Of a stretch of 64,000 bases of DNA, positions 1-64,000 are shown in pieces. Within the stretch, counting starts at the first letter, position 1. Each line of letters starts with the position of its first letter. The position numbers and the translations under genes are program-made. The DNA comes from an uncultured Planctomycetales bacterium (GTDB taxonomy: Bacteria > Planctomycetota > UBA1135). The notes below the pieces were generated by a model, which was given only the letters and a program-made list of their open reading frames with translations, was not told the DNA's origin and ran no database searches. The stretch is taken from contig CAZPAY010000007.1 in assembly GCA_964584805.1 (NCBI GenBank), positions 8,117 to 72,116 on the forward strand, given 5' to 3'.

Positions 1-702
1 AAAAGCAGCGCCTAATTCAGCGCCCTTTTCGACCACAAGTTTTTGCAAGTCAACCAAGGTCGACAACTTAAGCGGGTTAGCTTCGTGATTTGGGAAAGTG
101 CCATCAAGCTCGTAAAACAAGCCCTCGTGCTCAACCTCAGGCATCGAACCTAAAACTGCTGGGAAAGTATGCGCCGCCATGCCGTTAGCCGCATCGGAAA
201 CAATCTTGACCGGGCGAGCTAAGTCAGCCCACTTTTTCACATGCACAACATAATCAGCAAGCGTGTCGACCTGCGTCAATGACCCTGGCTCAGCGACCGG
301 CTCGGGGCACTCATCAGCCGTAGCCAACACTTCGATTTCTTTGATGCCATTATCTGCCGAAATCGGCTTAGCTTCTTCTTCGCACAACTTAAAGCCGATG
401 TACTGCTTCGGGTTGTGGCTCGCCGTGACATTTAAACCACCAGCCGCGCCAAGATGCCCAATCGCAAAATACAACTGAGGTGTAGCGGTCAAACCCACAT
501 CAATCACATCAAGACCGCCATCAAGGATGCCGCGGATGCACTCGGCCTGGGCTTCGGGTGCCATGGTACGCATATCGCGCCCCACCACAATCGGGCCCTC
601 GCCCAAGAAGTCAGCGTAAGCGCGCCCAATCCGGTAAGAAAGTTGGGCGTCAATTTGGTCGGGCCAAGTGCCGCGAATGTCGTATGCCTTAAAAACGGAC
701 AT
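1..702 (-). CDS. Phosphomannomutase/phosphoglucomutase (5' part; runs off the window start)
   Basis: Not in the ORF track. Manual translation from the ATG at 702 gives MSVFKAYDIRG...VVGRDMR...VTASHNP (phosphoserine loop) and later SDAANGMA, which are alpha-D-phosphohexomutase signatures. Confidence 0.93.
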   Translation of the reverse strand, partial: MSVFKAYDIRGTWPDQIDAQLSYRIGRAYADFLGEGPIVVGRDMRTMAPEAQAECIRGILDGGLDVIDVGLTATPQLYFAIGHLGAAGGLNVTASHNPKQYIGFKLCEEEAKPISADNGIKEIEVLATADECPEPVAEPGSLTQVDTLADYVVHVKKWADLARPVKIVSDAANGMAAHTFPAVLGSMPEVEHEGLFYELDGTFPNHEANPLKLSTLVDLQKLVVEKGAELGAAF

Positions 703-722
703 GATTCTTTTTGAGTGAAGGC

Positions 723-1775
723 CTAAGCCTGAGACAGAATGATTTGAAGTGCACCAATCGCATGGTCAGCGTCGGCGTCAGTGATGTGACGATGCGTCAC
801 AAAGCGCAGTAAACGATCCCCCATGGCAATCGCGAACACACCCTCATCAGCAAGTGCGGCCTCAATCATCGGTGCATCAAGTTCGGGGTGCGTGACTTCT
901 AAAAACAAGATGTTGGTGTCAACGGTTGGTTGCGCCAACTTGACGCCGTCAAGGCCCAAGAGCAAACCCACCATACGGCGACATCGGGCGTTGTCTTCGC
1001 CCAGGACATCCCAAGTTTCGTCGAGTGCGACGAGCCCACACGCGGCGAGATAACCGGCTTGGCGCATGCCGCCTCCCATCCATTTACGCACATGTTTCGC
1101 ACGCTCGATAAAAGCGCCATCGCCCAAAAGCACAGAACCAACCGGGCAGCTCAAACCTTTCGAAAGCGAGATCATGAGTGAATCACAAGTCGCGCCATAA
1201 ACCGCCATATCGATGCCCGTTTCAATTTGCGCTTGGAACAAACGCGCGCCGTCCATGTGCACGGGGACGCCATGATGCGCCGCCATGCCGTGGACTTCTT
1301 CCAAATACTCAAGGGGCAAAATCGCGCCGCCGGCCATCAGGTGAGTTTGCTCTGTGCAGACCAAACCCGTGCGCGGCATATGCACGCTCGGTGGGCGAAA
1401 AGAGCGCGCCAAATGCCCAAAGGAGAACATCCCGCCGTCGCCCTGAATCGTGCGGACATGCGCGCCCGCGATGCGGCTCAAGCCGCCACCTTCGTATTGA
1501 TAGATGTGGGCGTTTGCCTCAACAATGACTTCTTCGCCCGGGACGATATGGGCCGCAACCGCGCACTGATTTGCCATCGTGCCCGACGGCAGAAAAATCG
1601 CCGCCTCTTTCCCAAACAACTCGCACAACTTGCGCTCGAGCTGCTGCACCGTTGGGTCATCGCCCAACACATCGTCGCCGACATGGGCCGACTGCATCGC
1701 ATCAAGCATGCGCGCAGTCGGCTTGGTCACCGTATCAGAACGAAAGTCGGCGACATGTTTAGCCACTAGAGACAA
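723..1775 (-). CDS. ltaE: Low-specificity L-threonine aldolase (PLP-dependent)
   Basis: Motifs DFRSDTVTKP, GDDVLGDDP, PSGTMAN, HMDGAR, SKGL, GGGMRQAG. The true start may be the GTG at 1766, overlapping the upstream stop. Confidence 0.93.
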   Translation of the reverse strand: MSLVAKHVADFRSDTVTKPTARMLDAMQSAHVGDDVLGDDPTVQQLERKLCELFGKEAAIFLPSGTMANQCAVAAHIVPGEEVIVEANAHIYQYEGGGLSRIAGAHVRTIQGDGGMFSFGHLARSFRPPSVHMPRTGLVCTEQTHLMAGGAILPLEYLEEVHGMAAHHGVPVHMDGARLFQAQIETGIDMAVYGATCDSLMISLSKGLSCPVGSVLLGDGAFIERAKHVRKWMGGGMRQAGYLAACGLVALDETWDVLGEDNARCRRMVGLLLGLDGVKLAQPTVDTNILFLEVTHPELDAPMIEAALADEGVFAIAMGDRLLRFVTHRHITDADADHAIGALQIILSQA

Positions 1776-2956
1776 CCCTCAATGACTTTGCGGACGCGAC
1801 GCATGCCCTCGTCGATCGTCTCAATCGATGCGGCGAAACTAAAGCGCAGGAAGCCTTCGCCGTATTCGCCGAATGCCGTGCCGCTCAAGCAAGCCACACC
1901 ACCCTCGACCAAAATCTTTTCTTGCAACTCTTTCGAAGACATGCCTGGGACATCCACTTTGGGGAAGACATAAAAAGCGCCCTTAGGCAAATGGCAAGTC
2001 ACGCCAGGCATGTCGTTGAGCAAGTCAACAATGTGCGTGCGGCGCTCATCAAATGCGGCGAGCATCGTATCGACATCATCTTGTGGGCCAGTCAAAGCTT
2101 CCATCCCGGCGCGCTGATTGAAGCTAGCCGTGCAGGAATTGGAATTGACCATCAACTTAGAAATCTGCGCGCAAAGATCGGCGCGCATCACGCCGTAGCC
2201 CATGCGCCAGCCAGTCATCGCGTAAGTCTTCGACCAACCATCGAGCAAGATGCAGCGGTCGCGGATTTCAGGGTCGCTCATGGGGCTGACATGCTCGCAG
2301 CCATCGTAGAGCAGGCGGCTGTAAATCTCATCGGTCAAGATCCAGACATCTGGGTATTGCTTAAGCACCTCGATGACCTTATCGAGCTCTTCTTTTGGAG
2401 TGTAGCCACCGGTTGGGTTGGCGGGCGAATTCAGAATCACCAACTTAGTTTTGTCGGTGATGCGCGAAATCACATCTTGCGGATCGAGTGCAAATTCGTT
2501 TTCAAAACGAATCGGGCAAGCTACCGGAGTCGCGCCCGAAAATGAAATCATCGACTCATAAATCGGGAAGCCTGGGTTTGGGTAAATCACCTCGTCCCCC
2601 CCCTCGCAAAGTGCGAGCAAAACATAAAACATGATGGGCTTGCCGCCGGGCACGATGCAAACCTCATCACCGCTCACCTCAATGCCGCGCATGCCGCCAA
2701 CATAATCGGCCACACATTGACGCGCATCAGGTTGACCCGCTGCTGGGCCATAGTGGGTCCAGCCGTCGTCGATTGCCTTTTTCGCGGCTTCGCGAATATT
2801 GACGGGAGTATCAAAATCAGGCTCACCAATCTCAAGGTGGACGATGTCGCGACCTTCAGCCTCAAGGGCTTTGGCGCGTGCGAGTACTTCAAAAGCAGTC
2901 TCAGTACCGAGGCGACCCATGCGGGCTGCCATGTTCAATTCAGGAAGGGATGTCAT
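1766..2956 (-). CDS. Class I/II PLP-dependent aminotransferase (aspartate aminotransferase-like)
   Basis: Motifs IGEPDF, NSPANPTG, DEIY, SKTYAMTGWRMG. Start trimmed to MTSLPEL (2956). Confidence 0.92.
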   Translation of the reverse strand: MTSLPELNMAARMGRLGTETAFEVLARAKALEAEGRDIVHLEIGEPDFDTPVNIREAAKKAIDDGWTHYGPAAGQPDARQCVADYVGGMRGIEVSGDEVCIVPGGKPIMFYVLLALCEGGDEVIYPNPGFPIYESMISFSGATPVACPIRFENEFALDPQDVISRITDKTKLVILNSPANPTGGYTPKEELDKVIEVLKQYPDVWILTDEIYSRLLYDGCEHVSPMSDPEIRDRCILLDGWSKTYAMTGWRMGYGVMRADLCAQISKLMVNSNSCTASFNQRAGMEALTGPQDDVDTMLAAFDERRTHIVDLLNDMPGVTCHLPKGAFYVFPKVDVPGMSSKELQEKILVEGGVACLSGTAFGEYGEGFLRFSFAASIETIDEGMRRVRKVIEGCL

Positions 2957-3036
2957 TGTTCTAACCAAAAAAGCCAACACGCGCGGGGCGCTTGGGGGGA
3001 ATGTGGCGGACGCACAGTTTAAGATAGCCCCCTGCA

Positions 3037-4617
3037 ATGGCACACCACTCCAATCGATGCTTTTCCGCGACTGTTCTCGCAGTCGCGCTCACACTTTTTG
3101 CTTGTAATAAACCGACTACTGAGCCCGTCCCCAAAATCGATACAGCCCTGCCTGCCACCGAAAGTGAGCCCGCGACGCAGGCCACAGCCGCAAGCCCAAA
3201 TGTCGTGATTTTCTTGGTGGACACACTCCGCGCAGACCATGTAAGCATCTACGGCTATGGCAAGCCGACCACCCCAAACATCGACGCCTTTGCCAAAAAA
3301 TCCGCGGTGTTTCGCCGTGCCTGGGCAAACGCGCCTAAAACTTCGCCATCTCACGCGAGTTTGTTTTCGTCAACCTACCCGCGCGTACACGGGGTATGGA
3401 ATCGGATGATTCTCCCCAGTGGCGAGGCCATCTTCCCGAGCCTTTCCAAGAAAAACACGACGATGGCCGAAGCATTTGAGTTGGCTGGCTATCAAACCGC
3501 TGCCATTGCTGACGGCGGCAATGTCACCGATGGCCGTGGTTTTGACCAGGGCTTTCAAACTTGGGATTCTCGATGGAAGGGCGCGAAAAATCGCGTCGAC
3601 ACGGCCATTGACTGGATCGAAGATGCCCGCAAGACCGACGACCCGTTTTTCCTTTTCTTGCACACTTATCAGGTGCATACCCCCTACTTGCCTGACCCCG
3701 AATTCGTCGCTGAGTTTGCCGACCCGACCTACAACGGCCCACTTAAAAAGGCATACGAAGATGCCTATGCGTTTTATCAAAACGCAGAAAGCGACCCTGA
3801 CTTTCAAAAGCGCGCTCCCGGCAAGAGTCAAATCCGTACCATCCAACAGCGCTTCTATCGCGACCACATCCCGCAAGAAGGGCGCCCGAACGATGCTGAC
3901 TTGGCTTACCTCATCGCCCTTTATGACGCTGAGATTCGCATGGTCGACCGTGAGTTTGCGCGGCTCATGCAATATCTTGAGCGCGCGGGTCTAGACGAGA
4001 ATACAGTCATCGTTTTAACTTCCGATCACGGTGAAGAATTCTGGGAGCACGGGGAATACGGCCACCACCAAGCTTATGACGAGACACTGCATGTGCCACT
4101 CATCCTTCATGCACCTGGCCAAGAGCAAGGCTTCCCTCGCCAGGAAAATGTGCAATTGTTCGATTTGATGCCGACCCTGCTCGATTACTGTGGGCTCGAC
4201 ATCCCTGAATCGGTGCAAGGCCACAAAATTGATTTCACGATTGGCGCCCACCCGCTCGGAGACCCCTATGAATGCATCGCCGAGGCGAATTGGCCGGTCA
4301 AGCAGTTGTCGTATCGCCAAGGGAGGCGCAAGGCCATGCTCTTCCCCGATAGCAACCGCGCCGCTGAGGTGTACTTGCTAGCGACCGACAAGGAAGAGCA
4401 AACCAATGCACTCCATCACGAAAACCAAATGATGGCCGCCGCGAGTAAAAAGTTTTTGCGCCGCGTCCAAGACGCACTCGCCTCGTGGGACGAGGGCTGT
4501 CAAACGCTGGTTGAAAAATATGACTTGGCGCCAGGCATCCGCAACCTCAACGCCCTGACACCTGAAGTCAAAGCTGAGTTGAGTGAGCTTGGCTACGGCG
4601 AGGGTCTAGATGAATAG
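3037..4617 (+). CDS. Secreted/lipoprotein sulfatase-like hydrolase (alkaline phosphatase superfamily)
   Basis: Lipobox-like LFAC; PNVVIFLVDTLRADH, HTPY, SDHGE, HVPLI, C-terminal LSELGY. The active-site motif reads T-S-P-S-H. Confidence 0.88.
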   Translation: MAHHSNRCFSATVLAVALTLFACNKPTTEPVPKIDTALPATESEPATQATAASPNVVIFLVDTLRADHVSIYGYGKPTTPNIDAFAKKSAVFRRAWANAPKTSPSHASLFSSTYPRVHGVWNRMILPSGEAIFPSLSKKNTTMAEAFELAGYQTAAIADGGNVTDGRGFDQGFQTWDSRWKGAKNRVDTAIDWIEDARKTDDPFFLFLHTYQVHTPYLPDPEFVAEFADPTYNGPLKKAYEDAYAFYQNAESDPDFQKRAPGKSQIRTIQQRFYRDHIPQEGRPNDADLAYLIALYDAEIRMVDREFARLMQYLERAGLDENTVIVLTSDHGEEFWEHGEYGHHQAYDETLHVPLILHAPGQEQGFPRQENVQLFDLMPTLLDYCGLDIPESVQGHKIDFTIGAHPLGDPYECIAEANWPVKQLSYRQGRRKAMLFPDSNRAAEVYLLATDKEEQTNALHHENQMMAAASKKFLRRVQDALASWDEGCQTLVEKYDLAPGIRNLNALTPEVKAELSELGYGEGLDE

Positions 4618-4692
4618 TTTGTTTCCCTTTCGTAACAAATGAGGTGGCTTGTGCCGGCCAATCGCAGGCACACTAATTGCTACGCTGAGGGC

Positions 4693-5694
4693 ATGAAGAA
4701 TGTCCTCCTCCCTCTGCTTCTGCTCACCGGCCTCACTTCATGCGGACGCGCGCCCGACTTGGTGGTTTACTGCTCGCTCGACCAAGTGCATAGCGAGAAA
4801 ATTCTCAAGATGTTTGAAGACCGCACCGGTCTTGAGGTTATGGGCGCTTGGGATGTCGAGCGCAACAAAACGGTGGGTTTAGTCAATCGTTTGCTCGCCG
4901 AGCGCAATCACCCCCGAGCGGATGTTTATTGGAATAATGAAATCGCCCACACCATTCGCTTGAAAAAAGCGGGGTTAACCCAAGCGTATGCTAGCCCATC
5001 TGCCGTCGGAATCCCTGCGGGCTTCAAAGACCCCGAGCATCACTGGGTGGGGTTCGCCGCCCGTGCGCGTGTGTTTCTGCAGCGCACCGATAAGGCCATC
5101 GATTTGCCGCCGCGCATTTACGACATGGCCGAACCGCGATACGCCGCACATGGCGCGATGGCTGCGCCGCTCACCGGCACAACTTTGACCCATTTTTCTG
5201 CCTTGAGTTTGAGTGACTCCGCCGAGCATGTTTTGACTTGGCTCGACAAGGCCGAGGCTTCCGAGCTCAAAATTGGCGCGGGTAATGCCGATGTCATGCG
5301 CCGCACTTGTGAAGGCGATGTGGATTGGTGCCTCACCGACACCGATGACGCTGCCGCGGCTCGTCGCAACGGCCACCCTGTTGAAGTGGTCTTTCCCGAT
5401 CAACAAGATGGCGGTGTAGGTGCTCTACTTATCCCCAACACGGTTTGCATGATTGCGGATGCGCCCCACCCTGATGCGGCCCAACAGTTCATTGATTTCG
5501 TTTTGTCCGCTGAGGTCGAGGCCGCACTCGCCGCATCCGACTCCGAGCAAATCCCCCTGCGCCCCGGCGTGACAGCACCCGACTATGTCAAATTGCCTGA
5601 GCGCGACTTTCGCGTACAAGCCGTTGACTGGGCGGCCGTCGCCGACGAGCTCGATGCGCGCTTTCCCGACTTTCAAAAGAAGTTTGTGAAGTAA
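4693..5694 (+). CDS. Fe3+-type ABC transporter substrate-binding lipoprotein (FbpA/AfuA-like)
   Basis: Lipobox LTSC; LVVYCSLDQ, PRADVYWNNE, LTDTDDA, IPNTV, AQQFIDFVLS. Lies upstream of a permease and an ATPase. Confidence 0.82.
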   Translation: MKNVLLPLLLLTGLTSCGRAPDLVVYCSLDQVHSEKILKMFEDRTGLEVMGAWDVERNKTVGLVNRLLAERNHPRADVYWNNEIAHTIRLKKAGLTQAYASPSAVGIPAGFKDPEHHWVGFAARARVFLQRTDKAIDLPPRIYDMAEPRYAAHGAMAAPLTGTTLTHFSALSLSDSAEHVLTWLDKAEASELKIGAGNADVMRRTCEGDVDWCLTDTDDAAAARRNGHPVEVVFPDQQDGGVGALLIPNTVCMIADAPHPDAAQQFIDFVLSAEVEAALAASDSEQIPLRPGVTAPDYVKLPERDFRVQAVDWAAVADELDARFPDFQKKFVK

Positions 5695-5725
5695 AATCAG
5701 CCGCCCCGCAAGTTATCCTAACCAA

Positions 5726-7321
5726 GTGATTTTCCACACCGGTCGTTCCGCAAACCCTTGGCGCATGCTTGCGCTCGTGGCTTTTGCGACCGCCGCGTTT
5801 TGGCCGCTCGCGCCTTTATTGCAAACACTGGTTTCCCCTACGGAGTGGGCTTCCATTCTTGAGCCGCGCCTCGCCAGCCTCTTCGGCCGCACCCTATGGA
5901 TGTCAGGAACTTCCGGGCTCCTTGCACTTTCGCTCGGTTGGCCCGCGGCCGTTTTGGCAAGTCGCTTGCGTTTGCCTGGTTTAGGCTGGGTGCTTTTTGT
6001 TTTGCCTTTACCGCTATTGCTGCCCCCGCTTTTGATTGCACAAGCTTGGCATGGTCTCACCGGCATAGACGGCCCCTGGGCAAGCGTTTGGTCACTTGGG
6101 GTAGCGTATGCCCCCTTGAGTGCGCTTTTTGCCGTGCGCGCTTTGCGCCATCAACAAGCGAGTGCACATGAATCGGCTTTGCTCATTGCCGGCCCGCGAT
6201 TTGCAATCTCTGAGATGTTCCGCATCTCGGCACCCGCCGCAATTTTAGGCGCAGTTTTGGCGGCGGTTTTTGCATCCACTGATTTCGCTGTGCCGGATTA
6301 TTTTGCATCCCTAGGTGATAAATTTTCCGTCTACCCCGCTGAGGTTTTCAATCACTGGCGCTCCTACCAAGGTGATCCCGCAACCTTAGAAGCCGGTGCA
6401 GCCGTGGCGGCCCCACTGGTGGCCGTATCCGCACTCGTGCTTTACTTGGCGTTTACCTTGCGCGACAAAGCAGGTGCATTAGAAAGCAACAGCTCACGGC
6501 TCGCTCGCTCGGTCGCGCCCGGCATACTTGCTTGGCCACTTGCTGGCATTTTGATTGGCATCATGACGCTGCTTTTCTTTCTACCCCTTGGGCGCATTCT
6601 TTTTGAAACGGGTGCTGCAGGCCCCGAGGCTACCGGCACATGGACTGCACGCTCGGCAGATGCTTTCCAAGACGCCATCGCCCGTGGGCGGAATGACCTC
6701 GGCAACTCCCTTTCGCTGGGCGCACTTTCCGCCGGTTTTGCTTTACTCGTTGCACCCCTCCTCGCGCATTTCTGGCTGCAACTCACTCAAGGCCCAAGCA
6801 AAGCTCACAAATACGCTGCACGACTTTTCGGCACCCTCATCGCACTGCCACTCCTCGCGCCCTCCGTCGGCACTGGCTTGGGTGCCATCCTCGCCTTTAA
6901 CCAACCCGGATGGGAGCGTTTTTACGACAGTCTCTTTATGCCGGGGTTGGTCTTGGGCGGTCGCTATTTGCCGATTGCCGTTTTCATCCTTGCCGAGCGT
7001 ATGGCCCGCGTGCCGAATTCTCGCGTTGAGAGTGCTGCCCTAACCGGCATGCCTTATCTTTATCGTTTGCTTTATGTCCGCCTTGCGACTTGCCGCGGCG
7101 CTTGGCTTTTGGGTGCGGGTTTGGTTGCGGTTTTTGCGATTCGTGAGCTTGACCTTGCGGTCTTGCTGCCTGCCGCCAACGCATCAGCAGCGGTGCGTTA
7201 TTACAACGCCTTGCATTTTGCGCGTGACAATTTTGTCGCGGCATTTGGTTTGATGATTGCATTCCTTTTGTTTTTACCCGTTGCGCTCCACGCACTGCTC
7301 CACAAGCCTGATTCGAAATAG
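5726..7321 (+). CDS. ABC transporter permease with two TM modules (FbpB-like)
   Basis: Multiple hydrophobic segments, two EAA-like loops (HESALLIAG, VESAALTG) and a DFAVP motif. Confidence 0.82.
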   Translation: MIFHTGRSANPWRMLALVAFATAAFWPLAPLLQTLVSPTEWASILEPRLASLFGRTLWMSGTSGLLALSLGWPAAVLASRLRLPGLGWVLFVLPLPLLLPPLLIAQAWHGLTGIDGPWASVWSLGVAYAPLSALFAVRALRHQQASAHESALLIAGPRFAISEMFRISAPAAILGAVLAAVFASTDFAVPDYFASLGDKFSVYPAEVFNHWRSYQGDPATLEAGAAVAAPLVAVSALVLYLAFTLRDKAGALESNSSRLARSVAPGILAWPLAGILIGIMTLLFFLPLGRILFETGAAGPEATGTWTARSADAFQDAIARGRNDLGNSLSLGALSAGFALLVAPLLAHFWLQLTQGPSKAHKYAARLFGTLIALPLLAPSVGTGLGAILAFNQPGWERFYDSLFMPGLVLGGRYLPIAVFILAERMARVPNSRVESAALTGMPYLYRLLYVRLATCRGAWLLGAGLVAVFAIRELDLAVLLPAANASAAVRYYNALHFARDNFVAAFGLMIAFLLFLPVALHALLHKPDSK

Positions 7322-7981
7322 ATGACTGCCTCGCTTCAAATTAAAAACATCACGCGCACTCTCGGCGACAAACGAGTCCTCGACGGCCTTGACCTTCAAC
7401 TTACAGCAGGCGCACGAATTGCTTTACGCGGGCCATCCGGCGCGGGCAAAACGACTTTGTTGCGCATCCTTGCTGGCCTAGAGTCAGCTGATTCAGGCAC
7501 GGTACATCTTGATGAGCAACTTGCAACCGACGGCAAGCGCATCTGCCTTGCGCCTTGGAAGCGCGGCGTGCAAATGGTTTTTCAAGATCTCGGTTTGTGG
7601 CCAACGCGCACGGTTTTGAAAAATGTATCCGACGCTTTGCGCGCCGCAGGTCGTTCGCGTGATTTGGCGGAATCCAGTGCGCGCACCATGCTCGATCGTT
7701 TGGGCATTTTAGATTTGGCCGAGCGCAAGCCATCCACGCTGTCCGGAGGAGAAGCCCGACGCTTAGCCTTTGCTCGTGCGCTTGCTCTTGAGCCCAAAAT
7801 TCTTTTGCTCGACGAACCCTTTGCGAGTCTCGACCCCGCGGCGCGTCAACAGAGTCAAGAGCTCTTACAAGAAATCCTGACCCACACGCAAGCCACGGTC
7901 ATCTTGGTCACACACGATGCCGATGAGGCCAAAATGCTAGGCGGCCAAATCATGCATCTCGAAAACGGAAAACTTGCATGA
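7322..7981 (+). CDS. ABC transporter ATP-binding protein (FbpC-like, short)
   Basis: Walker A GPSGAGKT, signature LSGGE, Walker B LLLDEP, H-loop VTHD. Confidence 0.93.
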   Translation: MTASLQIKNITRTLGDKRVLDGLDLQLTAGARIALRGPSGAGKTTLLRILAGLESADSGTVHLDEQLATDGKRICLAPWKRGVQMVFQDLGLWPTRTVLKNVSDALRAAGRSRDLAESSARTMLDRLGILDLAERKPSTLSGGEARRLAFARALALEPKILLLDEPFASLDPAARQQSQELLQEILTHTQATVILVTHDADEAKMLGGQIMHLENGKLA

Positions 7982-10158
7982 AAAAGCTCTTCGCGCTCCT
8001 CTTCGCGATTGGTGGCGTTGCCGTCTTGGTGGCCATCCTGATGCCGCCAACCGCCCCCTTAACATCCGAAGCCGCTGGCCCGATGTTTACCGCCGAGCAA
8101 TGCGCCGAGTGCCACGCCGTTGTTGCCACTGAGTGGGCCGAGTCGCATCACGCGCTGGCTTATGAAAACCCCGAGGTGCGCCGACTCAGTCAAGAGTATC
8201 GCAATCAAGAGTGCATCGCCTGTCATGCACCACAGCCCGTCTTGAATTTCGAACCCGCAGCGCGCGTTTTGGCTCGCGTCACTTCTCGCACGGACGGCGT
8301 CAGTTGTCTTTCTTGCCATATGACCTCAACCGGGCAAATGGCTACCGCCAATCCTAAACCGCAAAGCAACGCACCTTGCCGCCCGGTTTTTGAGCCGCGC
8401 ATGAGCGATGTGAATCATTGCGCCGCTTGCCATAACCAACACAAGACTGTGGTGCAATGGGCGTCGACCGCTGATGCTGACCTGCGTGGAGAGAATTGCC
8501 TACACTGCCACATGACCGACGCCTGGCGTGCGGGTGGGCGCAAGGGTCGCAACCATGGTTTCCCCGCGGCGCACAATGCCGAAGCGCTTCAAAAAGCAGT
8601 CACGCTGAGTGCGCACCAAACCTCTGAGGGTCAAACTCAAATTGCAATCGCCAACACGGGCTGCGCGCACAACTTCCCCACCGACGAGCGCTCGCGCGCG
8701 GCTGATATTCAGGTGCGCTGGCAAACGGGCGACACTTGGGGTGCGTGGCAGCGCGTCCATCGCATGCGCGACCCTTATCGCGACGAAGTCAGCCTAACGA
8801 ACACACAGCTACAAGCTGGAGAAACGCGCATTTTCGCCGTTGAGCGACCCGCCAATGCAACCACAGGCCAAGCGCGATTGCTCTATCGCACGCAACCTTT
8901 CTTGCCCGATGCCGACAGTTTCGAAATCGCGCGCATATCGCTTAACGATCTCAATGAGCGCAATCTAGCCGTTTCCACCGATGTCACCGCGCCTGACAAT
9001 ACAGGCAACGAAATGACCGAGGCGGCGCCTTACACCTCACCCGACGAGGCGCAACTCAACCAAGCCGCCGACTGGATTGATGCGATTTTAATGGGCGGGC
9101 GTGTAGCCGCCAGCGCAACGGCTGAATTGGACGCACTCCCCCACGCTACCACTTCTGAAATCTTGCTCACCATCGGCGAGCGCTGGCGCGACTATCCCAC
9201 AGATTTGCGCCGCGAGGCCTACCGCCAGCTCATCCCGCGCGTAGATGCTTCGGCGCTACCTCGGCTAACCCTGCGACTAAAATACGAAAAGGACTGGGTC
9301 TCGAATGTTTACCTTGCTGAATCGCTCTATCAACTTGGCAGTTGGCAAGGGATGGCCGCCCTTTACAACATCTTGTCAACCGCCGATGAAGGCGATGCGC
9401 AAGTCAAGGAAGCACGCAATGCAGCGGGTGCATTCTTGGCGCGCCTGCCCGAAGCACCTCTTGATTTTTCCGCTCAATGGAGCAAGTTAGGTGATGACAT
9501 CCAAAACTGGAATGCCTACCGCAATCCGGGCTACACTCAGCTTGAACCGGATTTACGCGCATCTCTTGTGCGACTTTGCACTAATTTTGCATCTCAACCT
9601 TTACGCCCCGTTGATGATGCACGCGCGATTTGGTCTGGCCTGCCCGCCCGTTGTTACCCCGTTTTACTTGAACATCTCGCCGCTGACGATACCTATGTGC
9701 GGAATCATGTTTTGCAAACGATGGCCTGGATAGGGCCACCACTCGCACGGTGGATGTCAAGCAACCAGATGAGTCTCACGAATACCCTCGCGCCATCGCT
9801 GCAAGACGAAAGCACCCGCGTAAGAGCACTGGAAACTCTTGGCGCTTGCGGTGCGGGCTCACCTGCGTTTTCCGCATCTTGCGCAATACTATCTCTAGAG
9901 TGGCTAGCATCCACCAACCCTGAGGTCGCCACGGCCGCCGCCGACAGCCTTTTACAAACAGCACTCGGCCCTCAACGAGCGGGTCTGCAAGCATACTGGG
10001 CAATGCCCCCGGCCACACTCGGCCCCGAAGCGCTTTATTCGCTTTGGCTCTTACGCGTGCAACTCGAAGGCCCTGAGGCTGCAGGCACTGCACCGCTACA
10101 AGGCCTCGCGCCATCCGAAAAAGCGCGGCGCGACCGTTGGGCTACTCACCAGCCCTAG
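7978..10158 (+). CDS. Pentaheme c-type cytochrome (c554/c552-like) fused to a C-terminal alpha-helical HEAT-like domain
   Basis: N-terminal signal/TM segment; five CxxCH motifs (CAECH, CIACH, CLSCH, CAACH, CLHCH); AHNFPT motif. The C-terminal ~390 aa has HEAT-like segments (LADDTYVRNHVLQTM, LQDESTRVRALETLG, STNPEVATAAADSL). Confidence 0.82.
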   Translation: MKKLFALLFAIGGVAVLVAILMPPTAPLTSEAAGPMFTAEQCAECHAVVATEWAESHHALAYENPEVRRLSQEYRNQECIACHAPQPVLNFEPAARVLARVTSRTDGVSCLSCHMTSTGQMATANPKPQSNAPCRPVFEPRMSDVNHCAACHNQHKTVVQWASTADADLRGENCLHCHMTDAWRAGGRKGRNHGFPAAHNAEALQKAVTLSAHQTSEGQTQIAIANTGCAHNFPTDERSRAADIQVRWQTGDTWGAWQRVHRMRDPYRDEVSLTNTQLQAGETRIFAVERPANATTGQARLLYRTQPFLPDADSFEIARISLNDLNERNLAVSTDVTAPDNTGNEMTEAAPYTSPDEAQLNQAADWIDAILMGGRVAASATAELDALPHATTSEILLTIGERWRDYPTDLRREAYRQLIPRVDASALPRLTLRLKYEKDWVSNVYLAESLYQLGSWQGMAALYNILSTADEGDAQVKEARNAAGAFLARLPEAPLDFSAQWSKLGDDIQNWNAYRNPGYTQLEPDLRASLVRLCTNFASQPLRPVDDARAIWSGLPARCYPVLLEHLAADDTYVRNHVLQTMAWIGPPLARWMSSNQMSLTNTLAPSLQDESTRVRALETLGACGAGSPAFSASCAILSLEWLASTNPEVATAAADSLLQTALGPQRAGLQAYWAMPPATLGPEALYSLWLLRVQLEGPEAAGTAPLQGLAPSEKARRDRWATHQP

Positions 10159-10177
10159 CTTGACCATTCAGAGCGCT

Positions 10178-11035
10178 TTAACGCGGGCCGAACATCCCGT
10201 CGGACATTTGTGTAGCAATCTCAGGCGAGAAATTCATCACAAGTTGCGCGACCACAAGCATAATCACAAAGGTCAAAAATACGCGCCCGCCGCCAATGCG
10301 ATGGTGCGACACGCGTGAGCCCATTTCGCGATCCCAGGAAGTCATCCCACGCTCGGTGAGCTCTTTATACGCGAGCATCATAAACAGCAAACTCACGAGT
10401 GGCAGACCGAGTGCCATGCCACGCAGGGTGACGGCGATGTTGCGCTGGACAGCCACTTTAAACGGCAAAAGCATGCCGTGTGAGGTGTAAATGCGGGTGC
10501 GCATCAGCCAACGGCCGGGTGTAGCGCCCCAGCGCGAAATGCAAAACGCATCAACGAAGACCCAAAGGAAAAGCGCACCTAGGCTGTGGGAGAAATGCAT
10601 CGGGTTCAAGCCGAAAAGCATAATCAACACACTCTGAAAAAGGCTCACATCAACAATGCGTCCCCAAAAGCGCGCCCACGGGCGGATTTGAGAATCTGCA
10701 GCTTGCGGGTGGCGGTTAGTGGATTGGCCGACATCCGCGTCAATCGTGGTCGCCCCACCTTTTGGAACAGAAGTTTCATCACTCGCAGAACCCCCGCCAA
10801 GGAAGTCACGCACCCCCGGCTTAGGATTGCGGGGCGGCGGCTCGACCGAAGGCTTAGGGGGCTCGGGAGCCGGTTGCAATTGCGAAACCTTGCTCGCAGG
10901 AACCCACTCGGCCATACCCTCAGACCACACGAGCGTCTTAGGAGGCAAGCCCCCACGCTCAAGCATGTGTTGAAGAACCGACTCAGGGACAGGCCCCTTT
11001 TGCTCGCCTTCGAATCCGTAGTACCAGTCACTCAT
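10178..11035 (-). CDS. GYF_2 domain + RDD family membrane protein
   Basis: N-terminal WYY...QKGPV...TLVWSEGMAEWVP (GYF_2), a Pro-rich linker, then RPWARFWGRIVD...TPGRWLM...SWD (RDD). Confidence 0.85.
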   Translation of the reverse strand: MSDWYYGFEGEQKGPVPESVLQHMLERGGLPPKTLVWSEGMAEWVPASKVSQLQPAPEPPKPSVEPPPRNPKPGVRDFLGGGSASDETSVPKGGATTIDADVGQSTNRHPQAADSQIRPWARFWGRIVDVSLFQSVLIMLFGLNPMHFSHSLGALFLWVFVDAFCISRWGATPGRWLMRTRIYTSHGMLLPFKVAVQRNIAVTLRGMALGLPLVSLLFMMLAYKELTERGMTSWDREMGSRVSHHRIGGGRVFLTFVIMLVVAQLVMNFSPEIATQMSDGMFGPR

Positions 11036-11046
11036 AAACGGCTAGT

Positions 11047-11607
11047 CTAGCGACAGGCGGCCGCGGAATTGCGTAAGCCGAGCAGGAATTCAGAAAGCCC
11101 ATCAATGTCGCTCAAATCAAAACGGGGCATCGGGCAAGTTTCGCTTGGGAAATCAGCCGCTACGGCGATGAGGTGGTCATCTCCGCGAAAACGCGTTTCG
11201 GTCGTGTGACCGCTGCGCATGACCTCGATAGTGGGTAATTGCAGGGCATTCCAGGATTCGACGAGGACGAGGTCTAGACCTTCCCCAAGTAGTTTTAGGC
11301 GGCTAGGGAAGTCGGGCTCTGCGTTTGCCTGAGCAGCGGCACCGCCAGCGGTGTCGCTCTCATGCGCCCACCACGCCACCGTTGCACCGGGCGAGCCGAG
11401 CACCAAACGCTCGGCTCCGGCTGCGCGCAATCGATGAGAATCTTTACCTGGTGTGTCAGCATCAGGGAAGCCACTGGAATGCTTGATTACGCCGACCCGC
11501 AGATTCATGGATTTCCAATGAGCAAGGAGGGCGCAAATCAAGGTGGTTTTGCCGACGCCTGAATTCCCGCAAAAGGAAACCACGAAGGGCGAGTTGGAGG
11601 TGCTCAT
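11047..11607 (-). CDS. mobB: Molybdopterin-guanine dinucleotide biosynthesis protein B
   Basis: Motifs GNSGVGKTTLI, VGVIKH, DTPGKDSHRLRAAGA, DLVLVE. Confidence 0.88.
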   Translation of the reverse strand: MSTSNSPFVVSFCGNSGVGKTTLICALLAHWKSMNLRVGVIKHSSGFPDADTPGKDSHRLRAAGAERLVLGSPGATVAWWAHESDTAGGAAAQANAEPDFPSRLKLLGEGLDLVLVESWNALQLPTIEVMRSGHTTETRFRGDDHLIAVAADFPSETCPMPRFDLSDIDGLSEFLLGLRNSAAACR

Positions 11608-11630
11608 GCCCTCACGCTAACCTTGCGGCG

Positions 11631-12455
11631 ATGACTCTGGAAATCCTGACCCTTGCAAGCGGTTCTTCCGGCAACTGCGCACTCGTGCACGCCGACACAG
11701 GGCGTGAGCGAGTCGTGGTCGCACTCGACTGCGGGATTGCCCAACGCAATGCACGCAACCTCGCGGAAGATGCCGGGTTTCTGTACACCCAAGTCGATGC
11801 GGTCTTGCTCACCCACCGACATGGCGACCATTCAGGCAATATAGTGCCGACCGCCGCTCGGGCGAAAGCACCGCTTTATGCCCACCCCGATGCATTGGGG
11901 CATAATCAGAAAACTTCAGCATGTGAAATTGAGCGACGGAAAGTCGAAGTGCGCCCCATTGCCGATCGAATGTCATTTGAAGTGGGTCCGCTTGAAGTCA
12001 CTCCCATTTACGTGCCTCACGACGGCGACCCCTGCTTTGGATATGTCTTTACGCTCGGTAATCAACGCGCCGCCTATTTCACCGATCTCGGCACGACCGA
12101 TGCTTTGCAGGGCGGAACGCTACGCGGAGTCAGCGCGTTAGTCTTGGAATTCAATCACGACTTAAACATGCTCCGCAATGGCCACTACCCACGCGATTTG
12201 CAAGACCGAGTCGCTGGGCCAACGGGGCATTTATCCAATGCGCAGGCTGCTGATTTTTTGGCTGGACACGCCCCCGAGAGCTTAAGTGAATTAGGCTTGG
12301 CTCATTTAAGCCGGCACAACAACACGCCTGAATTGGCCCTTGCCGCGGCTCAAGAGGGTTTATCGCGCGCGGGTCTCCCCCAAGTCAAAGTGCAAGCCTG
12401 CCCGATTTTACGAGTGGCACGATTCTCCGCAACGAGCCCGGCGACGCAACTTTAA
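11631..12455 (+). CDS. MBL-fold metallo-hydrolase (YycJ/WalJ-like)
   Basis: Motifs LASGSSGNC, THRHGDH, TDLG, LEFNHD, GHLSN, LAHLS..NN. Confidence 0.88.
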   Translation: MTLEILTLASGSSGNCALVHADTGRERVVVALDCGIAQRNARNLAEDAGFLYTQVDAVLLTHRHGDHSGNIVPTAARAKAPLYAHPDALGHNQKTSACEIERRKVEVRPIADRMSFEVGPLEVTPIYVPHDGDPCFGYVFTLGNQRAAYFTDLGTTDALQGGTLRGVSALVLEFNHDLNMLRNGHYPRDLQDRVAGPTGHLSNAQAADFLAGHAPESLSELGLAHLSRHNNTPELALAAAQEGLSRAGLPQVKVQACPILRVARFSATSPATQL

Positions 12456-13855
12456 AACTGAAAGTAAATAAACGGTTGATAATCAGCGCGCGTGAAGGCA
12501 AGGGCCACGGCGAACAATGCACCCAAGCAAGCGGCAAAAACGGGCTCGGGCAAGGCCTCAAACCGTTTTACGAATGTACCTCTTGCAGAAATGTGATGCA
12601 CCATGAAAAGCCCAAGCATCACCCAAGCCATCATGAATGGCAGAGTCTGCGTGCCTGCACCATCGAACAAAACGAATGCGCGCAAAACTTCTGATGCGGT
12701 TGCAAAATCGCCCGCACGGAAGAAAATCCAACATACGCAAACGAACCAAAAAGTCAGTAATGGCGAAAGCAAGCGCAGTAGGAAATGCGACTCAACGCCT
12801 GGTGCTCGTCGCGATTCCCATAGACGGTGAATCGCGAGTGCCAGACCGTGCAGAGCGCCCCAGAGGACGAATGTCCAGGCCGCGCCGTGCCACAGCCCAC
12901 CCAGCAGCATCGTCAACATCAAGTTGCGATAGGTCTTAAACGAACCGCCACGGTTTCCGCCAAGCGAAATGTACAAGTAATCGCGCAACCAAGTCGACAA
13001 ACTGATATGCCAGCGCCGCCAAAAATCGCGAATGTTAGTCGCCAAATACGGAAAGTTAAAGTTAAGGCAAAGTCGATAGCCCAACAAGGCAGCAAGCGCA
13101 ATCGCCATGTCTGAATACCCAGAGAAGTCGCAGTAAATCTGCACGGCATAGCCCACCACCGCCAGCCAAGCTGCACTCGCACTAAACAAAGTTGGATCAG
13201 CAAAATACTGATCGACAAATGGCGCCAACTGATCGGAAATACACGCCTTCTTGATGAACCCCGCAGCAAACAAAGTCAGTGCCGAACGCACCCGGACATC
13301 CGCCCAAAAACGAGGAGCGCCTAACTGCGGCAAAAAATCAACCGCTCGCACAATCGGGCCAGCAACCAATTGAGGAAAGAAACCAACAAACAAAGCCAGA
13401 TCAAGCGGTGAGCGAGTCGGCTTTAATTTCCCGCGGTAGATATCGAGTGAATACGACATCGTCTGGAAAGTGAAAAACGATATGCCAACGGGCAAAATCA
13501 CGACCAGAGATGAGGGTGCCATTTCGATACCCAACCAGGACAAAAATTCAGTGCCCGACTCAATAAAAAACCCCCAATACTTGAAGAAGCCCAACAGGCC
13601 TAAATTCGCAAGCAAGGAGGCACGCAGCCACCACACTCTAGCTACACCTGTGCTGGAATGGATGCGCTGCCCCGCTACATAGTCGACCACGGTCGAGACC
13701 CAAATCAAGGACAGAAAACGCCAATCCCAAGCAGCGTAAAAAGCGTAACTGGCCAAGAGCAACCAGCCCTTACGCAGGCGCGGCCCGCGCAGTAACCAAT
13801 GCATCGCAAAGACAAGCGCGAAGAAGGGAAGGAATTTAAATTCGGTAAACAGCAC
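12452..13855 (-). CDS. MBOAT family polysaccharide O-acyltransferase (AlgI/PatA/DltB-like)
   Basis: Motifs LPVGISFFTFQ, FFPQLVAGPI, DFSGYSDMA, FWRRWHISLS.WLRDYLYI, GLWHGA; C-terminal FIYFQF. Confidence 0.95.
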   Translation of the reverse strand: MLFTEFKFLPFFALVFAMHWLLRGPRLRKGWLLLASYAFYAAWDWRFLSLIWVSTVVDYVAGQRIHSSTGVARVWWLRASLLANLGLLGFFKYWGFFIESGTEFLSWLGIEMAPSSLVVILPVGISFFTFQTMSYSLDIYRGKLKPTRSPLDLALFVGFFPQLVAGPIVRAVDFLPQLGAPRFWADVRVRSALTLFAAGFIKKACISDQLAPFVDQYFADPTLFSASAAWLAVVGYAVQIYCDFSGYSDMAIALAALLGYRLCLNFNFPYLATNIRDFWRRWHISLSTWLRDYLYISLGGNRGGSFKTYRNLMLTMLLGGLWHGAAWTFVLWGALHGLALAIHRLWESRRAPGVESHFLLRLLSPLLTFWFVCVCWIFFRAGDFATASEVLRAFVLFDGAGTQTLPFMMAWVMLGLFMVHHISARGTFVKRFEALPEPVFAACLGALFAVALAFTRADYQPFIYFQF

Positions 13856-14823
13856 TAGGGTTTGGTGTTGAGTCTATTGAGCTCTTGAGCGGCAAGAATA
13901 GTTAAATCTTTGGCGCCATTCCAATTCAAATGGTTGCGGTCCGCCCAAGTTTCGGGGGGAAAGCGTTTTGTGTCAGACAAATCAAGGACATACTTGATGA
14001 CAGCGGCCCGTTGGAGCGCTCGCCAATCGTCAGCCACAAACGATGTCTGCCTAGGAAAGCCCAGCCACAGGATTGAAACACCTTTAGCGGCAGCCAACTG
14101 CTCGACATGCGCAACAAGTTCGCGGAAAGCCGGGGGCGGATTGGATTGGGCTTGACGGCTTGCTCCAATCAATGGTCGCGAATAGCCTGTGCGGAATTGC
14201 ATCGGGGAAAACCCCCTACCGAGATGGCCATGGATGACTCGCCATTCGCTCTGAGGAGATACGGATTGTTCATCCACCACCTCAGAATGAAGCGAGAGTC
14301 GCAAAGGCATATTCGCTCTGTTTTTTGCGAAACTCAGCCAGTGATTGATGAGTTCCTCGATTGGCGCCCAAGAGAAAGGAGCAAGGGCCATTTGCTGAAA
14401 CAGCATTGGCGTCAAACTACTGGTGCGCCGCCAATCATGCCAAGCGTCCATGCGACGAGTTGATATATTGACCGAGTTAACCCGTGGGTCGAAATGTGAA
14501 GCTTCAAGAACCAGCCATTTCAATGATGGCTTCGCATTCTCAAGAATTCGCTCGGCATGGTAAGTCGTCTCAAGAAATGACATATCAGGGAGACCATAAT
14601 TAAATGAAATCCGCCCAGCAGTTCTGGGAAGATAAACCTCATCAAATTGAGCGGGGTCAAGTTGCCGATAAACCAAACTAGAACCTACAAAAACGACCTC
14701 AACTTGATTCGCATTTTCTTCGAACCAAGCTAGCTTCCCTACACCTGGAAGCCAATCTCGCAACATAATTGCGGCGAACAGAAACGAAACCAAAAAAACG
14801 GCGGCTGAGAAAACGCGCATCAT
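13855..14823 (-). CDS. SGNH-hydrolase-like (DltD-like) exported protein, paralog 3
   Basis: N-terminal TM anchor; VVFVGSS, FNYG, C-terminal DRNHLN..GA. Confidence 0.7.
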   Translation of the reverse strand: MMRVFSAAVFLVSFLFAAIMLRDWLPGVGKLAWFEENANQVEVVFVGSSLVYRQLDPAQFDEVYLPRTAGRISFNYGLPDMSFLETTYHAERILENAKPSLKWLVLEASHFDPRVNSVNISTRRMDAWHDWRRTSSLTPMLFQQMALAPFSWAPIEELINHWLSFAKNRANMPLRLSLHSEVVDEQSVSPQSEWRVIHGHLGRGFSPMQFRTGYSRPLIGASRQAQSNPPPAFRELVAHVEQLAAAKGVSILWLGFPRQTSFVADDWRALQRAAVIKYVLDLSDTKRFPPETWADRNHLNWNGAKDLTILAAQELNRLNTKP

Positions 14824-15884
14824 TCGTGCATCGATGACTCAGGCGCAGTCATTTTAAGTCGCTGAATTCTCAGGATTTCTTGAGCAACCAAAGAAGTCAT
14901 TTTCTTTGCGCCACGCCAATTGAGATGCCCGTAGTCGTAGCGCAACTCATCGCCATACCATGCGGAAGATAAAGTCGGGTCAGAAAAATCAATCAAGTGA
15001 TTCAGAATGCCTGAGTCTTGCAAATAGTGCCAATCTTGTTCGCCCGCACCGGGGTGGATAAACCACAAAATCTCAGCGCCGCTTTCATCCGCCACAGCTT
15101 CAAGGCGCTCGACGACGCGCTTAAGTTCCTCGGGGGCAGAGGCTTTCTTGAGAGTGGCGGGCAAGGCGCGCGCTTGCAATTCGATCCTCTTTCTCTTTTT
15201 TTGAAGTGAGGCAAAGTTCCCACGATCATGAAGCGTAAGGTTATTGCCCTGTAGCGGTGTAAACCCATGCAAATCATAACCAACCTGTTCGAGGTGTTCG
15301 GGAGTCGCTAGATTGTCTTTCGCCCCAATGGAGGCAAAGACATCGCCCGCGAGGCCCATATTGGAAAAGCGTTGGCCCCAGAGTCGAAGGTGCCCCAGGG
15401 TCTCAATGAGCCGACGAGATATATGGCTTAAGGATGGCTGACGCATAGAAGAACACCAAAGAGCATAGACACAACCCAATGTGCGCTCCATGTCATGCCA
15501 CTCGACTTGACGATAACTCGCTGCATTATCACGGTCGATCGCACCATGCATCTCGAACGCCTCAACGACCACCCATCTGACAGTACCCTCACTCTGCTTC
15601 AGAACGCGTTCGGCAAGATATGTAGATTCTGAAAGCTGCGAACCTGGCTGCCCGAGATTGAATGCTCGAAGTGGCTCACCGCCTTGAGCGGTAGTACGCT
15701 CAAAATGCTTTGGGTCGAGTTGGCGATAGACATGGCTTGAGCCAACAAAAACGACTTCTGCATTTTGTCCCTGCTCAAGGAACCAAGCATACTTGCCCAT
15801 TTCGGGCGACATCGCACGCAAACCGATGGCGACGAGACCAAAGGTGAACAGAAACGCGGCAGCAGAAAGGAGGTAAAGCTTCAC
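14820..15884 (-). CDS. SGNH-hydrolase-like (DltD-like) exported protein, paralog 2
   Basis: N-terminal TM anchor; VVFVGSSH, FNLG, C-terminal DYGHLN..GA. Confidence 0.72.
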   Translation of the reverse strand: MKLYLLSAAAFLFTFGLVAIGLRAMSPEMGKYAWFLEQGQNAEVVFVGSSHVYRQLDPKHFERTTAQGGEPLRAFNLGQPGSQLSESTYLAERVLKQSEGTVRWVVVEAFEMHGAIDRDNAASYRQVEWHDMERTLGCVYALWCSSMRQPSLSHISRRLIETLGHLRLWGQRFSNMGLAGDVFASIGAKDNLATPEHLEQVGYDLHGFTPLQGNNLTLHDRGNFASLQKKRKRIELQARALPATLKKASAPEELKRVVERLEAVADESGAEILWFIHPGAGEQDWHYLQDSGILNHLIDFSDPTLSSAWYGDELRYDYGHLNWRGAKKMTSLVAQEILRIQRLKMTAPESSMHE

Positions 15885-15899
15885 GGCGGGATTGCCTAT

Positions 15900-16931
15900 T
15901 CACTTTAGCAAATCCTTGGCTATTAGCGCGGTCATCAGGCGAGCGCCATCGGCATTGAGGTGGTCAAAATCGAATCGCAAATCCGATTGATACCATTTGG
16001 AGGACAAAGTCGAATCACTGTAATCCAGAACATGTTTCGCCACCCCCCTTCGAGCGAGGTCTTTCCAACCCTCGGCTGGCGTCAGGCCGGGGTGAATCAG
16101 CCACAAAATACGGACGCCCTGCGCGAAGGCTTTTGCCTCGATTCGCGCCACTTCAGATTCGAGTGCGGGGTGTGCCGGGATATCCCAAGGATCATCAGCG
16201 ACACTACGGCGCTTGCCAATAAACGGGTCAGCATCGGCAAGAAACTCTTTGCGGCGACGCTTTTCTGATTTAGATTTGCCCGCGCCTATCAAGGGTCGGA
16301 AGCCCGTTTGGTTGACTCCTAAACCAGCCTTGGCCTCATAATCACGAGGCGTGCCGAGAAAAAAAGCATCAAACGCACCTGGCCCGCGGTCGAGATTACC
16401 CAGTCGATGAAAATAATGTGCAAAATGGCGACCAAGCAAATCTAAGCTGCCATCCGTCGAAAAGGCAGGCATCACTTGCAACAGGGAGGCCATCCGCCGC
16501 TCGTCATGCCAATCAATTTGCCGCCGTGACAAATCGTTTTCGGGATTCATTGCCGCTTCAAGAGTGGCGCCTTCGAGCACGAGCACTTTGAGCTGGGCCA
16601 TTTTGCGATTCAAAATGCGGTCGGCCCAATAAGTCGTCTCGGCGAAATGAGCGCCGGGGTAGCCAAGATTGAAAGCCTGCCAATCATGGCCGGATTTTGC
16701 CATCTCATCATGCAACACGGCTGGATCCATTTGCCGCAAGACATGGCTCGAACCGACAAAAATGACTTCATACTGTTCTTCGTTTTCAGTCAACCAAGCA
16801 AACTTCATTTGCTCCGGAGCAACGGCGCGCACGGCTTCGGAAGTCACCCAAAAGGCGATGAGAAAAACAACAAGTGCAACCGCTGCGCGAAAGGCACGGG
16901 GCCCAAATCCAGCGCGCGCAGTCAACGGCAA
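15900..16931 (-). CDS. SGNH-hydrolase-like (DltD-like) exported protein, paralog 1
   Basis: N-terminal TM anchor; VIFVGSSH, FNLG, C-terminal DFDHLN..GA. Confidence 0.72.
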   Translation of the reverse strand: MPLTARAGFGPRAFRAAVALVVFLIAFWVTSEAVRAVAPEQMKFAWLTENEEQYEVIFVGSSHVLRQMDPAVLHDEMAKSGHDWQAFNLGYPGAHFAETTYWADRILNRKMAQLKVLVLEGATLEAAMNPENDLSRRQIDWHDERRMASLLQVMPAFSTDGSLDLLGRHFAHYFHRLGNLDRGPGAFDAFFLGTPRDYEAKAGLGVNQTGFRPLIGAGKSKSEKRRRKEFLADADPFIGKRRSVADDPWDIPAHPALESEVARIEAKAFAQGVRILWLIHPGLTPAEGWKDLARRGVAKHVLDYSDSTLSSKWYQSDLRFDFDHLNADGARLMTALIAKDLLK

Positions 16932-16940
16932 ATCGACCGC

Positions 16941-17642
16941 CTAACCGAAAAGGTTAAAACGCACGATGTGCCACAAAGCGGCCACGCCATCGCGCCAACC
17001 GATTTTTTTACCTTCGGCGTAATCGCGACCGTAATAACTGATGGGCACCTCATAGATGCGCACGCGCTTGCCGTTGAGGCGACGACGCGCCACCTTGGCA
17101 GTAATCTCTGGCTCAAAGCCAAAACGGTCTGACTTGATTTCAACCCCTTGCAAAACCTCGCGTTTGAAAACTTTGTAGCAAGTCTCCATATCGGTGAGGT
17201 TCAAGTTGGTGAACATATTGGAAACCATCGTCAGAAAAGTGTTGGCCATCTGGTGCCAATACAGGTGCACGCGGGTCATCCGCGAACCTTTGAATCGAGA
17301 GCCGAAAACGACATCGGCCAAACCGCGCTCGATTGGCTCAAGCAAAATCGGATATTCGCCGGGGTCGTATTCGAGGTCGGCGTCTTGAATCAAAACAACA
17401 TCGCCAGTGGCGTGTTGAAAACCCGTGCGTAAAGCGGCACCCTTGCCTTGATTGACATCGTGATAGAAAATTTTAATATCACTATCATTTTCAAGTGTTT
17501 TCAAAATCTCACGCGTGTTATCGACGGAAAAGTCATCGACCATGATGATTTCCTTTTCAAATGGCGTAGCACGGACGCGCCCCAAAATTTCGAGGAGAGT
17601 TTCTTGCTCGTTGTAGACCGGGATGACGACGGACAGTTTCAC
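16941..17642 (-). CDS. GT2 glycosyltransferase (polyprenol-phosphate glycosyltransferase-like)
   Basis: Motifs [48 protein letters not shown]. Confidence 0.93.
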
Positions 17643-17709
17643 GGAAGAATCCTACACCACGCCACGGCACAATGCCTAAGCACTTTTCGAGTCTCGACCC
17701 CGTGCCTTC

Positions 17710-19653
17710 ATGACTGATTCCTTCCGCCCCCATGTTTCTCCCAATGATTCCCCCGCCGAGCTTACTTTTAAGGCGGTTTTTCTCGGTTTAGTCCTTGGCT
17801 CACTTTTTGCTGCAGCCAACGCATATGTGGGTTTAAAGGTCGGTTTGACCGTTTCCGCGAGTATCCCCGTGGCGGTCGTCTCGATGGCCGTCTTTCGGGC
17901 GATGCGCACCGGCACGATTCTGGAAAACAACATGTCGCAAACGGTCGGCTCAGCCGGAGAATCGCTCGCAGCTGGAATTATTTTCACTTTGCCTGCACTT
18001 TATCTTTGGGGGCATGCCCCCAGCTTTACGGATGTCGCGCTGACCACGGTTCTAGGCGGCACTTTGGGCGTGCTTTTTATGATTCCCTTGCGCAAGTTTT
18101 TAATTGTGCAAGAGCACAAAAACCTCCCCTACCCCGAGGGGACAGCTTGCGCAGAAGTCCTCAAGGCGGGTGAGTCCGGCGGCGACGCAGCCAAGAAGGT
18201 CTTTTGGGGTTTGGGTATTGGCGTGCTCTATGCGGCAGGCTTCAAGGTGCTGGGCTTTATCAAGAGCAGTTTGCACGCACCCTTTGTCATTGGCTCAGGT
18301 TTCCGCACGGCTCTAAGCATTGACGCTTATCCATCACTCGCGGGCGTGGGTTACATCTTGGGCATCCGCGTGGCCTCCATGATGCTTGCCGGCGCGGCGG
18401 TTGGCTGGCTGGTTCTCATCCCACTACTTGGTTACGCAGGTGACCACCTCGGCGGCATTCTTCCACCTGCTAGTGAGCCACTCAGTGGGCTCGACCCCAA
18501 TGCGCTTTGGGATAGATACATTCGCTTCATCGGCGCGGGTGCGGTGACTTTCGGTGGTTTGATTTCACTTTTCAAAACACTTTGGCGATTTGCCGTTTCA
18601 CTCAAAGCAGGTGTGGCTCGTAAGGCTGAATCCGCTGTGAGTCAAACATCAACAACACTCCGCACACAAACCGACCTCCCCTGGAAGGCATCCATCGCAA
18701 TCGGCTTGTTTTGCTCCGCTGGGCTTTGGGCGACAGGCATCGTTGAGTCAGGCTGGGCCGCGGCAGCCGTCGTTTTGTTTTCGGGCATCTTCGTCGCCGT
18801 CAGCAGCCAAATCGTCGGTTTAGTCGGCGGGTCATCCAACCCTGTCTCCGGCATGACGATCACCAGTTTGCTCGGTACGGCACTCATCCTCTCCGCCCAC
18901 GGCGCAGCAGGGATGGCCGGCATGGTTCAAACCATTACCGTCGGCGCGGTCGTTTGCATCGCGGCCTGCATGGCCGGTGACACGAGCCAAGATTTAAAAA
19001 CGGGTTATCTGCTCGGCGCCACACCCCGCCGTCAGCAAATTGGTGAGCTCATCGGCACCATCATGACGGCAATGGTTTTGGCCGCCATCATCCCCTTCAT
19101 CCTGACGCTACCTGGCGAAAGCGGCACCGTCCTTAACCTCGTCGGTGCAGACCCTGGAGTCGCCGCGGCTGCCAACCCCGAATTCCTCGCACCACAGGCC
19201 AATGTCATGAAAACCCTCGTCGAGGGCGTCTTTCAGGGCAACCTTCCTTGGGGCCTCCTCTTGATGGGGATGGCGCTCGCTCTCGTCGTCGAGCTTCTTG
19301 GCGCACCGAGTCTGCCGTTTGCAGTGGGTTTGTATTTGCCCTTTGGCTTGAGCGCTGGCGTGTTCGCAGGCGGCATTTTACGCTGGTTTGCCGATAAGTT
19401 TTTTGGCTCGCGCAATGCCGAACAGGGCGTTTTGATGGCTTCGGGTTTGATTGCTGGTGAAGCACTCACGGGGCTCGCCTGGATTGGCGCGCTTTGGTTT
19501 TCGTCCTACGGCGCGGGCGCATGGGGTTGGTCTGCTCTGAAAAATGAGCCGCTCTTTGATGCACCTGCGAGCATCGACCTTTACACTTTGTTGGCCTACG
19601 GCGTGGTGCTCCTTTTGCTCTTCCGCACCGGCCGCGCGAGCCGTACATCCTAA
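17710..19653 (+). CDS. OPT family oligopeptide transporter
   Basis: Motifs AANAYVGLKVG, ILENN..QT, LPYPEGTAC, SNPVSGM, QDLKTGYLLGATP, APQA. Confidence 0.93.
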   Translation: MTDSFRPHVSPNDSPAELTFKAVFLGLVLGSLFAAANAYVGLKVGLTVSASIPVAVVSMAVFRAMRTGTILENNMSQTVGSAGESLAAGIIFTLPALYLWGHAPSFTDVALTTVLGGTLGVLFMIPLRKFLIVQEHKNLPYPEGTACAEVLKAGESGGDAAKKVFWGLGIGVLYAAGFKVLGFIKSSLHAPFVIGSGFRTALSIDAYPSLAGVGYILGIRVASMMLAGAAVGWLVLIPLLGYAGDHLGGILPPASEPLSGLDPNALWDRYIRFIGAGAVTFGGLISLFKTLWRFAVSLKAGVARKAESAVSQTSTTLRTQTDLPWKASIAIGLFCSAGLWATGIVESGWAAAAVVLFSGIFVAVSSQIVGLVGGSSNPVSGMTITSLLGTALILSAHGAAGMAGMVQTITVGAVVCIAACMAGDTSQDLKTGYLLGATPRRQQIGELIGTIMTAMVLAAIIPFILTLPGESGTVLNLVGADPGVAAAANPEFLAPQANVMKTLVEGVFQGNLPWGLLLMGMALALVVELLGAPSLPFAVGLYLPFGLSAGVFAGGILRWFADKFFGSRNAEQGVLMASGLIAGEALTGLAWIGALWFSSYGAGAWGWSALKNEPLFDAPASIDLYTLLAYGVVLLLLFRTGRASRTS

Positions 19654-20649
19654 ATGTTTCGTTTTCTTTTCGTCACTCTCCTCATCCTGACCACAGCTTG
19701 CGCATGTGGTCAGCCACAAGCAAATGGATCGGGCGAGTCGAGCGGCAATGGCGCGGCAAGTGCTATTGGCCAAAGCAACCCCGACCCTTCGGCGTTTGAT
19801 GAAACGCGGGCATTCAAAGATCTCGCTTATTTATGCGAAGAAATCGGCCCTAGGCGCATCGGCACAAAAGGCGCGCAAAAAACCCGTGATTGGCTCCAAG
19901 CTCAAATCGAGCCCCACGGCTGGGAAGTCACCACCGATTCTTTCGAGGCAACACCTCCACCCGGCGCGCGGCGCAAAAAGACGGCGCAAGGGGCCAATGT
20001 TTTCGCCACCCGAAAAGGGACGCTCCCTGGTGAAATCTGGATTGCCGGGCATTACGATACTTTTGACTTACCCGGTTTTGTGGGCGCAAATGACGCCGGT
20101 TCATCGACGGCCATTTTGGTTGAACTCGCCCGACAACTAGGCGGCGAGGGCCCTCGCCAAGGCTATTCCATCGTGCTCGCCTTTTTCGATGGCGAAGAGC
20201 GGTTCCCACCCAATCCCTGGGACGACTTCACGAATTCCACTTTCGGCAGCCGCTATGCCGTTGAAGTACGCAAAGAATCGGGTGCGATTGAAGACATCAA
20301 GGCTTTTGTTTTGCTCGACATGGTCGGTGATATCGATTTAAATCTTTATCTTGAGTCGTCATCCGCGAGTTGGCTGGTTGCCCTCATGGAGCGCACCGCC
20401 CACAAACTCGGCGACCCCCGGCTTTTCGTTGGCCGCCGCGAAATCAAAGACGACCACATTCACTTTCGCAAAGCCAAAGTGCCGTGCATCAATTTAATTG
20501 ATTTCCAATACGGCCCAGGGCATCGATGGTGGCACACGCGCGATGACGATATGAGCCATGTCAGTGCCGAATCACTCGGCCGCGTCGGTCGTTTGGTTTT
20601 GGCCGCGATGCCCGAGTTGGAAGAGTTGGTGAAACGGCGCGACAAGTAG
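19654..20649 (+). CDS. M28 family peptidase / glutaminyl cyclase-like lipoprotein
   Basis: Lipobox-like ACAC; GHYDT, GANDAGS, FFDGEE, LLDMVG, DDH, WHT..D. Confidence 0.85.
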   Translation: MFRFLFVTLLILTTACACGQPQANGSGESSGNGAASAIGQSNPDPSAFDETRAFKDLAYLCEEIGPRRIGTKGAQKTRDWLQAQIEPHGWEVTTDSFEATPPPGARRKKTAQGANVFATRKGTLPGEIWIAGHYDTFDLPGFVGANDAGSSTAILVELARQLGGEGPRQGYSIVLAFFDGEERFPPNPWDDFTNSTFGSRYAVEVRKESGAIEDIKAFVLLDMVGDIDLNLYLESSSASWLVALMERTAHKLGDPRLFVGRREIKDDHIHFRKAKVPCINLIDFQYGPGHRWWHTRDDDMSHVSAESLGRVGRLVLAAMPELEELVKRRDK

Positions 20650-20659
20650 CGCGCCAGCC

Positions 20660-20872
20660 TTACTCCTTCAGAGAAAAAACCTCATCCACGCTTTTCTCGA
20701 AGCGTTGAGCAATTTTAAAGGCCAACGCTAAAGAAGGCGCATACCGCTCTTGTTCGAGCAAAACGATTGTTTGACGCGTGCACCCCACCGCCTCGGCAAG
20801 CGCGGCCTGAGTCAATTCGCCATGCTCAAATCGAAGCCGCCGAATGCAATTTTCGATTTTAGCCTTGGCCAT
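20660..20872 (-). CDS. XRE-family helix-turn-helix transcriptional regulator
   Basis: LTQAALAEAVGCTRQTIVLLE..RYAPSLALAFKIA..F...VDEVF. Confidence 0.9.
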   Translation of the reverse strand: MAKAKIENCIRRLRFEHGELTQAALAEAVGCTRQTIVLLEQERYAPSLALAFKIAQRFEKSVDEVFSLKE

Positions 20873-20968
20873 GAATATCGCCCATGCGGTAACTCAGAAG
20901 CACACCTAAAAACCAAATCCGAGGCCGAGCAATGCCCAAGGGAAACTTGTAGATGCAGCATTTTCCAT
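20859..20968 (-). pseudogene. Small hydrophobic ORF upstream of the XRE gene, apparently frameshifted in a T5 tract
   Basis: ATG at 20968 gives MENAASTSFPWALLGLGFGF then a stop. One extra T would continue LGVLLSYRMGDIHGQG* and overlap the XRE start. Confidence 0.4.
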
Positions 20969-20979
20969 ACCCACATTTA

Positions 20980-20997
20980 TGTAATATTTTTCTTACA
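20980..20997. promoter_or_regulatory. Inverted repeat TGTAA-N8-TTACA, candidate XRE operator
   Basis: tgtaatatttttcttaca lies in an AT-rich patch about 12 bp upstream of the micro-ORF/XRE unit. Confidence 0.5.
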
Positions 20998-21019
20998 CAA
21001 TGACAGATTTTTACGACTT

Positions 21020-21516
21020 TTACGATTTCTTCACAAACTGCGTCAAAATCACGATGAGTTGGCCGCTGATACGCCCCTCAATATGCTCTGCGTTATCAGC
21101 AACGAGACGGATATTCCGCACCGCTGTACCGCGCTTAGCCGTAAAGCCACCACCTTTCACATTGAGGTCTTTGATTCAGCGGAAGCCCAGCCTTGTGTTT
21201 CGTCGTCGAGATACAACATGTCGAGCAAAGCCTGCGGCCAATCTTCCGTGGCAGCAAGATGATTCAGCACGCGCCATACCAAAACTTGGACGGCAGAAAT
21301 ATCTGACCACATGCTGTCATTGAGGCAACGCCAATGATTGGCATCGATACGAGCCGGGTCAGCGAGTTGGGCCACACAGCTGGTGCAAGCCAAAACGAAC
21401 TCATCCGCCGAATCACCTGGTTTCGGTCCAACGGCAAAAGCAGTCAAGCCGTCGGACGCTGCGCACAACTCACACTGTGAATTCGCGCGTTGATTTAGGG
21501 TGTTGAGCAACTCCAT
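21020..21516 (-). pseudogene. PhnA/YjdM-family protein gene with an internal deletion and frameshift
   Basis: The N-terminal half (CELC...HWRCLNDSMWS...QALLDMLYLD) stops at 21157. The PhnA C-terminal domain (IKDLNVKGGGFTAKRGTAVRNIRL...IEGR...ILTQFVKKS*) follows in another frame to 21020. The usual linker is absent. Confidence 0.8.
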
Positions 21517-21544
21517 GATTGGAGGTTTTATAGCATCGAAGTGT

Positions 21545-22006
21545 TTAGTCGACTGGCCCAAGCAAAGTCGCAATCAGCTCTTGAGCTTGTTTTTCCGTGA
21601 AGCCGTATTGGCCGTAGGAGATCAAGCCAACGCCCGGTAACCGCGAATGGACAATGGGGGCAGCCAAAAGCTCACCATCAACAAAAACGGCCATTTTTTT
21701 ACCGATAGCGGCCTCGGTCAAATCGGAATAAGCCCTGACTTGAGATTCCGCGACCTCAAAAGAAATCACTCGTTCATCGTTCACACCCGTTGACTCACCC
21801 GCATAAGAAATGTAAAAAAAATGAGGCTCGCCAAAATGGGCTTTCTGCGCATAGCCGCCAACACCCTCCCACAAAAAAAGCTCGCCCTCGGACTCATCGC
21901 ACTCGATGCGTACTTCAAGCGGGCCAGGACCAAGATCAACGCGTTGGCAACTCAGCGCAAGAGCCATGATCATCACAACAAAAGCAGGCCGACGACTAAA
22001 CATCAC
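21545..22006 (-). CDS. Lipoprotein with a stand-alone SecDF P1-head-like domain
   Basis: Lipobox ALSC; [24 protein letters not shown]...I...FTEKQAQEL resembles the SecD periplasmic head. There is no TM core. Confidence 0.65.
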
Positions 22007-23141
22007 TAGAAAGCTTAACGACCTTAATCTTGTTCTTCAGCAACTTCTCAATCGCCCGGAGCAGTTTCTGCTCTTCTTCGGAAACAAGCGAAACGGCATG
22101 ACCTGGCTGCCCCGCGCGCCCCGTACGCCCAATCCTATGCACATAATCTTCGGGCACATGCGGCAAATCATAATTTACGACATGCGGCAATTGCTCGATA
22201 TCAAGCCCACGCGCGGCAATATCCGTAGCGACTAAAACGCGCGCTCTGTCATTTTTAAAATCGGCTAGTGCGCGTGTGCGTGCGGCTTGTGACTTATTCC
22301 CGTGAATCGCAAGTGCGGAAATTCCAGCGTTTTCAAGCTGCTTTGCTAAGCGATTCGCACCATGTTTGGTGCGCGCAAAAACCAAGACTTTCTTCCATTT
22401 GCCCTCACGAATGATATGCACCAGCAAGGCCTTCTTTTTCAACTTTTCAACGTAGTGCACAACCTGAGAAACCTTAGCCGCTGTGGCATTTCGTTTGGCG
22501 ACTTGTACTTCAACGGGTTGATCTAAAAACTCGTCCGCCAATTTGCGTATTTCACGCGAAAAAGTAGCTGAGAAAAGCAAGTTTTGCCGACGCTCCGGCA
22601 AAGCATTCATGATCTTCTTAATATCACGAATAAAGCCCATATCTAACATGCGGTCGGCCTCATCCAAAACCAGAGTATCAACCTGATCCAATCGAATATT
22701 TTTCTGATAAATATGATCGAGCAAACGCCCTGGAGTCGCCACCACAATATCAACCCCAGATTTCAGGCGCGCGGTTTGCGGGTTGATGTTTACCCCGCCA
22801 AAAATCACCATCGAGTGCAATTTCAAAAACCGACCATAGATTCTCACACTATCTTGCACCTGCGCCGCCAACTCACGCGTTGGCACCAAAATCAAAACAC
22901 GCACCACACGACGGCGACCTTGCGTTGGGTTAACTTGCATCCGCTGCAAAATCGGCAACACAAAGCCTGCGGTCTTACCTGTGCCCGTCTGTGCCCCCGC
23001 CAACAAATCATGGCCGTCTAGCACAACCGGAATCGCATCACACTGAACCGGTGTCGGCTTGCTGTAACCCTGCCCCTTGACGGCATCGAGCAATTCGCGC
23101 GACAAGCCCAACTGATCAAAATTCACAACTTTGTTTTTCAT
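21996..23141 (-). CDS. rhlE: DEAD-box ATP-dependent RNA helicase (RhlE-like)
   Basis: Motifs [41 protein letters not shown]. Confidence 0.92.
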
Positions 23142-23203
23142 CTTTTAATACGCAAACTGCACACGGCACAATGCCGCGGCGAAGCCCTACGGTTGGGCGT
23201 CGG

Positions 23204-26200
23204 CTAGGCCCCCGATTCAATTTCGAGATCACTTACAACTTCACGCACACCACGAGCCGCAGGATCGGTCAGATTGTTTTGCACCACAACCTTACGCACA
23301 ACAGGAGTCGCGCCGTCGAAGTCGGTCTTTTCAAAACCACCCTCAGGTAGCTTCTCAAGATCAACGCTCACGACCATCGACTGACCGCGCTTACGCATGG
23401 TCACGCCAAATAGACGCTCACAGTGTGACATCGTGATGCGGTTGTGCGTCACGACCATAAACTGAGTCGTGCCTTTGAAGTCATTCAAGACATCCAAGAA
23501 ACGCTCAACATTGGCATCATCAAGTGCTGCGTCAACCTCATCCAGCAAACAAAACGGGCTCGGGCGAGATTGAAAGACAGCCAACAACAGCGCCAAAGCC
23601 GTCAAGGTGCGTTCGCCACCAGACAGCAAATTGATCGAGCGCAACTCTTTACCCGGAGGGCGCACCGAAATTTCGATGCCCGCATCAAGTGGGTCTTCCC
23701 CTTCGGCGAGCTTCAATTCAGCTTTACCGCCGCGGAACAAGCGCCGGAAGATGTGTTCGAACTGCCCCGTGACCTTGTTGTAGGTCTCTAAGAAGCGGTC
23801 GCGACATTTTGTATCGAGATCAGCAATCGTTTCTTCAAGGCTCAATCGCGAGGTTGTCAAGTCATCGCGCTCGCCAATCAAAAACTGCTCACGCTCTTGG
23901 CGCTCTTCCAGCTCTTTCACGGCATCGAGGTTGACCGAACCAATACGATCAATCTTAGTACGCAATTCGACTAACTCAACACGCATGGCTTCCGGCTCAA
24001 GCCCCTCGGGCACAGGCGCGGTTGGATCAATCCCAAGCGTGCGCGCCAATTCTTCCACCGGCTGATGAAACTCATCAATCACGCCACGCACTAATTCTTC
24101 GCGGCGCATCTGCGCGCGCTGCATCCCGAGTGCCTTTCCTTGACGGTCGCCCATCAACCTTTCAATCACACCTTCATCACCTGATCGACTGCGCCGCTCT
24201 TCTTGGACGGCATCGCTTGCGCGCGACCACTGCGTCTCGGCTTCGCCGCAACGCTCGTCAAGTCCACCACGCCGGTCCAAAAGAGCAGTGCGCTCTTCTC
24301 GCGCCGTGGCAGCTTCAGCGCGCAATGATTCTGCACGAGCAACCAGCTCGCCGATTTCGGTTTCAAGACTTTGGCGTTCGGTAGAGAACCGCTCCGCCTC
24401 TTGGCGGAAATCTGCAATACGCTCTTCTGCATGAGCCGTAGCCTGCATCACGCGCGCATGCTCGCCGCGCGCCTCTTGGAAGCTCTGACTCGCCGACTCA
24501 TAAGAACCCTCGCAGGCAGCCTGCTTGCCGCCGTAACCCTCAAGGCGCTCATTTCGCTCAAGGCGTAAAGCCTCTGCAGCATCTCGAGCGGCCGTGTGCT
24601 GTGCCTCTTCCGTGACGGCCTCATCAAGTGCAACACGCAAGCGATCCGCTTCACCATCAAGTGCCGCCGCCTCTTCCGATGCACGGGCCACCCTATGACG
24701 GACGCCCTGCGCTTGAGCAGAAGTTTGCTCAAATGTCGAGACGGATTCACGCAACACCTTATCCGTTGATGAACGCTGCGTTTGAGCTTCCGTCAAAGCC
24801 GCCGTTGCCGTAGCCTCTAGAGCCTCAACTCGCTCAAGCTCAATTTGAGCCGATTCGTTTTCGCGACCAGCTTGCTCAAGAGCATTACGACGAGCCAAGA
24901 CACCCGTCGCCTCTTCGGCGAGCAGACCCACACGCGCCCAACCGCGACCATGGATTTCGCCATCAGCCGACAAGAACAGAGCCGTGGGACTCTCGCCCGC
25001 AAGAGCTGCAGCACGGGTGCCATGTTCCACGCACCAAATGTTGCCCAAGCGTGCAGACAAGGCCTCGCAACGAGTCGCATCACCGGTGAGATGGCTGCGC
25101 AGCGCAGTTGCCCCCTCTGGCGCATCCATTGCAGGGGTATCTCCCTCAACGGGGAAAAATAAATCAAAGACGCCATCATCTAGATCTTGGCGACGCTGCC
25201 GGCCATCCGCCCAAAGCCCGTGTTGCAAACGACCGAGCAAATTTTCAACCAAGCGATCCCAGGGTGCCGGAACGCGGACGCCATCGAGCAAGAGCCCCGA
25301 AAAGCCTTCTGCGCCAGATTCGAGTAGTTTGCGCACTTTCTCTGGAGTGCCGTGCCCCTCGTCATCTACAGAGGCTAATGCATTGAAACGCGCCTTGGAA
25401 CTAGCGGAAGTCTGCCGCGCCATGCGAGCGGCATCGGTGAATCCCTGCGCCTCGGCGCTGAGTCGCTCAACCTCGGAGACCGCTTGATTGTGCGCGCCTT
25501 GCGCGGATGTGCGTGCCGCCTCAGCATCAGCCAAGGCTTGCTCTGTTTGCTCCGACTCAAGCTGAAGCGGAGTGTGTTCTTCTTTCAAATGCTGGCGACG
25601 GCGGTCGAGTGCCTGCATCGCGCCCTGTGCTTCCGAACGCGCACGCGCAGCCTCGGCCATCAAATTGTTGTGCGTGGTGCGCTCGCCCAAAGCCTCAAGC
25701 ACGCTCTTGCGCAATTCTTCCAACTCACCCATCAAGGCGCGGCGAGCATCGCGCGCAACCGTAAAGGCCTCTTCCGCTTCTTTCAGACCTGCGTCAGCTT
25801 GTTCGCGGCGCGCGCTCAATGCGGCGACCTCTTCACGGACGCCTTCTGCGGATTCTTCACGACGGCCACGCTCGGCAACCATGCTCGTTAAGCGCTGACG
25901 GTCGCGCTCAAGGCGTGATTCCGACTCACTCGCGCGTGTTTCCAAACCGTGGACACGCTCTTCCAAACCGGCAACTTCAGCACGCAAACCGGCCGACTCA
26001 CCGCGGAGCGACTCATAACGCTCGCGCAGAGTCGTTTCTTCCGATTCCAGTTCAGCCAAACGAGCGGCCGCACTTTCACGATCACTACGCAGGGCTTCAA
26101 TTTGTCGATCAAGTGTGGCGGTTTGCCCGCGTAACTCGCGCTCACTGCCCGCGAGCTCACCCGTTTCGAGCAGAGCAGAACGCACCCGCAACTCGCGATA

Positions 26201-26863
26201 GCGATCGCGGAACTCCAAAAAGCGGCGCGCTTTACCCGCTTGGATTTTCAAAGAACGCACCGAGCGAGAAACTTCTTCGAGCACATCTTCGACACGCGAC
26301 AAATCGAGCTCAACACGATTGAGTTTCAAACGAGCTTCATGTTTGCGCGCTTTGTATTTGGATATGCCCGCAGCCTCTTCGAACACGCTGCGGCGCTCGG
26401 CAGGGTTAGCGGCCAATACAGCATCAATCTTGCCCTGAGCCAGCACCATGTAACCACGCACACCCAAGCCAGTGTCCATCAGCAAATCTTTGACATCTTT
26501 GCGACGCACCTTGCGGCCATTAAGCAAAAACTCAGCATCGCCCGTTGAGAAGAGTCGGCGCCCCACCGAAACTTCACCACCTGGCTCAGCAATTTTGCCC
26601 TCTTCGTCGCCAAGAATAATTTCGACCATCGCATAAGGCGCGGCCGTGCGACCCTCAGCGCCCTTAAAAATCACATCTTCCATCGCGTCGGCGCGCAGAG
26701 CTTTTGAAGAGCGCTCGCCCATCACCCACATCAGGGCATCGACAACATTGGATTTGCCGCAGCCATTGGGGCCCACAACCCCTGTGAGCCCGCGGTCAAC
26801 GGGGATAACGGTACGGTCGGCGAACGACTTAAAACCTTCGAGTTCGATGCGTTTAAGAAACAT
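23204..26863 (-). CDS. smc: Chromosome segregation protein SMC
   Basis: GFKSFAD, GPNGCGKSN, long coiled coils around a hinge, LSGGE, LDEVDAALD, VTH. Confidence 0.97.
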   Translation of the reverse strand: MFLKRIELEGFKSFADRTVIPVDRGLTGVVGPNGCGKSNVVDALMWVMGERSSKALRADAMEDVIFKGAEGRTAAPYAMVEIILGDEEGKIAEPGGEVSVGRRLFSTGDAEFLLNGRKVRRKDVKDLLMDTGLGVRGYMVLAQGKIDAVLAANPAERRSVFEEAAGISKYKARKHEARLKLNRVELDLSRVEDVLEEVSRSVRSLKIQAGKARRFLEFRDRYRELRVRSALLETGELAGSERELRGQTATLDRQIEALRSDRESAAARLAELESEETTLRERYESLRGESAGLRAEVAGLEERVHGLETRASESESRLERDRQRLTSMVAERGRREESAEGVREEVAALSARREQADAGLKEAEEAFTVARDARRALMGELEELRKSVLEALGERTTHNNLMAEAARARSEAQGAMQALDRRRQHLKEEHTPLQLESEQTEQALADAEAARTSAQGAHNQAVSEVERLSAEAQGFTDAARMARQTSASSKARFNALASVDDEGHGTPEKVRKLLESGAEGFSGLLLDGVRVPAPWDRLVENLLGRLQHGLWADGRQRRQDLDDGVFDLFFPVEGDTPAMDAPEGATALRSHLTGDATRCEALSARLGNIWCVEHGTRAAALAGESPTALFLSADGEIHGRGWARVGLLAEEATGVLARRNALEQAGRENESAQIELERVEALEATATAALTEAQTQRSSTDKVLRESVSTFEQTSAQAQGVRHRVARASEEAAALDGEADRLRVALDEAVTEEAQHTAARDAAEALRLERNERLEGYGGKQAACEGSYESASQSFQEARGEHARVMQATAHAEERIADFRQEAERFSTERQSLETEIGELVARAESLRAEAATAREERTALLDRRGGLDERCGEAETQWSRASDAVQEERRSRSGDEGVIERLMGDRQGKALGMQRAQMRREELVRGVIDEFHQPVEELARTLGIDPTAPVPEGLEPEAMRVELVELRTKIDRIGSVNLDAVKELEERQEREQFLIGERDDLTTSRLSLEETIADLDTKCRDRFLETYNKVTGQFEHIFRRLFRGGKAELKLAEGEDPLDAGIEISVRPPGKELRSINLLSGGERTLTALALLLAVFQSRPSPFCLLDEVDAALDDANVERFLDVLNDFKGTTQFMVVTHNRITMSHCERLFGVTMRKRGQSMVVSVDLEKLPEGGFEKTDFDGATPVVRKVVVQNNLTDPAARGVREVVSDLEIESGA

Positions 26864-26877
26864 GTTTGGGGGCGAGG

Positions 26878-28584
26878 TTAAGAATCGGCGCGCCGCGATT
26901 GAGGGAGGCAGCGGGCGAGTGTGTCGCTAGACATAGAGTGCGCCGGCGCAGCAGCAAATTCCAGCCACGGAGTGACATCAAAATCGGCAACGGTCGGCAC
27001 AGCGGAGGAAGAATCGAGTCGCCAGCCACAAGAATAGCTAGAACAACCCGGCAAAGCGTCAGCCTCAGCAAGGCGAACACCGGTCGCCTCAGAGTGAGGC
27101 GGGTAAGCATGCTCAGGAATCAGCCCGACCTCGCGCGCAGCCCGGTCAAACATTGAGCGGATGTTGAGCACAAAGCGACGGCCGCGATCAGCATTAACGG
27201 GCGTATCCGGACGCAACTGATGCCAAGCCTCAGTAAGCCCGGCCGGCAGCAAACAAACCGTCGCACGAGGGCCGTGGCCTGCGCGCTCCGCCAATCGATG
27301 GACAGCGCCCGCCGCCAAAGTTGCCGTCTCAAAGAGCGCATCGCGGAAGGCATTATCTGCCCACGCGCCCGCTTGAATCGCCAGTTGAGCAAGATTGATA
27401 ACCGCAAAGCCATCGAGCTGTCGGTGCGCCAAAGTCGAGGCGGATGGCATCTTAGCCGGTGGTTGCCAAGTTAAAACCGTGTGATTGAGGGCGGCCAACT
27501 TTTGAGCAAATTGAGGTTCAGTCAGCTCAAGGCCAGAAAACGCCGCTGCACTCATGCGATGCATGCGCCCAGACTTGGCCCAATCAAGCGCCAGTTGCGG
27601 GTCAGTGGTCGCCAAACGAAGCCGGCTCGTTGAGTCGGTCAGCCAATCAGGAGCCGTACGCGAAAGCTCACTCGCTTGAGATTCAGGATCACCTTGGTTC
27701 CGCTGACCAGGCCAGAAAACTTGAACCTCGGCAGCTTTTTGCCTAGCAGCAGAAACACGACGCCAGAAAGCTAGCTCACTCTCTTCTGGCTCAGGATGCA
27801 AACGCACGCGTGCCGCTCGCATCCAGTCATTGAGACGCGGAAGTGCGAACGCTCCCGCCGCCAAAGCTTCAGATTCAGGCGGAGTCAAAATCTCATCAAG
27901 CGCAAAACGCGCCAAGATTTCACCGCCCAACATGGGGCGCGTATCGGTGCCTTCCGGGCTCATTGCTGGCATCGGGCCGCCTGCGCCCTCAAGAGGCAAA
28001 CAGTCGCCACTCAACCATGCGCGCAAATGACGGCGCTCAAGTCCCACGCGCGGATCGCCCATTGGCTCCGCGGGTAAGCCCAAGGCGCGGCACTCATTGT
28101 CGGCGCATGCGGCAACAAAACGAGCCGTCAAATGCAACCAATTGCCGGCGGCGATACGGCGCTCAACTTTGCAAGCCACATCACGAGCCACCCCGCGCTC
28201 AAGGAATCGGTCTCGCACGAGGGCCAAGCCCAAACGCTCGCGGTCCCAAGGCAATGACTCGGGCCGAGCGCCTGCGACGGTGTGCACTCGCAAACGAGAA
28301 ACAGCAAATCGGCGCGCGCGACGGAAAGCGACGAAGGCATCCGCTGCCCGCGCATCAAGCGCACGCAATTCGTATTCAAGTGCGACGGACAAATCGGCGG
28401 TATCGACCATCTCGCGAGAATCCATGGGTGCATTCGCCCACGCCTCGGCGGCCATCAAAGAAGTCGCAACGCCGCTCAAGCCAACACTGGCCAAAGCCAA
28501 TTCAGCGGACTCAGCGAGCTTGAAAGTGTCAAAGCCCTGCTCGAAGCCGTCGCGCTTACGAACCCGAGCCGTCGCTATCGCCAT
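26878..28584 (-). CDS. ATP-cone-containing protein resembling a degenerate class III ribonucleotide reductase (NrdD-like, catalytic motifs missing)
   Basis: N-terminal VRKRDG..QGFD..KL ATP cone; a second cone-like region PWDRERL...VERRI; NrdD-like blocks [11 protein letters not shown]...[34 protein letters not shown]. No RxxGY and no C-terminal CxxC pairs. Confidence 0.65.
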
Positions 28585-29044
28585 AAGGCATCTTGCCCTC
28601 TAGAAAGGGCTTGAGCTCACTGATGAACTGGCCGACATCTTTGAACTCGCGATAAACGGAGGCAAAGCGGACATAAGCCACTTGGTCGAGGCCCTTGAGC
28701 TCGTCCATGACAAGCTGGCCAATGTATTTACTGCCCACCTCATGCTCAAACATCTCTGCCAATTTGCGCTCGATGCGAGAAGTGATTTCTTCAAGCGATT
28801 CAAGCGAAACGGGGCGTTTTTCACATGATTTCAACATGCCTTTTAGAATGCTGCCACGGTCGAACGGCACGCGTGAGCCATCTTTTTTGACGACCCGCAG
28901 AGGCGTTTCTTCCATGCGCTCGTAAGTGGTAAATCGACGCGAGCAATCCATGCATTCGCGGCGACGGCGAATCGAAAAAGCATCAGCCGCGGCACGAGAA
29001 TCAATGACGCGGTCGTTATCTTGTTTGCAGAAGGGGCAACGCAT
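28556..29044 (-). CDS. nrdR: Transcriptional repressor NrdR
   Basis: MRCPFC...VIDSR...[21 protein letters not shown] cone [16 protein letters not shown]. Start trimmed to MRCPFC. Confidence 0.97.
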
Positions 29045-29084
29045 GGCAGTAATACGGGGAGGTCTACCCCGTGAACCCGCAAAA

Positions 29085-29104
29085 TACCACAATACCTAGT
29101 GGTA
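29085..29104. promoter_or_regulatory. NrdR-box-like palindrome upstream of nrdR
   Basis: TACCAC-AATACCTA-GTGGTA. The core ccaCAAtAccTAGtgg (29087-29102) matches the NrdR-box consensus acaCwAtATaTwGtgt at 12 of 16 positions, about 40 bp from the nrdR start. Confidence 0.68.
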
Positions 29105-29144
29105 AGGCAAGAACGAACCGCAAGAACTCGCATTGCGACTTCCT

Positions 29145-30482
29145 TCATTTTCCAAGGCAAAAGCCGGAAAACAGGCGGTCAAGTAGGTCTTCGGGGGTTA
29201 ACTCCCCAACCAGCGCACCGATTGCCGACAAGGAAGCCCTTAATTCTTCCGCGATAAGCTCCTGAGGGCCTTGGTTTTGCTCGAATTCACGAGCGCGTGC
29301 CAAAGCCACAGAGGCCGCGGCTAGAGCTTCTTGATGTCGCTCACCCACCGAAAGCAATGCTTGTCGGGTGCGACTCACGGATTGAAGTAGTTCAGCCGAA
29401 GCCGACTGAAGGTCATCGACCGACCAGACAACTTTGATGCCTGACGCTAATGAGGCAAAGACCTCATCGGGGATGGCTCGCGGCAAATCAGTTTTTGCGC
29501 AGTAGACCAATCGGGGAGCCAGAGTTGGAGGCAAGAGCACTTTGGCATCTGCATCAGCAGAATCGACCACACACCACCAAGCGTCCATTTCAGCGAAATC
29601 TTGCTCGGCACGCTTTCGCGCGGCTGCATCTCGCTCATCGACGGCTTCGCCACCGAGGCCGGGGAAATCACACAGTACCCACTCACCCCACGGCGACTCA
29701 AGGCGGTCGCGGGTCGTGCCCGCTTCATCCGTAATCAAGACATTAGCACCGGTCAGTTTTGCGAAAAGCGTCGACTTTCCGGCATTTGGAGTGCCAATCA
29801 GGCCAATGCGCCAAAGACCATCATGCCGCAAGCGTCGCTGCGTCTCTACGCGTTGACTTTGCGCAAGTGCGGCTTCGGCATCACAAAGCAGACCGTCAAT
29901 CTCAGCGGGTTGGACATCTTGAGAGTCACCCTCCTCGAAATCGAGTGCGGCCTCGACTTGAACCAAAGCACTTGTAAGTGCCTCACGCGCCGCCATCAAA
30001 CCCTCAGCCAATCCGCCCGCCAAAACCGACTGAGCCGCCCGTGCCTCATCTGCATTGCGTGAGCCAACCAAACCCAAAACGGCCTCAGCTTGGGTCAGGT
30101 CAAGCTGGCCATTTAAAAAGGCACGGCGCGTGAATTCTCCTGGCTCAGCGAGTCGCACCCCTTGAGTATGAAAATGCTCAAGGAGCAATTCCGTGATAGC
30201 AGGGCTGCCGGGGTAATGCAGCTCAAGTACATCTTCCCCCGTAGCAGAATGAGGTCCTGGGAAGACAAAAACGGCAACCGCTGCCTCGCAGGCTGGAGCA
30301 AATTCAAGCACGCCTTCACGCACCTCTCGTCTGTTTCGCGGTTGCGGGCATTGGGCCGGCAAAAACCCATCGGACTGAGCCAGTAAATCTGGGCCGCTCA
30401 ATCGCAAGACGGCCCGCTCGGCAACCCCCATCGGGGTCGCCGAAGCGATGATGCAATCGCGCCTACTTGCCCTTGGCGTCAT
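29145..30482 (-). CDS. mnmE: tRNA modification GTPase MnmE
   Basis: Motifs RLSGP, SATGEDVLELH, AEPGEFTRRAFLNG, GTPNAGKS, GTTRD, C-terminal FCLGK. Confidence 0.93.
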   Translation of the reverse strand: MTPRASRRDCIIASATPMGVAERAVLRLSGPDLLAQSDGFLPAQCPQPRNRREVREGVLEFAPACEAAVAVFVFPGPHSATGEDVLELHYPGSPAITELLLEHFHTQGVRLAEPGEFTRRAFLNGQLDLTQAEAVLGLVGSRNADEARAAQSVLAGGLAEGLMAAREALTSALVQVEAALDFEEGDSQDVQPAEIDGLLCDAEAALAQSQRVETQRRLRHDGLWRIGLIGTPNAGKSTLFAKLTGANVLITDEAGTTRDRLESPWGEWVLCDFPGLGGEAVDERDAAARKRAEQDFAEMDAWWCVVDSADADAKVLLPPTLAPRLVYCAKTDLPRAIPDEVFASLASGIKVVWSVDDLQSASAELLQSVSRTRQALLSVGERHQEALAAASVALARAREFEQNQGPQELIAEELRASLSAIGALVGELTPEDLLDRLFSGFCLGK

Positions 30483-32298
30483 CGGCCGTGGGGACAGGCC
30501 AGTGTTTTTTGATTACCTTCGACTCGAAGATACCCACGAGTGAGGAAGTAATCATGTAAAGCGACAAGCCAGCTGCGTAGTTGTAGAGCATCACACCGAA
30601 CAACACCGGCATGAAGGCCATCATTTTTTGCATCTGCGCCTGCTGTGGGTCGGTGGACTTAGGCATCGTTTTCTGATGCATCACCCACAACACAACCATC
30701 ACGATCGGCAACAAGTTAAAAGTCGTGATAGCACTAATGAGCGGGTAATCAGCAATCGGGCCACCAAAATCAATCATCGCATCGGGGCGGGACAAGTCTT
30801 GCACCCAACCCACAAACGGTTTTTGACGCAATAAGATGGAAGACCGCAAAGCTGCGAAAAGGCCAATAAACACAGGAAACTGCAGCAACATCGGCAAACA
30901 GCCACCAATCGGCGGAGACACCTTGTGCTCTTTGTAAAGCTTCATGGTCTCTTGTTGCTTACGCTGTGGGTCTTTACCGAACTTGGCGTTAATCGCATCA
31001 ATCCTTGGCTTAATCTTGGCCATCTTGGCTTGATAGCCAGCCATCTTGACTTGACTCGTACGGTTGATTGGAAACAACAAACTACGCACAAGCAGCGTCA
31101 TCAAGATAATCGCAAAGCCCCAGTTGCCTACGATACCTTGGAAGAATTCAACCAACCAAAGAATGAACGGAGCAATGAAACCCGTTCCAAACATGCGGTA
31201 GAAAAACGAGTTGTCAAAGTCAGCCATGCCTGGCAACTCAGCCATCTCGCCGAATTGACCCTCAGTCAAATAGGCTTTATCTTTCGGGCCAAGGTACCAC
31301 TGGAAATCACGAGTCGAGACCTCGTCAACACGCCCCATGCGCATCGAAAATGCACCTGCAACCGAAGTGCGCTGCCAGCTGTCAGAATTTTCAGCCCGCG
31401 CCACCACATGGCTTTCAGAAGTGCGCAGCTCTTCCAAGAAAAGCTCGTCATCGTGCAGAGTCTCTGCCGTAGCACCACGAAAATCATGATCTAGGGCGTG
31501 AATCGCACTCAAGAAATACTTAGACCCCTCAACAATGAAAGGGATATCGCCATTCCAGGAAGCGGCGCGCGACCGGGCATCAGGCAAACCACCCGAGGGA
31601 TGATAAATATCAAGTTTATCCAATTCACCGTGATCGCGAAGCGCAGCACCCGAATATGGGTTTGGGTAAAAAGGGTCGCGCTCGCGCATAATCGATCCGC
31701 CTGTGCTGAGTCGCAATGAAACCGTGTCGCCAGCCGCCTCTTGCGTTTGCGGGACGGCATCAATCGACGCCTCAATGTGATAATCACCGGGCGCCAAGCG
31801 CAATGTCTTCCGCAGGAGGTACCCCCCCTCAGTTGCTAATTCAAAAACAAGCTCTGAATCAGTCTGCGAGGTCAACTTCCACTCTTTACTCTCAATGGCC
31901 TCGCCAGAGGAATCGCGCAAAGAAAAAGCATCACGCGTGCGGTAATGAAAGTGACGCGCAGCGATGCCGTCGCCCGGGACTTTCCCTTGGACGCGCGCGG
32001 AATCCAAGAGGACAAGCCAATCTTCTTCCGGAATTGTCAACGCATCGTCAGGTCGGAAATCAGCATAACGCTTGAGCAAGACTTTGCCGCACGATGCGCC
32101 GGTCGCCGACCATGCGGAGCGCAGCAAATCGTTTTCGAGGACAACGGGGTAATCCGTTGGGGCGACCATAGAGAAGTCTTCCTTGGAAGCTTGCCCGATT
32201 GATTCGCCTGGTTTCGCCGAATCTGGCGAACAGGCCTTGAACATCAAAATGGCAATGACCGCCCAAAGGACGAAAGTAAGCAGGGAACGATTTTTCAT
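30463..32298 (-). CDS. yidC: Membrane protein insertase YidC
   Basis: Motifs NWGFAIILMTLLVR, GGCLPMLLQFP, WVQDLSRPD, DPQQAQMQKMM, AGLSLY. Start trimmed to MKNRS. Confidence 0.95.
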   Translation of the reverse strand: MKNRSLLTFVLWAVIAILMFKACSPDSAKPGESIGQASKEDFSMVAPTDYPVVLENDLLRSAWSATGASCGKVLLKRYADFRPDDALTIPEEDWLVLLDSARVQGKVPGDGIAARHFHYRTRDAFSLRDSSGEAIESKEWKLTSQTDSELVFELATEGGYLLRKTLRLAPGDYHIEASIDAVPQTQEAAGDTVSLRLSTGGSIMRERDPFYPNPYSGAALRDHGELDKLDIYHPSGGLPDARSRAASWNGDIPFIVEGSKYFLSAIHALDHDFRGATAETLHDDELFLEELRTSESHVVARAENSDSWQRTSVAGAFSMRMGRVDEVSTRDFQWYLGPKDKAYLTEGQFGEMAELPGMADFDNSFFYRMFGTGFIAPFILWLVEFFQGIVGNWGFAIILMTLLVRSLLFPINRTSQVKMAGYQAKMAKIKPRIDAINAKFGKDPQRKQQETMKLYKEHKVSPPIGGCLPMLLQFPVFIGLFAALRSSILLRQKPFVGWVQDLSRPDAMIDFGGPIADYPLISAITTFNLLPIVMVVLWVMHQKTMPKSTDPQQAQMQKMMAFMPVLFGVMLYNYAAGLSLYMITSSLVGIFESKVIKKHWPVPTADDAKGK

Positions 32299-32315
32299 GA
32301 AATCTTGGTGACGCT

Positions 32316-33086
32316 TTATCGACCGACGAAGAGTCGTTGCGCGAGCGATTCTGGAAGGCCAGCCGCAAGAATGCGCCGAGCCGCGGCCTCGAAGTCGTAA
32401 GCGACACGCCGCCAACGCACGGTTTCGCCATCAAACAGGGCGTAACAAGCTCGCGCATCACGGTCGCGCGGTTGCCCCACACTGCCAACATTAACGAGGT
32501 ATTGACGGTCTGGCTCTAAAGTGATTTTCGCTTCAGCGTGATTTGCAAAATCAGGTTTTGCAAAGGGTCTTGATTCTTGAAAAAGACCGGGGTGATGCGT
32601 GTGACCATAAAAAGTCACGCGCTCAGTCGCGGCCTCAAAATTAGCCAACAAGCGCTCGTTACTCGGCGGCATGTTAGGCAGCAAATATTCAGCAAGCGGC
32701 TCGCGGGGAGATGCATGCACCATCTGAAAGCGAATTGAGCCCTTTTCATAGACTGCCTCTGGCCGCAACTCACCCATCCAGTCCCAGAAAGCGTGATTCG
32801 CTTCAAGTTCGGGGTCGAGGGCGCGACGAGTCCAATCAACGGCCAACAGGGCGCGCTCATGAAAGCCATAAGCCTGGCGATCGTCGAGCACAGCGGCATC
32901 ATGGTTGCCAAGCAAAGTCAACTCGCAACGCTCCATCACCTTGCGCATGACATCTGCGGGCGATGCGCCATAGCCAACCACATCACCAAGACAAACCACG
33001 GCATCCACACTCTGGGTGTCGATGTCGCGGAAGACGGCGTCCACTGCCTCGAAATTGGCGTGGAGATCAGAAACGATAGCAATCAT
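32316..33086 (-). CDS. Calcineurin-like metallophosphoesterase
   Basis: Motifs SDLHAN, LGDVVGYG, GNHD, GHTH, NVGSVGQPRD. Confidence 0.92.
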   Translation of the reverse strand: MIAIVSDLHANFEAVDAVFRDIDTQSVDAVVCLGDVVGYGASPADVMRKVMERCELTLLGNHDAAVLDDRQAYGFHERALLAVDWTRRALDPELEANHAFWDWMGELRPEAVYEKGSIRFQMVHASPREPLAEYLLPNMPPSNERLLANFEAATERVTFYGHTHHPGLFQESRPFAKPDFANHAEAKITLEPDRQYLVNVGSVGQPRDRDARACYALFDGETVRWRRVAYDFEAAARRILAAGLPESLAQRLFVGR

Positions 33087-33160
33087 GAGTCAAGACGCTT
33101 GCGCGCGTCTGGCAAGCGGGATATTGTCCTCATCCGCGCCCTCTTCCGCAAGTCACAACC

Positions 33161-34099
33161 ATGCTAAGTCTCCTCATTCCTTTGTTTTTGGCCTTTCCGC
33201 CTGCCCAAGAAGCGGCACAATCCCTGCCCGATGGCGTTTTGGCGCGTGTCGGCGGCGTCGACCTCACTCTCGAGGCCTATAAAGATTTCCTCTGGAGACG
33301 ATTCGGCACGCGAGGTTTGCGCGAGTTTATTGGTGAGCGATTGGTTGCTCATGCCGCGCTAGAGCACGGGGTCATCGTCGCACCAGAGGCCATCCAAGCT
33401 AAAGTTGATGAACGGGTGGCTGCTCAAATGGGCGAGCGCACGCTAAAAGAGTTTCGCGAGGAAATGACCCAACAAGGCGCAAATCTGGACGAGTATCGCC
33501 AGCAACTCCATGCGGAAATGGAACAGACTTTGCTGCTCGACAGCTTGGTTATGGCGACCCGTAAAGCGACGGATGAAAAGCTTCAACGCGCTTTCGAAGT
33601 CGAATACGGCTTAGATGGAGTACAAGTAAAAATTCGGCATATGGCTTTCATGCCAAACATGCTCAGGATGCAGGCCGTCCGTGCGGGAACTCTTGCAAAA
33701 GACATCAACATGACCGCGATCAAGCAACAGGCAAAGGCGCTTGCACAAGATGCCCTCGCGCGCCTTCAGGCCGGAGATGGTTTTGCTGAACTTGCCATCG
33801 AGTTGTCCCACGATCGCACTTCGCGCGAAAGTGGCGGTGAGCTCCCCCACTGGAATGGCCGCATGTATGGCCCCGCCTTTGCAGACGCCGTCGCCGCATT
33901 GAAAGTCGGGCAGCATTCTGCTTTAATCGAAACAACGATTGGCTTCCATATTATTCAACTTGATGAGCGCGTTGTGACAGATTTCGACAGCGTCCGGGGC
34001 GCCCTCACTCTTGCCGTTTCAAACGCGCCCGTGTCTCAGCAAGAGCGCAGGGACTACTTAGAGTCGCTACACAGAGCGGCCAACATCCAGCGGGAATAA
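33161..34099 (+). CDS. Exported parvulin-type peptidyl-prolyl isomerase / foldase (PrsA/SurA-like)
   Basis: Signal peptide; F.ELAIELSHD..S...GGEL, F..AV..L..G..S..IET..GFHII. Confidence 0.85.
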   Translation: MLSLLIPLFLAFPPAQEAAQSLPDGVLARVGGVDLTLEAYKDFLWRRFGTRGLREFIGERLVAHAALEHGVIVAPEAIQAKVDERVAAQMGERTLKEFREEMTQQGANLDEYRQQLHAEMEQTLLLDSLVMATRKATDEKLQRAFEVEYGLDGVQVKIRHMAFMPNMLRMQAVRAGTLAKDINMTAIKQQAKALAQDALARLQAGDGFAELAIELSHDRTSRESGGELPHWNGRMYGPAFADAVAALKVGQHSALIETTIGFHIIQLDERVVTDFDSVRGALTLAVSNAPVSQQERRDYLESLHRAANIQRE

Positions 34100-34117
34100 A
34101 CGAGCAAACTCGACGAA

Positions 34118-34732
34118 CTAGGTCGGCAAATATAGTTGGCGAGCATATATCGCCTCGGCCACTGCGGCAGGCACAAAGCCCTCAATTGATAAGCCTTGCT
34201 GTAAGCGCTGGCGGATCTCCGTCGACGAAATTGCGACTTCTGACATATCGAGCATTTGCGCCTGAAATAGCCTTTTCAAGGGCATTTCGAGGGTGTTTGA
34301 GAAATCGTCCAAAGTCGCCGCTCCAAAACCGGGGCGGGGAACAAACGCAAAATCGGCCAATGCAAACAACTGCGGTAGGCGACTCCAACTCGCAAGATGC
34401 AATAGCGAATCGGCACCCAAGAGCAAAGTTTTGCGAGCCTTGCCAAGCTCAGCGTGAAGCGCCTTCAAAGTGTCGACCATGAACGACGGCCCTGGCCGAT
34501 CCACTTCAAGCCGACTCAGTTGTTCCCCTTGCCGGCCGCTTATGACCAACTCAAGCAAATGCGCCCGGTCTTCAGAACGAGTCGGCTTTTCCTTAAGTTT
34601 GTGCGGTGCATGCCCAGCAGGCACCCAAAGGATCAATGCTTCAGGAAAGGCCGTGCGAGCTGCGGAGGCCATTGCAATGTGGCCGAGATGGACGGGATCA
34701 AAAGACCCTCCCAATACGACGACATGATGCAT
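34118..34732 (-). CDS. nadD: Nicotinate-nucleotide adenylyltransferase
   Basis: Motifs GGSFDPVHLGH, PHK, LGADS, ISSTEIR. Confidence 0.93.
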   Translation of the reverse strand: MHHVVVLGGSFDPVHLGHIAMASAARTAFPEALILWVPAGHAPHKLKEKPTRSEDRAHLLELVISGRQGEQLSRLEVDRPGPSFMVDTLKALHAELGKARKTLLLGADSLLHLASWSRLPQLFALADFAFVPRPGFGAATLDDFSNTLEMPLKRLFQAQMLDMSEVAISSTEIRQRLQQGLSIEGFVPAAVAEAIYARQLYLPT

Positions 34733-34738
34733 TTGCCC

Positions 34739-36064
34739 TTACGCCCCACTCCTCGAGAGGAGATGAGCAGCCACTTCAAGAAGCGCGACGGGCTTCTCTT
34801 CTCGTGTTTGCATATCACGCACGACGACCTGCCCTGCAGCACGCTCATCAGGGCCCACGACCAAGACAAAACGAGCGCCCAATTTATTCGCCTCTTTAAA
34901 CTGTGCTTTAGCGGACTTCTCTCTGTGATCGCAAACCACGCCTGCCGTCATCGCACCCCGTAATCGACCTGCAAGTGACAGTGCATAAGGACGGTCTTCT
35001 GGCGTAATCGCCACGCAATAGGCGATAGGCGTGGCTTCGGCTGAGATGGCCCGGACAGCGTCAGATTCATGGAGGCCCAATTCAATCATCGCTAACTCAG
35101 TCGCAGTAAAACCAATCGCAAAACCAACGGCAGGTGTATGAGCGCCACCGAATTCTTCAACTAGGCCGTCGTAGCGACCACCGCCGCATAGAGCGGAACG
35201 AGCACCAAGAGGTGGATAGTGCACCTCAAAAACCGTGCGCGTGTAGTAATCCAAACCGCGAACGATGCTGGGGTCAACCACAGGCTCACGCCCTAATGCG
35301 CGCAAAGCTTCCAGGAAATGGTCTTGGTGGGATTGTGCCTCATCTGCCAAGACCTCTGTTAAAGCCGGTGCGCCAACATTGTCGGCTTGGCAATCTTTGT
35401 TTTTGCAGTCAAGCAAACGAAAGACATTGCGCTCGAAGCGATCTTGACAGTCGGCACAACGAGCCGCGACTCGTGGGGCAAAAAATTCTCGCAGGGCATC
35501 GCACCAGCGTTCGCGATCAGAGGGGTCACCCATGGTGTTGACGCGCACCTCCAACTCATCACCAAAGCCCACCTCCTCGAAAAAACGCATACACAAATCG
35601 ATGACCTCAGCATCGAGCGTGGGGCTTGCGGCTCCGAAAGCCTCTATGCCAAACTGAGTAAATTGGCGCTCGCGACCTTTCTGTGGGCGCTCGTAGCGGA
35701 ACATCGACCCTACATAGAACCACTTTTGCAAGGGAGCACGCTGAGCGAAGCCGCCATTAACATAGGCTCGGGCTACCCCAGCTGTACCCTCGGGGCGAAA
35801 AGTGTAGCCCGATTTGGCAGAGTTCGTTTCGTCAGGATTACCGCGCCGTGGCACCGTAAACATCTCTTTCGAAACGACATCTGAAGTCTCGCCCAAAGAG
35901 CGCGAAAAAAGGTGGGTTTCCTCGAATAATGGCGGCCGAATCTCGGAATAACCGAACGCACGCGCCAAATGAGCAGCTGTCCGTTCGAGATGGCGGATGA
36001 CCGCCAGATTCTCAGGGTACAGGTCGCGCGTGCCGCGGGGAGCTTGGTAGGAGTTGGATGCCAT
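34739..36064 (-). CDS. hisS: Histidine--tRNA ligase
   Basis: Motifs PRGTRD, RPEGTA, FRYERPQKGR.RQF.Q, RGLDYY, GGGRYD. Start trimmed to MASNSY. Confidence 0.96.
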   Translation of the reverse strand: MASNSYQAPRGTRDLYPENLAVIRHLERTAAHLARAFGYSEIRPPLFEETHLFSRSLGETSDVVSKEMFTVPRRGNPDETNSAKSGYTFRPEGTAGVARAYVNGGFAQRAPLQKWFYVGSMFRYERPQKGRERQFTQFGIEAFGAASPTLDAEVIDLCMRFFEEVGFGDELEVRVNTMGDPSDRERWCDALREFFAPRVAARCADCQDRFERNVFRLLDCKNKDCQADNVGAPALTEVLADEAQSHQDHFLEALRALGREPVVDPSIVRGLDYYTRTVFEVHYPPLGARSALCGGGRYDGLVEEFGGAHTPAVGFAIGFTATELAMIELGLHESDAVRAISAEATPIAYCVAITPEDRPYALSLAGRLRGAMTAGVVCDHREKSAKAQFKEANKLGARFVLVVGPDERAAGQVVVRDMQTREEKPVALLEVAAHLLSRSGA

Positions 36065-36166
36065 ACAATGCCAAATGATAGCCGCGCTCAAACATTGACG
36101 CGCTTCCTCCGTCGCCTTAACCTTTGCTACTCGGCGTATCTCCCACGCCCCCATCAAACCCAAACG

Positions 36167-36454
36167 ATGAAATCTCTCCGCGTCCTCGCCCTCCTGGCTG
36201 TTGCCACTCTTTTCCTGAGCCTTGGCTCATGCGCAAGTTCCGACTTCAGCACTGACCTTGACCAAAAAGGCCAGATTCTCGGTCGTGACATGACTTCAGC
36301 CATGAATGACTTCCGTAAGCACTTCCTTAACGATGATGTTAAAGACCCTTACCGTAGCCAAGATTGGAGCGATTTCCAAGATGTCGGTCATGCCTCATCG
36401 ATGGCTGCTCAGTTGTTCTTCAACCACCGCGCGAACGATCCAACACTTCGTTAA
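36167..36454 (+). CDS. Small hypothetical lipoprotein
   Basis: MKSLRVLALLAVATLFLSLGSC signal with lipobox; followed by a strong terminator. Confidence 0.75.
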   Translation: MKSLRVLALLAVATLFLSLGSCASSDFSTDLDQKGQILGRDMTSAMNDFRKHFLNDDVKDPYRSQDWSDFQDVGHASSMAAQLFFNHRANDPTLR

Positions 36455-36468
36455 AGCAATTGGCTTCT

Positions 36469-36506
36469 AAAACACCCCACGCTTTTGCGTGGGGTGTTTT
36501 CTTTTT
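36469..36506 (+). terminator. Rho-independent terminator
   Basis: aaaacaccccacgc-tttt-gcgtggggtgtttt forms a perfect 14-bp stem, followed by cttttt. Confidence 0.85.
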
Positions 36507-36530
36507 CTCCTTCTAGACCTGAACAAACTC

Positions 36531-37256
36531 ATGCGTTTCATACTCCTGCCTCTCATCCTCCTCCTTTGTGCCTCGTCCTGTGCCACGACTCGTGACCATG
36601 CACCAGAAGCCCACGAACAAGTGGCAGTCGTTACTAGCACTTCAGATTCTCCGGCTGACTCCTCTTCGCTTGACACCGAGGCCGGCCCACTGACTTCTTG
36701 GAATGATGACGACCACGCCGTGGCCATTTTTGATCTTGCCCAGGCCAAAGCCCAGGCTGCCATAGATGATGCCGAGGCCGCCTTTTTTCTTGAGCAATCC
36801 GAATTCGATTTAATCAGGGCGCAAGAGGCTTACAAAGATTTCATTCAATTCAGCCAGCCCGAGCAAATCCGTGCCTCAATAAACGGCCTTGAAGGCTCCC
36901 GCAACGCGCTTCAAGCCACAGAGGAAGAGTTGGCGCAGCTCATGATGCTTTACGGTGAAGACGAGCTTGCTGACCAAACCGCTGAGATCGTATTGAATCG
37001 CGCACGCCGCGGCTTGGAACAGCAAAAAATTTGGTTTGATTTAGAAGTACAAGAGCACAAGCACTTTCTGGAAGTCACGCTACCTAACGAGCGCATTGAA
37101 TTTGAACGCGCGGTAAAGGGCGCACTTCATGAATTGGAGATGACGAAAATGCGTAATGCTCTAGAGAAGAAAGAGCGTGATAATTCACTGCAAGGGCACC
37201 TCAATCATCTTGCTGAAATTGAGGAAGAATTGCGATCAACGGCGCCGACCTCGTAA
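36531..37256 (+). CDS. Hypothetical coiled-coil lipoprotein (HlyD-type helical hairpin-like)
   Basis: Lipobox ASSC; helical heptads; EEELAQL..LY.ED.L..QT.EIVL.RARR segment. Confidence 0.65.
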   Translation: MRFILLPLILLLCASSCATTRDHAPEAHEQVAVVTSTSDSPADSSSLDTEAGPLTSWNDDDHAVAIFDLAQAKAQAAIDDAEAAFFLEQSEFDLIRAQEAYKDFIQFSQPEQIRASINGLEGSRNALQATEEELAQLMMLYGEDELADQTAEIVLNRARRGLEQQKIWFDLEVQEHKHFLEVTLPNERIEFERAVKGALHELEMTKMRNALEKKERDNSLQGHLNHLAEIEEELRSTAPTS

Positions 37257-37267
37257 TCGAGTTCTAC

Positions 37268-38434
37268 ATGCGAATCATCCTTACGCTGACGGTTTTTCTA
37301 CTTAGCGCGCCTCTTCCGCAAGCTGCCCAAAGTAGCCTTCCGCAAAATTTGCCCACTATTGAGCAAGCTCAGGCAGGGCTCGATGCAGGCTTGTCTTGGT
37401 TGCTTGAACACCAAGAGCCCAATGGTGCATGGGGTCATTGGCGCAACCCCGAGGCTAACTCTTGGACTAACCCAGCGACACAGATGTCATGGCAAGTGGC
37501 GACGACTGCGATTGGCGCCGTCACCTTGATGCAGACCTATCGCGGTGAGCCAGACAGGATTGCGCTTGATCGAGCGATGAATTATTTGTTCAAGCATGCG
37601 CATGTCAAACGCCCTGAGCTCTGGGATGCGGACAACACTTGGGCTTATGTCTATGCGCTTGATGCTTTCACACAAGCCGCACAGCACTCTCATTTCAAAA
37701 CAAACTCAAAGGCTGCAACACTTGCCAAGATTGAAAAGTCCGGTAAAGAAATGCTTCGCCTGCTATGGGATTATCAGTCTCCGCAAGGGGGCTGGGCTTA
37801 CTATGCTGACGAGGCCTTGACTGCGCGCCCTTGGTGGGCCACATCTTTCCAAACGGCGATTGCCATCATGGGCATCCTGAGAGCCAAAGAATGCGGCTGG
37901 TCGATTGAGGAGAAACGCCTTAAAAGGGCGATTCAAGCAGTCCTTAGGTGCCGGCTGCCTAATGGCGCTTATTCCTACAGCATTGAAAATTTCCCCTCAC
38001 CTGGTGGTGGCACCAACATTAATCAGGTCAAGGGTTCGCTTTCTAGGATTCAAGTTTGCAATCTTGCGCTGTATCGTGCTGAGCAGGCAGGCTACGAGAC
38101 GGGCATTGGCTTCAAAGAGATGCGGAAAGGTCTCGCCGAATTTTGGGGTGAGCACCGTTTTCTTGACATCGCAAATCGCAAGCCGATTCCGCACGAAGCC
38201 TATTACTACAACTCTGGCTACTTCTACTTTTTCGGGCACTACTACGCGGCGCAAGTGATTGAGAGTTTGCCGACTGCTGAGCGCGCCCCTCACCGAAAAA
38301 AACTGTGGCATCATGTTTTAAAAACCCAAGCCAAAGATGGCTCATGTTGGGATTACAAAATGAATGAATACGGCAAGCCCTATGGAGTTGGCTTTATGAC
38401 CTATGCACTATCGGTTGGCTTAACGCAAAGCTAG
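37268..38434 (+). CDS. Exported prenyltransferase/squalene-oxidase repeat (alpha/alpha barrel) protein
   Basis: QW-like repeats: WLLEHQEPNGAWG, YQSPQGGWAY, CRLPNGAYSY, TQAKDGSCW. Confidence 0.78.
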   Translation: MRIILTLTVFLLSAPLPQAAQSSLPQNLPTIEQAQAGLDAGLSWLLEHQEPNGAWGHWRNPEANSWTNPATQMSWQVATTAIGAVTLMQTYRGEPDRIALDRAMNYLFKHAHVKRPELWDADNTWAYVYALDAFTQAAQHSHFKTNSKAATLAKIEKSGKEMLRLLWDYQSPQGGWAYYADEALTARPWWATSFQTAIAIMGILRAKECGWSIEEKRLKRAIQAVLRCRLPNGAYSYSIENFPSPGGGTNINQVKGSLSRIQVCNLALYRAEQAGYETGIGFKEMRKGLAEFWGEHRFLDIANRKPIPHEAYYYNSGYFYFFGHYYAAQVIESLPTAERAPHRKKLWHHVLKTQAKDGSCWDYKMNEYGKPYGVGFMTYALSVGLTQS

Positions 38435-38449
38435 CCAAGGTTTTTTACT

Positions 38450-39454
38450 TTATACCGTGGGCCAATCGCCGGACCAAATCGGCTGCGACTTTGGAACAGA
38501 ATCCAATTGCCAAACCGCCAAAAGGCTAGCCAAATCACACTCAAGAGGTGTTTCTTGTAAGCCTGACCAGAAAGCCAGCAAGCCGAGAATTTCATCAGCC
38601 GTGTGGCCGGCCTCTCGGAAGGCACGGATGGTCGTATCACCATGACGCTTCGCTAGCCGCCTACCATCGGCGCCAACAACGAGCGGCAAATGTGCCCAAC
38701 GAGGCGGTGTCTTACCCAGAGCCATGTAAATCAACTCTTGTCGCGCCGCACTAGAGAATAAATCTTCGGCCCGTAAGACATCGGTAACGCCTTGGTCGGC
38801 ATCATCGACGACCACAGCTAATTGATAGGCGGGCTCGTCATCTTTCTTCCAAATGACAAAATCACCAAGTTCTTTTTGCACTTGCCAAGTGCGCTCACCG
38901 AGAAAACGATCTCGCACCGTTAGTGTTTGCGCATTCAGCCCCGCAAAGCGTTGAATCGCCGCGGAAATGTCAAATCGCCAGCAGGGCTTGCGACCCGTTT
39001 CGATTTCGATGGATTGATTGACTTGTTGAATCTGATGGGTTTGAAAAGCCAAAAGGGAATCGCGCCATTTGGCGCGGCAAGTACCAGGATAGATTGGCCC
39101 CTCTTCGGCGGTATGAGGAGCACTTGCGGCCAATTCGACATCTTTACGCGAACAAACGCAAGGGTACGCCAGGCCTGCCAGTGCCAATTCCACAAGAGCA
39201 GATTGATATTCAGGCAGGCGAGATTGTTGGTAGAAAGGGCCGTCGTCCCAGTCGAGGCCGAGCCAGTTGAGGTCGACAATCGCAGCCTCGGCAGCACCTT
39301 TGTTTATTCGAGGCCCATCGAGGTCCTCAATGCGCAAAATCAGCTGGCCACCGCGCGCACGCATATCCAACCACGCAAGTAAAAAGCTGCGAGCATTCCC
39401 TAAGTGCAAAACGCCTGTCGGACTCGGAGCGAGCCGCCCCCGGATGGTAGTCAT
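38450..39454 (-). CDS. gluQ: Glutamyl-Q tRNA(Asp) synthetase
   Basis: Motifs RLAPSPTG.LHLGN, RIEDLD, YPCVCSR, YPGTCR, AYQLAVVVDD, LAKRHG. No anticodon-binding domain. Confidence 0.9.
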   Translation of the reverse strand: MTTIRGRLAPSPTGVLHLGNARSFLLAWLDMRARGGQLILRIEDLDGPRINKGAAEAAIVDLNWLGLDWDDGPFYQQSRLPEYQSALVELALAGLAYPCVCSRKDVELAASAPHTAEEGPIYPGTCRAKWRDSLLAFQTHQIQQVNQSIEIETGRKPCWRFDISAAIQRFAGLNAQTLTVRDRFLGERTWQVQKELGDFVIWKKDDEPAYQLAVVVDDADQGVTDVLRAEDLFSSAARQELIYMALGKTPPRWAHLPLVVGADGRRLAKRHGDTTIRAFREAGHTADEILGLLAFWSGLQETPLECDLASLLAVWQLDSVPKSQPIWSGDWPTV

Positions 39455-39458
39455 GGCT

Positions 39459-40088
39459 TCATTCTAATCGGCGCAAAGGCGGAGCGGCTAAAACCAAGGC
39501 GCGGACATCTCGCGCACCGGCAGCTCGCAGAGCACGAGCCGACTCTCTTAAACTTGCACCCGTTGTGCGAACATCGTCAACCAGAACGACTTGCCGTGGA
39601 GCTGCAGCCCGACAAGTAAAACTACCACACAAATTACTCAGCCTTTCATCTGCATTTTGGCTAGCCTGACCGGGGCGTTGATTCCTGCGGCTTAACAAAC
39701 GGGGATTTGTGTAATGGCCCTTGGATTGCAATGCACTTAGCAATACTTCCGGCAAGTACCACCCGCTCAATCGTCGCTTGCGAGAAGGCGGCACCATAGC
39801 CCAGGCCCTGCCGAGCTGAGGGGGCCCAACTTGCTCGGCAAATTGCTCGGCCAACCAATACGCGGCAGCACATCCTGAATTTTCTTTGCCAAGCAAAACC
39901 AGTTTGCGGACCGCTTCTTCATACTGCCACAAAGCGCGCCATGGCGGCGATTCTTGCGAGCGATATCCATGAACATCTTGTGCCATTTCTATGGAAAGCG
40001 CGCAAGCGATGCAAAAGGGTGGTTTCTGAACACCGGGAGCCTGACATGCGGCACAGCTGGGTGACAAGAATGCGTCAATCCAAGGCAT
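39459..40088 (-). CDS. ComF family phosphoribosyltransferase-like protein
   Basis: N-terminal CAAC...CIAC; ER..NL.GSF; VVLVDDVRTTGASL. Start uncertain. Confidence 0.85.
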   Translation of the reverse strand: MPWIDAFLSPSCAACQAPGVQKPPFCIACALSIEMAQDVHGYRSQESPPWRALWQYEEAVRKLVLLGKENSGCAAAYWLAEQFAEQVGPPQLGRAWAMVPPSRKRRLSGWYLPEVLLSALQSKGHYTNPRLLSRRNQRPGQASQNADERLSNLCGSFTCRAAAPRQVVLVDDVRTTGASLRESARALRAAGARDVRALVLAAPPLRRLE

Positions 40089-40192
40089 GGCCCAGTCGCA
40101 GGCACGCGTCTTCGATGCCTGCACGAACTCAAGAATGTAATCCATACCTTGTAGACGGTTTCACCGCCCCAAAGTGACACTCTTGCGTGTTT

Positions 40193-40789
40193 TTATTTCA
40201 GGCCACTTCCAAAGCGCGCACTGCCCTGTGGCAAGCCAAGCGCCTCTCGAACTTTTGCGACAAAACTCTCTAGAGTGTCTTGACCGGTAGATTCAACGCC
40301 AAACAGCGCACCCATCTCGCGGGTCATTTGAATATTGTCTTCAAATGAAAACGGATAAAGACTCAAGTGAACTTTGATGTAACGCCGCATCGCGTTGTCG
40401 ACATATTTACCCAAAAGTGAAATAAACAAAATCGCCAAGAAAAGCAAAGCACCAATGCCGTAAAGCTCAAGCTGCAAATTGCGTGGCCCGGGAATCAATA
40501 GCCCAGCTAAGACCAAAGCATTGCCAAGAATCAAAAAGATTGCAGCTGCCTGACCACGCGCCTTGGCGTGAAGGGCATTACGCAAAGCATCAAGCGTCAA
40601 ACCCGAACCACCCAGGATGCTCGCCAATCTCATCCGTGGGCGCCCTCGGCCCATCGATGACAGCAGGAAAGCACCGGACAAGGACAAGCAAACAAAGCCC
40701 AAAATGACCCAATCGAGGTCAACCTTGAGGAGCAGTGAATCGGCAGCTTGGAGAGGCGGCATGGAAAGCATATTAGCGACTACTCCCAC
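40193..40789 (-). CDS. Hypothetical membrane protein (about 3 TM segments)
   Basis: Three hydrophobic stretches; fills the gap between guaA and the ComF gene. Start uncertain. Confidence 0.65.
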   Translation of the reverse strand: MGVVANMLSMPPLQAADSLLLKVDLDWVILGFVCLSLSGAFLLSSMGRGRPRMRLASILGGSGLTLDALRNALHAKARGQAAAIFLILGNALVLAGLLIPGPRNLQLELYGIGALLFLAILFISLLGKYVDNAMRRYIKVHLSLYPFSFEDNIQMTREMGALFGVESTGQDTLESFVAKVREALGLPQGSARFGSGLK

Positions 40790-42333
40790 TCTATGGTGCC
40801 GGGTGGTTTGGAAGTGATATCGAGCACGACTCGGTTAATCCCGCGCACCTCATTAATGATGCGCCCTGAAATAGCGGCAAGCGCCTCACGACTCGGATAG
40901 ACCCAATCGGCCGTCATGCCATCAAGTGATTGCACCATACGGATGGCAACCGCCTCTTCGTAAGTGCGCTTATCACCCATGACCCCCACCGAACGCGCGC
41001 CAGTCAGCACAGCAAAATACTGCCAAACATCATCGACCTCGCCGCGCGCCTCTAACTCACTCGTTACGATGGCGTCGGCGGCACGCAAAAGCGCAATCCG
41101 CTCAGGAGTACATTCACCGACGCATCGCACCCCAAGCCCTGGGCCTGGGAAAGGCTGGCGGTCGACAAGAATGTCGGGCAAACCGAGACAACGCCCGATT
41201 TCACGGCCCTCATCTTTGAAGAAAAGGCGCAGTGGCTCAACGAGCTCAAGCTCAAGGTCATCAGGGAGGCCCCCAACATTATGGTGCGACTTAATCACCT
41301 CAGTCGCGCCACCATGTGCGGCAACCGACTCGATCACATCGGGGTAAAGCGTGCCTTGGCCGAGAAACTTGGCTTTAGGGAATTGCTTGACGGCATCGCG
41401 AAAGACCTCGATGAACTCATGGCCGATTATTTTGCGCTTGGTCTCAGGGTCGGTGACACCGGCCAACTTTCCTAAAAAGCGATCGGCCGCATCGACGACA
41501 GTCAAATCTAGCTCAAAGTGATTGCAAAACTCATTTTCAACTAAATCGCGCTCACCTGCGCGTAGCAAACCGTTGTCGACAAAAATGGCATGGCAGCGAT
41601 GCCCAATGGCCTTTTGGCAGATTGCGCCCACCACACTTGAATCGACTCCGCCCGACAGGCCCAAAATCATCTCGCCGTCGGCGCCCAGTTGCTCGGAAAC
41701 GGATGCGACCATCTCTTCGGCGAGATTGCCTGGCGTCCAGTCACCTGCGCACGCGCACACACCTATTAAAAAGTTACGCAACATCGTCGCGCCTTCTTGC
41801 GAATGCGCCACTTCGGGGTGAAACTGCAGTGCATAAAAACGCCGCGCGCCATCGCCAATTGCGGCCTCGGGGCAATGAGCCGTGTGCGCCAAACGCTCAA
41901 AGCCGACGGGCAGTTGCGCAACACGATCGCCGTGGCTCATCCAGACGACCGTTTCCGTAGAAACTCCTCTAAATAGGCCATCAGAAGCCCCAACGGTCAT
42001 CTCCGTAAAACCAAACTCGCGCGTTTCACCTGGGACAACTTTGCCGCCGAGCTGCTCACATATCCATTGCATGCCATAGCAAATGCCCAAAACGGGCACG
42101 CCGGCCTCAAGAATCGAATCGTCTAAAAATGGAGCACCACTTTCATATGCACTTGCAGGGCCACCCGACAAAACAATGCCGCGCAAACCTTCACCTAGAT
42201 GCTCATGCGCGACCTGAGCCGGCACGACTTCAGAGAAAATCCCATGCTCGCGCACACGGCGGGCAATGAGTTGGGTGTACTGCGACCCGAAGTCGACAAT
42301 CAGAATGCGTTCGTGCATGTTTTTTTCGTCCAA
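40780..42333 (-). CDS. guaA: GMP synthase (glutamine-hydrolysing)
   Basis: Motifs DFGSQYTQLIARR, GICYGMQ, QFHPEV, SGGVDS, IKSHHNVGG, KPPGTIEWE. Confidence 0.98.
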   Translation of the reverse strand: MDEKNMHERILIVDFGSQYTQLIARRVREHGIFSEVVPAQVAHEHLGEGLRGIVLSGGPASAYESGAPFLDDSILEAGVPVLGICYGMQWICEQLGGKVVPGETREFGFTEMTVGASDGLFRGVSTETVVWMSHGDRVAQLPVGFERLAHTAHCPEAAIGDGARRFYALQFHPEVAHSQEGATMLRNFLIGVCACAGDWTPGNLAEEMVASVSEQLGADGEMILGLSGGVDSSVVGAICQKAIGHRCHAIFVDNGLLRAGERDLVENEFCNHFELDLTVVDAADRFLGKLAGVTDPETKRKIIGHEFIEVFRDAVKQFPKAKFLGQGTLYPDVIESVAAHGGATEVIKSHHNVGGLPDDLELELVEPLRLFFKDEGREIGRCLGLPDILVDRQPFPGPGLGVRCVGECTPERIALLRAADAIVTSELEARGEVDDVWQYFAVLTGARSVGVMGDKRTYEEAVAIRMVQSLDGMTADWVYPSREALAAISGRIINEVRGINRVVLDITSKPPGTIEWE

Positions 42334-42359
42334 TCAAAAAGACTGACTCGGCAACTCGA

Positions 42360-43808
42360 TTAATCGGCCATCCAGTAGTTTGGCGCTTCTTTTGTAATGC
42401 GCACATCATGTGGGTGGCTCTCTTTCATGCCCGCGCCAGAGATGCGGACGAAACGCGCTTTGGCACGGAAGACATCCATGTCTTCGGCACCGACATAACC
42501 CATGCCCGCGCGAATACCGCCGACAAATTGATAGATAAAAGGCCCCAGCGCACCGCGACTCGGCACCATGCCTTCAATGCCTTCTGGCACCAATTTGTTG
42601 GATTCATGAACCCCAGCTTGGCCATAACGCGCTTTACCGCCCTCAACCATTGCGGCGAGAGAGCCCATACCTCGGACGGATTTAAACGACCGCCCCTGAA
42701 ACAAAAACGACTCGCCCGGGCTTTCGTCAACGCCAGCGAGCAAACTGCCAAGCATCAAGCAGGAAGCACCCGCACCCAGAGCTTTGACGGCGTCGCCAGA
42801 GTGGCGAATCCCGCCATCGGCAATGACGGGCACCTCAAATGAGGCACAGATTTGCGACACATCGTAAACGGCGGTGAATTGCGGCACACCCACCCCTGCG
42901 ACCACGCGCGTGGTGCAAATCGAACCCGGGCCAATACCGACTTTGACAGCGTCGGCTCCTGCGTCAATCAAAGCCTCAGCAGCAGCGGCGGTCGCAATAT
43001 TGCCCGCCACGACATCCACTAAATCACGGCGCTTGAGCTCACGAACGGTGTCCATCACATTTGAACTGTGGCCATGTGCGGTGTCGACCACGAGGACATC
43101 GACACCAGCCTCAACCAATGCCTCCGCACGGTCGTAATCGTGCACACCGACTGCAGCGCCTGTAAGCAAGCGGCCCTCGCCATCTTTGGCCGCCCCGGGG
43201 TACTCAGCATTCATGCGAATATCACGCATCGTAATGAGACCCTCAAGATTCATTTTGTCGTCGACCAAGAGCAGTTTCTCAACCTTAGATTGATGCAAAA
43301 TCCGTTTGGCGTCTTCAAGCGAAGTATTGGCCGGAGCCGTGACCAAATTATCTTTAGTCATCACATCACTCACGGGTTGAGCATCGCGACCTTGGAATTT
43401 GAGGTCGCGTTGAGTCAAAATGCCTACGAGCCGGTCACCCTGAAGGACGGGGAAACCAGAAATCCCGTGGTCGGCCATCAAGCGACGCGCATCGGCCACG
43501 GTGTCAGTCGGCTCAAGAGTGAGCGGATCGGAAATCACACCATGGGCGGAACGCTTGACCACGTCGACCTCGGCCACCTGCCTCTCAATACTGAGATTAC
43601 GGTGGATAATGCCAATGCCACCTTGTTGAGCCAGCGCAATGGCAAGAGCCGATTCCGTAACCGTATCCATGGCTGCAGACGCCACCGGGATGCTCAAATT
43701 CACATTGCGCGAAAAGCGTGTGAGCGTGCGGGCCTCAGTCGGCAAGACATCCGACTCTTGTGGAGCCAAGAGGACATCATCAAAGGTAAGCGCGAGTGGC
43801 AGTTCCAT
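42360..43808 (-). CDS. guaB: IMP dehydrogenase with CBS pair
   Basis: Motifs [43 protein letters not shown]. Confidence 0.98.
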
Positions 43809-43951
43809 AGTTTATTTTAACGGCATCCGCCCCCGCTTCATAGCCCTGAATTTCGCAGAAAATATAGGGGAATCCGATGAAAGCGGGGTGGGATGCTGTC
43901 AGAATGTGGCTTAAATCTGTTGGGCCCGATTCGGGTCAATGGAGAACTTCC

Positions 43952-45916
43952 ATGTCCACTGAAATAAAAGCACCTTTCCCTGGTACGCCTGCCACCGCAG
44001 ACGGCTCAACCATGGTGGCTTACGTCGAAACAAACATCGGCGAAGCTGCTTGTGGTTACCCCATTACTTCCTCGACCACGATGGGGCAGATTTTCGAGGT
44101 TTCGGCTGCCAATGGCGCGAAAAACCTCTGGGATACCCCCATCGCCTTCTTCGAGCCAGAGTCTGAGCACTCGGCGGCATCGGCCTGCGAAGGTTACGCA
44201 GCAGCCGGCGGTCGCGTCACGACATTCACGTCAGGCCAAGGTTTGGTCTTAATGAAAGAAGTGCTCTACACGATTTCGGGTAAGCGCCTGCCGGCTGTAT
44301 TCCACATCGGCGCGCGCGCACTGACTTCGCACTCACTCAACGTGCACGCCGGTCACGACGATGTCATGGCTGTGACCGATTGCGGTTGGGGCATCTTGAT
44401 GGCGCGTAATGCTCAGGAGTCTGCTGATTTGGGTTTGATTTGTCGCCGAGTTGCGGAAGACACGGACACTCCGTTCATGAATGTGCAAGATGGTTTCTTG
44501 ACCACGCACACGGTTGAAAATGTTTTGATGCCTGAGCCAGAATTCATGAAAGAATTCATTGGCGACCCACGCGCAAAAATTAAAGATTTGATGTCAACCG
44601 ATACCGCCATCATGTCGGGTTGCGTCCAAAACCAAGACTCTTACATGAAAGGCAAGATTGCTCAGCGCGCGTTTTACGACTTGCTCGTGCCTGCGCTTGA
44701 AGAGAGTTTTGCCGAATACAAAAAGCAAACCGGGCGCTCGCTTGATTTCATCCAGTCGCACCGGTGCGAAGACGCGGATCACATCATTGTCGGCATGGGC
44801 ACCATGATGGAAACCACAGCCGCCACCGTCGACTGGATGCGCGAAAACACGGACCTAAAAGTCGGTTGCGTTTCTGTCATCAGCTTGCGCCCCTTCCCTG
44901 GGCCGCAACTGGCCAAGGTTTTGAGCGGCGCCAAGACGGTTGCTGTGATTGAGCGGTTAGATATCCCCTCCGCCCAAAGCAACCCACTCGCCGCTGAGAT
45001 TAAGGCGGCTTTGTTTGATGCTGCTGTTGGCGCACCTGGCTACGAGAAAATCGAGGCCATGCCTGCGCTTTACCATGGGTCTGGTGGGCTTGGCTCACGC
45101 GATATCCGCCCCGGCGACATTGTTTCACTTTTTGAGCATATCGCGGAAGGCCGCGAAACATCGGCCGGTCGTTACTTCTCCATCGGCATTGAGCATCCGA
45201 CGGCAATCACAATGGGCATTGACCCTGACGTACGCCCTGCCGGCTCGTTCTCGATGCGTGGTCACTCAGTTGGCGGTTACGGTTCAGTTACGACCAACAA
45301 GGTCATCGGCACATTGGTGGCTGACCTCTTTGATAAAGAGGTGCAGGCCTATCCGAAATATGGTTCTGAGAAAAAGGGTCTGCCTACGACTTACTTCCTG
45401 ACCATTGCCGACAGTCACATCCCGATTCACTGCGAGTTGCACAAAGTGGAATTTGTGCCGCTTAATGATGTCAATGCCTTCCGCAACGGCAACCCGCTGT
45501 TCGGCTTGGTGGAAGGCGGTGCGATGTTACTGCAATCCCCCGCCAATGACCCCGAGCAAGTTTGGCGTGGCATCCCTGCGGCCGCTCGCGAGGGCATTCG
45601 TGAAAAGGGTATCCGCGTTTACTACCTCGACATGGTTGAGACGGCGCGTGATATCGCTTCAAGCCCTGACTTAGTTCAGCGCATGCAAGGCATTGTGCTT
45701 TTAGGTGTATTCCTGAAAGTGACTCCATTCGCTGAGCAATCGGGCCTCACGGATGAAACACTCCTTGGGGGTGTTGAGCGCAGTTTGCGGAAATACTTCG
45801 GGCGACGCGGTGACAAAGTGGTCGCCGAAAACCTCGAATGCGTGCGGCGCGGTATCGCGGATGTCCGCGAGGTTTCACGCGAAATCATCGAATCTGAAAT
45901 CAATCTAGAGGTCTGA
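43952..45916 (+). CDS. Pyruvate:ferredoxin/flavodoxin oxidoreductase, N-terminal part (alpha+gamma domains)
   Basis: Motifs YPITSST, ESEH, FTSGQGL, QDGFLTTH, GGYGSVTTNK, YGSEKKG. Start MSTEIK with GGAG RBS. Confidence 0.9.
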   Translation: MSTEIKAPFPGTPATADGSTMVAYVETNIGEAACGYPITSSTTMGQIFEVSAANGAKNLWDTPIAFFEPESEHSAASACEGYAAAGGRVTTFTSGQGLVLMKEVLYTISGKRLPAVFHIGARALTSHSLNVHAGHDDVMAVTDCGWGILMARNAQESADLGLICRRVAEDTDTPFMNVQDGFLTTHTVENVLMPEPEFMKEFIGDPRAKIKDLMSTDTAIMSGCVQNQDSYMKGKIAQRAFYDLLVPALEESFAEYKKQTGRSLDFIQSHRCEDADHIIVGMGTMMETTAATVDWMRENTDLKVGCVSVISLRPFPGPQLAKVLSGAKTVAVIERLDIPSAQSNPLAAEIKAALFDAAVGAPGYEKIEAMPALYHGSGGLGSRDIRPGDIVSLFEHIAEGRETSAGRYFSIGIEHPTAITMGIDPDVRPAGSFSMRGHSVGGYGSVTTNKVIGTLVADLFDKEVQAYPKYGSEKKGLPTTYFLTIADSHIPIHCELHKVEFVPLNDVNAFRNGNPLFGLVEGGAMLLQSPANDPEQVWRGIPAAAREGIREKGIRVYYLDMVETARDIASSPDLVQRMQGIVLLGVFLKVTPFAEQSGLTDETLLGGVERSLRKYFGRRGDKVVAENLECVRRGIADVREVSREIIESEINLEV

Positions 45917-45926
45917 GGGTTAAACC

Positions 45927-47495
45927 ATGAGCAACCACACACAACAAGACATGTTTGAGCTCCTCGATTTTGAGGATTTTAACGAGCGCATCATTCGCGC
46001 CTACAACGATGGCTCAGCCGAAATGGGCCTGCCTGCTGACATCTCGACCGCTCGCTCGGTCATGGCCCCCGGCACGGGTCGCATGCGTGATTTTTCTTAT
46101 ATCGCGCCTGAGATTCCGATTTTCTTCAATGACAATTGCGTCGGTTGCATGGAGTGCGTCACTTCCTGCCCCGACACGGCCATCCTTGGCAAAGTTTTAC
46201 CCAAATCTGAATTTGACTCCAAAGTTGCCGAGCTTGCCGGCACGGCCAAAGATCAATTTGAAGGCTCTTTCTCTACCACGAAAAAGTTCTACAACATGAT
46301 TGAGAAAAAGGGTGGCGACCCTGGCATGTTTGGTATTTTCGTTGACCCGACCAAATGCAAGGGATGTGGCGAGTGCGTTGAGGTTTGTGATGACGAGGCG
46401 CTTGCGATGCAAGACAAGTCGGAACAAGGCTTGCCGCACTTCAAAGAGACTTTTGACATCTTCAAGAATCTGCCCGACACTTCTGATGATTACATCAACG
46501 AAAAAGTGTTGAGCGACATGATGCTCAAGCAAGAGGCGCTTGATGGTTTTGTCGGTGGTGCCGGTGCTTGCATGGGTTGCGGCGAGGTGACTTGCCTGCG
46601 CATGATGTTGGCCGCGACTAATTTTGTTTACGGTCCAGAGAGTTTGGGCATGGTCGCCGCGACAGGCTGCAACACGGTTTACGCATCAACCTACCCCTAC
46701 AACCCATACACCGCCCCATGGATGAACTCGCTCTTTGAAAACTGCGCGACGACCGCCGCGGGTGTGCGTTTGCGTTGGGATCAATCCGGCCGCAAAGACA
46801 AAAAGCTTTGGGCGATTGGCGGCGATGGCGGCATGCTTGATATTGGTTTTCAGGCTCTGAGTCGCGTGTTGACTTCTGACCTTGATATCAATGTGATGGT
46901 GCTTGATACGCAGGTCTACTCCAACACGGGTGGCCAAACTTCCGGCTCAACTTTCTTTGCTCAAGAATCAAAATTGTCGGCCCACGGCAAGGTGACTCCA
47001 GGCAAAGTTGAGATGCGGAAGGAGGCGGCGCAAATCGCGATGATGCATCCGAATGTATTTGTGGCTTGTGTCTCGGCGGCCTTCCCCGCCCACTTCTATC
47101 GTGCCATCATGGCGGCCAACGAGTACGAAGGCCCAAGCTTGATTATTGCTTACACGACCTGCCAACCCGAGCACGGCGTCGGCGACGAGATGAGTAACGC
47201 TCAATCCAAGCTGGCTGTCGAAAGCCGCACCTTCCCGCTGCTTGTCCATGACCCCCGCGAAGGCAAATTATTGCGCGAGCGTTTAAGTCTAAAGGGCAAT
47301 CCAAAAATCAAAGAGGACTGGATGAAAAAGCCGAAGACCGACGATGATTTAACCTTTGTCGATTTTGCCCGCACCGAAGGTCGTTTCCGCAAGCACTTTG
47401 ACAAAGACGGCAACCCATCTGAAGCTTTGATGTCCAGTAATGACCACCGGCTTCACACCGGGCGGCGTCTGCAAGAGAGGGCCGTAGTTATCTAG
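45927..47495 (+). CDS. Pyruvate:ferredoxin/flavodoxin oxidoreductase, C-terminal part (2x4Fe-4S + TPP-binding domains)
   Basis: Motifs CVGCMECVTSCP, CKGCGECVEVC, GACMGCGE, ATGC, GGDG, DTQVYSNTGGQ. Confidence 0.9.
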   Translation: MSNHTQQDMFELLDFEDFNERIIRAYNDGSAEMGLPADISTARSVMAPGTGRMRDFSYIAPEIPIFFNDNCVGCMECVTSCPDTAILGKVLPKSEFDSKVAELAGTAKDQFEGSFSTTKKFYNMIEKKGGDPGMFGIFVDPTKCKGCGECVEVCDDEALAMQDKSEQGLPHFKETFDIFKNLPDTSDDYINEKVLSDMMLKQEALDGFVGGAGACMGCGEVTCLRMMLAATNFVYGPESLGMVAATGCNTVYASTYPYNPYTAPWMNSLFENCATTAAGVRLRWDQSGRKDKKLWAIGGDGGMLDIGFQALSRVLTSDLDINVMVLDTQVYSNTGGQTSGSTFFAQESKLSAHGKVTPGKVEMRKEAAQIAMMHPNVFVACVSAAFPAHFYRAIMAANEYEGPSLIIAYTTCQPEHGVGDEMSNAQSKLAVESRTFPLLVHDPREGKLLRERLSLKGNPKIKEDWMKKPKTDDDLTFVDFARTEGRFRKHFDKDGNPSEALMSSNDHRLHTGRRLQERAVVI

Positions 47496-47516
47496 TTGCT
47501 AACGGGGTGCCCGAAA

Positions 47517-47548
47517 GGGCCCAGCGGCGGTTGCCGCTGGCCCATTTT
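47517..47548 (+). terminator. Probable terminator hairpin after the PFOR genes
   Basis: ccagcggc-ggtt-gccgctgg stem (47521-47540), extendable by ggg/ccc, followed by atttt. Confidence 0.55.
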
Positions 47549-47643
47549 CGCAATTTGAAATAAATATGAATTGGTTGTCCAAGTAATGACTATTTGACTC
47601 TTAGTGTTCAGAAGGAGTTCACTTTGTTCTCCAGCGTATAGTC

Positions 47644-48231
47644 ATGAAAACCACCGAACTTATTCAATTACTTGAGGAGAATGCCCCTCAAATCCAACGG
47701 GAATGGAGCGATTATCGCTCTGGCCCAACTCTAGACATGATGGCTCATGTCGGGCGAAAAGAGGACACCCACGCCTTCTTATTGCTCAAGGCTGGCAAAT
47801 TTGAGACGAAATATGCCCCCACATTCCCTCACACTTTGTCAATGCTGCGCCAAATACCCCATCTTCGCGGAGCGAGTTTTTTAACTGCGGTTCCACATGG
47901 CGAGTGTGGCCTGCACAGAGGGCAATACGGGGTACAGCGCACCTTGCTTGGCATCGATATCCCGAAAGACAACTATTTCGAATTAGAGGGTAAGTTCATC
48001 CAATATATTGAACAAAAATGCATCACATTCCATGACTACCAGGAACACCGTGGGCGCAATGGATCTGATATGCCGCGCACCGCATTAATCGTAGATTGTT
48101 GGTCACTGCCCTCGCGGTTTAGTAATCCACTGCGCGCAATTGGAGCACGGCTCTTTGACAAAACACGTTTCAAAAACGGGGATGCTCAACAAGCATTGCG
48201 CTTGCAGATGCATCTAGAGAGTCAGGGCTAG
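47644..48231 (+). CDS. Aspartyl/asparaginyl beta-hydroxylase family (Fe/2OG, LpxO-like) protein
   Basis: LLEEN..QI.RE, FP.T..ML..IP, HRG, R..LGI.IP, F.D..EH...N.SD..R..LIVD. The N-terminus may be damaged. Confidence 0.7.
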   Translation: MKTTELIQLLEENAPQIQREWSDYRSGPTLDMMAHVGRKEDTHAFLLLKAGKFETKYAPTFPHTLSMLRQIPHLRGASFLTAVPHGECGLHRGQYGVQRTLLGIDIPKDNYFELEGKFIQYIEQKCITFHDYQEHRGRNGSDMPRTALIVDCWSLPSRFSNPLRAIGARLFDKTRFKNGDAQQALRLQMHLESQG

Positions 48232-48683
48232 CGTTTGAATTGGCTCTCGTAAAGAGAAATCCAGTCTTGCGGCGACATCTTGTTTGCCAACTCGCCGACA
48301 AGTTCAAAAGGGGTATCACTCATTTTCTTAATGCGTATACAGCTCTTTCCCATATCTAACTTCCGCTTGCAATGTTTTGGAAATTCTGCCACGAACCAGG
48401 TGAGCAATTCGGGGTCGGCGTAAATCCCCATGTGATAGACCGCAATATAGTTTTTTTGTGATGCCAAGCCTAAGAAAGGCAGGGGTGTCTTGGGATCACA
48501 GTGATAACCATCTGGGTAAAGCGAGTGCGGCACGACCCAACTCGGCATGCCATATTGCATGACTTCTTCAAAACCATCGGGGAGGTGCGCGCGAATAGCC
48601 TCAAGCAAACGCGTAAATGGCTCAACACGATCTGCGGGCAATTCGTCGAGGTAAGCGGCTACTGTTTTTGCTTTTGATTGCAT
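48228..48683 (-). CDS. DUF1801 (YdhG-like) protein
   Basis: MQSKA.TV..YL..LP, FEE.MQYGMP, YHCDPK.PLPF, SQKNYI, LDMGKSCIR. Confidence 0.88.
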   Translation of the reverse strand: MQSKAKTVAAYLDELPADRVEPFTRLLEAIRAHLPDGFEEVMQYGMPSWVVPHSLYPDGYHCDPKTPLPFLGLASQKNYIAVYHMGIYADPELLTWFVAEFPKHCKRKLDMGKSCIRIKKMSDTPFELVGELANKMSPQDWISLYESQFKR

Positions 48684-48714
48684 GCTGTTGCCTTTCAGCC
48701 AAAACGAACGGATT

Positions 48715-49317
48715 TCAAGCCTCAGATTCTTTTGGCTGCCAAGCCAATCCGCGCAAGGCAACAAACAGTACAAGAGCAATGCCCACCGACCACATCAAGT
48801 CGTGCCGCAAACCCGCAACACCCGCAAGCAATGAAGTTGAAAGGGCTTCGCTATCAACACCGTCGCCCATTTCAGCGACATCCTGAAAAATGCCTGTCAT
48901 TTCCGTCACCGCACTCACCAAAACATAACAAGGGTGAATCACAGTCATCATCGAAAGTGCCTCAAAAGTTTTCTTACTGCGGCCGTAAGTAAACAGTAAG
49001 GAGAGCGCGAGCAACCAGCTAGCTAACGCTCCTGCAATTGGGTAAACCAAGGTCATCGAAAGGATGCCCGCATTAACAGATGGGTCGTCTGCCATGCTTT
49101 CAAAAATGGCGAGGCTACCCGATTCGTCAACAGCATAAACATCAAAAATTTGCCAGACTCCAAAAGCTGCCGAGAGCAAATTGAACAAAAGTAACAGGCT
49201 CATGGCCCGCATCAAAAAAGGCAGGCGACGCGGGTCGCGACCGAAGAATGCCCAACCTCCGCCGGCAAAAGCTAGCGGAACGCACAAGAGTGAAACAATC
49301 GGCAAAAACTCAGTCAT
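48715..49317 (-). CDS. Hypothetical multi-TM membrane protein
   Basis: About five hydrophobic segments; directly downstream of the DUF4340 gene (2-bp gap). Confidence 0.65.
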   Translation of the reverse strand: MTEFLPIVSLLCVPLAFAGGGWAFFGRDPRRLPFLMRAMSLLLLFNLLSAAFGVWQIFDVYAVDESGSLAIFESMADDPSVNAGILSMTLVYPIAGALASWLLALSLLFTYGRSKKTFEALSMMTVIHPCYVLVSAVTEMTGIFQDVAEMGDGVDSEALSTSLLAGVAGLRHDLMWSVGIALVLFVALRGLAWQPKESEA

Positions 49318-49319
49318 GG

Positions 49320-50351
49320 CTATTCTTCTTGGCGACTCTCAACAAAAAAGGAAAGATCGACCTGACGCAAACTTTCCGCCTCGTACTCCGCGACGGTGTA
49401 AACCCACGGCAAGCCTTCAATGTAGATGTAGCGATGGCCATCACTTGCCGATGCGCCTAGCTGAAACTGGAAAACAGCCCCGCCGATGCCAGCTCGAAAA
49501 ACATCAACGCCCAGGCCATAGCGCGTGGCTACTGGGCGACTTGTTTCAACAGCCTCGACCACATCAGATGCTCGCAAGTCAGTCAAAACCGCAAGCAATT
49601 GCTCCGCAGCCCAATTCGGCACTTGACCAGAAGGTAAAGACCAAGTCGATTGCTCGACACCATTAATGAGCTCTGTCTTTTCACTGCGAGTCAATCGCCA
49701 ACTTGAATCAGGCGCGTCAGAAATGCGCTCAACCCAGGTCACATCACTCGGCTCAACAGACGCGAGAAACTTATTCTCAATCCAATCGGCAGGATCCGTC
49801 ACTGGAGCGATGTAATTGTTTGACAGAAAGACTTCGGATTCACCTGCACGGCGCACATAAAAAGCCAAGATGGCCCGCTCCGACTCTTCAGGGCTGATTT
49901 CCTGACCGCGCAATTTTCCGGCCATCAAGTCGGCCAACACGACACCAGAACCATCACGCACTGTGACTCGCACGGCATGCTCTGCATCGACTCCATAGAC
50001 TTTATGGTTGGCTCGGTTATCTGAAACCAAATCACGAGATTTCAGTGAAGTCAAAGTTGCGAACAAATTGGCAAGTCTGGCCAAATGAGCCGGGTGGCCC
50101 AACTTAGTTGCCACACGCCACTTGCCTTCAAGCAAATGAAGTTTTGCTTCATTGCCAGGCGAAACAATCTCGACCTCAACAGCCGAGTCGATCACCTTCG
50201 CCAAGCCAGGGAAAAGCAAACCGATACCGGCACTCGTACGAGTGTGAGCGTCGCCCTGCCACGGCTTATGCACGACAAGAGCCCCTGCCGTCAACAAACA
50301 AAAGCAAAGTGCCAACCACAAATTGCGGCGAATTAACGAAGAAGAGATCAT
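49320..50351 (-). CDS. DUF4340 domain protein (GldG-associated)
   Basis: N-terminal anchor; YGVD..HA..VTV, YVRR.GE.EV; ATGA overlap with the GldG-like gene. Confidence 0.75.
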   Translation of the reverse strand: MISSSLIRRNLWLALCFCLLTAGALVVHKPWQGDAHTRTSAGIGLLFPGLAKVIDSAVEVEIVSPGNEAKLHLLEGKWRVATKLGHPAHLARLANLFATLTSLKSRDLVSDNRANHKVYGVDAEHAVRVTVRDGSGVVLADLMAGKLRGQEISPEESERAILAFYVRRAGESEVFLSNNYIAPVTDPADWIENKFLASVEPSDVTWVERISDAPDSSWRLTRSEKTELINGVEQSTWSLPSGQVPNWAAEQLLAVLTDLRASDVVEAVETSRPVATRYGLGVDVFRAGIGGAVFQFQLGASASDGHRYIYIEGLPWVYTVAEYEAESLRQVDLSFFVESRQEE

Positions 50352-52039
50352 GCCTCGCCTCCAGGAACCGAGCGCGACCAAGGGCGTTTAGCGGCTTTTG
50401 CGTGATAAGAGAAATGCGCGAAAGACAGCAGGAGTGTAAGGAGTAATGGCATAAAGACATTGCTCCAGGCAAGGGAGCGGCGCTCAGATCGCTCGTATTC
50501 TTTTGCCTCGCGGTCTAAGGAGTCTGCCTCTTCGGATGTACTTGGCGCACCACCCTGTTCCGCAATGTATTCATTGTAAAAATGAGGAATCCGCCGCGTG
50601 CGTTTCCCACGAGAGCGCAAGCCGATGAGCGAGCCTCGCTGTGCCATCCAGTCGACCAAGTTAGCAAGGAGGTCAGCATTGATTGAACCCGCCTGCAAAG
50701 AGGCGTTATGAAACAAGTCTGCGTCGCCAAGGATGGTCAATAGGCCATTGCCCTCAACAATGTCATGCAAGCTGACGGCCAACGAGTAAGATCGAGGCAA
50801 GCCAGACGCCACAGCAGCTGCTCGCTGTTGCTCGATATTCTCTGCCGACATTTTTAAGTTTGCCCCCGGCGGTAACAACCACGCTTGCTCGGATGAGCTC
50901 AGCAGAGTCTCAGCCGAGTATTCGAATCTGGCTTTATCTTCCAGAAGAATCGGATGCGCCCAAAAAAGCAAAGCATCTGAGAGGGAAGCTGTGACGACAT
51001 GATTGGGATTTAGACCGCCATCAGACAGGACGGGCAAAAATCCATAAGGCATCGTGATTTGCGCCTGCTTCACAGTGCCATCTGGCATAGGCACATCACG
51101 GCTTCCAACAGGAGCTTCTTGGGAATGAACATCCCAAAGTAAACTCGATTGGGGATGGACCCCTAAACTCGCAAGCCAATCTTGCAAACCAGACTGAATG
51201 GGGCGCGCGCCCAAACCTGGCGAAATTTCTTCTCCATCCCAAAGCATGAGAACATGCCCCCCTCCAGCCAAATAATGCTGAATGGCCGACAACTCATTTT
51301 CATTGACACCTTCGGGGCGTGCAACGATCAACAAATCGGCATCGTCTCCTAATCGCAGGCCATCGAGTGTCGCATCAAGCGTGACATCATCAATGCGATA
51401 ACGGTCTCGTAGAATTGCGCGCATATTCGCAAAAATACGATCGGCAGGCACGGGAACACTGATGCCTGGCACAGGTGGCGGCATAACCGATTCACGCGAG
51501 AAAAAAGCAACGCGAGGTTGCTCAGGCTTTAAGAGTGCATTCAGCCGCGTCACAAACGAAAACTCAAATTCTGCAGGGATGCAAAATGGAATCACCTCAG
51601 ATGCATCTTGGTAACGCATCTCTAGTCCTTGATAGAGGGTGTTCATGCTGACTGAACCAACGCGACGGCTCGGCAGCGGGACAGCAGCAATACCAATATG
51701 CTCAGCATCACGCGATGCAGCGAGATCCGTGGTCGGGTCAACCATCTCGACCACCATTTTGCCGTCGGATGCTTGAGACATTTCTTCGAGCAAATCCTCA
51801 AGAACCATGCGAGCGGGAAGCAACCCTTCCGCGCCTTCGATGTCACGGTTAAAGTAAAGTTTGACCTGCAAGCGGTCGTCAAGCTCGCCGAGCAAGTCTA
51901 TGGTTGAATCCGCAAGAGTAAATTCTTGGTCTGCAGTCAAGTCGAGACGGCTCGAAATTGCCTGGGAAAGACTTAAGAAAGCGATTAGCGAGCCAAAAAG
52001 AAAAACTGCAGCCCAGCGAATGTGTTGACGCGCACTCAT
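50348..52039 (-). CDS. GldG-family ABC transporter auxiliary component
   Basis: Motifs RLDLT.D..FTL.DST..LL..L, YL.GGG.VL, GDAD, NLVDW, LIGLRSR. Confidence 0.85.
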   Translation of the reverse strand: MSARQHIRWAAVFLFGSLIAFLSLSQAISSRLDLTADQEFTLADSTIDLLGELDDRLQVKLYFNRDIEGAEGLLPARMVLEDLLEEMSQASDGKMVVEMVDPTTDLAASRDAEHIGIAAVPLPSRRVGSVSMNTLYQGLEMRYQDASEVIPFCIPAEFEFSFVTRLNALLKPEQPRVAFFSRESVMPPPVPGISVPVPADRIFANMRAILRDRYRIDDVTLDATLDGLRLGDDADLLIVARPEGVNENELSAIQHYLAGGGHVLMLWDGEEISPGLGARPIQSGLQDWLASLGVHPQSSLLWDVHSQEAPVGSRDVPMPDGTVKQAQITMPYGFLPVLSDGGLNPNHVVTASLSDALLFWAHPILLEDKARFEYSAETLLSSSEQAWLLPPGANLKMSAENIEQQRAAAVASGLPRSYSLAVSLHDIVEGNGLLTILGDADLFHNASLQAGSINADLLANLVDWMAQRGSLIGLRSRGKRTRRIPHFYNEYIAEQGGAPSTSEEADSLDREAKEYERSERRSLAWSNVFMPLLLTLLLSFAHFSYHAKAAKRPWSRSVPGGEA

Positions 52040-52755
52040 GATGCCCTCCGATGCTCAAAGATGAGGCCATTCAGGCAGAGAAAGAAGACCGTCACGGCGA
52101 AGTAAAAGAGCACATCGCGCAAATCGACTACACCTCTTGCAAAAGCAAAGAAGTGCCCATCAAAATCGGCGGCCAAAATTACGCGGCCAAGAGTCGGTGG
52201 CATCGCCTCTGCAGTTGCAGCGAAATCGAGCATATTCCAGGTCATCAAACCGACTGCAGCCAGTAGCCAAGCGACGACTTGGTTGCGCGTGCAGGCAGAC
52301 AAGAAAAGGCCAAATGAAATTGCTGCCGCACCCATTAGCATTGCGCCCAAATATCCACCCAGGACTGGGCCCCAATCTAAATCCCCCAAACTTGCGACGG
52401 TCAGCGGAATGCCAATTGTGAAGAACAAAGAAGCCGCCAAGAGCCCCCAAGCACCAAGAAACTTACCCAAGACCAAATCGCGCAAGCGCAAGGGGTAAGT
52501 CAGTAGTAGTTCTTCCGTGCCTGCTCGCCGCTCTTCCGCCCAAGCCCGCATAGTGATAGCCGGGATTACTACGATAAAAAGCCAAGGGAGCAATCCAAAA
52601 AAATCTCGTAGAGTCGCCACGCCACGGTCGAAGAACGGCCCCATCACAAAAAAGAACGCCGCTGAGACGGCAGGTAACAAGGCCAGCAAGACATAGGCAA
52701 TCGGTGAATCAACGGACGACTTCCACTCGCGTTTCGCCAAAAGGAAAGCCTTCAT
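52036..52755 (-). CDS. ABC-2 permease (GldF-like)
   Basis: Motifs SPIAYV, PAITMR.WAEERR.GT.ELLLT.P, LGKFL, T.NQVVA, RGVVD.RD. Confidence 0.9.
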   Translation of the reverse strand: MKAFLLAKREWKSSVDSPIAYVLLALLPAVSAAFFFVMGPFFDRGVATLRDFFGLLPWLFIVVIPAITMRAWAEERRAGTEELLLTYPLRLRDLVLGKFLGAWGLLAASLFFTIGIPLTVASLGDLDWGPVLGGYLGAMLMGAAAISFGLFLSACTRNQVVAWLLAAVGLMTWNMLDFAATAEAMPPTLGRVILAADFDGHFFAFARGVVDLRDVLFYFAVTVFFLCLNGLIFEHRRAS

Positions 52756-53729
52756 GAGTAAACCTCACTTGTTTGGTTTTGACCCAATGCTCGAAACAGG
52801 GACTCTAATGTGGCCGTTTGTGGAGCGAATGCTGTCAACTCGACCCCCGCAGCTGTGAGTGCGCGCACCGCAGTAGCTTGGGTTTGCACGGCATCATTTG
52901 AGAGAACGGACCATTCACACAACCAACTCGAAGCACCCGTAACGCCAGAGGGCATCACGCGGACGACTTCTGCGCCCGCCGCTCGACATGCGGCGGCCAG
53001 CGAATCTGAATCACCAAGCGCAGACACCTGGATCGGCATCACGCCCGATTGAGAGCTCAACTCAGCCAAGGAGCCATCGGCTACTTTCTCACCTTGGTGG
53101 AGCAAGACCACTCTGCCCGCCAAAGCCTCGACCTCACTCAAGACATGGCTCGTCAGTAAAACCGTCTTTTCACGCCCTAGTTCGCGAACCAACTCACGAA
53201 TCTCAACAACTTGCAAAGGGTCAAGCCCATTGGTTGGCTCATCGAGAATCAGCAAATCGGGTTCATGTAACAAAGCTTGCGCCAAGCCCGCACGCTGGCG
53301 GTAGCCCTTAGAGCATTCACCAAGCAGGCGGCCCCAAACTGTGGCCAAACCGGTTTGCTCAACCGTGCGGTCAATCGCAGCACGAGCTGCTGCACCCGAA
53401 AGCCCGCGTGCGCCGGCAGCAAACTTCAAAAAATCTTGCACGCGCATTTCGGTATAGAGTGGGTTGCTCTCAGGCAAATAGCCCAAATGCTGTTTCGCGG
53501 CCACGGGGTCAAGCGCAACATCAATGCCGCAAATTTTGGCTGCACCTGAGTCTGCGCCCAAATACCCAGCCAAGATGCGGATGGCCGTCGATTTACCCGC
53601 GCCATTAGGCCCAAGAAACCCCACGACCTCGCCCGCACCCACCTTAAAGCTCACCCCGCGCAGGGCGCAGACATCGCCAAAAGTCTTGACAAGTGCGGAA
53701 GCGGATACAACCGATTCGTTAGACATCAT
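52752..53729 (-). CDS. ABC transporter ATP-binding protein (GldA-like)
   Basis: Motifs GPNGAGKST, SKGYRQR, LILDEPTNGLDP, SH.L.EV. Confidence 0.92.
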   Translation of the reverse strand: MMSNESVVSASALVKTFGDVCALRGVSFKVGAGEVVGFLGPNGAGKSTAIRILAGYLGADSGAAKICGIDVALDPVAAKQHLGYLPESNPLYTEMRVQDFLKFAAGARGLSGAAARAAIDRTVEQTGLATVWGRLLGECSKGYRQRAGLAQALLHEPDLLILDEPTNGLDPLQVVEIRELVRELGREKTVLLTSHVLSEVEALAGRVVLLHQGEKVADGSLAELSSQSGVMPIQVSALGDSDSLAAACRAAGAEVVRVMPSGVTGASSWLCEWSVLSNDAVQTQATAVRALTAAGVELTAFAPQTATLESLFRALGQNQTSEVYS

Positions 53730-55224
53730 CTAAGGAGAACGCAGCCAGGAAATCTTGGTTGGACGGATATCGATGCATACGGTCGATCAACATCTCAACG
53801 GCCTCACGCGGGCGCAATGTTGACAAAACGCGGCGCAAAATATTTATTTTGCGCATCGTCACGCGGCTGTACAACTTTTCTTCTTTTCGCGTGCCTGTGG
53901 ACTCAATATCAATCGCGGGATAAATCCGACGATCGGCCAACATGCGGTGCAAAGTCAATTCCATGTTGCCGGTACCTTTGAACTCTTCGAAAATGATGTC
54001 GTCCATCTTTGAACCGGTACGCACTAGAGTTGTCGCCAGAATCGTCAATGACCCTGCCGTCTCGGTGTTACGCGCGGCGCCGAAGAAATGCTTTGGCTTA
54101 GTGAATACGCGAGCGTCAAGGCCACCCGACATTACTTTGCTGTCTTTGCCGCTCAAAGTGTTGTTGTAGGCGCGCGTCAATCGCGTGATGGAGTCAAGCA
54201 GAATGACCACATCTTTGCCGGTTTCAACCAAACGCTCGGCGTGATATTGCACCAGCTCTGCAAGCCGCACATGGTTCTTTGGCTTTTCATCCATTGTGCT
54301 GACGAAGACCTCACCGTTTTTCACCGCGCGCTTCCAATAGGTCGCCTCTTCGGGGCGCTCGTCAATGAGCAACACGATGAGATGAATTTCAGGGTAAAGC
54401 GCCTCAATGGATTCAGCAATTTGCTGCATAATTGTGGTCTTACCTGTGCGAGGTGGCGCAACAAGCAAACCGCGCTGCCCCCGCCCAATCGGCGAAAGCA
54501 AGTCAACCACACGCATTGAAATTTGGCCGTCACCCTCGTGCGTGCCTAACTCATAATGAAAGTCAGGGTCAATCACGGTGAGATTTTTGAACGGTTTGCG
54601 CCGACGATGCTCGGCCATATCGAGCCCATCAATGGATTCAAGAAAAGTCATTTTGGGCGATTGATGCCCGTGAGAAACGATGCCTTTGCCCACCAAATGG
54701 TGGCCACGCTTTAACTGAAACTTCTTGATGACATTGGCCGGCACCATCGGGTCGGATTTCTGCTCGGCCAGGTCGGCATCAATCTGGCGTAAATAGCCCG
54801 CAGCTCCGGGGAACATATCGAGAATACCCTCGATCGCGACCTCTTTGGGTGGACTCGCGGGCACTTTGGGCTTTCGAGAAGATTTACGAGACGAGCCGCG
54901 AGTCGCCTTATCGTCCGCATTATCGGTGCTCCCCTCATCATCATCGGAGCCTTGCGCAGCAGCCGTTGATTCGTCATTTGAATCCGGCATGCCGCCAGGG
55001 CGTCGCCGTCGACGACGGCGGCGACGAGGCGAAGCGCCTTCCCCGTCTGTGGTTACAGGCGTTTTCTCCTCGGCACCCTTTGAGGAATCCGAAGTAGAGT
55101 CATGGGTCGATTCAGCCGTTACAGATGTGGAATCACCACCATCTGCTTGTTGTGGACTACGACGGCGGCGTCTGCGCCGGCGGGGCCCTGATTCAGGTAA
55201 TTTATCTTCGGTCACGAGGACCAC
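53719..55224 (-). CDS. rho: Transcription termination factor Rho with a long low-complexity N-terminal extension
   Basis: Motifs PIGRGQR.L.VAPPRTGKT, LIDERPEE, DSITRL, SGG.D, EEFKGTGNME. The N-terminus has two poly-Arg runs. Confidence 0.96.
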   Translation of the reverse strand: MVLVTEDKLPESGPRRRRRRRRSPQQADGGDSTSVTAESTHDSTSDSSKGAEEKTPVTTDGEGASPRRRRRRRRRPGGMPDSNDESTAAAQGSDDDEGSTDNADDKATRGSSRKSSRKPKVPASPPKEVAIEGILDMFPGAAGYLRQIDADLAEQKSDPMVPANVIKKFQLKRGHHLVGKGIVSHGHQSPKMTFLESIDGLDMAEHRRRKPFKNLTVIDPDFHYELGTHEGDGQISMRVVDLLSPIGRGQRGLLVAPPRTGKTTIMQQIAESIEALYPEIHLIVLLIDERPEEATYWKRAVKNGEVFVSTMDEKPKNHVRLAELVQYHAERLVETGKDVVILLDSITRLTRAYNNTLSGKDSKVMSGGLDARVFTKPKHFFGAARNTETAGSLTILATTLVRTGSKMDDIIFEEFKGTGNMELTLHRMLADRRIYPAIDIESTGTRKEEKLYSRVTMRKINILRRVLSTLRPREAVEMLIDRMHRYPSNQDFLAAFSLDDV

Positions 55225-55369
55225 TCCCGGTTAGGGACTATCCGCCCCACAAAGGGAACGGGGACACGCCAAAATGGCGGAAACTAGGTCGGGCGGCACA
55301 ACTTGTGCTCCGACTCAACATGTCAAGCATAGCGCATCAGCACGCAAAACGCCACGGCAAAAGAGGAAT

Positions 55370-56881
55370 CTAGCGCCCCAAATCCACGAAAACGCCATTG
55401 TTTTCGCGCGACAAATGAACAAAAAAGCGTTTTTGAAAATCTCCAATTCCGATTGTATGGATTACCGTACGGCGAAATTGATTGATGTGCGTGATGGAAT
55501 TGCGAATATCTTCTACCTCGACCAATTCACCAACAGTTGGCTCGCCGTCTGACAGAAAGAAAAGGGTGTCGGGAGCACCCGGGATTTTTTTACTTACAGC
55601 ACCCGAGACAGGGCCCTTGAAACTCTTGCCGTCTCGCACGGCCAAACCAGCCAGCAAAGCAGCATAAGTATTTGTGCGCCCTGTGTCAGTCGATCCTTCG
55701 CCACCCAGCGGGCGCAACTTATCGACCCAAGAAATCGCACTTTTGCGGTTCAGCGCATTGGCCTTCACCATCTTTTTCTTCCAAGGGTAAATAGAACTCG
55801 CAAAAGAGATAATATTGAAAAAGACACCCTCTTCTAAACCTTCAATCGTACGCCTCAGCTCTTCGCGGACGATATCTAACTTTTCAAACGACTCAAAGCC
55901 TCGCTCACGAAAAGCATCCTTGTCAATCACCTCGTCTTTCATCGAGCCCGAGACATCAATCACAAACATGATTCGCTTACTTGTGGTCTGAATGCCGACA
56001 AAGGCAGACTCAGCATCTGGAAAACGATAGGCCTTGTTCTCCTCTTCGCGAGCCGCTCGCCTTTTAAGAACATCTTCATCACTTGGAAGTTGGTAGCCCT
56101 GAAGTTTGGCACGCTCCCACCAATTGCGCCAAGTTGCCGGATCATCACGCAAATTCAAGTCTGTCAACTCAATCAAAGTTGGATAAATCATCTGCAAGAT
56201 GCGCCCCTCCCCCGACTCACGCAATTCAAGCAGAGGCGGGATGGCCTCAATCACACGCACGGTGCGCAATGCGAGACAAGCCGCTGTTGCAACAGACAAA
56301 TGTTCATCCTGCAAAGCTCGCACCAAAACAGGGCCAGCAAGCTCTTTCTTTGTGTTTCCAATCAAGGCGAGCGAATCAATAGCCGCAACTCTCACCATCG
56401 GCTCGGGATCTTTTTCCGCCATTTTTGCAATCACCTCAATCGAGAGAGGGTCGCCAAGCCGCCCAAGCGCTGTCGTGACCCATAGGCGCACATCAGACGA
56501 TTTATGATTCATATGCGGCAAGAGAAGAGGTTGAAACTCTTTCCACCTATTCTGGGCAACGGCCTGAGCGATCATTGCAACGGTCCCTGCGGGCTTGCCG
56601 TCTTCAAGGATGGAAAGCATGGGCGCTCTCGACTCAACTTCTTTGAGGGCAGAGATAATCCGCAAAGCGGCCTGCGCCTCTGCTTCGCTCTTGCCTTTCA
56701 AAATAGGCAGCATAACTTTCGTCACTGCAGAAGATTCAATGTCTTCTAGAGACAAGATTAGCTCAACTCGCTCAACAGGGTCTTTGGACTTGCGAAAGAA
56801 CTTTTTAAAATCCTTAACCGTCTCATCATCCTGTACAGGAATGAGAGCCGCGAGAAATACGAGCAGTGCAGTGGCAAGCAT
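55370..56881 (-). CDS. Exported HEAT-repeat + von Willebrand A domain protein
   Basis: Signal peptide; HEAT repeats (VRLWVTTALGRLG, VRVAAIDSL); MIDAS DVSGSM, T.TY.AL, FLSDGEP, IHTIG. Confidence 0.85.
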   Translation of the reverse strand: MLATALLVFLAALIPVQDDETVKDFKKFFRKSKDPVERVELILSLEDIESSAVTKVMLPILKGKSEAEAQAALRIISALKEVESRAPMLSILEDGKPAGTVAMIAQAVAQNRWKEFQPLLLPHMNHKSSDVRLWVTTALGRLGDPLSIEVIAKMAEKDPEPMVRVAAIDSLALIGNTKKELAGPVLVRALQDEHLSVATAACLALRTVRVIEAIPPLLELRESGEGRILQMIYPTLIELTDLNLRDDPATWRNWWERAKLQGYQLPSDEDVLKRRAAREEENKAYRFPDAESAFVGIQTTSKRIMFVIDVSGSMKDEVIDKDAFRERGFESFEKLDIVREELRRTIEGLEEGVFFNIISFASSIYPWKKKMVKANALNRKSAISWVDKLRPLGGEGSTDTGRTNTYAALLAGLAVRDGKSFKGPVSGAVSKKIPGAPDTLFFLSDGEPTVGELVEVEDIRNSITHINQFRRTVIHTIGIGDFQKRFFVHLSRENNGVFVDLGR

Positions 56882-56901
56882 GGCACTCTAGGATAGCGGC
56901 A

Positions 56902-57735
56902 ATGCGGTTCACTCTCTCCACTCACCTGCTCGTTTATCACAAGCTCGACGATGCGGCGCTCGCGGCTTTAGCCAGCGGCCCATGGTCAGGGCTTGAGCTT
57001 TGGCTGGCAGAGCCACATGTACCTTGGAATGATTTAAGCGCGATGCGAATGCTGCGTGAGAACATGCAAGCCGTCGGCTTGCATGTTGAGACCGTGCATC
57101 TGCCGCTCTACCCCTCCGTTAGCCGCTTAATTGAAAAAGGCGAGCGCTGGTCGCTCATTGACGGCGACTTGTCACAGCGCGAGATTGCACTCAAGAGCAT
57201 GTGCCGTGGAATTGAGGCCGCAGCTACCGTAGGTGCTTGGGGTGCGGTGATGCACCTGGGTTGGCCCAATGACGATTGGTCAGCCCCGATTCCTGATTAT
57301 GCCCGCCACGCCGTCACCAAACTTCTGCAGTGCGCTCACGAAAACAAGATCACCCTCCTGCCGGAAAACATTCTTTCAGACGGCACCACTTGCGCAGCCC
57401 TGGTTTCCTTACTAAACGAGCTCGACCCCGAATTACGCGCCGGCATTTGCCTTGATTTTGGGCACGCCCACCTCACGGATTCCGTCATTGGAGAGCTGAA
57501 TGTTGCGGGAGAACGCGTGCAACATTTACATCTTCACGACAACGATGGCGAAAGTGATGCGCACTTGCATCCGGGGCAGGGCAACATTTCATTCCCGGAA
57601 GCATTTGAGCAATTACAAGCCCTATCCTTCCAAGGGACGGCCGCCTGGGAAATCCGCGATTACAGCCGCGGGAAAAAATCGCCACTAGAATTGGTTCAGG
57701 CCGTGGTTGGAAGTTGCGAGCCCCTCTCTAAATGA
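56902..57735 (+). CDS. Sugar phosphate isomerase/epimerase (xylose-isomerase-like TIM barrel)
   Basis: Motifs VHLP, VMHLG, PEN, CLDFGHAH, HLHLHDNDG..D.HL.PG.G.I. Confidence 0.85.
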   Translation: MRFTLSTHLLVYHKLDDAALAALASGPWSGLELWLAEPHVPWNDLSAMRMLRENMQAVGLHVETVHLPLYPSVSRLIEKGERWSLIDGDLSQREIALKSMCRGIEAAATVGAWGAVMHLGWPNDDWSAPIPDYARHAVTKLLQCAHENKITLLPENILSDGTTCAALVSLLNELDPELRAGICLDFGHAHLTDSVIGELNVAGERVQHLHLHDNDGESDAHLHPGQGNISFPEAFEQLQALSFQGTAAWEIRDYSRGKKSPLELVQAVVGSCEPLSK

Positions 57736-58625
57736 ACACCTCCGCCACGAACTTGCTGCAAGATTTCGTCCGGGGTGAAATCCCCGTGCGCGAGTTGACC
57801 GCAGAGGCATCCCCGCGGCGATATTTTCGAGCGACTCAATACGGCTCACCTTGGCTTTTCGTTAAATCGCCGCAAAGAGCACCCGTAGCGATTACAAAGT
57901 GGATGGCCTCCTTGGGCGTGCGCGTTCCAGAGATTGGGGCGGTAGCTGAAGGTGTCTACTTGGTGCAAGACTTGGGTGATGTGCACTTGTCCCATGCACC
58001 GACTTTAGAACACTACATTGAATTAATGCGTACCTGGGGCACTTTTGCTTTCGCAACGCTACCGAGTGATTTGCCGAATGCAAAGGTGGCACTTGATGCC
58101 GTTTTGTTCGAGCGTGAGTTAGCGCAATTCAAAGAGGCTTATTTAGAGAAGTTTTTAAGTTCAGAATTATCCATGCCTGAATACTTTGCTGCTCTCGCGC
58201 AGGGTGCGGCCAAGGGTCCGCAAGCCCTTCAGCACCGTGATTTCCATTGTCGAAATGTGCTCTTCCCTGATGTGGGATTAACAATTATCGACCACCAAGA
58301 TTTGCGAATGGGCCCCCTTTTCTATGATTTAGCATCGTTGCTGACCGACGCCTACCTCGATTTGAGCGATGGCGTACTCTCATTTTTGACTCAGCAAATC
58401 CCTCAACTTGGCGCTCGTTTTAACCTTAGCGCAAAAGAGGCACAAGAGCACTTTCAAAGGGTGGCAACACAGCGCGTCCTGAAGGCTCTTGGCACTTTCG
58501 GTTGGCTGCTGAATCAAGGTCGACAAGAATACGCCGAAGCAGAAGTCCGCGCCCGTGCGCATGCTTGCCGACTTCTCGATGGCCAAGAGGGTGCTCAAGA
58601 TTTACTCCGAGTGCTTTCGGCATGA
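57732..58625 (+). CDS. Aminoglycoside-phosphotransferase-family kinase, AmgK-like (anomeric MurNAc/GlcNAc kinase)
   Basis: Motifs EASPRRYFR, QDLGD, HRDFHCRN, IDHQD..MGP..YDLASLL.D, QR.LKALG.F; ATGA-coupled to a nucleotidyltransferase. Confidence 0.8.
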   Translation: MNTSATNLLQDFVRGEIPVRELTAEASPRRYFRATQYGSPWLFVKSPQRAPVAITKWMASLGVRVPEIGAVAEGVYLVQDLGDVHLSHAPTLEHYIELMRTWGTFAFATLPSDLPNAKVALDAVLFERELAQFKEAYLEKFLSSELSMPEYFAALAQGAAKGPQALQHRDFHCRNVLFPDVGLTIIDHQDLRMGPLFYDLASLLTDAYLDLSDGVLSFLTQQIPQLGARFNLSAKEAQEHFQRVATQRVLKALGTFGWLLNQGRQEYAEAEVRARAHACRLLDGQEGAQDLLRVLSA

Positions 58626-59365
58626 AAACAGCTCTACTCTTAGCTGGTGGGCTCGCGACTCGATTAGGCGAGCTTTCGCGCTCCACACCAAAGGCATGTG
58701 TCCCCATCGATGGTCTTTCACCGCTTGCTTTCCTTATCCCTCGCCTGGCGGCTGCAGGAGTCCATCGAATCTGGATCAATCTCCATCATCATTCTGAGCA
58801 AGTTCAACATGAGGCCGAAAGAGTCTGTCCACCCGGGATTGAGCTGTGTTGGTTTTTTGAAGATGCCCTTCTCGGCACAGGCGGCACTTTGCTGGGTGTA
58901 ACACATAAGAATGGTGAGATCCCCGACCTTGTCGCCAACGCAAAAATGTTCACGGATTTTGATTGGGTGAAAATACTCAAAGCGAATGCTCCGACCCTAG
59001 TCTTACACCCATCCAGTGATTTAGAAGTATTCGGTGGCTTCCGCTACAGCGAAACGGACCAAATCGAATCGTTGCGTCGCGCAGGCGCACCTCGGCAGGA
59101 GGCCAAGGTAGGCGTCTATACGGGCATTTGCCGGCCATCTGAATCTTGGCTGCCTCACCTTAAACGCGCACCAACAAATGCGCCGATTTGCTTAATCCGG
59201 CATGGTTTACTTGCCACCGTTCATGAGCAGCCAGTCAATGCGCTGATTCACCATGGAGCATGGTGCGAAATCAGCACGCCTGACCGCATCGACTCGGCTC
59301 GGGAAACATTGCGCGGCATCTTGTCCCGTGAGGACAAATGCGCGGATGCGACTCACGGCGACTAA
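58622..59365 (+). CDS. NTP transferase, MurU-like
   Basis: MKTALLLAGGLATRL..L...PK, INLHH, E..LLGTGG. Follows the amgK-like gene. Confidence 0.78.
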   Translation: MKTALLLAGGLATRLGELSRSTPKACVPIDGLSPLAFLIPRLAAAGVHRIWINLHHHSEQVQHEAERVCPPGIELCWFFEDALLGTGGTLLGVTHKNGEIPDLVANAKMFTDFDWVKILKANAPTLVLHPSSDLEVFGGFRYSETDQIESLRRAGAPRQEAKVGVYTGICRPSESWLPHLKRAPTNAPICLIRHGLLATVHEQPVNALIHHGAWCEISTPDRIDSARETLRGILSREDKCADATHGD

Positions 59366-61302
59366 ACCAAACTGGCCGAGGCGTCACGCAATACCCGATT
59401 GCCGCCACGGCGCATGGTGACACCACGGTCATCCAACCACTCAAGCAGGGGCATTAAGAACTTGCGCGTCGTCTTAAATTCATCTCGCAAAGCAGGGATA
59501 TTCATTTCGCCACTCTGAAGTTGCTGTACAACGCGGTCGCGCATTTTTTCAGCGCATGATAGAGCCAACACAAAGCCCTGCTCAGGACGGACAATCTTGC
59601 CTTGGTCGAGCAAGACATCAATCCATACGCCAACATCGGCTGTAGACCCAAACCGCTGCGCCAATTCATCGAGCGAAGGTGGCTGAAAACCGGCCTCTTC
59701 AAAGATGTGAAGTAAGTCAGCCACCTTGGAAAGCAGCGAGTCATTCAACTCAAGGCCAAGCAAATCCCAATGCGTTCCTGGCATACGACGAATGCCGTAA
59801 CTTTCAAGTTCTTCATCAGGAGCTTTCTTCAACGACTTGTAACCTTCTTTGCCAAGAGCGTCGCGTAATTGGGTAATCGGAATGCGTAAGCGATGCGGGT
59901 AATCTCGACGCCACCCCCCCAAAACTGCGGCGACTTCTTGCGCAAATGCACCGGAGCCTGCCATCCCGAGGAAACGATTCTCACCAACCTGCCTCGCGTG
60001 GCCAACAGCGCAGGCCGCTTGCAGTGCGTCGGTCGTTGCTGCAAGTTGCCAACCTAACCGTTGTGCCAACTCTTGCGGCGTAGTGGGAGTTGCCCCGTAA
60101 CTCTCAAGCATGGCGACCAAGAAAGCGTCTGGGTCGGCGATGCATTCAGCGAGGTGCTCCAGCTGTTTGCGCTCGGCCGCATCGCGCTTTTTCAATCGAT
60201 AAGCACCAAAGGCTAGAAAACGCCCCAGGCCTAGGTTTACTGCTGGGCTTGGGCGGCGCAAAATCAAACGGTCACGCGGCGCTAAAGCGATGGGCTCTGT
60301 CAATTCAATATCGACTAGGCCGTTAGGAAGAGCAGTCGGCCCACTCATTTGAGCAACAGCGGGTGGCAAAAAAATCCTCCCCTCGACGCAGGAAGTCCCG
60401 GCCAGAATCTGCACTTGCGCTCCGTGCTGAATCCGCGGTGCTTGCGCTAACCACTGCAAACTAACGCGCAGCAACTGACCCGAGCAAAGGGAATGAGGGG
60501 CTGCCAAAACAGTGCCGCGCACACAATGTTGAGGGTCAAGATCGGGCAAATTCAAAGCAGTGCGCAAACCGGCGCTGCCCGTTTCGCTATCACGACCATG
60601 CACCTGCACACGGCGCACGCGGCTCACTTTTCCCGCTGGTAAGGCGACTAACTCGTCACCGGCAACCACGGAACCGGAATCGCAAACACCTGTCGCGATG
60701 GTTCCCGCGCCATGCATTGCGAAAGAACGCTGGACAGGCATACGAAACAAACTGCGCCCCTGGCCCGTTGCGACATGGCCCTCAGCAAGCTTGCGCAAAC
60801 TCTGTCGCAACTCGGGCAAGCCAGCACCAGAGTGGGCGCTTACATTCAAAAACTCGACTGCCTCCCAGGGCGTACCTGCGACAAGCTCTTCGACCTCTTC
60901 CCGTACGAGTTCAAGGGTCTCCTCATCAGCCAAATCAGACTTGGTCAAAACAAGGATTCCGCGTGTGACGCCGAGCAATTGCAAAACTTCAAAGTGTTCG
61001 CGCGTTTGTGGCATCACGCCGTCGTCGCAGGCGACCACGAGCATTGCCGCGCCCATGCCCGTTGCACCGGCGACCATTTTGCGCACTAACCGCTCGTGAC
61101 CCGGAACATCTACAAAGCCAATCTCAAGGCCATCTTCAAAGACCATTTCGGCATAGCCCAAATCCATCGTGATACCGCGCTCTTTCTCTTGTTGCCAACG
61201 GTCAGGATGCTCACCCGTTAACGCCTCCACCAAGGCACTTTTGCCGTGGTCGATATGGCCGGCTGTGCCGATTACCAAAGGTGCGGGGCGAAGGTCAATC
61301 AT
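59362..61302 (-). CDS. selB: Selenocysteine-specific translation elongation factor
   Basis: Motifs GTAGHIDHGKS, RGITMDLG, DVPGHE, DDGVMPQTREH, TKSD; C-terminal winged helix TRK...PLLE.LD...TMR.G..R. Confidence 0.93.
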   Translation of the reverse strand: MIDLRPAPLVIGTAGHIDHGKSALVEALTGEHPDRWQQEKERGITMDLGYAEMVFEDGLEIGFVDVPGHERLVRKMVAGATGMGAAMLVVACDDGVMPQTREHFEVLQLLGVTRGILVLTKSDLADEETLELVREEVEELVAGTPWEAVEFLNVSAHSGAGLPELRQSLRKLAEGHVATGQGRSLFRMPVQRSFAMHGAGTIATGVCDSGSVVAGDELVALPAGKVSRVRRVQVHGRDSETGSAGLRTALNLPDLDPQHCVRGTVLAAPHSLCSGQLLRVSLQWLAQAPRIQHGAQVQILAGTSCVEGRIFLPPAVAQMSGPTALPNGLVDIELTEPIALAPRDRLILRRPSPAVNLGLGRFLAFGAYRLKKRDAAERKQLEHLAECIADPDAFLVAMLESYGATPTTPQELAQRLGWQLAATTDALQAACAVGHARQVGENRFLGMAGSGAFAQEVAAVLGGWRRDYPHRLRIPITQLRDALGKEGYKSLKKAPDEELESYGIRRMPGTHWDLLGLELNDSLLSKVADLLHIFEEAGFQPPSLDELAQRFGSTADVGVWIDVLLDQGKIVRPEQGFVLALSCAEKMRDRVVQQLQSGEMNIPALRDEFKTTRKFLMPLLEWLDDRGVTMRRGGNRVLRDASASLV

Positions 61303-61319
61303 CTCTAGAATGCAACGGA

Positions 61320-62276
61320 ATGGTAGCGAACCCTCCCCCCTCCGACACGCAAAACGGGGCTCCAGTGCTTACACTTGGGCGTCATCTCAAAACAAGATAT
61401 GGCCGGCGGCTGCGGCGCGTCATGCTCGACCTTGGACTTACTTGCCCCAATCGTGATGGAGCAAGTGGTTTCGGCGGATGCATCTACTGCGACTTATCAG
61501 GTTCAGGCACGGGGGCCGAACGGGCAGGCTTGCCATTGGCTCAACAGTGGGAAACTGAATTAAAGCGAGTGCGCCGCATCAATGCGGATGACCCCGCGGC
61601 AATTGTCTATTTCCAGTCATACTCCAACACTTATCCTGATCTTCAACCACTTGAACAAGGTCTCCAAACGGCTCGTAGTTGGGCAGAAATTGCGCCCATT
61701 GTGACCATCGGCACACGCCCCGATTGTTTCAGCGAAGAGGCCGCGCAACTGCTTGGCAAATACCGCGAAACCTTCGACGAAGTCTGGGTCGAATTCGGCC
61801 TTGAAACGGCTCAAGACTCGGTACAACAGCGCATTGGCCGTCACGACACGCTCGAAAATTTTCACCAAGCTTGCCAACGTGCGCACCAACATGGGCTCGG
61901 CATTATTGTGCACTGCATGAGTGGGCTGCCGGGCGACGGCAAAGATAGTTTGCTTGAGCAGGTTGCTGAAATCCGCAAAGCAAAAGCTCACGGCGTCAAG
62001 TTCCATCAACTCATGGTGCTCAAGAAAACGCTGCTCGCGCATCAATTCCTCAACGGCGAAGATGACATCGAAATCTTGACCCACGAGGATTACATTCAGC
62101 GTGTTGCCGATGCCATCGAGCATTTGCCGCCTGATGTGGTCGTCCATCGCCTTGTGGCGGAAGCACCCGAAGCCGAGCGTCTGGCGCCACTCAATTGGCC
62201 AAGCCGGCAGTCGGTGCATTCGGCCATCGAAAATGAATTACGCCGCCGCGGCACTTGGCAAGGCTCATCGTTATAA
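61320..62276 (+). CDS. TIGR01212 (YhcC-like) radical SAM protein
   Basis: Motifs TCPNRDG...GGCIYC, YFQSYSNTY, GTRPDC, VKFHQL, VVHRL. Confidence 0.9.
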   Translation: MVANPPPSDTQNGAPVLTLGRHLKTRYGRRLRRVMLDLGLTCPNRDGASGFGGCIYCDLSGSGTGAERAGLPLAQQWETELKRVRRINADDPAAIVYFQSYSNTYPDLQPLEQGLQTARSWAEIAPIVTIGTRPDCFSEEAAQLLGKYRETFDEVWVEFGLETAQDSVQQRIGRHDTLENFHQACQRAHQHGLGIIVHCMSGLPGDGKDSLLEQVAEIRKAKAHGVKFHQLMVLKKTLLAHQFLNGEDDIEILTHEDYIQRVADAIEHLPPDVVVHRLVAEAPEAERLAPLNWPSRQSVHSAIENELRRRGTWQGSSL

Positions 62277-62312
62277 AAAAAACACCGACCCACATGGGGT
62301 CGGTGAAAAAAA
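62275..62312 (-). terminator. Rho-independent terminator downstream of tRNA-Lys
   Basis: caccgaccc-N5-gggtcggtg stem (62283-62305), followed by a T8 tract on the minus strand. Confidence 0.85.
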
Positions 62313-62388
62313 TGGTGAGGGCACCAGGACTTGAACCTGGGACAAATTGGTTAAAAGCCAACTACTCTACCAACTGAGTTATGCCCCC
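62313..62388 (-). tRNA. tRNA-Lys (anticodon TTT)
   Basis: Reverse complement GGGGGCATAACTCAGTTGGTAGAGTAGTTGGCTTTTAACCAATTTGTCCCAGGTTCAAGTCCTGGTGCCCTCACCA: 76 nt, cloverleaf, TTC loop, encoded CCA. Confidence 0.97.
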
Positions 62389-62403
62389 GTTTAGCGCGAA
62401 CGA

Positions 62404-62982
62404 TTAAACATCAAGGATGTCAGAAGACTTGTCTTTAACTAAGACTTCGAGCTTGTCTTCGTGTTCCTTGAGGATGTCTTGCACTGAAGACTTCGCAGAT
62501 TTTACATCGTCTTGTGTGACGCTTACATCCCTCTTTTTGTCTTTTTCTGCAGTTTCTACATCTTTCAAAACATCGCGGCGCACATTGCGCATCGAGATCT
62601 TGGCTTCTTCCGCAACAGTCTTGACGCGACCCACCAATTTGAGGCGTTGCTCCTCACTCAGCATCGGGACGCTAATGCGTAAGACCTTGCCCTCAATCGA
62701 AGGATTGAAACCCAAGTCAGCGGCCATCACGGCCTTTTCGATGTCTTTAAGAGTCGAGGCATCAAAGGGTTTCACCACGATGCAGCGCGGCTCAGGAACC
62801 GTCACAGCCGCCAACTGCCCCATCGGGGTTGGACTGCCGTAATAGTCAACGCGCAAGTTTTCGACTAAGCCAGGGTTGGCGCGGCCAGTGCGGATACCGC
62901 GTACGCCCGTGGAAAAATGCTCGAGGCATTTATCCATGCGATCACGCGCATCGCTGAGAAAAGGTTGGATGCTAGAAGCCAT
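62404..62982 (-). CDS. frr: Ribosome recycling factor
   Basis: Motifs IRTGRANP, VDYYG, P.LSEE.R, RNVRRD. Confidence 0.97.
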   Translation of the reverse strand: MASSIQPFLSDARDRMDKCLEHFSTGVRGIRTGRANPGLVENLRVDYYGSPTPMGQLAAVTVPEPRCIVVKPFDASTLKDIEKAVMAADLGFNPSIEGKVLRISVPMLSEEQRLKLVGRVKTVAEEAKISMRNVRRDVLKDVETAEKDKKRDVSVTQDDVKSAKSSVQDILKEHEDKLEVLVKDKSSDILDV

Positions 62983-62984
62983 GG

Positions 62985-63710
62985 TTAATTATGAATGAGA
63001 GTGCCAATGGACTCGCCGCGTGCTGCTCGCAAGACACCATCTTGAGCGGTCATTTCAAAAACCACCAAAGGCAAATCGTTTTCGGAGCAGAGGGTGAAAG
63101 CCGTTTGATCCATCACGCGCAGGCGGCGCGCAAGGACATCATCAAAGGTCAAGTCTGGCAACTTAACCGCATCATCGTGATGTTTCGGGTCTTTGTCGTA
63201 AACGCCATCAACCATTGTGGCCTTCAGCAAGACATCACACCCAAGCTCGACGCCACGCTGGGCAGCCGTGCTGTCGGTTGTGAAATATGGACTGCCTAAA
63301 CCGCCCACCAACACAACCACTCGCCCTTTTTCCATGTGGCGCAAGGCGCGACGACGGATGAAAGGTTCACAAACTTTGTGCACATCAATACTCGACATCA
63401 CGCGAGTGGGGACACCATTAGCCTCAAGAGCATCACAAAGAGCCAAACCATTAATAATGGTGGCCAGCATGCCCATGTAATCGGCTGTCGCGCGTGCAAT
63501 GCCAAGCTGTTCGGATTGCTTTCCACGCAAAATATTGCCGCCGCCAATGACGCAAGCCACCTCGGCACCAGACGAAATCAGTGCACGCAATTGACTTGCG
63601 AGCACTGAAACTCTTTCGGTATCCAGGGTGGTGGCGTCTTCGCTAGCGAAACCTTCGCCGCTGACCTTCAGGAGAAGGCGGCGGTACTTGAAGTCGCCGG
63701 AAGAAGTCAC
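62985..63710 (-). CDS. pyrH: UMP kinase
   Basis: Motifs LLKVSGE, GGGNI.RG, DYMGMLAT, PYFTTD, DGVYD.DP. Confidence 0.97.
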   Translation of the reverse strand: MTSSGDFKYRRLLLKVSGEGFASEDATTLDTERVSVLASQLRALISSGAEVACVIGGGNILRGKQSEQLGIARATADYMGMLATIINGLALCDALEANGVPTRVMSSIDVHKVCEPFIRRRALRHMEKGRVVVLVGGLGSPYFTTDSTAAQRGVELGCDVLLKATMVDGVYDKDPKHHDDAVKLPDLTFDDVLARRLRVMDQTAFTLCSENDLPLVVFEMTAQDGVLRAARGESIGTLIHN

Positions 63711-63711
63711 A

Positions 63712-63999
63712 CTAAGAGCCTAACTCAAATCGTGCGAAGCGAGCAACCTTAATGTTTTCGCCCAAGGCGCCAATCGCAGTGCGAACACGCTCTTCGACGC
63801 TCATGGAAGGATCTTTCACATACTCTTGAGAGAGTAGAGCCCGCTCACTGATGAACTTCTCCATACGGCCATCGACAATCTTTTCTTTAATGTCGTCTGG
63901 CTTGCCCTGCATGTCTTCCGAGTCGAGCAGAATGCGGCGCTCTTCGGCGACGAGATCAGCAGGAACATCAGATGAATTTACAGCAACGGGGCTAGGCAC
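63712..63999 (-). CDS. tsf: Elongation factor Ts (3' part; runs off the window end)
   Basis: GKP..I.EKIVDGR..KF..E..LL.Q.YVKDP...GENI.V.RF.RFELG; tsf-pyrH-frr order. Confidence 0.95.
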   Translation of the reverse strand: MPSPVAVNSSDVPADLVAEERRILLDSEDMQGKPDDIKEKIVDGRMEKFISERALLSQEYVKDPSMSVEERVRTAIGALGENIKVARFARFELGS

Positions 64000-64000
64000 G

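Follow-up and report, generated by a model that had tools for sequence, protein, structure and literature searches.

The 64-kb window, which is the whole stretch of DNA analysed here, contains three consecutive genes on its reverse strand: nrdR (28556-29044, 162 aa from an ATG at 29044), an open reading frame that we call X (26878-28584, 568 aa), whose product is NrdD-derived, and smc (23204-26863, 1219 aa, TIGR02168). The nrdR stop codon (28556-28558) lies inside X, whose ATG is at 28584, so that these two genes overlap by 29 nt, and the X stop codon (TAA, 26878-26880) is separated from the smc ATG at 26863 by a spacer of 14 nt (26864-26877). A consensus scan of positions 21000-33000 placed no terminator-like site at the nrdR-X or X-smc junction; a single weak site lies within X (28489-28467), and the 17 sites found over the scanned region compare with 18.2 expected from shuffled sequences. 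With a shared strand, minimal spacing, junctions free of terminator-like sites and no enrichment of promoter-like sites between the genes, the arrangement has the appearance of an operon. A preliminary description of this DNA had proposed these three gene calls, including an NrdD-like and catalytically dead middle gene, together with the overlap, the 14-nt gap and the lack of a terminator; family profiles, relatives, fold comparisons, coordinates and the terminator scan agree with it on each point. Its observation that scpA and scpB are not adjacent extends to the whole window, as no ScpA/ScpB, ribonucleotide reductase (RNR) or NrdG family was found by a Pfam scan of 52 ORFs of at least 90 aa, 11 of which matched no family.

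The products of the two outer genes are readily classified. NrdR matches TIGR00244 at 5.4e-59 (198.5 bits against a cut-off of 124.65) and contains a zinc ribbon (PF22811, Zn_ribbon_NrdR, 5e-20, residues 17-58 of the listed ORF) and an ATP-cone (PF03477, 6.2e-22). The listed ORF (28556-29092, reverse strand) opens at a TTG at 29092, and because the family models begin at its residue 17 and this TTG falls within the operator palindrome described below, translation most likely begins from the ATG at 29044 (MRCPFC...). Counted from this Met, the translation has all of R12, D15, R17, R26-29 and R37, the residues reported to contact DNA in NrdR (PMC9110341). SMC matches TIGR02168 over residues 2-1169 (1.6e-259, 864 bits against a cut-off of 567), with a Walker A motif at residue 31, the LSGGE signature at residue 1080 and a Walker B motif. 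The full-length TIGR02168-type protein is what is found in the canonical Smc-ScpAB arrangement, whereas here smc closes a unit headed by nrdR in 64 kb without scpA or scpB, and in this lineage the SMC hinge is missed by PF06470, which gives no match even at E ≤ 1.

The window X protein has no family match of its own beyond a sub-threshold ATP-cone, and none to PF13597, so its classification as NrdD-derived is based on its relatives and its fold, which both show NrdD-type matches. Among long-form relatives at the same locus, an ATP-cone was found in 15 of 15 and PF13597 (NRDD) at E ≤ 0.1 in 14 of 15, four of them above the gathering score. Across 66 representatives of the X family only three families were matched, including the ATP-cone in all 66 and NRDD in 27 (best 3e-21); Gly_radical (PF01228) was not one of the three. 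The family profile also matches the NrdD ATP-cone of 8p23 at 2.2e-5. When the predicted model of the X body (pLDDT 89.7) was searched with Foldseek, all ranks down to 32 were class III RNRs (E 4.7e-8 to 2.9e-4, TMq 0.40-0.58), and a class I RNR first appeared at rank 33. Judged by these comparisons, the ancestor of X was a class III ribonucleotide reductase that had two ATP-cones.

Three parts of this ancestor can be recognized in X, all on the reverse strand. Residues 7-96 (28297-28566) form the outer ATP-cone (Pfam ATP-cone, E 0.011), in which K10, R11, D12 and G13 are invariant and E15 is nearly so in the family alignment. Residues 99-170 (28075-28290), which include the sequence ADNECR, form an inner, degenerate ATP-cone-like module that is a hairpin plus helices in the predicted models and aligns to the region that makes up the second ATP-cone in the long forms. 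Tandem-cone RNRs such as the class Ia NrdA of P. aeruginosa likewise have a conserved outer and a degenerate inner cone (PMC9669993); unlike X, they are active reductases, whereas the cones of X sit on a dead core. According to the model and the Foldseek matches, residues 220-568 (26881-27927) constitute an NrdD-type core without the radical machinery, ~130 residues shorter than the long-form core and, in the alignment of short forms, rich in invariant residues. X thus resembles NrdD of E. coli, T4, T. maritima, P. copri and S. thermophilus in its N-terminal ATP-cone, its NrdD-type barrel and remnants of the H-x-x-G-D-x-H and V-x-L-N-L-P-R-x-A motifs. It differs from them in lacking the Zn-ribbon, the glycyl-radical loop, the conserved catalytic cysteines and a nearby nrdG in the window, and it is ~140 residues shorter than the E. 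coli protein.

In E. coli NrdD, C384 is the thiyl-radical Cys of the finger loop, C175 is its partner Cys and G681 carries the glycyl radical. G681, whose identity was verified, lies with four zinc cysteines in a C-terminal tail of 136 aa that follows S576 of the YYTNS motif. The invariant G520 of X aligns with S576, and the short forms continue for 42-51 aa beyond it. In window X, the 48 residues that follow the YTNS-equivalent motif contain no glycyl-radical loop of the RVxGY type and no CxxC pair of the C-terminal four-Cys zinc site. Only five of 170 X-family sequences have two CxxC pairs in their last 150 residues, and only one of the 170 combines these with RIAGY. At the candidate finger-loop column (GPGC), the position of which is approximate in a weak alignment, window X has Leu and 42 of 158 family sequences have Cys; the position equivalent to C175 is not Cys in window X, as read from an alignment to E. 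coli NrdD that is weak in this region. No NrdG activase was found in the 64-kb window, where the sole radical-SAM ORF (61281-62276) is a Radical_SAM plus Radical_SAM_C protein 32 kb away. According to these alignments, the Zn-ribbon and the glycyl-radical tail are gone from X, as is, in the window lineage, the finger-loop cysteine. Even so, the dN/dS of X relative to the closest related locus (L001) is 0.094, against 0.055 for NrdR, 0.048 for SMC, 0.107 for MnmE and 0.083 for RhlE, values that are rough because dS is 0.8-2.0 and near saturation. Together with a family of 491 representatives at 50% identity (E ≤ 1e-30), this pattern of substitution indicates that X is a real gene under purifying selection and not debris, so the word 'relic' used for it in the preliminary description is misleading.

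Upstream of nrdR, a sigma-70 scan identified a -35-like hexamer (TTGCCT, 29105-29110), an 18-nt spacer and a -10-like hexamer (TATTTT, 29081-29086) that is preceded by a TG, all on the reverse strand; the best sigma-70 score before nrdR is 8.31, compared with 6.33 in controls. The spacer contains a palindrome (box B, 29087-29102, reverse strand) that provides this TG and holds the sole match in 64 kb to the core CACWANNNNTWGTG, for which 0.21 matches are expected per window and at least one was seen in 20 of 100 shuffles. Box B agrees with the NrdR-box consensus at 12 of 16 positions, and all 1,744 control windows scored lower; its centre is GT rather than AT, and it has five of the six key positions reported for the 16-bp box (C4, A6, A8, T9, T11 and G13; PMC13584703). 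In relatives the box is flanked by TTGACA-like and TAnAAn elements, with TTGACA itself at the -35 position of distant relatives and TGGTAGAAC or TGGTAAAAA immediately 3' of the box. Between -100 and -30, the top-scoring box reaches at least 11/16 in 27 of 46 sequences (0.3% of the 1,744 control windows) and at least 9/16 in 42 of 46 (10.7% of control windows), whereas four sequences that keep the three genes (L024, L027, L038 and L039) have no box above 7/16 in this interval. The palindrome noted in the preliminary description thus recurs at this location in 42 of 46 sequences and, by its sequence and position, is a positionally conserved NrdR-type box that overlaps the nrdR promoter.

NrdR is reported to require two boxes with linkers of 15-16 or 25-26 bp, a single box being left unbound (PMC12051234; PMC13584703). 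A candidate distal box (box A, 29118-29133, reverse strand) lies beyond a 15-bp linker from box B, has five of six key positions (C4, A6, T9, T11 and G13) and shares 14 of 16 bases with L001. Judged by motif, such pairs are not above chance (seven in 64 kb compared with 7.8 in shuffles), and pairs with at least five of six key positions in each box occur upstream of nrdR at only three of 45 loci (L001, L018 and L042). A weaker C4/G13 site is located 31 bp downstream of the box in 18 of 39 loci, more than at any other offset, and C4/G13 sites are also enriched at +42 (6 of 15).

The comparison set consists of 45 related loci, all found via X and mutually related, so the counts that follow are not independent events and are silent on genomes without X. 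A Planctomycet* label is attached to 42 of the 45, which identifies the host as a planctomycete, a possibility that the preliminary description had raised. In this set nrdR is directly upstream of X at every locus (45/45), and smc is downstream of X at all 40 loci with enough contig, the other five contigs ending in or just past X; the conservation of the triad that the preliminary description proposed to examine is therefore observed. In 34 of the 37 loci where the gap was measured, X and smc are separated by -4 to +36 nt (frameshifted X calls account for two of the three outliers), and nrdR and X overlap at nine loci as well as in the window, where the overlap is 29 nt. The flanks are variable: mnmE is upstream in only 27 of 35 loci, and the genes downstream of smc fall into 16 unrelated clusters at the 31 loci compared, in 19 cases on the opposite strand. 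Identity to the window SMC is as low as 29%, so by these comparisons the nrdR-X-smc order has persisted across deeply diverged Planctomycetota, with changing genes on either side.

These features lead us to propose, with a probability of roughly 55%, that nrdR, X and smc are transcribed together, as a single unit, from a promoter with an NrdR operator in its spacer; we infer both co-transcription and NrdR binding from the sequence, and some read-through into the unit from yidC-mnmE is possible. On this view the locus is a conserved nrdR-pseudoNrdD-smc operon that is probably autoregulated by NrdR, and its packing suggests that the supply of SMC follows the level of DNA precursors. While dATP is plentiful compared with demand, NrdR in its dATP- and ATP-bound form would occupy the operator and shut down nrdR, X and smc; when replication draws these pools down, the operon would be released, so that SMC synthesis would track the same signal as RNR synthesis. 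X itself would be unable to reduce nucleotides and most likely persists as a regulator that binds ATP or dATP through its outer ATP-cone, with NrdR, the true RNR or SMC as candidate targets.

A different account, possible in our view and doubtful, is that the locus is an inherited nrdR-nrdD operon in which X acts in RNR control only, perhaps by binding NrdR or the true RNR via ATP-cone contacts, and that smc shares the transcript or the neighbourhood without any meaning for chromosome organization. It accords with the known existence of nrdR-RNR operons (nrdRJ; PMC9110341), with the N-terminal KRDG hairpin of the ATP-cone that X retains and with the nrdR/X overlap, and nothing among our findings ties X physically to SMC. 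It does not predict that smc should directly follow X in every informative locus, at gaps of a few nucleotides, despite the divergence of SMC and the turnover of the flanks. Nor does it anticipate the situation at one related locus (L005, a single case), where the X-smc gap has widened to 131 nt and contains a near-copy of the locus's own nrdR-promoter box and -10 element, followed by a second box 25 bp on, as if a box-bearing promoter had been placed directly before smc once the coupling loosened.

It is also conceivable, and in our judgement unlikely, that smc has its own unrecognized promoter in X or the spacer, in which case NrdR would govern at most nrdR and X. The scan covered the sigma-70 consensus only, X may contain promoters of other sigma factors, four sequences keep the triad and have no detectable box, and one locus (L014) scores 9 in the 300 nt preceding smc. 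However, the 300 nt ahead of smc give a best sigma-70 score equal to that of coding controls (6.85 in both), so no enrichment indicates the separate smc promoter that the preliminary description had named as the outcome that would tell against it; the usual gaps are too short for an intergenic promoter, and the sole long one (L005) bears a promoter with an NrdR box. That X is still an enzyme, either a reductase with another radical source or a protein with a different nucleotide-converting activity, is very improbable, since its well-predicted barrel, its many invariant residues and the family members with a finger-loop Cys are outweighed by the Leu and missing C175 equivalent of window X, the absent Zn-ribbon and glycyl-radical tail, the lack of an NrdG-type activase in the window and the shortened core.

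An extension of the proposed NrdR-controlled unit, which we consider improbable at present, is that X is a dedicated ATP/dATP sensor, putatively a planctomycete-specific accessory subunit, whose target is the SMC complex itself; it might, for instance, gate the loading of the complex, its ATPase cycle or its hinge. Co-evolution of X and SMC would be in keeping with the divergent hinge in the lineage that has the shortened X. If X does act on SMC, compaction and segregation would be tied to dNTP status twice, by NrdR at transcription and by a recycled reductase scaffold at the level of protein activity.

Retention of an RNR fold after loss of catalysis has a viral parallel in the catalytically inactive R1 homologues of betaherpesviruses, whose large-subunit fold has been selected and reused. 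Those proteins are class I, act on host signalling and have no ATP-cone sensor logic, and we know of no link between them and NrdR or SMC. The X family would provide a bacterial example of such a pseudoenzyme, an RNR homologue retained for something other than catalysis.

Among bacterial systems, the closest counterpart is the nrdRJ operon of S. coelicolor, in which nrdR is co-transcribed with a class II RNR gene and autoregulation acts via two NrdR boxes; NrdR is also reported to control its own gene frequently (PMC9110341). As in nrdRJ, nrdR comes first, an RNR-family gene follows, an NrdR box overlaps the promoter and autoregulation is expected (PMC9110341). Here, by contrast, the RNR-family gene is class III-derived and dead, smc is a conserved non-RNR third gene, and the second box is weak or unrecognizable in most relatives, so nrdR-pseudoNrdD-smc is a new form of this operon type. 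NrdR is treated as an RNR-specific repressor in the literature cited here, and no description of the X family or of an nrdR-smc link was found in a search of titles and the beginnings of abstracts outside subscription journals. A phylum-wide unit of nrdR, a dead reductase gene and smc would widen the NrdR regulon to chromosome organization and provide a mechanism, open to testing, for adjusting the supply of SMC in bacteria to the status of DNA precursors. With X comes a large, so far unnamed family of ATP-cone proteins derived from reductases, members of which, where they are named, are called 'hypothetical' or 'ATP cone domain-containing'.

Every gene of the region from yidC to rhlE is carried on the minus strand, in the order yidC (30463-32415), mnmE (29145-30482), nrdR (TIGR00244, 5.4e-59), X (the 568-aa NrdD-like ORF, 26878-28584), smc (23204-26863; TIGR02168, 1.6e-259) and a gene for an rhlE-type DEAD-box helicase (21996-23141). 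For nrdR, the listed ORF opens with a TTG (29092) that falls within the operator palindrome discussed below; because the family models begin at residue 17 of this ORF, translation most likely begins at the ATG at 29044 (MRCPFC...). The preliminary description had nrdR overlapping the NrdD-like ORF, that ORF ending 14 bp before smc, no terminator between the genes, no scpA or scpB nearby and an NrdR-box-like palindrome upstream of nrdR, and the gene calls, junctions, terminator scan and Pfam scans confirm this observation in every point. The end of nrdR lies inside X, with a measured overlap of 29 nt, and 14 nt separate the end of X from the smc ATG. The terminator scan returned nothing at the nrdR-X or X-smc junction and one weak site within X (17 sites overall, vs 18.2 in shuffles), and Pfam scans of 52 window ORFs found no ScpA, ScpB, RNR or NrdG family.

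A search with the window proteins (tblastn) of 45 loci, all of them found through X and mutually related, placed NrdR directly upstream of X in 45/45, and SMC downstream of X in 40/45, the contig ending in or just after X in the other five, so the synteny to which the preliminary description had looked for a check is present. The X-smc gap is between -4 and +36 nt in 34 of the 37 loci in which it could be measured; the outliers are L018 and L038, where the X calls are frameshifted, and L005. At the other junction, most loci have the nrdR stop and the start of X overlapping or no more than about 30 nt apart, with the same 29-nt overlap in 9. Among the 35 loci with sufficient upstream sequence, only 27 have the end of mnmE <400 nt from nrdR. 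RhlE is downstream in 1 of 45; the first large ORF beyond smc, compared across 31 loci, sorts into 16 unrelated clusters, and in 19 of these loci it lies on the opposite strand. Since the order of nrdR, X and smc is constant while the outer neighbors vary, the genomic sequences indicate that the triad is kept where its surroundings are not, over a range in which SMC identity to the window protein descends from 89% to 29%. Two loci (L012 and L014) contain an insert of ~2.3 kb between mnmE and nrdR, with box and triad intact.

Searched alone against Pfam, X gives a sub-threshold match to the ATP-cone only (E 0.011, residues 7-86), and a word-based search recovered 23 relatives of 39-100% identity, 20 of which have a precomputed ATP-cone domain; the two named ones are Planctomycetes/Planctomycetota MAG proteins called 'hypothetical' and 'ATP cone domain-containing'. 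The 45 loci, which come from one scan of species-representative genomes and carry a Planctomycet* label in 42 cases, include 19 with a short form of X (about 535-580 aa), and in more distant loci the gene at this position encodes a long form of about 600-735 aa that aligns end to end with the short one. All 15 long forms scanned match the ATP-cone (Pfam; 1.9e-3 to 7e-31, all but one <1e-20), 14 of them in two or three stretches, and 14 match PF13597 (NRDD) at E <= 0.1, the gathering score being exceeded in 4. A profile search of 1.84 billion representatives then gave 491 proteins at E <= 1e-30 (the best 150 of the 491 all at E < 1e-59); among 66 of these, the ATP-cone was matched in 66 and NRDD in 27 (best 3e-21), with no match to Gly_radical or a further RNR-related family.

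Structure prediction points in the same direction. A model of X residues 100-568 (128 sequences; pLDDT 89.7, pTM 0.84) was compared with the PDB using Foldseek, and among the matches listed, ranks 1-32 are all class III reductase chains (S. thermophilus, T. maritima, P. copri and phage T4; E 4.7e-8 to 2.9e-4, TMq 0.40-0.58), class I enzymes starting at rank 33. This model supersedes a full-length one (pLDDT 77.9) that had produced mixed class I and class III matches at TM 0.3-0.42, and a feature search of the ESM Atlas agrees with the class III picture. Alignment of the X family by hhalign to a low-diversity NrdD alignment matched the ATP-cone alone; the E. coli NrdD homologue search had returned proteins that were all at least 86% identical, unfit as a diverse NrdD profile. 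From the family Pfam matches, the Foldseek ranks and the ESM Atlas result, X is identified as a descendant of NrdD, and its parts are an outer ATP-cone, a degenerate inner cone and a trimmed barrel. Active RNRs are also known to carry cones in tandem, the inner one being degenerate (PMC9669993). In a FastTree phylogeny whose root is uncertain, the short forms constitute one clade (21 rows, support 100).

Two other features of the family were considered and set aside. The conserved 'ADNECR' sequence of X was rejected as an N-x-C-x-E-like catalytic motif, since it forms the final helix of the inner ATP-cone and reads VDNELV in long forms. An apparent NrdR-X fusion, the 664-aa family protein P0022, runs from an NrdR Zn-ribbon through part of a cone and an out-of-frame, Ser/Thr/Arg-rich low-complexity stretch into X; it is most likely the product of a contig frameshift and was counted as a case of adjacency only. 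Longer, fused forms of X did not turn up in a dedicated search, a negative that the search tool itself rates as weak evidence.

The residues of E. coli NrdD that we take to be key, along with their presumed roles, are C175, C384, the Zn cysteines 644, 647, 662 and 665, and G681, and all were found at those positions in the K-12 protein. Profiles of the X family align with residues 123-250 and 407-561 of this active class III enzyme, and an L-INS-i alignment that includes P0271, a 794-aa family member, places the invariant G520 of X on S576 of the E. coli YYTNS motif. The tail beyond this position has 48 residues in X, 42-51 in short forms and 76-103 in long forms, vs 140 in P0271 and 136 in E. 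coli NrdD. Because this tail is too short, the alignment indicates that the Zn-ribbon and the glycyl-radical loop are missing from X. A reading of G520-W521 as a glycyl-radical remnant was rejected, given that it aligns with the YYTNS motif (hmmalign was uninformative in this region). At the candidate finger-loop Cys column (GPGC), where the alignment is weak, Cys stands in 42 of 158 sequences and Leu in 40, while 30 are gapped; X of the window has Leu.

Two CxxC motifs are present in five of 170 family sequences, and only P0271 combines them with RIAGY. This protein also has two ATP-cones and an NrdD core, and its RIAGY is aligned to the glycyl-radical site of E. coli NrdD; judged by sequence, it resembles a complete intermediate between true NrdD and the dead forms. 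The other four proteins with two CxxC (P0247, P0277, P0282 and P0284) have no RIAGY-like Gly motif.

Compared with L001, the closest relative, dN/dS is 0.094 for X, comparable to 0.107 for MnmE and 0.083 for RhlE, ratios that are rough because dS is near saturation; YidC was left out of this comparison (wrong start, 21 codons only). These values argue that X is not decaying and is under purifying selection. The outer cone of the short forms has invariant K10, R11, D12 and G13 and a nearly invariant E15. A segment at about residues 175-220 of X (window 28075-27925, -) has pLDDT <50 in the full-length model, is somewhat better ordered in the body-only model, and is invariant in the short form at G181, R184, W190, L191, G193, C195, P197, P206, D214 and R216; this conserved, apparently unstructured segment is a candidate partner-binding site.

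Upstream of nrdR, sites were scored against a 16-bp sequence which we take to be the NrdR-box consensus. Within 100 nt upstream of nrdR, the best box (for the most part 41-82 nt from the start codon) matches at 12/16 positions in the window, a score that none of 1,744 control windows taken from these loci reaches, and at up to 14/16 in distant loci. Boxes of at least 11/16 occur in 27 of 46 sequences vs 0.3% of controls, and boxes of at least 9/16 in 42 of 46 vs 10.7%. The 14-base core of the window box occurs once in 64 kb (29088-29101; 0.21 expected). PMC13584703 gives six positions as highly conserved (C4, A6, A8, T9, T11 and G13), and the consensus used for scoring agrees with them. An alignment of the upstream regions places the box between a -35 element (TTGCCT, 29105-29110, -; TTGACA in many distant loci) and a -10 element (TATTTT, 29081-29086, -; TAGAAC or TAAAAA in relatives) that directly follows the box and takes its TG from the box end, which identifies a conserved, operator-like palindrome inside the predicted nrdR promoter. 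The DNA-contact residues listed in an excerpt of PMC9110341 (R12, D15, R17, R26-29 and R37) are all present in the window NrdR.

PMC12051234 and PMC13584703 report that NrdR does not bind a single box and requires a pair separated by 15-16 or 25-26 bp. A candidate second box (29118-29133, -; linker 15, 5/6 key positions) is kept in L001 inside a non-coding block of ~75 nt that is far better conserved there than the synonymous sites of the flanking genes. By motif alone, the window has 7 box pairs vs 7.8 in shuffles, and a pair that qualifies by spacing and motif lies upstream of nrdR in only 3/45 loci. By looser criteria, sites with C4 and G13 are enriched 31 bp downstream of the main box (18/39 cases, more than at any other offset) and also at 42 bp (6/15). 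Four loci (L024, L027, L038 and L039) have the triad and no box above 7/16; these have no mnmE upstream and yidC directly before nrdR, and in the last three a promoter-like site (TTGACA, 17 nt, TATCGG) is found in place of the box. The presumed 5' UTR of nrdR contains a GC-rich hairpin (29054-29072, -; -15.8 kcal/mol, z -2.15), which was rejected as a conserved element: only 11 of 46 sequences reach z < -1.5, and L001 has no counterpart.

In the 300 nt before smc, which lie inside X, the mean best score of sigma-70-like sites is 6.85, vs 6.85 in coding controls, and thus shows no enrichment; the 130 nt before nrdR score 8.31 vs 6.33 in controls. Only in L005 is the X-smc spacer long (131 nt, L005:9690-9820), and this spacer contains a near-copy of the locus's own nrdR operator and -10 element (22/24 bases identical), plus a second box-like site 25 bp further on that completes a qualifying pair. 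This one case is as would be expected if selection maintains NrdR control of smc.

With gene identities, architecture, conservation, loss of catalytic parts and purifying selection in place, a mechanism can be proposed. An excerpt of PMC9110341 describes NrdR loaded with dATP and ATP as binding DNA and repressing, and ATP-only NrdR as forming oligomers that do not bind DNA. On the basis of this published mechanism, a fall in dATP would free nrdR, X and smc from NrdR together with the RNR genes. We speculate that X itself binds nucleotides and serves a regulatory function. Among known systems, the autoregulated Streptomyces nrdRJ operon comes closest; the present one differs in that its reductase gene encodes a pseudoenzyme of class III origin, with smc as a conserved passenger. 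A literature search of titles and the starts of abstracts found no description of the X family, of nrdR and smc in one operon, or of an RNR pseudoenzyme in bacteria.

A complex predicted between X and the two halves of the SMC head (residues 1-215 and 1000-1185) scored 0.00 against a mark of 0.32, which gives no answer either way. The hinge of the window SMC (residues 480-700; 24764-25426, -) is unmatched by PF06470 even at E <= 1. This family matches 20 of 34 SMCs encoded beside X, including that of L033, which has a long-form X (1e-15), and not that of L005, which has a short form, so the SMC hinge may have diverged in the lineage with the shortened X.

Elsewhere in the window, three ORFs without a Pfam match (322-354 aa; 13855-16931) come after a gene for an MBOAT acyltransferase (12452-13855, -); two of them, of 354 and 343 aa, look like paralogues by eye. 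Next is a family-2 glycosyltransferase gene (16941-17642, -), and from its gene content, the stretch 12452-17642 (-) looks like a polysaccharide-modification cluster. An Rfam scan of the window matched only a tRNA, the tRNA-Lys at 62313-62388, which is the only tRNA found, and a gene for a SelB-type selenocysteine elongation factor is located at 59362-61302 (-).

Follow-up and report, generated by a model that had tools for sequence, protein, structure and literature searches.

A NrdD-derived protein without a glycyl-radical domain is maintained next to nrdR in a family of uncultured Planctomycetota

Ribonucleotide reductase (RNR) is usually controlled by two devices, an ATP cone carried by the enzyme and the repressor NrdR, in which an ATP cone is the presumed nucleotide sensor and no catalysis takes place. 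The class I reductase NrdA of P. aeruginosa (5im3), an active enzyme, has two N-terminal cones, the second of which is non-functional. Non-catalytic RNR alpha folds occur in herpesviruses: MCMV M45, which is reportedly an 'inactive ribonucleotide reductase', and EBV BORF2 (7rw6) are large-subunit homologues of class I origin that show no ATP-cone sensing and have host proteins as their targets. In class III RNR (NrdD), the thiyl-radical cysteine lies in a finger loop with an MGCR or MCCR motif and a further cysteine in strand beta-A is conserved in 92.6% of the enzymes, as stated in PMC9669993, and PMC11226230 names an NxN substrate flap and an HxHD triphosphate motif as additional elements of NrdD.

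Here, we analysed a 568-aa open reading frame (ORF) in a window of 64,000 nucleotides, i.e. the whole stretch of DNA under study, from an uncultured marine planctomycete (Table 1). The original prediction, made from the DNA letters, had described an intact ORF overlapping the nrdR stop by 29 nt; the coordinates (nrdR ends at 28556, the ORF starts at 28584) and the frame, which is open throughout with no internal stop, agree with this. The neighbouring gene was identified as nrdR by its match to TIGR00244 (198.5 bits), and the two genes are presumably co-transcribed. Allowing at most 3 mismatches, 34 of 46 loci have a box-like element in the 150 bp preceding nrdR, compared with 117 of 2000 random pieces; in loci of the 568-aa type (the short family) the element mostly lies 37-44 bp from the nrdR start. 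The same 14-mer pattern also occurs upstream of nrdJ, where it is paired with another box at a spacing of 16 bp. No RNA dataset covering positions 26700-29200 of the window is listed. In one study, four marine-metagenome DNA runs, one of which is possibly the source, contain at least 0.91 of the words sampled from these positions. P0023, a 664-aa sequence in which an NrdR Zn ribbon seems to be joined to a 568-aa-type protein, was discounted as a fusion; its sequence is of low complexity after about 80 NrdR residues and looks like a frameshift across the overlapping genes.

Table 1. Features of the nrdR locus, with positions in the window and the basis of each assignment
Feature	Position	Strand	Basis or remark
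smc, 15 nt downstream of the 568-aa ORF	23204..26863	-	ancestral synteny; left out of the functional parts
NrdD-derived 568-aa ORF without glycyl-radical domain	26878..28584	-	stop codon 26878-26880; AF2 pLDDT 77.9
Trimmed RNR/GRE-type alpha/beta barrel, residues 221-564	26893..27924	-	AF2, fold search
Finger-loop equivalent, residues 373-391, without Cys	27412..27468	-	precedes the I-N-L strand
Linker, residues 181-220, in place of the NrdD NxN flap	27925..28044	-	alignment, AF2
ATP cone 2, residues 97-180 (97-182 for fold tests)	28045..28296	-	fold search
ATP cone 1, residues 7-96	28297..28566	-	Pfam family matches, fold, motif
nrdR, 162 aa (ATG at 29044), Zn ribbon and ATP cone	28556..29044	-	profile matches
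NrdR-box-like 14-mer, 43 bp before the nrdR start	29088..29101	-	

The position of the gene points to its origin. Of 30 loci, 29 have nrdR as the immediate upstream neighbour. In other Planctomycetota, a genuine NrdD of 775-800 aa, followed by NrdG, occupies this same place after nrdR, and the block around it reads nrdR-nrdD-nrdG2-rSAM-smc. Among 12 extended loci, four carry smc at a distance of 2-3 kb downstream of a genuine nrdD. It directly follows the short-family gene in all three loci from the family-profile search, and the gene for a long relative without a glycyl-radical domain (GRD) in five of six loci (nrdR-X-smc in L007, L011, L015, L018 and L026), with the same order in L119 (mnmE-nrdR-X-smc). 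Because smc also follows genuine nrdD, its adjacency is ancestral synteny and offers no functional clue, and a partnership with SMC as a specific clue was rejected. The adjacency to nrdR was likewise inherited from an ancestral nrdR-nrdD operon and is therefore no independent evidence of a functional tie.

In HMMER searches, positions 3-260 of the short-family profile aligned to genuine planctomycete NrdDs with E-values of 1e-26 to 1e-31, and hhalign of the family alignment (A1) against 12 genuine NrdDs gave a probability of 99.65 (E 3.6e-24). For the barrel alone, hhalign against genuine NrdDs reached E 7.5e-4 at a probability of 25, i.e. low confidence, with the conserved blocks in order. 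PDB sequence searches with the single protein and with the profile matched only the ATP cone and returned nothing for the barrel. On the level of structure, the AF2 model has a predicted ten-stranded alpha/beta barrel as in RNR and glycyl radical enzymes, and it resembles RNR alpha subunits of all classes (Z 12.5-18.1) and glycyl radical enzymes (Z 7.3-12.4), for instance T. maritima NrdD (4u3e; Z 15.0, rmsd 4.8 over 346 residues) and 6dqx (Z 16.5, rmsd 4.3 over 320 residues), and Foldseek matched it to RNR structures with E-values of 7e-9 to 1e-5. The best of these whole-model matches (E 7e-9) is the two-coned, but active, P. aeruginosa NrdA; the non-catalytic BORF2 fold matches the barrel with Z 15.4. 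As sequence, fold and gene position agree, the 568-aa ORF is an in-place descendant, or positional orthologue, of nrdD, and its ancestor was a planctomycete NrdD that already carried two N-terminal ATP cones. The four NrdD-like blocks that had been picked out in the original prediction all align with the 12 genuine planctomycete NrdDs in the predicted order in the profile-profile comparison, and Foldseek and profile-profile checks of the kind proposed there extend the NrdD-type similarity beyond the cone to the barrel.

The common descent with class III NrdD (P. copri 8p23, S. thermophilus 9d3x, T. maritima 4u3e; loci L008 and L047) is visible in the N-terminal cone, the order of the first barrel helices, the INL strand, the GLxE and PAES-like blocks and, as in planctomycete NrdDs, a second, degenerate cone. 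Unlike these enzymes, the 568-aa ORF has neither the GRD/Zn domain, finger-loop cysteine, NxN and HxHD motifs and beta-A cysteine nor an activase, and its barrel of about 340 aa is roughly 190 residues shorter than the approximately 530 of genuine NrdD, so that about one third is gone. Counted in one MAFFT alignment of 163 rows, a cysteine in the finger-loop column is present in 1 of 45 family rows versus all 12 genuine NrdDs, whereas NxN, HxHD and the glycyl-radical domain each occur in none of the 45 rows and in 12 of 12 NrdDs. The 568-aa ORF itself contains no cysteine from residue 373 to the INL motif and neither the CxxC pair nor RxxGY, its C-terminus lying about 65 residues past the PAES-like block. 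These losses had been read from the sequence before, and every one of them (finger-loop cysteine, CxxC-CxxC Zn site, RxxGY) was confirmed. The beta-A cysteine, found in 12 of 12 genuine NrdDs and 22 of 45 family rows, aligns with AARVR in the 568-aa ORF, with an arginine at the cysteine position. Neither PF13597 nor TIGR02487 matched the ORF at E<=1, compared with 407 bits and 377-385 bits, respectively, for genuine planctomycete NrdDs; no other enzyme family in Pfam or NCBIfam gave a match.

Cone 1 of the 568-aa ORF falls below the Pfam cut-off for the ATP cone (PF03477; E 0.011 and 16.7 bits, also 20.9 bits, versus a cut-off of 25.8). Its orthologues in the same taxonomic family mostly score 27-51 bits, and all 23 members of A1 match at E<=0.1, the best at 2.6e-14. 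Residues 4-96 of the model are predicted to superimpose on the cone of L. blandensis NrdB (5olk) with Z 13.3 and an rmsd of 2.0 over 93 residues. The K-R-D-G motif, the nucleotide contact of ATP cones, is conserved: K10, R11 and D12 occur in each of the 45 family rows, G13 in 44 of them. For the second cone-like unit, sequence comparison was not significant: hhalign of cone 1 against cone 2 within the family gave the expected register at E 0.35, and Pfam searches with cone 2 alone returned no match at E<=1. When cone 2 was folded separately (pLDDT 88), the seven best of 48,161 chains were ATP cones (Z 10.9-5.8, the next, unrelated chain having 5.7), with NrdR (7p37, Z 10.9), 5olk (10.0) and NrdD 9d3x (9.6) as the closest; Foldseek gave no row at E<=0.001, and 31 of the first 32 listed rows were ATP-cone proteins. 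Thus, of the two cones originally predicted, the first is a weak match in the single protein and a solid one for the family, with the fold predicted, and the second is recognised by the predicted fold of the isolated unit. The K-R-D-G motif is not present in cone 2, where H-T-V-A occupies the aligned positions. Genuine planctomycete NrdDs also bear a second cone (the homologous unit matches PF03477 with E 1e-4 and 23.2 bits), and therefore it is no novelty of the 568-aa protein.

Specific to the short family is a conserved His2Cys2 set: H101, H151 and C165 in cone 2, and C195 in the RAWLxGxCLP motif of the linker. The median net charge of cone 2 is +7 in the short family versus -1.5 in genuine NrdD. 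Column identity is highest in cone 2 and linker (0.73), followed by the barrel (0.58) and cone 1 (0.54, the lowest); the linker is predicted to be disordered (pLDDT <50) and yet is highly conserved. No DNA-binding fold was found, and in the whole-model search cone 2 gave sigma/TFIIB-like helical rows at only Z ~5. With NrdR, the 568-aa ORF shares an ATP cone that presumably senses nucleotides, the lack of catalysis and the overlap of the two genes; it differs in having two cones and a barrel and no Zn-ribbon DNA-binding domain (no match to an NrdR-type Zn ribbon), and the homology is confined to the cone.

The short family nests in the tree inside a larger group of long GRD-less NrdD homologues (540-820 aa, mostly Planctomycetota, uncharacterised). 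The alignment includes at least 105 distinct rows from this group. With E<=1e-10 as the limit, the profile of the short family recovers 440 cluster representatives. The taxonomy of the long forms was taken from ESM-Atlas cluster labels, genome searches within the phylum and record titles. Like the short family, they combine one or more cones with a degenerate barrel and have no GRD, and no genuine NrdD was found where genomes carrying them were tested. They differ in their greater length, in a finger-loop-column cysteine kept as a GC[RQH]R-like motif in 40 of 105 rows, and in having neither the basic cone 2 nor H101/H151/C165/C195. Database labels call these proteins hypothetical or 'ATP cone domain-containing', and in the RNR and NrdR literature searched, as far as its excerpts go, no description of NrdD-derived GRD-less proteins was found.

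The gene was detected in 44 of 48 other genomes of the taxonomic family of uncultured Planctomycetota, across many genera, with some matches cut at contig ends and no internal stops among the matches listed. dN/dS was 0.05-0.32 in 13 pairs with dS >=0.9 (L004 versus L059, 0.095), and A1 has more than 90 invariant columns at 39-81% identity. As judged from these sequence comparisons, the 568-aa-type gene is under purifying selection across the family. The suggested survey of homologues for the same losses and for dN/dS below 1 thus gave the same losses in the 45 family rows, except for one row with a finger-loop cysteine, together with this dN/dS range, and the view of a repurposed RNR pseudo-enzyme instead of a decayed pseudogene is supported by NrdD descent, lost hallmarks, presence in 44 of 48 genomes and low dN/dS.

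As to the RNR content, no genuine NrdD over cut-off was found in the source genome (G000, 89% complete), and PF13597 was found in none of 49 genomes of the taxonomic family. The predicted absence of an adjacent nrdG was borne out beside the ORF and, over cut-off, in the 89%-complete genome: TIGR02491 had no match and TIGR02495 only sub-cut-off radical-SAM matches (at most 37.6 bits versus 131). The active RNR of the genome, which the original prediction had proposed to look up, is represented by a single match, a cone-less class II-type enzyme (NrdJ). Six genomes of genus g247 have class-I-type RNR matches only and yet keep the 568-aa-type protein, and many family genomes have a further cone and a class-I-type RNR match in one and the same open frame, about 800-860 aa long. 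Therefore, the co-occurrence with different sets of active RNRs implies no single RNR partner, and the candidate role as a dedicated partner of cone-less NrdJ was down-weighted on account of the g247 genomes and the coned class-I-type ORFs.

We propose, at about even odds, that the 568-aa protein is a non-catalytic ATP/dATP sensor and regulator in the NrdR circuit and not a reductase. The nrdD gene at this position would have turned into a pseudo-enzyme with the GRD/Zn tail, finger-loop cysteine, NxN, HxHD and the activase gene gone. Cone 1, with its intact K-R-D-G, may still bind ATP/dATP, and binding might alter the oligomeric state or conformation, by analogy with other ATP-cone proteins. 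The signal could then be passed to a partner in dNTP homeostasis via the most conserved surface, predicted to be made up of the basic cone 2 with the His2Cys2 set, the linker and the first barrel helices; candidate partners are NrdR, an active RNR or DNA. Against a sensor speaks that the segment proposed to sense nucleotides, cone 1, has the lowest conservation of all and in the 568-aa ORF stays below the Pfam cut-off, and the many invariant polar residues of the barrel would fit a new enzymatic role as well. A complex prediction of the 568-aa protein with NrdR, run without controls, scored 0.00 versus a mark of 0.32 and speaks neither for nor against binding.

Such an enzymatic role, in which the trimmed barrel would catalyse a non-radical reaction, perhaps on a nucleotide, with the ATP cones as an allosteric switch, appears rather improbable to us. 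It would account for the 44 columns of the barrel that are invariant in A1 and include many polar or aromatic residues (E286, Q288, R323, N397, R434, R476; N397 belongs to the I-N-L strand), for purifying selection over the full length and for the persistence of the INL strand and the GLxEA block even in the distant GRD-less relatives (xN[LIMV] in 85 of 105 rows). However, both known nucleotide-substrate elements of NrdD, NxN and HxHD, are lost from every family row, cone 2 and linker exceed the barrel in conservation, and no other enzyme family was recognised in Pfam or NCBIfam. Somewhat less probable still is a role on DNA or the chromosome instead of RNR control, with cone 2 as a nucleic-acid-binding module working with smc or apart from NrdR. 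The charge of cone 2 and the smc gene next to both short and long GRD-less genes would suit it, but the smc adjacency predates the functional change, being present at genuine nrdD-nrdG loci, and cone 2, for which no DNA-binding fold was found, by itself best matches ATP cones.

Two further readings we hold to be very unlikely. A functionless nrdD relic in slow decay would fit the loss of the catalytic parts and of about 200 residues and the lack of RNA evidence; it is at odds with the uninterrupted frames among the matches listed, the dN/dS values, the invariant columns and the family's gain of conserved residues of its own (H101, H151, C165, C195). Least credible of all is a protein that still acts as a ribonucleotide reductase with a radical supplied by a separate partner. 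The finger-loop cysteine in 40 of the 105 long GRD-less relatives leaves this idea some plausibility for those relatives, but for the 568-aa ORF it is close to refuted: only one short-family row has the cysteine and none has NxN or HxHD, an arginine replaces the beta-A cysteine, and no activase over cut-off was found.

Returning to the sensor and regulator, a wider version of this proposal, which we regard as doubtful, is that the large undescribed GRD-less NrdD-derived family and NrdR jointly make up a second arm of dNTP control that senses nucleotides. In it, ATP/dATP would be read by cone 1, and cone 2 would offer a basic face as well as a new site for metal binding or redox chemistry formed by the His2Cys2 set. 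Towards NrdR the protein might be an anti- or co-repressor; alternatively, it might serve RNRs without a cone of their own as an allosteric subunit in trans.

Overall, a whole catalytic subunit has been hollowed out at this locus, with its sensing domains still selected and still tied to nrdR. Under the wider proposal, it would be the first example in bacteria of an RNR-alpha pseudo-enzyme that has a regulatory function. As a regulator, the protein would add a third device for sensing dNTP status to the cone on the enzyme and the NrdR repressor, and would represent a natural experiment in the recycling of an oxygen-sensitive enzyme as a lineage enters oxic water.

The ORF, an NrdD-derived reading frame, starts 29 nt ahead of the nrdR stop codon, and smc begins 15 nt past its end. 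Analyzed alone, its protein gave a single, sub-threshold Pfam match, an ATP cone (E 0.011, 16.7 bits), while no NCBIfam model matched it and a PDB sequence search returned nothing above chance.

Features of the nrdR-ORF region in window coordinates
Feature	Position	Strand	Description	Basis
ORF	26878-28584	-	568 aa, no interruption	translation
nrdR	ATG at 29044	-	162 aa, Zn ribbon and ATP cone	TIGR00244, 198.5 bits
G/C-rich near-palindrome	29056-29070	-	GGGGTAGACCTCCCC, flanked by the NrdR-box-like element and the nrdR ATG	
NrdR-box-like 14-mer	29088-29101	-	upstream of nrdR	pattern comparison by eye

A word-seeded search (8000 candidates scored) retrieved 23 proteins at E≤0.001, which are 545-664 aa long, show 39-100% identity and are labelled hypothetical or 'ATP cone domain-containing'. 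In the family alignment of these homologues (A1), more than 90 columns are invariant and the ATP-cone model is matched by 23 of 23 members. The homologue P0023 (664 aa) resembles an NrdR Zn ribbon fused to the family protein; its roughly 80 NrdR residues are followed by Ser/Thr/Arg-rich low complexity, and a frameshift at the overlapping nrdR/ORF junction fits better than a real fusion. HMMER with A1 against 1.84 billion representatives gave 1385 matches at E≤0.001, 440 at E≤1e-10 and 30 at E≤1e-30, with about 15 full-length family representatives ranked ahead of 540-820-aa proteins that match positions 3-260 and show weak NRDD matches. ESM Atlas neighbours of the ORF protein are unnamed planctomycete clusters, in which an ATP cone is present in 87-92% and NRDD in 15-61% of the members. 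Within the order, full-length members are restricted to one taxonomic family. There the full-length gene occurs, besides in the source genome, in 44 of 48 genomes, where the listed matches contain no internal stop and several end at contig edges; completeness is 79-90% in the four genomes that lack a match. Of the other families of the order, f2 has N-terminal matches only (38/63) and f3 none (0/64).

When 301 genomes of the phylum were searched with A1 (threshold E≤1e-10), 148 had a match, at full length only in the source genome and in two others of its taxonomic family. The remaining matches extend at most over the first ~260 positions, in some cases over far fewer, and their open frames are mostly 650-890 aa long. 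At 12 of 30 fetched loci, 773-777-aa proteins ending in a four-Cys site and a RIVGY motif were found. Genuine planctomycete NrdDs, i.e. complete class III RNR subunits with a glycyl-radical domain (GRD), score 377-407 bits on NrdD models and as a group align to A1 with an hhalign probability of 99.65 (E 3.6e-24). The barrel alone aligns to them modestly (E 7.5e-4, probability 25), and this alignment pairs exactly those NrdD-like blocks that the original prediction had named in the expected order. Furthermore, nrdR lies immediately upstream of the A1 match in 29 of the 30 loci; the 30th locus begins 388 bp ahead of the gene. A closed genome (G171, L047:1746-6124) carries a block of nrdR, nrdD (800 aa), NrdG2 (150 bits, over cut-off), an AmmeMemoRadiSam radical-SAM gene and smc, and in 4 of 12 extended loci genuine nrdD has smc within 2-3 kb downstream. 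The order nrdR-ORF-smc in the window is this old nrdR-nrdD-nrdG-...-smc block minus the activase. Since smc also follows genuine nrdD in such loci, the adjacency of the ORF to smc, considered as a functional clue, has no extra meaning.

With 407 and 385 bits, the 800-aa NrdD of the closed genome is recognized by the NrdD models; it contains the four-Cys site, and its C-terminal end lacks the RIVGY-type motif of the 12 other planctomycete NrdDs; the AmmeMemoRadiSam protein of the same block has a C-terminal CxxC followed by an R-R-I-G-Y string. At two further loci (L027, L032) no RIVGY was seen; their frames run past the end of the fetched locus and the true ends lie outside it.

The AF2 model of the ORF protein (pLDDT 77.9, pTM 0.60) consists of two beta-hairpin-plus-helices units, a low-confidence segment (175-220) and an alpha/beta barrel. 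Foldseek against the PDB placed RNR catalytic subunits first (5im3, 7e-9; 9d3x NrdD, 6e-8); TmNrdD (4con) aligned with an rmsd of 6.9 over 485 columns. A Foldseek-independent search found RNR alpha subunits of all classes (Z 12.5-18.1) and glycyl radical enzymes (Z 7.3-12.4); its barrel-only rows include 6dqx (Z 16.5, rmsd 4.3 over 320 residues) and TmNrdD 4u3e (Z 15.0, rmsd 4.8 over 346 residues). The fold alone is uninformative on the RNR class, which is decided by sequence and gene position.

Residues 4-96 are matched by ATP cones (5olk, Z 13.3). Unit 2 (residues 97-182) has no Pfam match when scanned alone, and its hhalign comparison with cone 1 is non-significant (E 0.35). It is homologous to a unit of genuine planctomycete NrdDs, whose equivalent alone matches the ATP-cone model (E 1e-4, 23.2 bits). 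When unit 2 was folded alone (pLDDT 88.2) and compared with 48,161 chains, the seven top-ranking structures were all ATP cones, including 7p37 (Z 10.9), 5olk (10.0), 9d3x (9.6) and 9fzf (8.6), and the next unrelated chain scores 5.7. Foldseek with this model gave no row at E≤0.001; ATP-cone proteins occupied 31 of the first 32 rows listed. The predicted tandem cones are correct because of this homology and these structural matches; the second cone is inherited and without the K-R-D-G motif. The top Foldseek row for cone 2 was 9a6n, an integrative model in which NrdR is placed in a complex with Soj, a chromosome-partition ATPase, a curious hit beside the conserved smc neighbour.

PMC11226230 lists as class III features the NxN flap, HxHD, the Cys-radical loop and a GRD with Gly and Tyr; PMC9669993 gives the finger motif as MGCR/MCCR and reports that 92.6% of class III enzymes have a Cys on beta-A. 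Hallmarks were read from one MAFFT alignment of 163 rows, with counts on distinct rows and the family defined as the tree clade. NxN, HxHD, beta-A Cys, finger-loop Cys and GRD motif are each present in all 12 rows of genuine NrdDs, in 0, 0, 22, 1 and 0 of 45 rows of the short family (the ORF and close orthologues), some of which may be one protein with different N-terminal trims, and in 1, 1, 11, 40 and 0 of 105 rows of long forms without GRD. The ORF has Arg at the beta-A position. The original observation of an NrdD-like protein stripped of catalytic features is thereby confirmed, and, apart from that of the beta-A Cys, the losses extend across the short family.

The long forms (P0045-P0171) are a large, diverse set of 540-820-aa ATP-cone proteins whose NrdD barrel is degenerate and whose glycyl-radical tail is missing; the finger-loop Cys in 40 of the 105 rows is GC[RQH]R-like, and one long form (L119:1980-4223) lies in the order mnmE-nrdR-X-smc. 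In genomes with such forms (91-95% complete) PF13597 is missing in 5 of 5, and the long forms replace NrdD instead of accompanying it. In a FastTree phylogeny of 163 rows, rooted on genuine NrdDs, the short family forms a single clade of 46 rows (support 0.51) that lies deep within the GRD-less forms; planctomycete NrdDs are the only outgroup, which is too narrow to show one origin for all GRD-less forms. Among 13 orthologues, NG86 dN/dS is 0.05-0.32 (13 pairs of at least 60% identity), and the ORF and its congener (L059) give dN 0.141, dS 1.48 and omega 0.095, ratios that are rough with dS near saturation. Together with the presence in 44 of 48 genomes, this supports a repurposed RNR pseudo-enzyme instead of a decayed pseudogene; judged by sequence, the ORF is a non-decaying gene.

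The original prediction had noted that no nrdG activase is adjacent; the whole source genome (2.32 Mb, 89% complete) has neither an NrdG over cut-off nor a PF13597 match. Its only PF02867 match, and the only RNR found, is an 855-aa class II-type enzyme without ATP cone. In 49 genomes of the taxonomic family, PF13597 is present in 0, PF02867 in 49 and PF03477 in 48. RNR sets vary within this family: some genomes, such as the source genome, have class II-type matches only, others an additional class I-type match (E ~1e-200) in an open frame of ~800-860 aa with its own ATP cone, and six genomes of genus g247 class I-type matches only.

In 34 of 46 loci, the 150 bp preceding nrdR contain a box-like element (≤3 mismatches), versus 117 of 2000 random 150-bp pieces; in short-family loci the element lies mostly 37-44 bp from the nrdR start. 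NrdR control of the nrdR-ORF pair is thus probable, as expected for an nrdR-nrdD operon. Two NrdR-box-like 16-mers (by eye), 16 bp apart, precede the cone-less class II RNR gene on contig 18 (L001:3523-3570), the same spacing as is reported for NrdR operators in 10.1101/2024.05.27.596032, and the 14-mers upstream of nrdR and of this gene fit one pattern with 12 fixed bases (by eye). The two boxes with their 16-bp spacer suggest that NrdR controls the only RNR detected in the source genome.

Within-family column identity is 0.54 for cone 1, 0.73 for cone 2, 0.73 for the linker (181-220) and 0.58 for the barrel. In cone 1, 45 of 45 rows keep K10, R11 and D12. Family-specific residues are H101 (43/45), H151 (44/45), C165 (42/45) and C195 (42/45), at positions that hold R, R, L and S in genuine NrdDs; they are a candidate metal or redox site tying the linker to cone 2. 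The median net charge of cone 2 is +7 in the family, -1.5 in genuine NrdDs and +1 in the long forms. Cone 2 may have a nucleic-acid-binding role, and the barrel may have a new enzymatic one.

In a full-text literature search, bacterial NrdD homologues without GRD were undescribed, although supplements may list such sequences; the available text of PMC9531940, PMC9669993, PMC11226230 and 10.1101/2024.05.27.596032 describes none. The closest concept that the search brought up is that of herpesvirus homologues of RNR R1 without catalytic activity; the structure 7rw6 matches the ORF model with Z 15.4.

Descent, losses, selection, folds and genomic context of the ORF are shown; a function of its protein as a regulator is inferred. 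The protein co-occurs with differing RNR sets across the family genomes, so no single RNR partner is implied. As a regulator, the protein would still bind ATP/dATP through cone 1, nucleotide binding would shift its assembly state, and the conserved face of cone 2, linker and barrel would signal to a partner in dNTP homeostasis.
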